Positions 1 to 64,000 of a DNA stretch of 64,000 bases are shown here, piece by piece (position 1 is the stretch's first letter; each line of letters begins with the position of its first letter). Made by a program: the position numbers and the translations under genes. The notes below the pieces were generated by a model, which ran no database searches, was not told the origin of the DNA, and saw nothing but the letters and a program-made list of their open reading frames with translations. The stretch comes from Selaginella moellendorffii. Lineage: Eukaryota > Plantae > Lycopodiophyta. Location: assembly GCF_000143415.4 (NCBI RefSeq), contig NW_003314357.1, positions 1 through 64,000 on the forward strand. Reading direction: 5' to 3'.

Positions 1-11800: not shown

Positions 11801-14800
11801 CACCTAGTGATCTCACCTTGGCACCTTAACAGAGTTGCCAAGAGGTACTTGGTTTTCTAGACCTCCAAGTTGTTGACTATAACCCCGGGGGCATCCCCCA
11901 CACTTGGCGGTGCACCCAAGCTAGCCCTTATGGCCAAGGGTTCATAGCAACTGAGATTAGGTGTCCCCATCTCACTCACCACGACCTTGGTGCCACTTGC
12001 ACCAAAGTGTTCAAGTTAGATATGCTGAGCTTTCACACTAAGCAATCTAACCGTGCATCACGACTCCGAGGCATCCCTCGCTTGGCGGTGTGCCCAAACC
12101 AGTCTCCCCACTGAGAGTCCATGACCACCGAAATATGAGTGTCCTCATATTCCAAACCATCACCACGCCCTAGTGATTTGGGACTCGAACCCAAGCACTA
12201 GAGGGTCGGGACTCGAACCCAACCTCCGTATATGCATCTACGGACGGCATCACACAAGATGCCTGGCGTGACTCCCCACGCCGGTGCACCAACCTATTTT
12301 TAAAGCGCGCTACAGATCACAGCTTAGGAACCTAGTTCCTCCACACTGCCAAGTCCTCTCACTTGACATGTCTGTGATCATGCATGGACTCCTCCATGCT
12401 CAGCCCCATGGCCCACCCTTTTTGAAGTTATCACCTTCAACTAGGGTCTTTGTTCCCCCGACGTGCCAATCTCACTTGGCAAGTCCTCCGACCATTGTAA
12501 CATGGTTCCTGCATAAGCGTGAAAGTCCTTGACCATCGACTTTCATTCAAAGCCCTCTCTTTGAACACTCGGGAACTACTTCCCTAACCTTGATAACCTT
12601 GCCTCATGGCAAGCTTCAAGACCACGCTTCTGCTGCGCCACTCTGATTTCGCGCGTTCCATGAACCATTTACACTTGGCCTTTCTAGGTACTACGCTACC
12701 TAGAATCGTCTTTGGGAACCTTGAAGGAACTCTGTCCCTCAGCTTGCTAAGGCCTCCCCTTTCGCAAGCTTTATAGTTGCCATATAGTCTAACATGGACA
12801 ATTCCATATTTTAGACTCTCTATGGCATCACGGTTGCTAGCAACAACATCCTCGAGCACCCTCTTGATTCTCCACTCCCAGCTGGCATAACCAACCTTGG
12901 TTATGCCCTTTGATTCCTATGGTTCGGTTCTATCCCCTTACTTCTTGCTTTTTGGCTTCACACCTTTCCTTTGGTCATTCTCCTCCAGACCAGGAGGATA
13001 GTTTTGCACTTTCTATCATGCCTTAGCAAGTATTCTTAGGGATGAACCTACCCAATAGCCTAGGGAGTGGTTCCTCAATCCGGGTATGCTCACCTTATAA
13101 TCCAACACACTGGGATTACATTGTTGCTTATGGGCCTTTACATGCCCATCACTAGCCTTGCCAAAATTCCATTTTTGGCTTTGTCCAACTCGGGTAGACA
13201 GTCCTCTCCTGTCTCCGCAACCTTGGACATTTGGATAGCACCTTCTATCCATCATTCGCTAGGGACTTAGTCCCTTGGGCTTTATCCATTGCCCTCGCGA
13301 TATCAAACACCACCTTTTGGTGTTCTAGAGTGTTCGGGTGTCCCAATGATGGCTTTCTTGACAATGAGTATTTCCTTTTATGACATTGACTTACTATATC
13401 GCAACATAAGCAACTTATCCCCCGTAAGGGTATATCCGACTTCCCTATACTAGAAGTCTTGGGTAGCTACCTTCTACCCGTTTAATCAGTTATTTTGCAC
13501 CTCTTGCTTAGTTGCCTCATGGTTGTCAAGTCCTACAACTCATTGCTTGGTGCTTGCACACCTCCATCATTATCTGGGTCACCGCACTCCAACTGCATGC
13601 GCTGCCGCTTAGGCTATGCCATTCCCATTTCCATTGGGATTCCTTTGGCAAGGGGTTCTCATGAACCCACCAACATAGCCTCAAGGTATCACACCTTGGC
13701 ACATTTGGTGTCTCCACACCATCAGCTCCACGAGCCTACCTCTCTGACACTTCCCCTTCGTGTTTAAGTCTTTGCCAAGACCAACACCGCTCTTTCTCAT
13801 GCCAACCATCCGTTAGCACTACACCATAGAGGTCACACACAACTTTGTGTCAAAGTTGTTTTCTTCTGGGAACACCTTTCCCATAACTTTAGCATGGCAC
13901 ATTCTGCCATTGATGAGATACCCTCTGTTCTCATCCTTGGATCCTATGATCCCCCCCCATCCTTTGTGGGGTACAACACACCTCAGTCCAAATGCTTCCA
14001 TCAGTCCTTTTAGGACCATCCGTTGACTCTACTTGAGTCATCCAGCAGTTTTGGACTTGGTCAATCCACAGACCCGTAAGGTCCTACTTGTGAGGCACTA
14101 GCTCACTGGAATACACTTCTTGCATTCTTGTCCTACTCAAAAGCACTATTTTCACAAGTGTTACTCCGACACTTGATTTTGTTCTCTGGGGGCAACCTTT
14201 GCCCCTTAGGACTACTTGTCCATGTGATGAGAATACCAACTCATCCACTTAATACACCCCCAACTCCTTGGGTTGTTCCAGCATTTATTAGAGGTAGCCC
14301 CGGCTACCATTTCAAGGACTTGAGTCCTCTTCCGTATTTGACCTTCCACGGTCATTACCTTTGGTCTCACATTCATGAGCACCAACCTCAACTATATGAG
14401 GATAATCTTGTGACTCCTTTATTATTTTGGAGTCTCTATCTTTCCCGTGATCCCAACTTTAGTTGTTTACCACAACAACCTTAGCCAATTTGCTGAGACA
14501 AATGCTTATCCGGATCACATCCTCAACTCAATGAGGAAAACCTTGCACTGTTCCCAAGATCCCAAAGTCGTTCCATTATTGGCCCTTTTCTATCCACCAC
14601 CTCGTCTACAAGTTCACACATGAACTGTAATGGAGAGCCATGTCTTCCCGACTTGCTACTCCTCAAGGATAGGCCCACTCCTCGGACCTTCCGATGCCAA
14701 CACTAGTGGTGATATACTTGAGCACCAATAAAAGTCGGACTAAGGAACAGCTCCGATACCAAATTGTAAGCGACTAATTTTTCCATTCTACTTTAGTCAC

Positions 14801-16596
14801 TTAACCACACCTCCGACCGCTTGGAGGAGTCTCATTCACAACCTCCATAAGTCCCATTCAGGACTTGGGGCTTGCTAGCCCCGAGAATGGCATCCATGCC
14901 ACTCAACCTTTGCACTTGGTCCAAATGCTCCACGTGTCAGATCCCATGACCGACACTCAAAGGTACCACTGACATAGCAGCCCGTTACGCTAAGGCTATG
15001 CCCAATCACCTTTGCCACACTGGTAGTCCAATACCACTTGCATCACAGTCTTGGCTCCCCAAGACTAGGCAAACCATCCGTGAGTGGTCATCTCAGATCC
15101 ACTCCTTAGCATCCTTAGGATGCCCACCGACAAGGGGAATAGCCTTCCCCAATATCCCTCTGTCAGTCCCCACTAAGTCCCTTTCTGCCCCTGGCCGTGT
15201 TTGCCAACACTGCCACTGGACCGAGACCCACAGGCCCGACCGCTAAGTCCCACGGTCCTCTGGGACTTCCTCACCACACGACTGTGTCCTTGGTCACTAC
15301 CCTAGAGGACTTCTCCTCTTCCTTTCCACAGTCTGGGCCTTTGGGACAACATTTCGGAACACCGTGGCCTTACGCGAGCCACCTGGGTACTCTCCTCGCC
15401 TTCTGCCCTTGGGTGCTCTAGCCATGGGCTTAGAGCGGGTTCCGTTGAGCCACACCAGGTATCCAAGTAGGTAGTGCCACCCACACTTGGACTGGGAGCA
15501 TCGGCCAGTCGATCTCCCGGGGGAACTAGAGCCGGCTCTTGAACACTTCACCAAGCTACCCCGCTTGTCGGTCTGTGTTCACTCTAGTCTTGGACTTCCC
15601 AGTGGGCAGCTCATCACCCAACACTGGGTCCGGCCTTCCTGGGCCAAACTGGCCTTTCCTGGCCAAACTGGCTCCACTGCAGTCCTCCCCCTACTATACT
15701 TTTGGGGCTCACCAAACCCCCCAGGGTCTGGGAGACGAACGCTTTGGGCTTTCACCCTCTCAGGCTCCGGACTCGGACTCGAACTCAGACTCGGACTCGG
15801 ACTCGGACTCGGACTCGGATTCGGACTCGGACTCGGGCTCGGGCTCGGTCTCGGCCTCGGCCTCGGTCTCGGTCCCGATCTCGGTCTCGGTCTCGGTCTC
15901 AGTCCCGGTCCCGGTCTCGGTCTCGACTTCGGACTCCATCTCGGACTCCATCTCGGACTCCATCTCGGACTCCATCTCGGATCCATCTCGGGTCCATCTC
16001 GGACTCCATCTCGGGTCCATCTCGGACTCCATCTCGGACTCCATCTCGGACTCCATCTCGGGTCCATCTCGGACTCCATCTCGGACTCCATCTCGGACTC
16101 CATCTCGGGTCCATCTCGGACTCCATCTCGGACTCCATTTCGGGTCCATCTCGGGTCCACCTCGGACTCCATCTCGGACTCCATCTCGGGTCCATCTCGG
16201 ACTCCATCTCGAGTCCATCTCGGACTCCACTTCGGACTCCAACTCGAGTCCATCTCGGACTCCACTTCGGACTCCAACTCGAGTCCATCTCGGACTCCAC
16301 TTCGGACTCCAACTCGAGTCCATCTCGGACTCCACTTCGGACTCCAACTCGAGTCCATCTCGGACACTCCCACGTGTCATGTGTTGGTCCTTTTGGGTCC
16401 CTTTTTGGAGCCTTGCCTTTTGCTCGCTTCGTGCTCGTTCCTCGAGCACTTCGTTGGGAGTTCCATTCCCGCTCTTGACTTTTCAAGTCGGAGCTTTTGG
16501 TCCAAACGTGTTACGCTCTTTTGGCTCTCGCTTCGGCCACTACCATGTGGCGCCCTTCCGGCTCCACTTTGGGGCCTAGGGATTTTGTGTCTCACA
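8886..16596 (-). mobile_element. Complete non-autonomous (LARD-like) Gypsy-derived LTR retrotransposon
   Basis: TG...CA LTRs at 8886-10670 (3') and 14765-16596 (5'). TSD GTTGT at 8881-8885 / 16597-16601. PBS TGGTATCGGAGC (tRNA-iMet type) at 14750-14761(-). PPT at 10671-10684(-). The 4.1-kb interior holds only decayed gag/pol traces. Confidence 0.93.
9888..10440. repeat. LTR-internal hierarchical minisatellite (6, 12 and 35-bp units); also at ~15767-16366 and ~18885-19530
   Basis: TCGGAC/TCGGTC hexamers, TCGGACTCCATC 12-mers and CATCTCGGACTCCACTTCGGACTCCAACTCGAGTC 35-mers. Confidence 0.95.
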
Positions 16597-16781
16597 GTTG
16601 TCTCTTGTCTTCTCCCTCGCTCGCGAATGAATGAAAATTCATTCTCTTGCCTCCTCTACTTGCTCTCGATCACGCCGTTTCGACAACGGCACATGGAGAA
16701 TGTGGATTGCGCAAAGTGGTGCCGCGATCTCGCCGGATTGCAACACCGCGGGGTGTCTTTGACCCTAAACGCCTAAACGCG

Positions 16782-16888
16782 CCTAAACCCTAAACCCTAA
16801 ACCCTAAACCCTAAACCCTAAACCCTAAACCCTAAACCCTAACCCCTAAACCCTAAACCCTAAACCCTAAACCCTAAACCCTAAACCT
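16782..16888 (+). repeat. Interstitial telomeric tract (~15 CCCTAAA units) between the PLE 3' end and a broken LTR element
   Basis: Contiguous sequence with no gap on either side. Confidence 0.95.
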
Positions 16889-19800
16889 AGGTGATAACTT
16901 CAAAAAGGGTGGGCCATGGGGCCAAGCATGGAGGAGTCCATGCATGATCACAGACATGTCAAGTGAGAGGACTTGGCAGTGTGGAGGAACTAGGTTCCTA
17001 AACTGTGATCTGTAGCGCGCTTTAAAAATAGGTTGGTGCACCGGCGTGGGGAGTCACGCCAGGCATCTAGTGTGATGCCGTCCGTAGATGCATATACGGA
17101 GGTTGGGTTCGAGTCCCGACCCTCTAGTGCTTGGGTTCGAGTCCCAAATCACTAGGGCGTGGTGATGGTTTGGAATATGAGGACACTCATATTTCGGTGG
17201 TCATGGACTCTCAGTGGGGAGACTGGTTTGGGCACACCGCCAAGCGAGGGATGCCTCGGAGTCGTGATGCACGGGTAGATTGCTTAGTGTGAAAGCTCAG
17301 CATATCTAACTTGAACACTTTGGTGCAAGTGGCACCAAGGTCGTGGTGAGTGAGATGGGGACACCTAATCTCAGTTGCTATGAACCCTTGGCCGTAAAGG
17401 CTAGCTTGGGTGCACCGCCAAGTGTGGGGGATGCCCCCGGGGTTATAGTCAACAACTTGGAGGTCTAGAAAACCAAGTACCTCTTGGCAACTTGCTTAAG
17501 GTGCCAAGGTGAGATCACTAGGTGATCTTATGGCCAGAAAAGGACAAGGTCCTTGGTTGGCTAAGGAATGAAGTTCCTGGTTCAAAATGTTGAAATTGAA
17601 CTGTTTAAGGTGGTGTGGCTTGGTCGTGATAACCAAGTGGGAAGAGCACCTAAGGGAAATAAACTATGTCCGTGCGATGGCATAGTGAGTCCGAGGAAAG
17701 TAGTCTCTATAAAAGACCCATGGGAGGGTCACGAAGTTAGGCCGTGGATAGAGCCCATAGCAGAAGATGCTAAAGAGACGTACTAGGGGTGAACATCCTC
17801 CGGACTTGGCAAAGAAGAGTCTTTGCTATGGAACCGAAACAATACCTCAAGGAGGGAGGTAGAGATTCGATGTTGCTTGGTGCAACAATCAACGGATAGG
17901 AGCAAAAGATGAATGGCCAAGATAGGGCCGTGGAATCCCTTGGAAGGAATCCAAGTGACAAAGTTAGGTGAGGAACACTAATGTGTTGGACGCTAAGAAG
18001 TTGCGGGAAAGGAAGTGTTTTTCCAAGGAGGGATTCCAAATTGCTCCGATTTGGCAAAAGTGGAAGCTCCAAGGGAGGGAGCGGTAAGGTAGCCAAATGA
18101 TAGGGCGATGAACAGCCCTAGCACAAAGTATGATAACTGGAACTTTGGCACGAAATAGAAGAGAGGATGATGGTGCCCTCGAGTAGAGAACTTCCTAGGA
18201 TGGGAAGTGGAGTTGCACAAAAGGTGCAAGGCAAGGTGTCGGAGACACCTAGGAAATTGACTCCAAGAAGTCAAAATTCAAAGTTCCAAAGTGCAAAGGT
18301 TATATCGATGGAAATTGAGACTACTCGAGAAGGAGTAGTGGGATTGACTTAGAGAAGGGTCTCTAAGAGGTTTAGCGAGAACTAAACCAATAAAAGGAGA
18401 GAACCACTCCTTGTGGTCCAATCAGTCTCTAAGTTGGGGAGACTACCCTCCTTAGAGGATAGGCAAGGCATGGTGAGCCTTTGGTGTCAAACCATTGAGG
18501 CATATGCAAAAGGCATGGTGAGCCTTCAATGTCAAACCATTGACAAATATTGGCTAGGTGCCAAGGATGGAAATGGTAACACATACGAGTGTTACTTTAC
18601 AAAATGGTTTACCGTTCGATGAGGACATCGAACTTCGTCTATGGGTGGTGGAGTTGTGAGACACAAAATCCCTAGGCCCCAAAGTGGAGCCGGAAGGGCG
18701 CCACATGGTAGTGGCTGAAGCGAGAGCCAAACGAGCGTAACACGTTTGGACCAAAAGCTCCGACTTGAAAAGTCAAGAGCGGGAGTGGAACTCCCAACGA
18801 AGTGCTCGAGGAACGAGCACGAAGCAAGCAAAAGGCGAGGCTCCAAAAAGGGACCCAAAAGGACCAACACATGACACGTGGGAGTGTCCGAAATGGACTC
18901 GAGTTGGAGTCCGAAGTGGAGTCCGAGATGGACTTGAGTTGGAGTCCGAAGTGGAGTCCGAGATGGACTCGAGTTGGAGTCCGAAGTGGAGTCCGAGATG
19001 GACCCGAGTTGGAGTCCGAAGTGGAGTCCGAGGTGGACCCGAGATGGACCCGAGTTGGAGTCCGAAGTGGAGTCCGAGATGGAGTCCGAGATGGAGTCCG
19101 AGATGGAGTCCGAGGTGGACCCGAGATGGACCCGAGATGGACCCGAGTTGGAGTCCGAAGTGGAGTCCGAGATGGACCCGAGATGGAGTCCGAGATGGAG
19201 TCCGAGATGGAGTCCGAGGTGGACCCGAGATGGACCCGAAATGGAGTCCGAGATGGAGTCCGAGATGGACCCGAGATGGAGTCCGAGATGGAGTCCGAGA
19301 TGGACCCGAGATGGACCCGAGATGGAGTCCGAGATGGAGTCCGAGATGGAGTCCGAGATGGAGTCCGAAGTCGAGACCGAGACCGGGACCGAGACCGGGA
19401 CCGAGACCGAGACCGAGACCGAGATCGGGACCGAGACCGAGACTGAGCCCGAGGCCGAGACCGAGCCTGAGCCCGAGTCCGAGTCCGAGTCCGAGTCCGA
19501 GTCTGAGTCCGAGTCCGAGTCCGAGTCCGGAGCCTGAGAGGGTGAAAGCCCAAAGCGTTCGTCTCCCAGACCCTGGGGGGTTTGGTGAGCCCCAAAAGTA
19601 TAGTAGGGGGAGGACTGCAGTGGAGCCAGTTTGGCCAGGAAAGGCCAGTTTGGCCCAGGAAGGCCAGACCCAGTGCTGGGTGATGAGCTGCCCACTGGGA
19701 AGTCCAAGACTAGAGTGAACACAGACCGACAAGCGGGGTAGCTTGGTGATGTGTTCAAGAGCCGGCTCTAGTTCCCCCGGGAGATCGACTGGCCGATGCT

Positions 19801-20532
19801 CCCAGTCCAAGTGTGGGTGGCACTACCTACTTGGATACCTCGTGTGGCTCAATGGAACCCGCTCTAAGCCCATGGCTAGAGCACCCAAGGGCAGAAGGCG
19901 AGGAGAGTACCTAGGTGGCTCGCGTAAGGCCACGGTGTTCCGAAATGTTGTCCCAAAGGCCCAGACTGTGGAAAGGAAGAGGAGCAGTTCTCTGGGGTAG
20001 TGACCAAGGACACAGTCGTGTGGTGAGGAAGTCCCAGAGGACCGTGGGACTTAGTGGTCGGGCCTGTGGGTCTCGGTCCAGTGGCAGTGTTGGCAAACAC
20101 GGCCAGGGGCAGAAAGGGACTTAGTGGGGACTGACAGAGGGATATTGGGGAAGGCTATTCCCCTTGTCGGTGGGCATCCTAAGGATGCTAAGGAGTGGAT
20201 CTGAGATGACCACTCACGGATGGTTTGCCTAGTCTTGGGGAGCCAAGACTGTGATGCAAGTGGTATTGGACTACCAGTGTGGCAAAGGTGATTGGGCATG
20301 GCCTTAGCGTAACGGGCTGCTATGTCGGTGGTACCTTTGAGTGTCGGTCATGGGATCGGACACGTGGAGCACTTGGACCAAGTGCAAATGTTGAGTGGCA
20401 TGGATGCCATTCTCGGGGCTAGCAAGTCCCAAGTCCTGGATTGGACTTATGGAGGTTGTGAATGAGACTCCTCCAAGTGGTCGGAGGTGTGGTTAAGTGA
20501 CTAAAGTAGAATGGAAAATTTAGTCGCTTACA
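16889..20532 (+). mobile_element. 5'-truncated second copy of the non-autonomous LTR element (3' interior plus 3' LTR 18655-20532)
   Basis: 16889-18654 is the reverse complement of 10671-12436. PPT ATGGGTGGTGGAGT at 18641-18654. Inserted into the integrase region of the adjacent Gypsy. Confidence 0.92.
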
Positions 20533-23500
20533 CAAGCCCCCACTAGCCTTAGTCACGGCTTTTACCTGCTGACATGTTGGACATGTCTTTACATAGTCTT
20601 GGACGTCCTTAGCCATATCTGGCCAATGGTACTTCCTTTTGAGTAAGCCCATCGTCTTGGGCACTCCACCGTGTCCCGCAAGATGTCCGTCATGACACTC
20701 TTCTAAGGCCACCTTCCTTAGTTCCCCTTCTGGAACATACACCCTCGTTTGCTTGTAATAAATGAGTCCGTTGCGTTCCGCATAGCCCGTTTTCTCTTCC
20801 GTTGGCAGCTCACCTCTCTGGTGAGCTTCCCGCGCCTCTAGATTCCTCAGCAACACTTCCTGTGCTAGACCATCATTCTCATATGCTGTCCGCACATCGT
20901 CCCAGAAGGTTGCTGTTGCGCTGGATATTGCCAACTTCAAGCTCGCTTTTCGACTTAGCGCATCCGCCACGATGTTGCTCTTCCCAGGCTTGTACAGAAT
21001 TTCGCAATCAAACTCGGCCAAGGCATTGGCCCACCGACCTTGTTTCCCTCTTAGGTCGGGCTGTGACAAGAAGTGTTTCGTTGCCACATTGTCCGTGTAA
21101 ACCTTGAAGTGTCTCCCAAGGTAGTGTCGCCACTCCTTGAGTGCCTTGACCACCGCAAACAATTCCTTCTCGTGGGCAGGCCACTTCCGTTGAGCCTTGT
21201 CCAGCTTCTTCGAGAAGAACGCTACCGGATGGTTGTCTTGCTTCAGAACTGCACCCAACGCAAAGTCCGAAGCATCCGTTTCTACCTCAAAGTCCTTACC
21301 AAAATCTGGTAATGCCAATACGGGAGCCTTCCTCAACTTCCCTTTGAGGTGGACGAATGCCGCCTCGCATTCTGCTGTCCATACCATCTTCCCTTTTCCT
21401 GTTTGGTCCGTTAAGGGCAGGGCTACTCTCGAATAGTGTCTGATAAAACTTTCGATAGTAGTTGCATAGCCCCAGGAACGCCCTCAACTCATGTACATTC
21501 GATGGTCGCTCCCATTCCTGGATCGCTTGGACCTTCTCCGGGTCCACCTTGAGCCCGTCCTGGCCCACCACATGCCCGAGAAACTTTACCTCTTGTTGAG
21601 CAAAGTCACATTTGCTCTCTTTAGCATACAGCTTGTGTTCCCTTAGTTTCTCAAACACCTTCGCCAAGTGTTCGGCATGCTCTTCTAGCGTCTCGCTATA
21701 GATCAGGATGTCGTCGATATAGACGACCACGAAGTGATCCAGATAGGGTACAAAGACGTGGTTCATTAGCGCCGAAAACGTTGCTGGTGCATTACATAGC
21801 CCGAAGGGCATCACCAGAAACTCAAAGCTCCCATACCTCGTTCGACAGGTTGTCTTCTCGACATCTTCCTCGGCTACCCTGATCTGGTAGTATCCTGACC
21901 TTAGGTCAATCCTCGAGAAGTATTTTGCCTTTCCCAACCTATCGAACAGGTCCTCAATCCTTGGCAAAGGGTACTTGTTCTTCTTTGTATACTTGTTGAG
22001 CAAGCGGTAGTCTATGCACATGCGCATAGATCCATCTTTCTTTTTCACAAATAACACCGGCGCCCCATACGGTGACTTGCTCAACCTAACATACCCTTTG
22101 TCCACCAACTCCTCTAGTTGGCACTTGAGCTCCTTGAGTTCTTTTTCGTTCAAACGATAAGGGGGACGAACCACTGCCTCAGCACCCTCGACCAGCTCAA
22201 TCTTATGTTCTATCGGTCGTGCTGGGGGCAGCCCCGCCGGTAGCTCCTCCGGCATGGTATCCTGGAATTGGTCCAACACCCGTTGGATCACTAAAGGTGC
22301 TTCTTCCATTCCTGTCTTTCTGTCACTCTTCATCGAGAGTAAGCACAAAAAGGCCGCCTTAGTTCCCTTAGTGAGTTGTCCTCTCGTGGACACCAGGTTT
22401 AAGCAGGAATCTTTGGCCTTGCTTTGCCCTACCTTTAGATCTTGGGCCTCCACCCTAGATCTTCTTCCTTGGGCATTCGCCAGTACCACAAGGTTTCTAC
22501 CTTGTCCATGCAGGGCTACCACGAATCGATTGAACCAGTCCATTCCGAAGATCACGTCAAATCCCGCCATGTCCAACACGGTGAAGTCCATGTCCACCTT
22601 CCAAGTCCCCACTTCGACTCTCGCTTGTCGAAGTACCTCATCGGTGCTTTGGCTACCTTGAACAAACTCTATAGTCCTTGGTTCGCCTAGCCGCTGCACC
22701 GTTAGTCCGGCTTGCCAGACTATGTCTGCAGCCACAAAATTATCCGAAGCACCCGTGTCAATAAGGATTTTAACAAAGCTACCTCCGAGCTTCCCTCGGA
22801 GGGCTAGTAGATGTCGCGAACGACTCTCTACCAAAGTTGCTCGTGTAATGAGTAACTTTGAGTTAGGGGCTGGATCACATACCTCTGTTTGGACTTCACC
22901 CGACTTGATGGCCATATTGGCTCTGGCCTTCTTCGGGTAGGGACATTCCCTCGAGAAGTGTCCCGCTTCACCGCAGTTGTAGCATACGTTGTTTCCCACG
23001 CTACTATATGACTTGACCTTCTTATCTGTGGGTTTGTCTCTTTTCGCCTGACTCCCCCACGTACTCGCTCGCTGGCCACCGGATCTGCCTTTCCGGAACC
23101 CCGAGGACTCATTCTTAGAGAAACTCTTCTTGAATTTACCTCTGCTAAACGTTCCCCTTGGTTTGGCCCCTTTGCTAAACGTGGATCCCGACCCCGTCGT
23201 GTTCCCCTTTCGCAGGTTATCGTTGAAATGCACCTTGATGGCCGCATCCAACGCTTCTTTGTAGTTGGTCGGGTTCCACCGCATTACTTCACCGCGAGCC
23301 CAGGTTTGCAAACCTGATATGAAGGCATGGAACGCATCCATATCCCCCATGTCCGTGACAAGTATCCTCTTTGCCATAAACCCATTCACATACTCCTGAA
23401 TGGTTCCGGTCTGCTTCAGCCTACTCAGCTCGTCCCTTAGATGCAGAGTAGCATTCGGAGGAACGTAAGTTGCGCGGATCCTCGCCTTCATCATTTCCCA

Positions 23501-24082
23501 AGTGGCCACCGGTCCTTCGTTGGCCTCTGTCGTTCTCCACCAAGACTTGGCATTATCTGCCAAGTATGGTTTTGCACATGGGACCTTCTCCGAGCTTGGT
23601 AATCGCAACGCTCGGAAGTAGTCCTCCATATCGTAGAACCAATCCTCCACCACCTTATAGTCATTCACTCCCTTGAAGACTGGTGGGGGCTTTGGTTTGT
23701 ACTTGGGAACTGCCTGAGGGACCGATTCCACTTCGGTCTGTTCGACCTTGTCTGGTTTTGCCTCAGTCCCTGCCGAAGGGTCCGCACCTTCTGCGCTGCC
23801 AGCATCCGCAGTCTTTCGCTTTTTCTTCCGCTTCTCGTCACGCTTTAGCTTGCGTACGAGAGTCTCTAGCAGGGCATTGGTCTGTGCCAATTGTCCTTCT
23901 AGAACATCCAATCGAGCCTTGGACGACCGAACCTCACCACCAGACTCCTGTTTGGAAGTTGCCTCACTGGAGTCCTCCTCATGCAGGGATTCCTCATCCA
24001 TCGCCTCCTGTTCGACCGGAGGCTCCAGCTCTGGAGGAGGTTCCGTCTCTGCCTGGGTTTGCTTACGTCCTGCCCTTGCCAT
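20533..24082 (-). pseudogene. Gag-Pol polyprotein with one +1 frameshift at ~21445-21448, cut after the integrase HHCC
   Basis: [57 protein letters not shown]...GHGG...CPTCQQVK. Confidence 0.92.
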
Positions 24083-25290
24083 CTCCCAGCAATCCGCCTC
24101 TATCCTTCGCTAGAACTGAGGAAGAGGCTCCGATACCAGATTGTAAGCCACAAATTTTTCCTTTCCAATTTGCCAGCTTACCTCGTCTATCCGTCCAACA
24201 CTGCCTTGGCTTTTGCTAAGTTCCCTTGCCAAGGTTTTTGCCTATGGTAACAGCTCCTACTTGGTTTCAGCTACTCACTGCACGAGCAACGGAGTGTTAG
24301 CCATCCTTCCACGGATTCCCAAATCACTCTCAATCCCCCTCCCCGGGTTAGACTGGACTTAAGGTTCGGCTACACTCCCCGCAAGCACAAGCAGCCAAGC
24401 ACACCAAGCTTCCAGGTTCCTAACATCCCTTGGTACCACAAGACTTGATCATGGGACCCTCTAAATCCCAAGTCTTGAATGCAACACTTGCTTCGGGACG
24501 CCGGGGCGAAACACCGTGGCCTAGCGGCCCGGTATGGGTACCTCTCGCCCCCCACTTCCATCCTGAAGGAAGGCCCAAGCCCCTAGGAAGGGCGAGGACC
24601 AATGAGCCGCATGGTACTCAAGTGGGGCACCACTCCACATGAGCCGGGAGCACCGCAATCGGTTTCCCTTTCGGGAGTGGGAGCTGCTCTTGAGCACTTC
24701 CTTGGATGGCCCCTCCGGCACCAGCCAAGTCCATGCTCACTCCCACCCAAGGCCCCTCGGTCCCAGTCCCAACCTCAAGTCGGTTTGGAAGCCCAACTGG
24801 AGAGTCCCTTCAAAACTGGTTCCTGGGCCTCTCTATCCCTACTATACTTTTGGAACCCCCTACAGCCCCCCCCCCCCTGGGAGACGCACGCTTTGGGCTT
24901 TCACCCCTTGACCCGTATTAGTATTTGGACTTAGTCTCTGGCTCGATCTCGGACCCAATTTCGGATCCGACTTCGGATTCGGGTTCGGACTCGATCACGG
25001 ACTCGATCTCGGACCCGATCTCGGACCCGACCTCGGACTCGACCTCGGACTCGGTCTCGGACCCAATTTCGGATCTCGGACTCCGTCTCGAACTCGGTCT
25101 CGAACTCGGACTCGAACTCGGTCCCCGAGTCGGTCTCGGACTCGATTCCGGACTCTATCTCGAACTCGGTCCTAGAGTCGGTCTTGGACTCGATCCTCGA
25201 CTTGGTCCCATCCGATAAACTCTTTGTCATTTCGGTCAAGCTTTTGGGGATCCTTTAGCCTACGACATCTCGGGGAGTCGGTTCCTTACA
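20533..25290 (-). mobile_element. Ty3/Gypsy (chromovirus-like) retrotransposon: 5' LTR 24142-25290, PBS 24127-24138, gag-pol truncated in the integrase
   Basis: LTR with TGTAAG...CTTACA termini, PBS TGGTATCGGAGC, domain order Gag-PR-RT-RH-IN. Confidence 0.93.
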
Positions 25291-28285
25291 CATATGCTCC
25301 CCATGGACTTATGAAAGCTGTTTTATGTTGATCTTTGACAGCTATGTGTACTTGATTGTAGCCTGAAAAACCGTCAACAAATTAGTACATTTCATGACTG
25401 GCTACAGCATCAAGTATTTCATCTGAAAATGGTATGGGAAAGTCATTTAGTTCACACAAATGTGTAATTTCCCATTTTTCTTGGGGACAATGACTAAAGG
25501 TGATAGCTATTGGGCATTTTGTATTGGATATATAAATCCTACTTCAAGGAGTTTGTTGATTTCAACTTTTACTTTTTCAGCGAATGTTGGATTCATCCAG
25601 TAAGCAATTTGTTTAATGGGTTGAATGCCTAGAAGTAATTCAATTCGATGTGTACATAAATTAAGTGGTATACCTTTGGGGTCTTTATATGACCAAGCAA
25701 AGACATCTTTATACTTAGTAAGGAGCGCAGTAGCATTAAGTTTAAAAGTTTTGTCGAGTTGTGTAGCTATTAAAACGTTTTGTGGGTTTGAGGGAATCCC
25801 TAGATTTAATTCTTCAATGTCTTCATTGATATTGACATGAAGTTTTAAGTCTTGATTTTCGGTGGTGAGAACTAATTCATCTTGTATATCTAAGTGATAT
25901 TCTATAGTTTGTAGTTGTTCAGGTTAAAGCACTAGTCTTGCTTTTTGTATGGTGGTTTTTGTTAGTTGTTTTGAATCATCATAGTCTTGACACTTGGATA
26001 TAGGAAGTATCCTGTTGAGGTCAATTTCTTGGATTGCCTTAAGTTTAGGATATGCTTCAAATAATTTATTCAAGATCGTCTAAGCCTTTTTCCCAATTGT
26101 ATTTTTGAACTTGTGTTGGTCGGAAACTTCTTGAGATTTTCTTGCTTGTCGATGTTGATATTTTAGTTTGTCCTTTTCGGGATTGTATACATATCTCATG
26201 CTCCATCCAATATTGTGTAGAAACAGCTTTGTTAAGCCAAGGTCTACCTAGCAAGATTTCGTAAGAAGATTCTTCAATCGCCATTTTTAACACAACAAAG
26301 TTAACTTTAAATTTATGTCCTTTGACTGTCATAGAGACATCACAGATTATGCCTGCTGGTCTGACAACTCTTTGATCAGCCATGCGTACAATGAAGGGTG
26401 CAGTTTGTATATTGCTCAGTCCTAAAGCTTTGCATAGTGAAAACCTTCATCAAGAATAGCTCTTTCAATATGATTTTTGCTAATATGTATGTTTATACAA
26501 GGTACATTATCATTATAATCACCAGGTTGGATTCTTTTAGTATGTTCTAGTTGTGTTGGTTGAGATTGGTGTTTTTCTTGTGTTCGAGCTTCAGGGATCC
26601 TTCGATTACATACCTTTAAGATTTGGTCTTTCATATATAGTGCTATTTGCAATATTTGTTAGAGGGTTAAAGTAATTCCTTGCTGTAATATGTACTTGGC
26701 AATGGTTGTATGCTCATCTTGAGTAAAGCTTAATACTTAAGTTTAGTCATCTTGATTGTATATTTGATCATTAATAATTTCAGGATCTTTGTTTTGAAGC
26801 TTTTGTTGAATGGTTTTAAGTATTTTCTTACTCTTTTTCCATTTGGTATTCTTGATTTCTAATGCTTGATCACTTTCATCTTGTTCTTCATAATTATCAG
26901 GTTGTTGACATTCATATTGTGTTCTGGTGATTGCCAAGACTTCTGGTTCTTTAGTCATTAGTTGTTCTTTATCTTCTATATCAACTTCTACTTGGACTGC
27001 TCGTGCTGCTGGTGGTCTTCCAGCAGGAGCTTGATTGACTCTTTGGTTTTGTGGATTATATTGTTGTCTAATTTGAGTGTCTTCTAGTTGATTTTGTCTT
27101 GGTTGATAATTTTGTTGTGATGTTTGATTGTTTTAATTGTTATATTGCCTTTGTTGGCTTTTGTTTTTATTGTTCCCTTGTGGAAGTTGATAATTGTTTA
27201 GTTGTCAATTGTATTGTTGTTAGTTGTAATTGCCTCTATAACTGTTTTGTCCTTGACTATAGTTTTGATTTCATAGGGGATTATATCCACGATTATATCC
27301 TGGATTATATTGTTGATTATCTTGGTAATAATAGTTTCTTGGTAGTCTTTGATCCTGGTTGTTGTTTCCTTGATAATTTTGTCGTGGTGGTCCTCGTTAA
27401 ACATTTTCCACTCTTGAAACTTCGGTGGTATTTTTATATTGACAATTCTTAGCTATATGTCTTTCTCTATCACAAATCTGACATTTGGGTAAATGGAATT
27501 TACAGTCTGAAACAGAATGTCCTTCATTTTTGCATTTTGTACAAAAGACTCCTTGTTTAAACTCGGTTGAAGCTAACTTCTTCAATACATGTCTAATATC
27601 TTTACCTTGTGTCTATTTCTTTTTGGTTTTGATTAGTATTTCTTCCTCTTCATCATCTGAGTCATCATTAGTATGAGAAGATTCACCTTTAGTGAATTGC
27701 TTAAACTGTTTCTCAAGTTTTAAGATTCCTTGAGATAGTGAATCAATACTTTCTTCATCAGGTGTATCAGCCAAGGCTATCATGTTGTGATAGGCTTCTC
27801 GTAATTCTTGTATGTAAGACAAACTCTTGCCTTTGTCAGTGATTAAATCTTTACATTTCTTTGCATATAATTTAAATCGTCTAGTATAGTCTTGAATTCC
27901 TTCCTTTGGTCACTTTTTATATTCTTAATTTGCTCATAATGCTCCTCCAGTGTTCTTCCGGCTGGGAATTGTTCCTTGAATTGTTCAAGTTTCTTGTCAT
28001 GTGATACAAAATCCTCTAGAGTATTATACCACTCAAGAGCTTATCTTTTAAGTGTGTATGTGAAAAGTATGGCTTGATGCTGTTCTTGATTGTTCATCTT
28101 GACAATTTGGTTGAATTGTTTTACATGTAATTCCGAATCTTTTGACTTACTTCCTGTGAAAATCAAATATGTAATCATGCTTCCAATTGTACTCATCAGG
28201 TTGATGATTGCCATTGGTGGTTGTAGACTTTGTTGGTTGAGTTGTTGTTCTAGTGAGTTTGGATTTGAGTAAAACTCTGGTGCTG
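25291..28285 (-). mobile_element. Decayed AT-rich non-chromovirus Gypsy (gag-PR-RT), host of two insertions; gag continues at 34648-~35000
   Basis: DGFSGYNQVHIAVKDQHKTAFISPWG (RT), YEILLGRPWL (PR), two CCHC knuckles. The gag frame rejoins across the 28286-34647 insertion (EAKYTA|PEFYSN). Confidence 0.8.
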
Positions 28286-31200
28286 TGTAGAACTAAGGGA
28301 ATATTCCATCTGCTGCCTCATCAGTATTAAGGTCACGAGGGAGGGGAAGTCCACTAAGGGGGGGAAAAAACAGTCGATCAATTGTATGTAAGGGAAGGGA
28401 AGAAGAGAATAAAGGATGCCTTAACGAAGAGGTCCTTGGCAAAGTGCCGTCCCCACCACCAGCCCCCATCTCAGTTTCTACTCCTCCAAGAATGAGTGGT
28501 GCTGGCGGATCTGGAGGAGCAGCACCGCCGCCGCCGCCAATTCCTCCTCTGCCAGGACGGCATTTTACACACATGCGGTATCCTTCTTTCTCGCCCATCG
28601 CGGGCAATGATGCGGACGCACATTTCAATTCCTTTGAGACTGTTGGCATCGCCAACCAAGAAGCTGATGAAGCCGATCGCCTTCGGTTCTTCCCTGCTAC
28701 ACTCCAAGACGCTACTCTGGAGTGGTATCTCCAAGCCCAGCGTTCTGCACCAGCCAGTATTGCGACCTGGGACCTGCTTCGATCAGCCTTTCTCACTGCT
28801 TTCCGACCCGTGGGATTCGCACAGCGAGTTAGTGAGGAACTTAATTACATTCGATTGCTGCCAAACGAAAGCTTACAAAGTTTTATCATCTGGTTTCGGC
28901 GACTAGTAGCTAAAAAAGACCCTCCTCCCAGTGAGGACGATCAGGTTCGCTTCTTCACGAACGGCCTGCCTCCTGAATAGGCTTTCTTCACGAAGGGCAA
29001 GACCCCCACAACACTTGCTGAGGCTATTTCCTCGGATTCCAGTTGGGAGCAAGCCCGTGTGAGCATGGCTCGCTTCCAGTAGCCTTTCTACTCCGTTCCT
29101 TCAGTGCTTGGCGGCCCACCAGTGATCCCGCCAACCTTTCCAAACATCAGCAGCATCACAGCCATATTCTTCGCTCACTGACCCAGCAAGCTTACCTTTT
29201 CCTGGAACTGTCGATTACAGCCACCTCCAGCGGCATATACTTCCTGCCGTGGCTACTTCCTCTTCAGCTCTGCCACAGTCGCAAGGTGATGACTTGGAAA
29301 CACTCACCAAGAAAATGTCCGAGCTTCAGCTTAACTGGATTCGGAGTCCAGACACCTCCTCAGCCTGTTACTGAACGTGAGAATATCTGGTGTACTCGTT
29401 GCAAGGGATATGGACATTATCCCAGCGAATACCCAAGTCCTGCACCAGCTCGAGTCAAGTGCCAGCACTGCAGACGAAATAATCACAGATCAGAGCACTG
29501 CATATATAAACCCGCTACCTCAGCTCAGCCAGCTCCTCGCTTGCCTGCACGTCCCAGCTACCACGTCCAGCTTCTTCAAGATCCATTGCCACCTCTGGTT
29601 CTACAAGGTTACACACCCGATCTAGTACACGTTTATGCAGCAGCTCCAGCACGAATGAGTAATGTACCTGGAAGGGGTCGAGCTCGACGTCCAATCATCT
29701 GCTTTCGTTGCAGACAACCCGGCCATATCGCTCCCGAGTGTCCGAATGCACGAGCACCAGTTGAGTATCAACCCGTCTGCGGCATCTGTAACACGCAAGG
29801 TCTTCATGCCCAAGACGACTGCCCTCGCCATGGCCCATGCGGCTCAAACTGCACACGCAATGGCACCCAGTTCCTCCCTACGGCTACTCATACGCCAAGC
29901 ACGGCCCTGCAACACCACAGCTCACCCATGCCGCTCCTGCCTTTGCTCCAAGTGCGTACCCTAATGTGGCAGTTGCTCCAAGACCCGCAATCCAGTTTGA
30001 AGCGCTTCCCTCTCCGCCCTCGCGAGATAATTCTGGAAATGCCACCTCATTCAGCCACGCTTCACCTAGCGATCAAGAGGATTCAGTTAGCGCCGACAAG
30101 AAAAAGAAATATCGCCGTGTTCTCAATCTGGACGACTTTTTGGGGGATCTGGAGCACCAAACGCCACAAATTTCTTTTAGCCAGCTCCTCCATGCTGCTC
30201 CAGAGCTCCACAAGGTGGTTTCCTCTGCTCTCCGTGGGCATTGAGAAATTGTCGTGAACTGCGTGTGGCCCCTCTTCGTCGACATGTCTGCTCCCACGAT
30301 TAACGTGGACATCCGTGGTCACATCTCTTCTGCTACCATCCATGGTGGCAGTGGCGTCAACCTGATGCCGCATGAAACTGCAGCTCACCTGGATCTTCCA
30401 GCTCCTGTTCCTGTTCACTTTCACCTGCATGGCGGATCAATGCCGCGTTCAGCCGCTTGGCAGGATGAACGATGGCAATCTGACTTATCCACTCCTTCTT
30501 GGGAGACCCTGGCTTCTCCAAGCTCGCGCACGCCATGACTGGGCTACTGGCTTCTTGGAGTAGGTGATGGCAATTTTTCCCGCAAACTCCAGGTTCACTT
30601 TCAGCAGCACCCTGAAGCTAGTTTCAAGGTTGAATCAAACGACTCGGATTCCTCCAACGATTAAAATGATCCAGATGAGGATGCTCCTGCTCTTTCTACT
30701 GAACCTTCCCTTACATCCCAGACTACAGCTGAGGTTCAAGCTTGGCTTTTCTGCGGCTCAGTGACGGTGGAGCCGTCCCCACCTTTGCACCAGGTTCTCG
30801 TTGCTGATCACAATGCTCCAGATGAGTGTGGCAATGTGGAGATCTTCTCAAGATACTGCTGTTCCTCCCTCAGTGGAGGAATGGACCCTGGACGATACAC
30901 TCGCGCTTGACGATGTGGTGCGCCTCGTGCAGAGCACCTTGTTTCCGGCTCCCGCCACCTTTTCTACGGGATCGTGACCAGCCTGGCCGATTTTTCTTCT
31001 TGATTTCACTAAGCAGCTCGCCCTACGGTTGCTTAGCAGATCTTACCTTACCTGCGAACTACATCGACCGTGCTGTTCTTTCCAGCCTTGGCCATCCGAT
31101 CAGTGCTCTTCCTGATCAACCTGCTCCAGTCAATTTTGGCGGAGAAGAGTTAGAGTTTCTGGGATTTCTCATGGATATCCCATACACTTTTCTTGGAAAG

Positions 31201-34200
31201 CCTTCAGTGGCCTCCTTCTACGTGATTGCTCCTCTCGACTATGCTTCGGTCATGATCCTGTTCGGCCGGCCTTGGGCCGCCACTGCACTTGCCGGTTTTC
31301 TGGGTTTGACTTCCAGCTCTTCTGCCCCTCCTGAGCTGGATCTTTGCATGGCAACTGTGCATTTTGCTGAGGATCCTCCAGTGGCTGATCCTCCCATACC
31401 TCCAGCTTTTCTCCAACATCCTGCTGCGATCTGGAACTCACCTGCATCCCCGTTCGAGCCTCCTGTGACGACTTCCGTCAACATTGGTACCTCCAGCGAA
31501 CCTCGTGAACTCCAAGTTGGCGCTGACTTATCTCCCTTGGACCTCCAGCAGTACCAGAAGCTTTTCCATGCATACAAGGATATCTTTGCATGGTCTTATG
31601 CGGATTTACATGGCATCAATCCTGAGCTTGGGCAACACCACATCGAACTCCAGCCGGACGCGCAGCCACAACGACAGAGAATGTACCGCATGAATCCAAA
31701 CTACGCTCAAGCTGTTTGTGAGGACCTGGATAAGATGCTTGCTGCGGGTTTCATATACCCTGTCGATGCGACGGATTGGCTCTCTCCCATCGTCGTTGTT
31801 CCAAAAAAGAATGGGAAGCTGTGTGTATGTGTTGACTACCACAAGCTTAATGCTGTGACACGCAAGGACGGGTTTCCCCTTCCCTTCACGGATGTGGTGC
31901 TCGACAACATAGCTGGACACACGACTTACTCGTTCCTTGATGGCTTTAGTGGCTATCACCAGGTTCTTATCCATCCTGATGATCAACATCTCACCCCGTT
32001 TATCACTCCGTGGGGATGTTTTTGCTACAGGGTGACTCATGAATAGTCCCACAACTTTTCATCGAGTCATGCAAGCAGCCTTTCAACGGCTCCTTGGAGA
32101 TTTTCTGGAAGTTTTTCTTGACGTTTATAGCGACGCTATATCTCATTGCGTAAAACTCAAAAAATGCTTTGAACGTTGCCATTTCTATGGCATTTCTCTC
32201 AATCCCTCTAAGTGTACGTTTGGCGTTCCCGTGGCATTCTTCTTGGTCGAGTGGTCTCCCGGGAAGGATTAGCTGTGAATCCAGATAAGGTGGCTATCGT
32301 GAAGAACCTGGAACCACCGCGCGTTAAAAAAGATCTTCAAGCTTTCTTGGGCCATGTCGGCTACCATGGCCACTTTATCTACGACTTCGCGACTAAAACT
32401 TTGCCTCTGACGAAACTCTTGAAGGCCGGTGTGCCTTATGAGTGGACACCAGCGTGACAGGACGCATTTGAGCTTCTACGGGGAGCTCTGATCACTGCTC
32501 CGATTTTAGCCGTTCCTGACTGGACACTTATTTTTCACATCCACGTGGATGCTTCTGCCTTTGCTGTCGGCGCTGTTCTTTGCCAGCCGCGAGAGGGCAT
32601 CGATCACCCTATTTTCTACGCAAGCCGCCAACTCTCCTCTGCCGAGCGCAACTACTCCGCCACTGAACGGGAAGGCTTAGGCATGATCTTTGCTATTCAG
32701 AAGTATCGCCACTACCTGTTGGGCACACACTTCAAATTTTTCGTGGATCACCAAGCACTCAAGTACCTCGTCAACAAGCCTTGCCGCACAGGTCGCATAT
32801 CTCGCTGGCTCATCATCCTCCAGGAATTTGACTTTGAGGTGATCCTGAAACCCCGCCGCGCTCATGCCATGGCCGATCACCTTTCACGATTGCCAGGCCC
32901 TATTTCAATCCAATCAATTGTGTCCTGCATATCCAATTATATATATATATATATATATATATTTGATACACCGATTATTCCTCCCATAACCTTGAGGATG
33001 ACCCAGCTGATGCAACTCTGTTTTCTTGCGACAGCATGGATCTCTTTGCAGTCGACGCTGTTCCCGAATGGTATCAAGGGATTGCAGATTATCTGGCTAC
33101 CGGCGCGTTCTGACTTTACTGTCACCGCACGCAAGCGACTTATTATCCAGGCTCGTCCATACTCTCTCCTGCATGGCCAGCTCTACATCCTCAGCCGTGA
33201 CGACGTTCTACGCCGTTGTATCCTTCCTCACGAGGTGGCCACTGTTATCACTTCATGCCATGATTCACCTTATAGCGGCCACTTTTCAGCTGAGGCAACA
33301 ATTCGTTTGGTTCTTCAAGCTGGCTATTGGTGGCCAACGCTTCACAAGGATGATGCTGCCTACGTTCGGACCTGCGATCCCTGCCAGCGTGCTGGTCGCC
33401 CAACTTGCCGTGATCTGATGCCGCTTAATCCTCTACTTCGGGTGCTTCCTTTTGAGAAGTGGGGCATCAATTTTGTGGGACCGATCAAGCCAGCCAGCCA
33501 TCCTTCCCGTTGCCGCTACATTCTCGTGTGCACGGACTATGTCACGAAGTGGGCCGAGGCAGAAGCTCTCACGGAAGACACAGCTGCCAAGGTTGCGACT
33601 TTTCTTTACAAGAACATCATCACGAGATTTGGCTGCCCTTTGGAGCTGGTGAGCGATAGAGGTACTCACTTTATCAATCAAGTGATTGCGACCTTGGTGG
33701 AGAAGTATGGCATCGCTCATCGTAAGTCCACTCCCTATCACCCTCGTGCTAACGGACAGGTGGAGCGCACCAATAAGATACTGTGCAACATTATCACGAA
33801 GCTTGCCAGTGCTTCTCGCACAGATTGGGATCAACGCTTGTTGGATGCTCTCTGGGCATACCGCGTTGCTTACAAGGTCACCACCAAAGCTTCACCGTTC
33901 CAGCTTGTTTATGGACAAGAAGCCATCCTACCACTCGAGCTTGAGATTCCATCTCTCCGTATGGCTGTCGAGCACAACTTGGGCTGGGACAACACTCTTC
34001 AAGCTCGACTGGACACACTTCTTCAACTCGACGAGCGTCGACTTCTCGCCTTCCAAGCTCGCGAAGCTCTTCAGAAGCGCCACAAAGTCTGGTACGATCG
34101 TCATTTGTGTGCTAAGAATTTTTCTGCTGGTGATCAGGTTCTGCTATATGATAGCAAGCACTGGAAAAATCCTGGGAAACTCCATATTCGCTGGCTTGGC

Positions 34201-34647
34201 CCATATCGCATTGTTGACGTTTTTACCAATGGCTCAATCCAGCTTGAAGATCTTAGTGGGAACTTGTTACCAACTCGTGTTAATGGAGCTCGCCTGCGCA
34301 AGTACCATGAGCGAGATGAAGCTGCCGTGGAGCTGTGTGCTCCGGGACAGAGCCCAATAGGTGGGGTGTGATGTAGAACTGGGGGAATATTCCATTTGCC
34401 GCCATGTCAGTTTTGGGAAGTCCACTAAGGGGGAAAAAAAACAGTCGATCAATTGTATGTAAGGGAAGGGAAGAAGAGAATAAAGGATGCCTTGATGAAG
34501 AGGTCCTTGGCGAAGCGCCCTCGATCGTGTGAACGAGCGCCTTTGGATATGAAGGGAAGCAAGAGAACGTAGTCAAGCCACTATGAGCATACCTTGTCCT
34601 CACTGTGGGCAGCGGTTCTATTTTAGAGTAAACTTAGGGTGTCTTCA
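28286..34647 (+). mobile_element. Non-chromovirus Ty3/Gypsy element with disrupted gag-pol; 5' LTR partly deleted (28286-~28450), 3' LTR 34372-34647
   Basis: TSD TGCTG at 28281-28285 / 34648-34652, PPT at ~34356-34371, Gag knuckles, RT (LDGFSGYHQV), RNase H (DASAFAVGAVL), integrase (SDRGTHF, GQVERTN, GPY). Several frameshifts and stops. Confidence 0.92.
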
Positions 34648-36030
34648 TGCTGTGTATTTTGCTTCTTCAAATGCCTCAAAGTCTGGGGCATCTTCGATAT
34701 TTAGTTCTTTGTTATTTTTGGCTTGCTCTACTTGGCAACTTAAATTTATTTATCCTCTTTGTCATACTTCTCTAATATCGTTTCTAAAATTTATTGTTGT
34801 TGTTGTTCTAATTTCTCTTTTTCTTTTTCTTCCTTTTTCACTTTTCAACTCTTTTGTCAAAGATCTCTTTCTTGGATCTTGATTGGGTCTGATTTATGTT
34901 TGTACATTCAGTTTGCTAAGTCTTCACAACTTGAATGTCAAGGTATAAATTTGTGTTTTGCCTAAGTTGTCTTGAGTTAAATGTTGTTCTTCATAGATTG
35001 CAAAGTCAAGCTCTTACATCTTGTGTCTTTTCCAAGTTTTGATTCTTGCATAAATGTGAAGTCAAGCTCTTGTGTTTTGAGTCTTCTGCAAGTTTGGTTT
35101 TGTAGTATAAATGCAAAGTCAAGCTCTTGTGTCTTGAGTCTCCAATCGAGTTTTTCTTTCTCAATTCTTCCCGAGTTTTTTTTCAAGGTCACTTTCTTGA
35201 GTCTAGCTCAGGAAAGGTCTTGTATTTGAAAAATCTGGTGGTGTAAGTAAGCACAATTTTGTTTATTGAAAGGAGGTCAATTGTGTCATAAATTGATCGA
35301 TATAGCTATTCACTAGTAATATTGGATACTACTCACCAACTTTGGGATTAAGCAGGTATGCAAACGATTGCAAATCTCTTTAGTAGTCCAATCTTGTCTA
35401 AATTCTTGAGTAATTATTTTGGTCTCTTACAATGTGTTGGTCGTACTGGAATGCGAGCTCTTACTTTGAGAGTTTGTGTTTCCTAGTCGATGGTAATTGT
35501 ATAGCACTCTCGTCAGGTGACTTTGGGTATCAAAAGTTATATGTTGGCCAGTCCTTACGGACACTCCTTCCTTACTGCCACGATGGCAAAAGGTTAGTAT
35601 TGCTAGACCTTTTATCAATCCCTCTTGTTCAAGTATTAGTAAACTAGGCTTAGCACTTATATTTAGCCAGATGGACATAAGGTAAGAACTCCTATGTGTT
35701 TCTAGCTGAGCATACTTGGCTTGGCTTTTAGTTCTTTTTTGCTCTGTCTTGCACTAGCTTGATAAGAACCCTTGCGTATTGAGATTAGTCCCTCAATATC
35801 GACAGATGATAACTTACCATGTCTACCAAACACCCTCGCTATCATGCCCTTTGTGTTAATCTCATTTCGGTCCTAAATATTATTTATGGAAAGTGTTTAG
35901 ATTTACTCATTTGGCATATCTACGGAATGTAGAGGTTAGCTTGAACACAATGGTGTTTGTTCCGTGTCCAAGTTCACAATTTAGAGACATTCCATATTTA
36001 GTAAGTTTCGAGCTTGTTCCAGAGACTAAC

Positions 36031-36529
36031 TTCTGATACTAAAGGAAGCTTGGGGTGAAAGTGCAAAGCGAGTGTTCCTCAAGCGGAAGGGGGGGGAGGA
36101 ATTCCAAATGTATAGTAGGGATAGTGGGTAGGTCGGGCATGGCCGACTAACCTGAAGCCTAATTTAGGTCTTGCTTGTGTGCTTGTCCTTGTTTTGTGTC
36201 TGGCTTGGGTCTAAGCCCAAGTTCCATTCCATGTTAGCTAATAGAGTACCTATGTCCTTGTGTTAAGCCACTGATATGCCGAAATAACGCCAGACTTCGT
36301 TTAGCTCCATTTTGCGTGTTAGTCCTGGCATTGGGATGCCGATTGCTCTAGGACTGTTCCAAGTCGCTCCAGACTCCTGTCCTTTCACTTCTTAGGTTGT
36401 ATGCTCGAGAGTTGCTTCGTGGTCCGGTTCCGTCACTCTTTGGCTCCATGCTTGGGAGTTTGGCACTGTTCTTTTGTTCAGAGGCCTAGTTCTGCACCAT
36501 TATCCTTTGGACACGTGGCATATGTCACA
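36031..36529 (-). mobile_element. Degenerate PBS plus LTR remnant
   Basis: TTCTGATACTA (reverse complement of a decayed TGGTATCAGAG) at 36031-36041, a motif shared with the other LTRs at 36052-36125, and an end at ...TGTCACA 36529. Confidence 0.5.
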
Positions 36530-36599
36530 TGATTCCTAAACCCTAAACCCTCCGAAAATCCAGTTTGTTCAAAATCATCTTCCGATTTATTCTTTCCAG

Positions 36600-36810
36600 G
36601 AACCATCAAGCTCAAATGGCTCGAAGACTACAATGGCATCTCAGTGCATTGATCTTGATCTTCAGTGATATGTTCTTTCATGTTTAGCTGGAAACCTTGT
36701 TCTTACTTATTCAGGACTTGTCACCACCAAAAGATTCATACATTCAAGTGAGAGTTTTGGAGAACGTTAGAAATGTATACATAGATGATCAGTTTACGTC
36801 GCTGATGCCT
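36600..36810 (+). pseudogene. Remnant of GINS subunit Psf1 (two C-terminal exon fragments)
   Basis: IDLDL | DLSPPKDSYIQVRVLENV...DDQFTSL matches the Psf1 C-terminal PPKDPYI-VRVL motif. The 5' part is missing and the frame is broken. Confidence 0.6.
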
Positions 36811-36982
36811 AGTTTCTTTCCTTTTTGCATCTTTTTGAAGAATTTATTGAGTAGAATTTGCTTTCATTTGGATGTTTCATGACATTGTTTTCCAGAAACA
36901 AGGAACCTGTAGTTTCCTGGAGAATTGGCCGTCAGGTGTGACATAAATAGAGAACAATCGATACAACAAAAAGACAAAGTAT

Positions 36983-38958
<1,976 letters not shown>

Positions 38959-39073
38959 CTAGTGCCAGGCCGCCCGCAAAGCTGGGGCCAGCGAGTGGAA
39001 TCGTGACTACATGCCTTGCCAGGATCCAAAGAGGTACCCCAACCCTAAACAAATGGGTGTGCGTGTAATCGAT

Positions 39074-40588
39074 CTAACTGATTATCTCCTCGATGATTCC
39101 TTTGCCGTCGTCAGTGTCGAAGTAGAAGAAGCTTCGCAAAGGATCTCCTTTGCCAGACAGAGCCTTGACTACTTCCTGTAGCGATTTAGTTTAGCGCTTT
39201 GCAAACAAGGAAGAGAAGAGGAGCGGCTTGCCTGGCCGAGGATGCCTCCCAGAATCGCAGACACCGGTGGAAACTCCGTGCCGTCCGCGCCAGCCAGCCC
39301 CGCGAGAAGGCTTTCCGGGATCAACGAGTCGGCCACGCCCTGTTAAAACCATCGCGGAGGTTAGTTTTTGCTTCCGCAATACACGAAACCACCACCACCT
39401 GTTTGCTGCACATTTGCGTTCGCAGCGCGAGCAGCTCCGGAAGATTTTCGGGGCCGGCTTGCCGTCCCGTCGCCTGAACAAATTCTTCGAGGACTGGCCA
39501 GCAAAGTTATAGTTGCGAACCCAGCCCCCAACATGAATGAACGCCCCTTACCTCGCATTGCAAAGAAGAGCTTACTTATCCTCTTTGGAAGGCAGTTCCA
39601 CGGAACGCTTGATACGTCCTACATGCTTACATTGTATACCAGTTTTATGATCCAGGAAACAAGGTCTCACCTCAAAGCTTGGGAACTTCTTTGTAAGCTC
39701 GCAACTCTCGGCAGCATCCGCCGCAGCCTGTAAGCCAAGTAAAAGAAAAGGTCAAAGCACATTTGTGACAAAAAATAAAAAGAAAAAAAAGTGGAGAATG
39801 AAAACCTTGGAAGTGTAAGTATGGGTCTGCAAATCGACAAAGATTTCCCCCCGTGAACCAATGCAGTCGACAGTGTAGAAGGAAACTTTGTGAGCCGATC
39901 TGCGACACAGCTCATTAATTCTCCTCTGTCAACAGAAACACATAGAGTAATCAGAGGAATGACAAGAAAGGCATCCAAGAAAGTAGAGCAAAAGGAGGGG
40001 AATCAAACAGAAAAGTAAACACACACACCTTGTCTTTGATAGCGGCACGGTTGAGGATGACAACGTCGTAGTTATCCACATCCATCACTGAAGTGCCTAA
40101 GAGAGAAAACAAAAACACTTGAGAGGAAGAACTGTTGAGCAGCAGTACCTTGAGCACTCGTGACGTCGACCATTGGGTTGAAATCTCGAAGAGCGGCAGC
40201 ACAGACCTCGGCAACGGACTTGTTCTCGTCAGTGGAAGCGTTGTGGTCATGGCACACCAGAAATGTGGAAGAACAAGGATCAAACACGGCCGGCCTGTCG
40301 TCCAGCACAACGAGGCTTCCAATTCCCGCTAGGACCAGATTCTTGCATGCCTGAACCAGCACACACAGTTTCACAGAGAAAAGAGAGAGATTTTGGTACC
40401 TCCGCTGTGACACCAGTCAATCCAGCCACAAGCACTCGAGATTTGCTCAGCCTGGAGCAAGGCAATGCCGCCGATCAGTGCGAATGACGAAAATCTTCCC
40501 ACCTTCTCTGCGCCTGGACGCCCCATACACGAATCTGGCGATCGTACACGGCCGTCTCCTGCTCCGTCAATGCAGCCTCCTCCTCCAT
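39074..40588 (-). CDS. SAE1: SUMO-activating enzyme E1 subunit 1 (multi-exon)
   Basis: MEEEAALTEQETAVYDRQIRVWG, ACKNLVLAGIGSL, LRDFNPMVDV; C-terminus EVVKALSGKGDPLRSFFYFDTDDGKGIIE. Confidence 0.9.
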
Positions 40589-40650
40589 AGCTTTTCAAGA
40601 ACCCTAGAAAAGCCCTAAAACCACATCTTTAAAACCGTGGCGCCAAGTTT

Positions 40651-41792
40651 CTATTTCTTGAGACCAAACAAGTTTTTGATACCATCTCCCCAACCAGCGG
40701 CGCCGCCGGGATTCTCCTTCTCCTGCGCCGCTTTGGCGGCCTTCTCCGCCTCGAAGCGGCCCAAGATCTCCGCCAGGGCCTTCTTCTGCCGCGCCGCCTC
40801 CTCGGGAGACAATGGCTCGTCCTCGTCCTTGCCTTTCTGCGACCGCGCCAGGAACGCTTGCTTCTGCCGCTCCATAGCTTCCCACTGCTTGGCCTTTTGC
40901 TTCTTCTTGGCCTCCAGCGCCTCCTTGAGCCCCCAGTCCTCGCGGCTGTCGTCGTATGTGTCGCCTGGAGCGATGAGCCTGGATGTTTGCTTGCCTTGGC
41001 CGGTTGCATCGTCCAAGCCACCCTCGCCTTTGGGCCCTGCCATCAATCCACTGGATCGTTCCATCTCCATGCGTTCCATACAAAGGAAGGAGTTTACCGA
41101 TGAGAACTCGCGCGTGCCCGATCTGCCCGTCCTTGTACTCGTACGCAACGAGGCCGATTGGTTTCTTGAGCAGCGGTCTCACCTGGGAGCAAGCAAGCAC
41201 ATCAATCCATCAAAACCAGAGATGGAGATGGCGATGGACGTAAGTGAAAGAGAAGGAGAACTAGCTTACGTCCTTCATGAACTTGACGTGCTCTGGAGAA
41301 CCTCGGAACGTCGTGAGATGCAGAAACGATTCGTATCGCTCCCAAAAGTGGTACACATTCTTCTCCTGCAAATCGGCCTTGCACTCAAACTGGAGGACGC
41401 CACACGCTTTGTCGCTCTTCTATCGAATCAAGGAAACGCCAAAAGCAATCAGCCAAATCCATCTCTCTCGCTACTAGAATTCCAAAAAATACCTGGCATT
41501 CGCTGGCCCAATCCAGAATCCCCTTGCACAAATCCACCACCGCCTCCTCCTTGCCCTCCTCGGCAACCAGAGTGGAGCTCATCACCAAGGATCGCCCGGT
41601 CTCCACTTTCTTGGCCGCCCTGATGCGCACACCTGACCTACATTGCTCTCGGCCGCTCGTCGCCGCCCGCCATATCCGTTGCTGCTGCTCCACAACAAAT
41701 CTCTCTCGCGGCCTTAACTCCACAGCTCCGCTCCGCCGGATCGCCGCTGCCTCCGCCGGCACCACGCAAGCGCCCGCCAATGCGGCAGCCAT
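40651..41792 (-). CDS. Probable plastid-targeted ABM (antibiotic biosynthesis monooxygenase-like) domain protein with charged C-terminal tail
   Basis: Transit-peptide-like N-terminus, spliced GVLQFECKADLQEKNVYHFWERYES...SPEHVKFMKD|VRPLL, and a K/E/A-rich helical tail. Internal exon boundaries are only partly resolved. Confidence 0.65.
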
Positions 41793-43107
41793 AGCCCAGA
41801 TCTTGGATAAACCCTAGCCCCGGCGCTTGAATGGCATCCAGGCGCGAATGTGGGTAAGATGAGGCGGCGGTATTATCATGGGCACCTCATTCCACCAGGG
41901 CTGGCTGGCTGGCTGGTGCTATTGCGTGATTGCCTCGCTGGGGCATTGTCATCGCCGGTCGTGCAATGCTGCCAACCACGTAGTTGCCCTGGCTGGGCAT
42001 AAGTATCATCATATAAATTAAAGAGGTAATTCGTCCCATCCTCTAGAAGCGGCAGTCAGACAAAGCCCGTGGTGTTGTCTGCGACGTCTCTTCTTGCTCT
42101 CTCATTTAATATGCGAGACCGTGAAAAATTTCGGGTCAATCCTTCTCCCTATCGTCTTCCCTTCTTTTCAAACGAAAGCAAAAGGAGAGCATATTAATCG
42201 ATTACACCCAGACAGTAACGTTAGGACAGGGAATGCGGCACATGGCCATGCACATGGGCATCATGGCCATACACATGCCATGCCATGCACGGTCAAGTAC
42301 GGGCCGGACGCACGGAGGACACGCACAAGTACGAGAGGAGAAAAGTCAACAAGAAACAGATGTAAGAAATAAGAAATGGGATGCCATGGCATGGCATGGA
42401 CCATAGCCTACATGGCGATTGGAGGATGGAACAATTTGTTTGGTGTTTGGTGGCCTGCCTTTGAAGAAGAGGAAGAAGGTACGTACCGCACCTCAGTCTT
42501 CTTCCTTTAACGACTTGCGTCGCTAGATTTAGCAGCGTGGCTGTAGTTGCTGGATCGACCGCTATCTCGCTGGGCCTCCAAGGGCGCGTCCCTCCAGATA
42601 TGGAGGCGGCGCGGGTTTTAGCGGAGGAGCCAGCTAGCTGGAGTAGTGGGCATTTTAGCTGGATGCTATAGGCTATATCCCACTTTTGCTCTGGTTCGTG
42701 TGCGTGTGAGTGCGCCTGATCCGGGCCGACCGTGCATTCCGTATCTGCTGGCCATTCCGGCCTGCAATCGCGAAAAATCCTGGCCGTTGGATCCGGCACT
42801 GGGTGTCAGGCTTTTCAATTGAGGGAGGCAGCAGCAGGGTTCCTCCAATGCGCGCAAGCTCTGGCTGCTGCTCGAGCCGCTGCTGGAGGATTTCTTTGTC
42901 TCGGCCATGCACTGGATGCCGATCTGCGGCGCCGCGTCTCGCATCGAGCTAAGCAGCTAGTTAGAATATTTGGGAATCGCCGCTCGGAATCGCCCCTCCG
43001 CTCGCACGGCGCCTCTGCGGCGCCTAGGCGGCAGAGATACAGCTTGAATCGTGGCACCGATCTCCCGAAGAAATTGAGGTGATTTTGGGGCTTGCTTTTC
43101 ACGGAGA

Positions 43108-46100
43108 ATGGAGAACGACGTAGAGAAGCCCAGCAAGGCTGCAATGCTCGAGGCCATTAACAAGGAGGCCGTTGATCTGGTAGGAAATCTTTCCTCTGGG
43201 GTGATGGAAAATCGATAATCTCTTTGGTTTGCTGCTGCCAGGAAAACATTCCCATTGAGGAGGTCTTTGATCAACTGCGATGCACGAGGAAAGGTCTGAC
43301 GAGCGAGGAGGGCGAGGAGCGCCTCAAAATTTTTGGTCATAACAGGCTAGAGGAGAAGCAGGTTTGTAGCATGCCTCTTAACACCAAGTGATAAGGAATA
43401 TAACTGGCACTTTGCATTGCAGGAGAGCAAGTTTTTTAAGTTCCTGGGATTCATGTGGAATCCTTTGTCTTGGGTGATGGAAGCTGCAGCAGTGATGGCC
43501 ATAGCTCTCGCTAACGGAGACGTGAGTACTGTCATGTTTCTAGCCTGCTTGATATGTATGCCGCCCTTGACAGAATCGGCCGCCCGACTGGCAAGACTTC
43601 GTTGGGATCATAGCATTGCTCGTCATTAACTCAACCATAAGCTTCATTGAAGAAAACAACGCTGGAAATGCGGCGGCGGCCTTAATGGCGCGTCTTGCAC
43701 CAAAGACTAAGGTAAGCATAGTTTAGTTGTACTTTCTGTCTTAAGCAGCTCGTGACTTTATTGTCCTTTCTATTTCTCTTCTATGTTTCTTTCAGGTGTT
43801 GCGAGACGGTCGATGGGGCGAGCAGGATGCCAGTATTTTAGTTCCCGGTGACATTGTAAGCATCAAGTTGGGAGATATCGTTCCAGCGGACGCCCGTTTA
43901 CTTGAAGGAGACCCTCTCAAAATAGACCAGGTACGCAGAACAAGCGTCACCTTACGACTCTAATGGTTTGCGCATGTTTTTGACTTGCAGTCCGCGCTTA
44001 CAGGCGAATCTCTACCTGTTACCAAGTATCCTGGCGACGAAGTTTACTCGGGGTCGACATGCAAGCAAGGAGAGATTGAGGCAGTTGTGATAGGGACGGG
44101 GGTTCACACTTTCTTTGGAAAGGCTGCACATCTGGTAGACACTACAAATCAAGTCGGTCATTTCCAGAAGGTAATATCATTTCCTTTTTGAATTTTTTTT
44201 TTTTCTGCAATCGTTTTTTCATTGTTTTCTTTCTCTCGCAGGTTCTTACAGCAATCGGAAACTTCTGCATATGCTCCATTGCGATTGGAATGGTTATCGA
44301 ACTTATAGTAATGTACCCCATCCAACATAGAACCTACAGGTCTGGGATTGACAACCTGCTGGTACTTTTGATTGGAGGCATCCCCATCGCTATGCCCACT
44401 GTTCTCTCCGTGACAATGGCAATTGGCTCTCACCGGCTTGCGCAGCAGGTAAGAAACTAGTGATCAGGAATGCTGACAATGGGCATGTGTTTGGTCAGGG
44501 TGCTATTACTAAGCGAATGACTGCAATAGAGGAGATGGCAGGAATGGATGTCCTTTGCAGTGACAAGACCGGCACCTTAACTTTGAATAAGCTAACCGTC
44601 GACAAGAATCTCGTGGAGGTACTTAAGTTTTATCCAAGACTGAACGTTTTTAAGTGCTGTGTTCGTTCTGCACAGGTTTTTGCAAAAGGATACGACAAAG
44701 ATTACGTTTTGCTACTTGCTGCTAGAGCGTCAAGGATGGAAAATCAAGATGCCATTGACGCAGCTGTTGTCGGTACGCTTGCTGATCCAAAGGAGGTACG
44801 TTATCGGTTTTGTTTCCTACTGTTTTCTTATGATGTAAACTGCTTAGGCCCGTGCTGGTATTGAGGAAGTTCACTTTCTTCCATTTAATCCTACGGATAA
44901 GCGTACTGCTCTGACTTATATTGACTCTGACGGGAAGATGCACAGAGCCAGCAAAGGCGCACCTGAGCAGGTGTTTTCTCTATGTTGTTTGGTTGCAGCT
45001 CTAAGCCGTGGGCGTATATGCAGATATTAGATCTTTCTTACAATAAGGTTGAGATTGCTCAAAGGGTGCACGCCGTCATTGACAAATTTGCTGAGCGTGG
45101 CCTTCGCTCTCTTGCAGTCGCATGCCAGGTAATGGAATGTTGGACTGTTGGCTGCTAATGCTAACAGCATATGTACTTACAGGACGTTCCCGAGGGCAAC
45201 AAAGAGAGTCCAGGGGGTCCATGGCAATTTGTAGGCTTAATGCCTTTGTTTGATCCTCCTCGGCATGACAGCGCCGAGACTATTCGTAGGGCCCTGAATC
45301 TTGGGGTCAACGTAAAGATGATAACTGGTACGTCTGTTCTTGAGCATTCTGGTGCTGGTTTTTTACGTGTCACTACCGCCAGGGGACCAGCTTGCTATTG
45401 GCAAAGAAACTGGCCGACGTCTTGGCATGGGAACTAACATGTATCCGTCATCTTCGCTTCTTGGACAAAGCAAAGGGGAGGCATTTGAAGGATTGCCAAT
45501 TGACGAACTGATTGAAAAAGCCGATGGATTTGCGGGGGTATTTCCAGGTAATCTTGTTATTTGCTGAAGCCAACTATGTTACCTTTCTCATGTGCAGAGC
45601 ACAAGTACGAGATAGTAAAGCGCTTGCAAATGAAGAAGCATATATGTGGAATGACTGGTGACGGTGTCAATGATGCGCCTGCTCTGAAGAAGGCAGATAT
45701 AGGAATTGCAGTGGCAGATGCAACAGATGCAGCAAGGGGTGCTTCAGATATAGTCCTGACAGAACCTGGCCTGAGCGTGATAATAAGCGCCGTGCTAACA
45801 AGTCGCGCGATTTTTCAGAGGATGAAGAACTATACTGTAAGTTTTGATACATTCGATGGTCTCTTGTTAGCTTATGTGTGGTTTTACAGATTTATGCCGT
45901 ATCCATCACTATAAGGATAGTGGTAAGTATGCACTTTTCTTTGACTTCAAAGGATTTTGATACACATGTTTTTCTTCGTTAGCTTGGTTTTATGCTGCTG
46001 GCGTTGATATGGAAGTTCGATTTTCCCCCATTCATGGTGCTAATCATTGCAATATTGAACGATGGTACGTAAAAGATTTCTCTTCGCTGTTTATGACCTT

Positions 46101-47140
46101 GCTGTTGCTGGGCAGGCACAATCATGACCATCTCCAAGGACAGAGTGAAACCATCTCCTTTGCCTGACAGTTGGAAGCTCTCGGAGATTTTTGCGACAGG
46201 AGTTGTGATCGGCAGTTACCTTGCGCTTATGACAGTCATTTTCTACTGGCTGGCAGACAAGACTACCTTTTTCCCTGTAAGTAGACTTGTGTTTCAGTAT
46301 CAACGCTAAATTCTTTTCTTTTAGGACCATTTCCACGTTCCTCACATTGGAAGCGATGCCAACAAAATGCATTCGGCCATCTATTTGCAAGTTAGTATCG
46401 TAAGCCAGGCTCTGATTTTCGTCACGAGGTCGAGAAGCTGGTCCTTCATGGAAAGGCCTGGATTTCTTCTCGTTGTGGCGTTTCTTATTGCCCAGCTGGT
46501 AAGTTACACAATTTTGATTTTGGTTCGGATTGAGCGAGAGATGTTATTGTCAGATTGCGACTTTTATTGCCGTGTACGCCAACTGGGGCTTTGCCTTTGT
46601 GGAGGGAATTGGCTGGGGTTGGGCCGGTGTTATATGGCTATACAACATCGTCTTCTACTTCCCTCTGGATGTTATCAAGTTCGCTGTGCGTTACATACTA
46701 AGTGGCAGAGCATGGGAGCTTCTATTCGAGCAAAGAGTAAGTGGTGTTATACCTTTGCCTGCCGGGAGACTGACTATTTCCATTTTGGTGTGTTCCAGAC
46801 TGCTTTTACGCGCCAAAAAGACTTCGGAAGGGAGGCTCGGGAAGTGAAGTGGGCTCAGGCGCAACGAACTCTACACGGGCTCCAGCCACCGGACTTCAAG
46901 ATACCCGAGAAGGGTACTCACAAAGAGACGTCAGACATGGCCGAGCAGGCTTTAAGGAGAGCCGAGATTGCAAGGTACTTTTCTGTTTTTCCTTTGTTTT
47001 TTGTGTGTCAACAAGGCTAAGCCGCGGATGCATGGCAATGCAGGTTGAGAGAGCTTCACACTTTAAAGGGTCACGTCGAATCTGTAGTGAGGTTGAAAGG
47101 CTTGGACATCAACACCATCCAGCAGGCCTACACTGTCTAG
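43108..47140 (+). CDS. AHA: Plasma-membrane P3A-type H+-ATPase (~20 short introns)
   Basis: [53 protein letters not shown]; C-terminal QQAYTV* carries the penultimate Thr 14-3-3 site. Confidence 0.97.
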
Positions 47141-47251
47141 AGGCGATCGATCGAGTGAGCGACGCGATAGTAGTGGAATGTGGATATATTTCCAGTGATG
47201 CTAGTGAGCTAGCTAGCACAGCTATGGTGGTTTGTAGCGTTTGGACAATTA

Positions 47252-48937
47252 TCATACTGACATATATGTTGAATAATAGGAGATAGGAGAGAAAGCGGAG
47301 CGTGACAAGACGCTTTGTAACACTTTGTCGTCACAATGCATGGCCGTGGCGGATACAAGCGAGGCGACTGATGGGCGATACTGCGGGAGTGACTCGACAA
47401 GTTCTTGTGCGAGCACAAGCTGGCCGGATCGCGCGATGCTATCGACAATGCAGCTGTGGTGGTCGGGCGTGGGAGTGATTTGCCAGTCGGTTTGCATGGA
47501 GCGGAAGAGCCGGCATGCCGCGGCGGTAAGCCCAACGTGGCTGCATGCCACCAGCAAGCACACAAAGGTAATGTTATCGGGCGGTATGCCGCACAGTAGC
47601 ATGTCACGGAAACGGTGGAATGCGGTAATGGTGTCGCTGTGGCGGGCATAGCCGGCAATAAGGCCATTCCAGGTGTTCGTGGTGGGAGCCGGGGCGAGAG
47701 ACAAAAACTGTTCGGCTTTATTCAGATGCCCGGCTTGGGCATTTGCTGCAACAACAGCATTCCAAGAGAGCTGGTTTTTTTGTGGTGTCGATTCAAACAT
47801 TTCCATTGCTTGTTGGAGCTGTCCAGCGCGAGCAAGCGCAGCCACAGTGACGTTCCAAGTGGTTGTATCCCAAGCGGGCATCTTCTGGCGGAAGGACGTG
47901 AAGGTGGCGACGTTGTCGGCAAAGAAGCCGAGCATCGAGTTCCAGGTGATGACAGTCCGTGTGCCGCGCGGCATGGCGTCGAACAGGCGCCGTGCGGTAT
48001 CCACGCGCCCCGCAGAGCCGTAGGCGGTAAGCATGGCGGTCCATGACGCGGCGTCCTTGCGCGGCGTGGCGTCAAACACCCGCTGGGCATCCTCCAGCTG
48101 ACCCAGCCGCGCATACCCGTGCAGCAGCACGTTCCACGACACCGTGTCGTGCGTCAGCATGGCCGTGTGGAAGAAGCGCCCGGCGTCGCCCATCCTGCCC
48201 GCCGCGCAGTGGGCGTGCAGCATGACGTTGCAGGCCACCTGGTCGTGCCACGGCATGCAGCCGAAGGTCCGCGCGGCATGCCCGTCTTGCCCCGCCGCGG
48301 CATATGCCATTACCAGTGCGTTCCAGGCCACCACGTCGCGCCCCGAGGGAATGCACTCGTCAAAGATGGCCACAGAGAGATCCGTTATCCCGGCGCGCGC
48401 GTAGGCTCCCATCATAACTGTCCAGGAGATCGTGTTCGGCTGGGGCATAGCGTGGAGCAGCTTTGCTGCCTGAGACAAATGCCCAGCCTCGGCATTTGCT
48501 GCAACGAGAGCATTCCATGAAGATGCGTTCCATTGCGGCATTTTCGAGTGAACTTTCTCAGCTTGTTCAAGGTGATCTGTAGACGAAGATGCTGCAAGAA
48601 ACGCGTTCCAGGCCACAATGTCGCGCCTGGGCATTGCGTCAAACACCTCTCGCGCCTGCAGGACATGCCCGTTGCTGGCAAATGCCGTGAGGAGGATTGT
48701 CCAGGAGAAGAGATTGGGACGAGGCAGGGTCGAGAAGATGGCCGCTGCATCGTCGGCGCTTCCACACTTGCCATACATTTCCATGAGGAGGTTCAAGTGG
48801 AAGCGCGCTTGCTGCTGGTGATCTTGATTTTGGTGCTGCTGGACGACCAAGGCGTGGAGCCGGCGCGCTTGCGCCAAATCCTTGGCGTGGCCACAGCTCC
48901 GGATCATGGCCTGGAGCGCAACTGTGTCCATCTTCAT
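47252..48937 (-). CDS. Intronless PLS-type pentatricopeptide repeat protein with partial E extension, no DYW domain
   Basis: 561-aa ORF of ~31-35 aa repeats (VFDAMPRRDIVAWNA...), ending ITFVCLLVACSHVG...PDHHSCIVDSIARSGQL. Confidence 0.92.
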   Translation of the reverse strand: MKMDTVALQAMIRSCGHAKDLAQARRLHALVVQQHQNQDHQQQARFHLNLLMEMYGKCGSADDAAAIFSTLPRPNLFSWTILLTAFASNGHVLQAREVFDAMPRRDIVAWNAFLAASSSTDHLEQAEKVHSKMPQWNASSWNALVAANAEAGHLSQAAKLLHAMPQPNTISWTVMMGAYARAGITDLSVAIFDECIPSGRDVVAWNALVMAYAAAGQDGHAARTFGCMPWHDQVACNVMLHAHCAAGRMGDAGRFFHTAMLTHDTVSWNVLLHGYARLGQLEDAQRVFDATPRKDAASWTAMLTAYGSAGRVDTARRLFDAMPRGTRTVITWNSMLGFFADNVATFTSFRQKMPAWDTTTWNVTVAALARAGQLQQAMEMFESTPQKNQLSWNAVVAANAQAGHLNKAEQFLSLAPAPTTNTWNGLIAGYARHSDTITAFHRFRDMLLCGIPPDNITFVCLLVACSHVGLTAAACRLFRSMQTDWQITPTPDHHSCIVDSIARSGQLVLAQELVESLPQYRPSVASLVSATAMHCDDKVLQSVLSRSAFSPISYYSTYMSV

Positions 48938-49015
48938 CCATGAGTACTCCTCTTTTTTTCTTGGTCTTCCCTTGGCTCCAAATAAACCCTATCTAGGTTA
49001 GGGGAGAACAGGGGA

Positions 49016-51630
49016 ATGGCGATGGATGGCGACGCCCTGGCGGCGACGGCGCTGCTGCTGCGCGACAGCCTTCACAGGAGCCAGAGCGTGACGCAGAGCG
49101 TGATGAGCATCCTGGGATCGTTCGATGCGCGGCTGTCGGGCCTGGAATCCGCCATGCGCCCCACGCAGGTAAGAAATTTCTCATCGAAGCGTCTCTCTCT
49201 CTCTCTCTCGATTCCTCCTCATCGTGATCTCTCGCTAGCTGCGCACGCACTCGTACAGGACTGTCCACCACAACATCGACAAGACGCTCAAGGCGGCTCA
49301 AGCGATTCTCACGCGCTTTGATGTGTCGCGGCAGGTAAGACATTTTCCAAGGAGAGAGAAGTGAAAAGAGAATCACTGCTTATCTGTCAGGTGGAAACCA
49401 AGATCCTCAAAGGGCCTCGGGAGGATCTGGGAGGCTACGTCGCGGCCGTGGATGAGATCAAGCGCAACATCGAGTTCTTTACTTACAATCGCAGCTTTAA
49501 GAATGACGACGCTGCGCTCACCCATGCACGTACGCTTCTTTCCAAAGCCATGGAGAAGCTAAATGGAGAGCTCAAACTTGTCCTCTCCCAGCACGGGTAA
49601 GACAGGCGTTTTCTTTTCTCTCATTCTTGTTTCTCATCTCATCTTGGCTCCCTCTGTGCAGCAAGCCGGTGGAACCAGCACGGCTCTTGGAATCCTTGCC
49701 CAAGACTGCCCCAGCGCACCATGACAATTCTACACCTGATGCTCCTGCCACCACCAACGATGCGGTTGTGCTTCCGATGCTACTCCCCCCCAGGATTGTC
49801 CCTCAGTTGCACGATATCGCTGAGCGCATGATCGGCTCTGGTCACCACCAGCAATGCTTGAAAACTTACAGGTTTGGTCTAAGGGAAAACTGTTACATCA
49901 TAACTTAGTTTTTACCTTGCAGAGACGCGAGAGCATCTGTATTGGAGCAGAGCCTCCGTAAGCTAGGAGTGGAGAAGCTCACGCGAGAAGACGTCCAAAA
50001 ACTACAATGGGAGGTGCTGGAGGGAAAGATTGGCAACTGGATCCAACACATGCGCGCTGCTGTAAGTCATTCTTTCTCTTTTGTCTCCATTTTTATTTTT
50101 TTCTTTCATAGAGAGAGAAGTTTTTTGTTGCGCTTTAACATAAGAGAAGGATAAAAAACACAGGTCAAACTCCTCTTTGCAGCGGAATGGAAGCTCTGCA
50201 ATCAAGTCTTCGATGGCCTAGATCCTTACCGAGAGGCTTGTTTTGCAGAAATCACTCAGAACAGCTTCAGCGTGCTGAGCAGCACCGGCGAAGCCATTGC
50301 TAGGAGCAAAAAGTCCCCTGAGAAGCTCTTTGTGCTCCTGGACATGTTCGAGACTATGCATGATCTTCTGCCGGAGGTATCTCATCTCGTCTCTGGTTTC
50401 TTAATTGGCTGCGCTGTGCAGATGAAAACAATGTTCGCAGGGGAGACATCAGCTTCTGTTCGTGATGCAGCTGCTGGTCTCACTCAGAAGCTAGCACAAA
50501 CTGCTCGTGATACCTTTGATGATTTTCTGGATGCTGTGGAGAAAGACGCAACCAAAACTGCTGTCCAGGATGGTACGGTCCACCCGCTTACGAGTTACGT
50601 CATTAACTATGTCAAGTTTCTCTTTGAGTAAGTGGTTAATCTGCCTCTGGTAGCTGGACATAACTTGCTGTTTGTTTGTCTCCTTTGGTTTCGAGCAGCT
50701 ACCAAATCACATTGAGGCAACTCTTTGATGAGGAGGACAAGGATGTGTCGAGTTCCCGGTTGGCAGCAGCGACATCGAAAATTATGGTCGTTTTACAGAA
50801 CAATCTTGACTCTAAGGCGAAGCAGTACAAGGACCCTGCTCTGACGCATATCTTTCTCATGAACAACATCCATTACATGGTTAAATCCGTGCGAAGGTAT
50901 AAGCAAGCAAGCAAGCCTTGGGAGCTAAAAGTCATACCTCTCTGCAGGTCGGAGGCTAAAGACCTTCTCGGGGATGACTGGATTCAAAGGCATCGCCGCA
51001 TCGTCCAGCAGCATGCTCAGGCATATCAGCGCACAGCGTGGGGAAAGGTATTGGTTTTTTTTTTCCTGGCTTGCTTGAAGCAAACTTGGCTGGGTATTGC
51101 AGCTACTTCAATACCTCAGTGGCCAGGGATTGTCGTCCTCTTCGGGAGGCAGCGGGATGAGTACGGGAGGAGCTCCTGACGGAACCAGCAGTGGGATATC
51201 CAGAGCCGTGCTGAAAGAAAGGTTTGTGAGTGGTTTTCTTTCTTGTTATTTGTTGTCAAGGTGAGAGTTCACACAGGTTCAAAAACTTCAACATTTTGTT
51301 CGAGGAGCTTCATCAACGGCAGTCCCAATGGACCATTCCAGACGCGGAGCTGCGAGATGCGGTGCGGCTGGCTGTCGCCGAGGTGCTACTCCCAGCATAC
51401 CGGAGTTTCATCAAACGCTACAGGTTTTTTTTTTTTCTTTTGTTTTGTTCACGAGGGAAGATACGGATGCTCTGCAATGCAGTGCCATTTTGGAGAATGG
51501 GAAGAACACGCAGAGGTACATCAAGTACACGGCGGACGACTTGGATCGCTTGCTGGGCGAGCTGTTCGAAGGCAAGACTAGAGGCGGTCCTGGAAGTGGT
51601 GGCGGCAGCAGTGGTGGCGAACGAAGATAG
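49016..51630 (+). CDS. EXO70A1: Exocyst subunit Exo70, A clade (multi-exon)
   Basis: SILGSFDARLSGLESAMRPTQ, SPEKLFVLLDMFE, DGTVHPLTSYVINYVKFL, FLMNNIHYMV, LLPAYRSF; intron-rich, as in the A clade. Confidence 0.93.
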
Positions 51631-51719
51631 TGAAAGTTTTGTGTTGTGGAGGATGTGAATATATGTAAGTTTTCGACGCGTGAGAGAGAAGATATAGGTC
51701 ACAGGGGAGAGGAGAAGCG

Positions 51720-52276
51720 ATGAAGGAGGTGGGGTGGTGGACGAGGAACCACGGCTACAAGGCGTGGGCAGTGGCGATTATCCTGCTGCTGGCGGTGTGG
51801 TCGATGCTGTCGGGGAGCGCGGGGCTGGGCCTGGCCAGGAAATGGTCCGCCGCAGCACACACGCAAACGAGCCGCTTCTGGTTGGCGGCCATGGATCACT
51901 ACCATGGAGGAGGTGGCGACGAGGACGAATTGGCGAGTGTGGATCCACTGGTGGGTTTGCTTTGTCTTGGGTGGTGGTGGTGGCTGGCTTGGATCGACAA
52001 TGTAGGCTTGTATCTTGGCAGGAGGCGGAGATGCGAGAGAAGATTGTGCGGCATGCCTGGAGTGGCTACCGTTTCGGCAGCAAGGAGGACAAGAGCAGTG
52101 GCAGCTTCTGGCAGGATGCGTTCGAGGCGGCGTTTGAGGAGCTGGAGAGCGACAAGAGCACGGTGAGTGATGGCGCAGTGCGCGAGATCGCGAAGCTGTC
52201 GGCACGCCTCGGCGCTTTTGGGGTGGACGTGAACACCGGCAAGCCCAGGAATGGCAAAGCCAAGAAACAAATCTAG
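51720..52276 (+). CDS. DUF1195-family plant membrane protein (exons 51720-51950, 52022-52276)
   Basis: GYKAWAVAIILLLAVWSML, E-REKIVRHAW, FWQDAFEAAFEEL, AVREIAKLS. Confidence 0.78.
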
Positions 52277-52441
52277 CAGAGCGAGGAACTAGAGCAAACG
52301 ACGCTTCCACTGCATTCAACTTCGTGATCTTGTAAGCTTGCAAATATGTAGAAACCAAAAACTCCCTTTTTGCCTCTCGAGATCTCCTTGCATGGGAGCA
52401 TTCCACCGAAACAAACCTGTTTATTTGAGCCTCATGGGAGC

Positions 52442-53633
52442 TCAAGCTATAGCAGCGAAGTAGTCCTTGCTCAACTTTGGATCGGGCTTCATTGACTTGT
52501 CGCCAGGCTTCCATCCGGCGGGGCACACCTCGTCTGGATTGTCCTGGACGAATTGGACCGCCTAGAAGAAACAATGAAGAAAAAGATCAAAACTTAAAAC
52601 TCGCATTCACCAGAGCTTTCGTCACCTGAAGCGTTCTCAAGGTCTCGTCTACACTCCTTCCAATCGCAAGGTTGTTAACGGTAGCGTGTTGGATGATCCC
52701 TTCTTTGTCAATGATGAAGAGGCCTCGGAGGGCAATTCCCTGGACACACAGAGAATGTCATCTGCGCAAAGTATACACGGAGTTTGTCACGAACCTGATC
52801 GGGGATGAGTACGTTGTAAGCCTTGGAGATCGACTTGGAGATGTCTGAAACAAGGGGATAGCGCAAATCGCCTAGGCCGCCCGACTTTCTCTCGGTTTGA
52901 ACCCAAGCCAGATGGGAAAACTGCAAGAGCATCCTTTTGTTAGCGAGAGAGCAAAGAAAATTAAAGAGAAAAGTTCCACGTACCACACTGTCAACAGAGA
53001 CTCCGAGCACTTCCGTGTTGATCTTCTCAAATTCTGAGTAACGATCGCTGAAAGCGGTGATTTCTAGCAGGAGGAAAAGAAAAAGTTAGAAGAAATCTTC
53101 CACTTGTCACCGACCAACCTGTCGGGCAAACGAACGTGAAGTCCAAAGGATAGAAGAACAAAACGACGTACTTCTTGCCCAAGTAGTCCGAAAGCTTGAC
53201 CTGCGGCGAAGACATGGGAGAAATAAGAACACAGCAAAGAGTAACCTTTCATTTTCCTCGTAAATACCTTGATGAATTCCTGATCGAAGACCGACTCGGC
53301 CTCGAAATCCGGAGCCTTGTTTCCCACCAATGGAACATCCAAGCTCTAGAAAAGAGGAAAATCCACAATGCAGGCGTCGAAATCTCCATGGAAAAGTGCT
53401 AGACTCACCGCGCTAGCAGCCAGGCTCCTGAAAGCTCTCCTAGGTTGGATCCGCGCGGCGGGGCGGCGGAGGTGGGAAATCTTGGACGCTCCTAGCCTCG
53501 CATCGAATGCCTTGAAGAGGGACGATCGGCATGGAGCAGCAGAGGCGGCAGACGAGGACGAGGAGGTGGCTCCTCCTCCCACGATGTGGCCAGTCGCTGC
53601 GAATGCTGCTGCTCCAGCAGTCGCCATAGCCAT
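52442..53633 (-). CDS. BAS1: Chloroplast 2-Cys peroxiredoxin (BAS1-like)
   Basis: Transit peptide, [47 protein letters not shown]. Confidence 0.95.
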
Positions 53634-56600
53634 TCCTCTCGCCAAAAACCTCACTCTCTCTCTCTCCTCAGGGGTTATCCTCACCTCAGCTATGTAGAGT
53701 CCACACTGGGGGAGCTGACGGCACATGTTGCGCCACGTGGAAGCACCAACCAGCCGTTCGATTCCCCGGTCAAAACAAACAAAAATTTAGGGTTTGGGGT
53801 CTTGGTCTTCTGCTAAAAGGAACACTGGGGTTTTTTATTAGAGCACAGTCGCGTTATATGCCCAGGTTTGCCAAAAACCAGATCCGAGTGTTTATAGTCT
53901 CTCCTGGTTCTTTCTTTTGCTTGATAGCCTTTGATACAACAGAGATCAAGCTGCTGGTGCATCATATGCAATGATAGTGTCTAACATCCTTTGTTAGGTC
54001 TTATTGCGTCAAAATTCAAGCTATTCCACTACGCTCATATGATCACTACATTTGTTCTCAGTATGATCCCATTCTGAGGTGTACAAGTATCTAAGAATCG
54101 TCTGGGAGTACAAGATTTTACTGGAGAGTTTCCGTGACGCTGAGGGAGAGGTATTGGACAGAGTTTATAGTTGTTGGAAGTCAAGCAAACTTCAAGAACG
54201 TATAGGTAGCCCTTTGGTCTTCAGTTGAGGATCGATCCTACTACCAAGGTTGATGTTAAATTCCAGCATTTGAGGAGGTTTGTTCCAGGTCTATGGGGCG
54301 GTATATTTTTAGTTTCACAAGGAGTCTCAGTGGGAGTCTACCAGACAATCCAGGGAAAAATCTGTGGATTTCCTAGAATGGAATATGCTTTTTACTTGAT
54401 CTTGTGACCTTGGCTAGCCTCCATCGCCATCTTCGTTCTCTTTCCCATCTTCTAGCTCGTCGTTTCCATCTCTCAGCCTCTGGAGCTTTCTTCCCAAACT
54501 TGAGAGGTCCAGAAACCAAATTAACAGTCTGAGAAGATGTATCTGTATGAATGATTATCTTCATACCTAGGCATACGGATGTTGTATTCAACATATGCAA
54601 TGATAATTGGTGTTTATGCAGGCTTCATAGTTGGATACTATGATCCTCTATTGGGCCTTATTACGTCAAATTTTCCTGAAAGCAGAGGCTGTGAGCGTGG
54701 TGGAATGTTTCTTGAAGGTTAAAATATGATCAAGGACTACAGTGAAATTTTTTTATTTCAAGAAATTTATGCATTTGTATTGGAAAGCTTAAAATCTATA
54801 TATTTTAACTCCACTACATTTGTTCCCTAGCATTGTTTCAAGGATCAATATGACAAGTTAAGGCCATGAAAGCTTTGGTCTATAGAATGAGACTTAGGTA
54901 TTCCTATAAGTTTCTGGGATTACAAAGGTGAGTTTTGGAGAGGTATTGGATAGGGCTTATAGTTGTTGGATGGATAGCAAACTTTAAGCACTATAAGACA
55001 CTTTAGATTTCACAAGGAATTTTATGGTAGACAAAGTATGATACTACTTTAGTTGAATTGATCAATTAATGAATTTTGATTGATTTATGATTAATTGATG
55101 ATTGTGTTAATTATTGGTAATGATATTAATATTATTTAATTTCTTTTTGGAAAATTATAGTTATAAAACTTGAGGGTTCAAAACTACAACGAAAATCTGA
55201 TACAAAGAGAGGGAGTGCCACTAAAGAGTCCACACAACAGTTGAATGAATATTTATTTACAATGGAGAAAAAAAAAAGCTTGCAAACTTGTTTGCATAAT
55301 CTTGTCAGACACTAAGATCCCACCCGCGTGTGGCTCCCACATGCACTCCCACCTGCCCACCAGCATCTTAGATTACACCCAGTGTGCACCCTAATTGTTT
55401 CCCATATAGTTAGTGGCCATTTAGCCATATTGTGCCCCCATCCTGTTCCCAACACTTCGCTAAATTTCATGATGCTAATTGACCTAAAAAATTCAAGTAT
55501 AACAGTAGTACATCAAGTAAAAAATCAATTTAACTTCATATTAATTTAAGAAAATCATTTAAGATCCACTATGACTTGATGAGGTGCAAGAATTCCATGA
55601 AAATGGCATTTTTGTCCAACAAAAATCATAATCCTAACTACTCAAAGTTAATCAGGTATTTTCTTTGATAACAAAATATAATTACTAACTTCTTGACATA
55701 ATGAATATAGAAAACATGTGAAACATCTACTAAACTTGCTGAATTTACACCAAAGTTAGGACTTAGAAGTAGACCAGGTCCAGTGTTGCTTTTGCAATTT
55801 TTTGGTCAAACAATTTATGAATGGTTTGATTATATGCAGATTATATATTGGGATTTCTTGTCATGGTTAACATGATTTGACAAGAAAAAATTCATTATTT
55901 CCTCATAAGATTTTAGTAGATATTCAATATTGGGTGATTCATATGATCCAATGAGATTTCATATCAAATTATATTTATAATAAGCATATACTAATTGTGA
56001 GAAGGAATAAATCAATTGGTAAACCTTCTTGTTAAAATTATTTTCTAACTATGTAGGATATTAACAATCTATATAAAAAGTATTTGCTATCAACTTATTA
56101 ACTACATAAAAATGCTCAATCAAACTATTTTTTATCTTGTTAGCATGAGGGAAATTCCATATAGCAGAACCTACATATCTATTATATAAAAATAAAAATA
56201 AATATAAAATTCAAAATATTGATTCACTTACTAATTTTATCCTTCCATTCATTTTGAGAATACTTAAAATGCTTCTTCATTTTAAAAATCTACCTCAAAA
56301 TGTTTGATAAATTGTTTAATCTCAACTTGTATAATAGTATTATCATAGAAAGTTGTGTGAATTGAATGATATATAATATTTCTAAAATATTTCGCTATTT
56401 CCTTCATAATTTTCTATAATTTCACCTTAAAAATAATATATTTGAGTCAATTACTCTTTATGTGCCAAGTATATAATAGAATTTAGAAATTGAATGTAGC
56501 TCTATTTGAAAGCATAAAAAATTATATTATAGCATATTTAATTAATTATTTTATAGGATTAATCTCTGTTTCAGCATCATCAATCAATCACACATAGTTA

Positions 56601-59299
56601 ATAATCTGGCATATGTTTTAAAACTTGATTCTTAACAATTATCATCCAATTCTTCATATTTTCTCTTTTCTCACTAAAAGTTAAAACTCTTCAACTAAAA
56701 TACCATTTCCATGATAATCAAAAGTAAACATGAAAACTATAAATTATTAAAGATTATCAACTTTAAAATAAATGAAAGCTTTATTTTATATTGATTAGTT
56801 CCAAAAGCTGTATCAAAGGCTACAATGAACGAAGTGATGCAATTTAGTTCCAAAGCATAGAAGAAAGAAATGGATCACATACTTGAGGGCATGAAGAGGT
56901 AGATGAAAAACAACACTATAATCTTTACAAGGTTCACCATCTTTTGGAAATATCAGATAGTTTGAATCTCAATGGTAAGATAACTTTTACCTTAATCACC
57001 TTTTTGATGAAAAAACACTTCCTCAGGATTTGTGTTCTTCCAAATATATACACTCTATGCATCTTTGTGCATGGCATTTTATGCCAATACAAAAATTACA
57101 CTCTTATTTGGAAATAAATATACTCCCCATCAAAGGATGATTAGATAGTTCACCAACTTACTACTAAAGTTCATGAAAGGTATTAATTTACTAGTTATTA
57201 CAAAGATCATAGTTTTATTCAAAACCATGAATATGAAAAACTATTTGATGGTGTGATTATTAAAGTGAGAAACATTAACAAGTCTTAAGTAAATTCAATA
57301 AAAAAATGTTTGTAAATCCTATATATAATCTTCTTCAGATCAAGCTATATAATATCTTGTCATCAAAGTTGAAAGACAAAGTTATTAGGCTTTTTAGAGG
57401 TGGTATAATTGTCCATAAGCAACAAAAGAAAACATTTCAAAATATCAGAAAAAATTTACAATATTGAAACAAGGAGTGTAAATTGCCTTGATTATAATCA
57501 ATTATGAGGCTCCTCTCACACTTACATGCAATCTTAGAACCTAGATCAGATGATTTATTTATCATCCACCAAATTTTGAAGCACTTCATTTGGAAGTTAT
57601 GACAAAGATAACTCACTTAATAATTAAATTTTTGAAATATGTATATAAATTTGAGTAGGAAAATATCCATCAAAATATTTATTATGAGCAGGAAATCCAA
57701 TTGAAGACTATATTAGAGGTAAAATAATATATTTTATATACTAATATATGAGCTTTGACTATGAAGATATCCATTGAAATGTGTAGCATTAGCAAAAAAC
57801 GTTATTAAAGATTGCAATAAAGGTAATTTACATTGAATAAAGTTTAGATGAAATAAATTTTGAGAAGGAAGATATTACTCAAATTATCCTTTAGGAATGG
57901 GGGCAATAGGCAAGAATGGTCATAGAGTTAAAAGTTCCTCAAGAGGATCTCCCACTATTGAAGGGTCTCCTATAGTGTTTGGACTAAGTAAGTTGCTTCA
58001 TCATTGCTTTCTTTTGTTTGTCACTTCATTGGAGGAGACCATCAGATCCCTTGGGAGTAAATTTGTGATTTTTTCCTGTAGTTATTGCAACTTTTTTCCT
58101 GCCAACTTGTACTTCCAGAATGTCTTCATTGGCATCACTAATATCTTGTGTCTCAAATACAATGTCTGGATCTGAATCTACCATTGTGTTTGTCTCTGGA
58201 AAAAAGAGAAACAAAAGTCAATCATAAAAGGACAAATGAACTTACCATAGCTTGGTGACTTGTTTGCTATTGTGGAACCCATGAATGTATTAACTTAATA
58301 GCTACTTAGAACATTAACTCTCTATTGCATCATCCATACTTATATCTCATTGTAGAGGCTTTTGTCGAATGCATGAGGAAGATTAAGCATCTTTAGTAAA
58401 CTCATTGTTAAAGTAGGATGGTTTTTTTGATGGGATGTTGCTCTCATAGTCATTAATCTACTTTTACTTATTCACAAGCTCATCCTATTGTGACTCACAT
58501 TACTTTGGTGTGTGATGAAATCTTTGTCAACGTAAGATGTTAGAAATTTATCGCCACTTCTTTGGTCCTTTTATCGATTTAGTATAGCCACCACATTTTT
58601 TTCCATCCTCATTATTAATAGACCATTTTCCTTTCTATTCACCATTTAAAGTGAAACTAAGTTTAGAGATTAGAAAACAAACACAAATTATATTTCTTGT
58701 ATCTCTGAAATATTCATTACTCTATCAAAGAGTTAATTTTTAGAGGAGGCAGTAATAACAAAGTTGTGAAAAGGAAATTTCCAATTTGCCCACCATAAAG
58801 TCCTTGCTGTTGCAAAAATATATTCAAAACAAAGTGGGAAAAAATTGGAAAAAAATACTTAACTTGAAGAATCAAAGCTAACTTACATTGCAGAAATGCT
58901 TAGAACGAATTCAATCATTGGATTGAATGTAGAAGTGCCAGGCTAAAAGCCATTGTAAAAACTTACTAAAAAAAAAAAAACCAAAGAAAAAATGAGTAAT
59001 ATTTGAATCAAGATTACATTTGAAATAGATCCCATGCTAACACTAACCTCTCCTCCTTGGACATTAAGAAAAAACAAGAAAAACTCTAAAATTACAAAAT
59101 TTTATACTTACATAAGTTTGAGATATTGATGCACTAAAATATGAGCTAAATTGTGACTATGGATGAAGTGATAGTCCACATAGTCCAATGGACTCTAAAG
59201 CGTCACGAACCCCAAAACCCAGGATGGTCGCACAAAGACCACCTCCTTTTCCCCGTCCCCCTCCTCGGCCTCCTCCCCCTAAATGTGCGGGCAGACAGA

Positions 59300-60100
59300 A
59301 CAACTGGGCATTTCATATCAACAAGAACTGCCCAATTTGTTTAGTTTTCTTGATCTAAAGGAGAATATTGAAGACCACAAGGAGCTAGTCGAAATGGTCA
59401 TTGACGGATCGGACCACAACTATGCAATGCTCTTCCTCTACAAGACAAACCAGATCCAAGAATTCCTACTCATTTTCAAGTCTATAGTGAACATGAGGGT
59501 ATACAGGACCACCACAAACTGATCAGGGGAAAAAGGATCACCTAATCCACATCTTTGCAATAATACTCTTGGTCACCTTGCTGGGCCTGATTGGAATGGC
59601 TATGACATTCTTTGGGATGAGGAAATCAGTCCATCTAAGGTTCTAGAGGTGATTCAACACTTAATGCTGCACAGGGAACCCATTTTCCCTTCAGTTGGAA
59701 CGGCTTTTGGTGTCCTCTCCAAAGTGGTGAGTGAAATTGTAACTGAGGTGTGACAGAAGGACAGAATAGCCACACTTTGGTGATGTGCACTGCGTTCATT
59801 CAAGGATATGAATGTGTGACGATTACCACAAACCTCAACAAGTGCAATTGGCTTGAAAACATCCTTCAGCATGTCAAAAGATCTCAAGCAGTGCCTCTTT
59901 TTGAGGGTCCACAACCATCTACATAGGATAAAGGCAAGGGCCAAGTGATGGTAGTTGTGGATGAAATGCCTGAGATCTGCAAGGTGCAGGATGAGGATTG
60001 AGAAGACCAATTCAATGATGTTGAAGAACTGGACAAATCCATAGATGGTACTTTAAGGATTCAGGGACCAGTCGCAACTGCACAGTAGAAGGACAAACAT
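59300..60100 (-). mobile_element. Decayed Gypsy pol (RT-RNase H connection) relic
   Basis: LADLRHFIHNYHHLA...LKK...SFDMLKDVF resembles YYRRFI.NY..IA.PL..LLKK...AF..LK. Confidence 0.45.
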
Positions 60101-63092
60101 GACAAAGAGGAAAGGAAGGAAAGTAGTAGTTGACTAGGTATTTGAACACCACTCACAAAAGGTTATGGATACATATACCATTTTCAATGTAGAATCAATG
60201 GTGGCAGGATCCATGGTGATTTTCTCCCTGAAAGCTATTCATGAAATTGATCACTTGATTGTACAAGAGACAATAGGTGGAAATGAATAATCCAACACAA
60301 ATAGAGTTGCAGTCAACAAACCTAGTATTTTATATCAATGAAGCGACTAACTCCATAGCAAAGGGATGAAAATGATGGTTGTACAAAAACACACTACTTT
60401 TAACATGTGAGGTGTTTGGCACAATCTAACACCAATGGACATGGGTAAACACAATGAAGCACTAAACAACACATTTGGTAATAAAACCTACTAACTCTAA
60501 GTAGATAAACAATCTGTCATCAAATAAAATATGCATTTTTTGAATTGTGTTTTCAAGATTTTTTTCACCCCATTAGAGTCCTATCAAACACTGTTGAGAA
60601 AGTGTCACCAAGCCCATTATATATTATTAGGGACAAATGAAGTAGGCTTTAATGTTAGATAAAACATGCAAACACTCCTGCTGAACCACATGACAAAGTA
60701 GATAAAGGCATATTTAGTATATAAAAGTGTATTCTATTTTAAAATAAAACATGCAATAATTCATTCTCTGAATAGTGCCATCAAGATCTAGGCTATAGAT
60801 TTAAAATGTGAAATCTAACAAACTAAATAATGAATCAATGACTACTCTAAAGCAAGTGGAAAACACTATAATGGTTTAAAAAATTATTCTAGTGGAAGAG
60901 ATAGTGTTCACAAGTGGAGTTATTACTAATGTGTTAACTGAAAGAATAAGTTTACAAGTGGAGTTATTGCAAATATATTAGTTGAGGATACCAAGTTGAC
61001 AATTACAAACTTTGTGAAGTATCATACACTAAAAATGTTGAAGACACCCCAATGCAAGATGAAACTACAATAGTAGAGGAATCAACACAACTAGAGTTTT
61101 ACTAAATTTGAAAAGACTTTGAACAACAAGGACATGAAGACAATATTGACAAATGAAGATGAAATGTTAAAGATGGGATGAAGTTGAAGAATCCATTTAA
61201 AAGTTAACATTGTAAAAGCAACAATTTGCAAGAACACAACATTTATTAGAGTCTATAACCTGAGTCTCAATTAGATGACTTCACTTAGCCAATAAATGCT
61301 AAAACTGTGTGACAAAAACTTATAGTAGCATGTGAAGACTATTTAAGAGTTGCTAATGAACTAGAAAAAGGTATTGTATAAATTGATAGGAATTTTCAAA
61401 AAATTACTAAATAAATTATTGCCTTCAGCCAAGCAAATATCTCACTCTGTTGAGATATATAATTCTACTTATAGCTAAGTGCTCATGGGTTACAAAAACA
61501 AGGACTATGAGTGGTTTATTGTCTAACCAGATGCAAGTATTTTTCATCATGATTATGCTTTAGAGAGACTCGGTGTGTTAATAAACATTTTTTCATATAG
61601 TTTTGTTAAGGATGGTTATATTTAGTTAGATAGATTTCACAAAAGGTTTAAGCTCAAGATAGATACCATGGTATTCAGACTCCATCCTAAAGTTAAGGAG
61701 TTTGATGTTATTGTAGTCAACAATACCCCTAATAAATGTCACAAACTGAAATATTTTATATATTTGCATCCTCTCCTATTCAAGCCCACCAAATCGTATG
61801 ATATGCTACGAATTAAAGGGGATAAACTTGAAACTTTACATGCATGATATTTTGGGGAAAATGTTGGACATAAATATTATTTATTGAAACCTTTTTAATC
61901 GGGTGATATAAGTCAAATTGAATTATTGGCAAGGATAGTCTTCATTAAGGTCAAATGAAGCTATAATTTCTCATTTATAGATACCAAAATAAAGAAAGCA
62001 TCACATTTTATTTTAGACATCCTCATATATTTCAATATAAAACTTTAGATACCATAAGAAAAAAACATTACATTGTATTTTAAATACTGTCATATATTTA
62101 AATATAGACAAGTTCTTTAATGATTACTACTATTAATGGAGTGTAGTGTAGAAGTGGTAAGGGAGTAAGATATAGTGATACTTTATTAAAACAATCTTAA
62201 TATATAATTTCAGAACACACAAATTATGGTATTTTCTTAATTAAAATTACTTAAAATTACTTCTTAAAAGAATATTTTCTTAATTAATATTACTTATCTA
62301 GTTAGATCAGATTAAGATAATTTAATGTAAAACTTAGTAAAGTGATTAAAATACTAAGTGAGACCTTCAAACATATATTTTAAAATTTGAATTTTTATGA
62401 ATATTATATAAACTGAGTACCAAAGTTCAAATTCATATATTAAGTTTAATTCAAAACATTCTTTACAATTAGAATATTCTCTAAGGTGATAGATGAAAGT
62501 AAGAAATTGTTTTAAAAAATATCATTAGTAAATATTCTTTAATAAACCTATAATTGTTTTCCACATGGCAAATGTTCAAACACTTCACTAATTTCAATCA
62601 ATGTGTGCCTTAAATTTTTCCAGTTGTTAATTTTTAAACACATGGCCTTCCACGTTGGCCAATGGCCAAACACTTAGCTAAATTTTAGTAATTCCAATAT
62701 ATTGCAATGCATATAACACATAGATAAATAAACCTTTTCTTTTCTACTTTATTAAGATTAAATGCTTTATTTGAAGAGTTATTCCTTTTTCTTTCACTGT
62801 TTAGTAAAAAGAGTTACGTTTGGACTACTAAAAGCTTTCCTTTTACCTTAATCTTTTTCACCAAAGGTTACAAAATGACTTTGCAACAAAAAATGGTAAA
62901 TATCTTATAAAACAATTTTGATAAAGAAGTTTTTCTATCCATAGTTAACAACAACTTAGAAATGATACAACAATAGGTTGCAATTAATTTTATGCATTCT
63001 ACAATAGAATTTGAACAGTATTGATAATTATAATATATCCTTGAAGGGGTAACTTTTGATGGTATGGTGGACCATGCACATAGGGATCCAAT

Positions 63093-64000
63093 GTGAGGGT
63101 TGACCCTGACCCTAATACACTCTACCGCTCAGACTGCAAGCACAAGAAACCATCTTGCCTCATTGAGATGATGGTTGCTTCTACTGCTGCCAAAATTCCA
63201 GTGGAACCTAAAACTTATGCACAAGCCTTGGATTCTCCAGAAACTAAATTCTGGCTTGCAGTGATGGAGCATGAGATGCGCTTGCAGAGGAAGAATGGCA
63301 CTCATGTGCTGGTTTCTTCCATTCCTGCTGGAGGAAACTTGTGAGGAGCATGTGGTGATGGCACTACTCATTTCAAGGCTAGACTGGTTGTGAAGGGCTG
63401 CACTCAAGTTCCTGGAATTGATTTCCACGAGACTTTTGTGCCCGTGGTCAGGCACACGACTCTTCATGCTTTGATCCATTTTGCTGCAGCTGGTGACTAC
63501 GACATCAAGCAAGTACTGCTTTCCTCTATGGAGAACTGGAAGACAAGATTTATATGCAGCAGTCAGATGGATTTGCTGGGCCAAGAAAAGAGAGTCATGT
63601 TTGGCTTTTCAAGAAGGCGATTTATGGACTCAAGCAATCGCCTTGTTCTTGGTACAAACACTACGACAGCTTCATGTTGAGTGTGGGATTCAAGCAAAGC
63701 CAGGGGATAGCAATCTCTACATCCAGTTCTGCCCACCAGACTTCACAATCCTTGGCCTCTACGTTGATGACAATCTGGTTACTCACAATGACGTTGCCAT
63801 GTTTGCCCAGGTGAAGAAGATCCTGTCAACTCAGTTCTAGATGAAGGCACTAGGGCCAGCAAGATATTTTCTTGGCATGGAGCTCCTCCATGACCGTGCA
63901 CAGGGAATTATCTGGTTGCAAATTGATGAAAGAGATGTCTCCAGCAATGGAAGAAGGGAAAGCTGCTATTGCAAAGATCCCCTATCTCAGTGCGTTGGCA
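63093..64000 (+). mobile_element. Ty1/Copia reverse transcriptase pseudogene, runs off the window
   Basis: EPKTYAQAL, KARLVVKG.TQVPGIDF.ETF.PV, KKAIYGLKQSP, LGLYVDD; frameshifts and stops. Confidence 0.9.

Follow-up and report, generated by a model that had tools for sequence, protein, structure and literature searches.

How does a telomere tract of the plant type come to be joined to the middle of a retrotransposon, several kilobases away from the present end of a contig? The question is raised by a stretch of 64,000 nucleotides of Selaginella moellendorffii (NCBI RefSeq assembly GCF_000143415.4, contig NW_003314357.1, positions 1 to 64,000 of the forward strand), hereafter the window. A first-pass annotation had proposed that a terminal deletion was followed by de novo telomere addition and then by the docking of a Penelope-like element (PLE). 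We have examined the tract, the elements on both sides of it, and the other ways in which such a structure may have arisen.

The telomere tract and its junction

A period-7 array is reported by TRF at 16762-16887 (17.4 copies, score 209). Parsed by hand and with a script, it is a CCCTAAA tract of 126 bp (16763-16888) that contains 14 perfect heptamers. The tract starts with CCCTAAA CGCCTAAA CGCGCCTAAA (16763-16787), continues with seven perfect units, CCCTAA, CCCCTAAA and five perfect units, and ends with CCT (16886-16888). About 15 units had been annotated at the junction; the tract itself stands, but about three of its approximately 17 units are the tail of the PLE, leaving approximately 14.4 plain units (Table 1). 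This plain part is probably a former chromosome cap. Beyond position 17000, a motif scan of the window found four isolated CCCTAAA and one TTTAGGG, and nothing more. Every telomere array in the window reads CCCTAAA on the plus strand, and the window itself opens in telomere. Since the C-rich strand runs 5' to 3' inward, the end of the tract faced the left end of the window. This orientation shows that the DNA capped by the tract was that on the right-hand, centromere side.

The tract meets the interior of an LTR element at 16888/16889, where the junction reads CCCTAAA/GGTGATAAC. Base 16889 corresponds to position 12436, in reverse complement, of an intact copy of this element located in the same window, and the junction alignment places the beginning of LTR homology at this base. 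BLAST pairs 9880-12436 of the intact copy with 19471-16889, in full agreement with the breakpoint first annotated. The overlap at the junction is 1 nt, an A at 16889 (T on the G-strand) that can be assigned either to the telomere unit or to the LTR element. A 1-nt overlap is typical of telomerase healing. However, the adjoining telomere unit is one C short, one base less than would be expected from a simple alignment by telomerase, and this counts against the healing reading. Runs of N are present only at 252-1188, 2066-2165 and 6918-7017, and 7018-64000 has no gap. Because these runs are confined to the first ~7 kb, the junction lies in continuous sequence, as had been claimed.

The intact copy carries CTAGGG at 12441-12446, in G-strand orientation and 5 nt past the equivalent of the breakpoint, as had also been noticed; it is not kept in the broken copy. 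The chance of finding TAGGG within 10 nt of the breakpoint is about 0.9%. The native CCCTAG is only a candidate seed, the present junction not being derivable from it in one simple step.

Table 1. Features on both sides of the telomere/LTR junction (window coordinates).
Feature	Positions	Strand	Remarks
Telomere tract distal to PLE copy 2	7018-7249	+	~33 CCCTAAA units (TRF); opens the gap-free contig after the N gap ending at 7017
PLE copy 2, body	7250-8885	+	5'-truncated within the reverse transcriptase; type I hammerhead at 8840-8882
Intact non-autonomous LTR element inside PLE copy 2	8886-16596	-	LTRs 8886-10670 and 14765-16596; target-site duplication; primer-binding site
PLE copy 2, structured 3' region	16602-16762	+	Downstream of the hammerhead; aligns with copy 1 at 4092-4252
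PLE copy 2, own degenerate telomere-complementary tail	16763-16787	+	CCCTAAA CGCCTAAA CGCGCCTAAA; identical at 4253-4277 in copy 1
Plain telomere tract	16788-16888	+	~14.4 units, 101 bp; variant pair CCCTAA CCCCTAAA; last unit one C short
Broken LTR element, 3' half of interior	16889-18654	+	BLAST and alignment to the intact copy
Broken LTR element, 3' LTR	18655-20532	+	Comparison with the intact copy
Gypsy element 1	20533-25292	-	Pfam: gag, protease, reverse transcriptase, RNase H, integrase zinc domain
AT-rich degenerate gypsy-type element	25293-28317	-	gag zinc knuckles, protease, start of reverse transcriptase

The broken LTR element and the nest around it

The intact element was the standard with which the broken copy was compared. 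It has paired LTRs with TG..CA ends, a purine-rich stretch beside the 3' LTR, a target-site duplication (GTTGT, at 8881-8885 and 16597-16601) and a primer-binding site on the minus strand at 14750-14761 (TGGTATCGGAGC). Outside a 12-mer array, its two LTRs show no mismatch in 1219 bp; over their full length the identity is 96.35%, the shortfall corresponding to a copy-number change in the array. As its LTRs are identical in this sense, the insertion of this element into the PLE came last. The longest ORF in its interior is of 118 aa, and its tRNA-like stretch is not recognised as a tRNA by ARAGORN. It shares its primer-binding site with gypsy element 1, and the two resemble each other in their LTR termini and 12-mer array. 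The intact and broken elements are non-autonomous Ty3/gypsy derivatives without their own gag-pol. Their interiors are 98.4% identical. A second copy of intact positions 12437-14763 was not found by BLAST anywhere in the window.

The broken element lies in the integrase of gypsy element 1, which itself lies in the reverse transcriptase of the AT-rich element. Gypsy element 1 (primer-binding site at 24127-24138, 5' LTR from 24142 to ~25292) lacks the integrase core and the 3' LTR. The reverse transcriptase of the AT-rich element is interrupted after ...KTAFISPWGAYV, and its remaining pol and 3' LTR are missing. The nesting and the truncations are directly visible, and the earlier statement that three nested retroelements lack their distal parts holds, each being cut on the same side. 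Their tip-side remainders were not found elsewhere in the window. A single cut accounts for the lost halves of all three, and their truncation on one common side shows the terminal deletion. The window also contains a chimeric integrase/LTR ORF, and host genes (kinase, PPR, Exo70) are located 20-34 kb further inward.

The Penelope-like element

PLEs without endonuclease make contact with G-overhangs by means of telomeric repeats in reverse complement, located beside hammerheads (PMC8557442), and have been reported at Selaginella telomeres (PMC12477314, PMC4209133). Short telomere stretches at the 3' end of PLEs have been interpreted as the result of docking at uncapped ends (PMC5537684). The element to the left of the tract has the corresponding features. 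A type I hammerhead (RF00163) is found by Rfam on the plus strand at 4046-4088 and 8840-8882, scoring 40.5 bits where the gathering score is 34. The 3' region is predicted to be structured (RNA fold z = -3.3), with the telomere-like tail modelled as unpaired. Both copies carry exactly the same tail, which runs into the tract without a shift of register, and the sense strand of the element is the C-strand. The idea that the short telomere was the landing pad for PLE copy 2 gains from this arrangement, in which sense strand, hammerhead and tail all face the tract in register.

The PLE ORF carries the reverse transcriptase motif RYIDD and a conserved downstream domain. Copy 2 keeps no more than the C-terminal half of the reverse transcriptase, in a frame open from position 7252 (QVYACLFLC...RYIDDGVGIW). 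Two relatives retrieved by word search show 46% and 49% identity to the ORF of the window (alignment A2) and carry the precomputed family PF26215, as do the nearest Atlas clusters, which are from rotifers. A local Pfam scan gave no match for the PLE ORFs. No GIY-YIG endonuclease was found after the reverse transcriptase, the PLE ORF ending at 3201, and neither the ORF at 3527-3982 nor the corresponding one in copy 2 matches a Pfam family. Pfam likewise gave no match in 4286-6917, the ORF at 5920-6915 has no usable Atlas match, and an exact look-up of four ORFs of the window found no identical entry in the protein collection. Judged by these features, the sequence to the left of the tract is probably a PLE, 5'-truncated and endonuclease-less, oriented as G-overhang priming would require. 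The tract on its far side (7018-7249) probably records telomere regrowth after PLE docking.

Copies 1 and 2 are 99% identical and have the same 5' truncation point. Copy 1 and all sequence left of 7018 are in separately scaffolded, gap-bounded contigs whose order is uncertain. The common truncation point hints that at least one PLE copy was made by duplication and not by fresh retrotransposition.

Probable course of events and parallels in other genomes

We consider it likely that the locus records a terminal deletion, the addition of a telomere de novo from a seed of 1 nt, PLE docking on a telomere of ~100 bp, telomere regrowth and a very recent LTR insertion. The arm would have broken or eroded within the nest of three retroelements, with loss of everything distal: no less than 4.2 kb from the LTR element and, from two gypsy elements, their 3' portions, probably roughly 9 kb or more in total. 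The bared G-strand end (...GTTATCACCT) would then have gained TTTAGGG repeats, most likely via telomerase, which would have started from the 1-nt overlap and made a first repeat that is imperfect. At a new telomere of only ~100 bp, the RNA of an endonuclease-less PLE may have annealed to the G-overhang by its C-rich tail. Reverse transcription primed by the overhang would have laid the PLE on the C-strand with its 3' end inward, burying the short tract. Telomerase may subsequently have remade a telomere at the 5' end of the PLE. The insertion of a non-autonomous LTR element, one that is still active, into the PLE would have followed much later. This is the order first proposed (deletion, new telomere, docking), and it is supported: orientation, single cut and 1-nt overlap all agree at the sequence level with what it predicts. 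Truncation, orientation, nesting, junction sequence, PLE features and the relative order of the insertions can be read directly from the sequence. That telomerase was the agent we infer; the ~100 bp at docking is an estimate only, as the buried tract may have shrunk since. An extended reading would take ~100 bp as the true length of a newborn telomere at the moment of docking, the PLE of this plant as a second-line cap with a preference for nascent or critically short telomeres just after the healing of a break, and the TAGGG as a help in recruiting telomerase. We regard this as doubtful.

Break-induced replication would leave a tract oriented in the same way and a junction with an equally short overlap, and sequence alone does not separate such microhomology-primed copying of another end from telomerase addition. 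Here, a few bases of homology would have allowed the broken LTR end to invade a telomere tract lying internally at another chromosome end, and to copy tract, PLE and distal telomere in one step without any de novo addition. Duplication of such units does happen, as the two near-identical PLE copies with one truncation point illustrate, and break-induced acquisition has been proposed for the Athena arrays of rotifers (PMC2861651) and the MoTeR arrays of Magnaporthe (PMC7367193). A wheat study likewise names capture as the other option beside de novo addition (PMC12581906). However, this course requires invasion on approximately 1 nt of homology from a donor that is not known, whereas a short tract ending on truncated sequence is the classic signature of healing. 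We consider break-induced replication unlikely.

The register between tail and tract is compatible with healing by the PLE itself, i.e. an RNA with a long read-through (CCCUAAA)n 3' end that annealed to the raw break, in which case the whole tract would be retroelement-templated and telomerase would not be needed. The tail of copy 1 meets non-telomeric DNA after about one additional unit, so that docking on near-naked ends seems possible, but copy 1 sits in a gap-bounded contig. Moreover, the PLE-specific tail amounts to only three degenerate units in both copies, and the 14 further clean units are more simply seen as pre-existing telomere. Healing of the break by the PLE alone thus appears distinctly unlikely.

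A chimeric read or a repeat-driven misjoin could have created the telomere/LTR junction or its placement in the scaffold. Three N gaps are present in the first 7 kb of the scaffold, all junction flanks are multi-copy repeats, and the ~2 kb around the junction are entirely repetitive, so a real junction could nonetheless be misplaced. Against an artefact, no gap interrupts the sequence at the junction, a single long read exceeds the 126 bp of the tract, and the 2% difference between the broken and the intact copy indicates a separate locus. One cut coherently accounts for three truncated elements, and the orientation fits a left chromosome end. We judge an assembly error very unlikely. Finally, although interstitial telomere tracts are common in plants, it is exceedingly unlikely that the junction was never a chromosome end: fusion of an uncapped telomere to the break by end joining is contradicted by the repeat orientation (the 3' end of the G-strand points left, which is wrong for the telomere of a left-hand segment), insertion of repeats or PLE at an internal double-strand break is contradicted by the flanks, where the remaining half of the LTR element is missing on the far side of the insert, and the same contig has telomere repeats on the far side of the PLE.

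The favoured course, a terminal deletion capped by a new telomere and then by a PLE, has close relatives. The Athena elements of bdelloid rotifers and the Coprina elements of fungi, protists and plants, including Selaginella moellendorffii, were described by Gladyshev and Arkhipova 2007 (cited in PMC8557442, PMC12477314 and PMC5537684). They share with this locus the head-to-tail units with the 3' end inward, the hammerhead near the 3' end, the reverse-complement telomere tail, short telomere stretches between units, 5'-truncated copies and the lack of endonuclease. In contrast to them, the copy described here retains only the C-terminal half of the reverse transcriptase, and the innermost tract adjoins a nest of three LTR elements whose truncation can be demonstrated, which makes the founding healing event visible. 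At the MoTeR telomeres of Magnaporthe oryzae, where healing with seeds of 1-4 nt is documented, truncated sequence is likewise joined to telomere repeats, telomere-targeted retroelements acquired afterwards bury the short tracts, and break-induced replication is discussed as an alternative (PMC7367193). That system is a fungus with TTAGGG repeats, elements of the non-LTR type and events followed in real time, whereas we deal with a plant, a PLE and an old fixed scar. Terminal deficiencies of Drosophila healed by HeT-A/TART also show a retroelement at a broken end with its 3' end inward (PMC5537684); however, there is no telomerase and the element joins the break directly, while a tract of the telomerase type lies between break and element here. 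In wheat ditelosomics, as in McClintock's healing, plant-type repeats cap breaks in gypsy-rich DNA (PMC12581906), but in those experimental or cytogenetic stocks no retroelement extends the capped end, and they contrast with the naturally fixed, base-resolved end of S. moellendorffii.

The processes themselves are already known, and knowledge of healing or of PLEs is not changed by this locus. It supports the published view that short or deprotected telomeres are the docking sites of endonuclease-less PLEs. It also gives a dated order of events for one chromosome end and a base-resolved, naturally fixed example from a land plant, in which a break was probably followed by a new telomere, capping by a retroelement, and a renewed telomere.

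Telomere repeats joined to the interior of an LTR element

CCCTAAA repeats open the window, and its four arrays of this unit have a single common orientation (Table). Runs of N are confined, in the whole window, to 252-1188, 2066-2165 and 6918-7017; sequence 7018-64000 is therefore continuous, and the first 7 kb consists of small scaffolded contigs. The outermost 250 bp (45-250), next to a 937-N gap, is a mosaic in which CCCTAAA runs alternate with short non-telomeric pieces: a ~75-bp piece of the 5' region of a Penelope-like element, which begins 13 nt further in than the two copies described below, and two further short pieces.

The array of interest starts at 16763-16787 with CCCTAAA CGCCTAAA CGCGCCTAAA and continues after 16787 with seven perfect units, CCCTAA, CCCCTAAA, five perfect units and CCT (16886-16888). 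It is not of chance origin: a search of the window past 17000 found CCCTAAA just four times, each time isolated, and TTTAGGG once. Rightwards from 16889, the sequence is the reverse complement of that running leftwards from 12436 in an intact LTR element, and BLAST pairs 9880-12436 with 19471-16889. The broken and intact copies are 98.4% identical in their interiors and 97.9-98.0% in their LTR parts. This pairing, within the gap-free 7018-64000, bears out the first-pass annotation, in which CCCTAAA units join the element's interior at the equivalent of 12436 without an assembly gap.

The junction has a 1-nt overlap, base 16889 being compatible with both the telomere unit and the LTR element. 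Read along the G-strand, the sequence of the healed end is GTTATCACC-T-AGG-TTTAGGG, and that of the corresponding site in the intact copy is GTTATCACC-T-TCAACTAGGGTC. The first added unit has one G fewer than simple template alignment predicts, which would reflect misalignment in the first round or a later one-base loss. The present sequence cannot be derived in one simple step by extension of TAGGG. The CTAGGG that had been noted past the breakpoint is indeed there, distal to the junction; this TAGGG is seen in the intact copy and is not kept in the broken one, which is 2% divergent and may have differed here before the break. The relevant strand of the 7.7-kb element contains TAGGG seven times, and a random breakpoint would have one starting in the next 10 nt with a probability of about 0.9%; its nearness to the breakpoint is suggestive of a possible role.

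Features of the window
Feature	Position	Strand	Remarks
CCCTAAA array	1-251		patchy
CCCTAAA array	1189-2455
CCCTAAA array	7018-7249
CCCTAAA array	16762-16887		at the junction
Type I hammerhead	8840-8882 and 4046-4088	+	Rfam, 40.5 bits vs gathering score 34
Intact LTR element	8886-16596	minus (sense)	complete
LTRs of intact element	8886-10670 and 14765-16596		TG..CA ends
Target-site duplication	8881-8885 and 16597-16601		GTTGT, 5 bp
Primer-binding site of intact element	14750-14761	minus	initiator-Met type
Broken LTR element, 3' half of interior	16889-18654	plus	retained
Broken LTR element, 3' LTR	18655-20532	plus	retained
Gypsy element 1, ORFs	21296-24082 and 20419-21387	minus	gag, protease, RT, RNase H, Integrase_H2C2
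Gypsy element 1, primer-binding site	24127-24138		identical to that of intact LTR element
Gypsy element 1, 5' LTR	24142 to ~25292		TGTAAG...CTTACA ends
AT-rich gypsy-type element	~25293-28317	minus	stop-ridden; RT interrupted by gypsy element 1
Further gypsy element	28.3-34.5 kb		inward of nest

A nest of three truncated retroelements

The broken LTR copy, which has lost ~4160 bp, lies in the integrase zinc domain of the minus-strand gypsy element 1, whose flank beside it reads ...YHWPDMAKDVQDYVKTCPTCQQVK.... Gypsy element 1 in turn lies in an AT-rich gypsy-type element with two CCHC knuckles, a protease remnant and an RT ending ...KTAFISPWGAYV at the LTR boundary. At 33% GC, this outer element differs from its ~50% GC surroundings, and stop codons are frequent in it; either great age with heavy C-to-T mutation or descent from an unusually AT-rich lineage would account for this. 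Left of 16889 one would expect the integrase core and 3' LTR of gypsy element 1, the remaining pol and 3' LTR of the AT-rich element, and the 5' half of the LTR element. None of these missing parts was found anywhere in the window, in agreement with the earlier description of three nested retroelements without their distal parts, and a single cut suffices to explain each of these losses. Further inward are ordinary plant genes for a protein kinase, a PPR protein and Exo70; inward of the last two, 54000-64000 is AT-rich (26-37% GC) with few ORFs.

The sense strand of the intact LTR element is deduced from its minus-strand primer-binding site and the purine-rich tract adjoining the opposite LTR. 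The element is non-autonomous, since its 4.1-kb interior has no ORF longer than 118 aa. Its LTRs show 0 mismatches over 1219 aligned bases outside an internal 12-mer array; their BLAST identity is 96.35% because the array differs in copy number between them. The insertion is very young. It shares TGTAAG-type LTR ends and the primer-binding site with gypsy element 1 (24127-25292), and this autonomous element is probably its helper. The LTR-element interior contains, at 17103-17162 and 12200-12260, a 28-bp tandem whose core (GGTTCGAGTCCC) resembles a tRNA T-arm; ARAGORN called no tRNA there.

The Penelope-like element and a proposed order of events

Left of the tract lies Penelope-like copy 2 (7250-8885 and 16602-16787), split in two by the young LTR insertion 3 nt past the end of its hammerhead motif. 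It matches copy 1 (2456-4285) with 99.1% identity in the body (0.9% difference) and 95.8% in the 165-bp tail (4.2%, transitions only). Both encode the same 247 residues (2456-3201 and 7250-7995) in an ORF that is open from the element's first bases and starts within RT (QVYACLFLC...RYIDDGVGIW). The local scan gave no Pfam family for the Penelope-like ORFs; two relatives from a word search (46% and 49% identity to the RT ORF) both carry a precomputed PF26215, as do the nearest Atlas clusters, from rotifer. No endonuclease was found after RT. The 160 nt past the hammerhead form predicted hairpins (z = -3.3) that leave the C-rich, telomere-like end unpaired, and a degenerate 25-nt tail, identical in both copies, continues in register into perfect repeats. 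Judged by sequence, the unit has the features published for endonuclease-less Penelope-like elements associated with telomeres, sharing their hammerhead, reverse-complement telomeric tail and lack of an endonuclease. Such elements attach to G-rich overhangs, helped by hammerhead-adjacent reverse-complement telomeric repeats (PMC8557442); Selaginella elements are reported to have canonical type I hammerheads (PMC4209133), and Penelope-like elements are reported from spikemoss telomeres (PMC12477314). A spikemoss origin of the window agrees with its plant-type repeat, its PPR gene and the type of this element.

The C-strand runs 5' to 3' from the tip inward, so the G-strand 3' end of the tract faced left and the tract capped the right-hand DNA, not the left-hand segment. 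This orientation rules out fusion of an uncapped telomere to the break. The Penelope-like sense strand coincides with the C-strand, and the 3' tail of the element faces the tract, as would be produced by reverse transcription primed from a G-overhang. We propose, as the most likely course, that a chromosome tip was lost within the retroelement nest and that repeats were added onto ...CACCT; the Penelope-like element would then have docked on the ~14-unit tract, its 5' end would have received a fresh telomere (7018-7249), and the young LTR element would have inserted last. Truncation, orientation and element features thus support the reading of the first-pass annotation, a terminal deletion healed by telomere addition whose tract then served as landing pad for copy 2. 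Short buried tracts have been read as telomeres that were short or uncapped when an element docked (PMC5537684). In Magnaporthe, ends are healed via 1-4-nt seeds and then acquire telomeric retroelements (PMC7367193); the small seed (the 1-nt overlap here) and the retroelement gained afterwards are common to both.

Alternative origins and significance

The 5' ends of copies 1 and 2 coincide to the base, at a point of RT between motif B and YIDD. This argues for duplication, or for retrotransposition from a master that was truncated beforehand, more than for two truncations that arose separately. The shared truncation point and published cases (PMC2861651, PMC7367193, PMC12581906) also make plausible an alternative, break-induced copying of a tract and Penelope-like element from another end, which would give an identical picture. 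Another possibility is direct priming, by element RNA with a long read-through into telomeric repeats: the tail of copy 1 (4253-4285) meets non-telomeric DNA after only about one telomere unit (TCCTAAAC). However, the copy 1 contig is bounded by gaps (2066-2165 and 6918-7017), and this arrangement could mean that the element docked on an end with almost no telomere, or that a contig of another chromosome end was scaffolded here. The stretch past copy 1 (4286-6917) is 2.6 kb of GC-rich DNA that contains tandem repeats of 10-50 bp and an open frame of 332 aa reaching the gap, and it gave no Pfam or Atlas match. Misassembly may also have created the junction, as every flank is a repeat. Internal insertion is contradicted by both flanks and orientation.

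The mechanisms of healing and docking are already known, and chains of Penelope-like elements have already been published for spikemoss-type plants. The junction is a clear and well-documented instance of them, not a new kind of thing.
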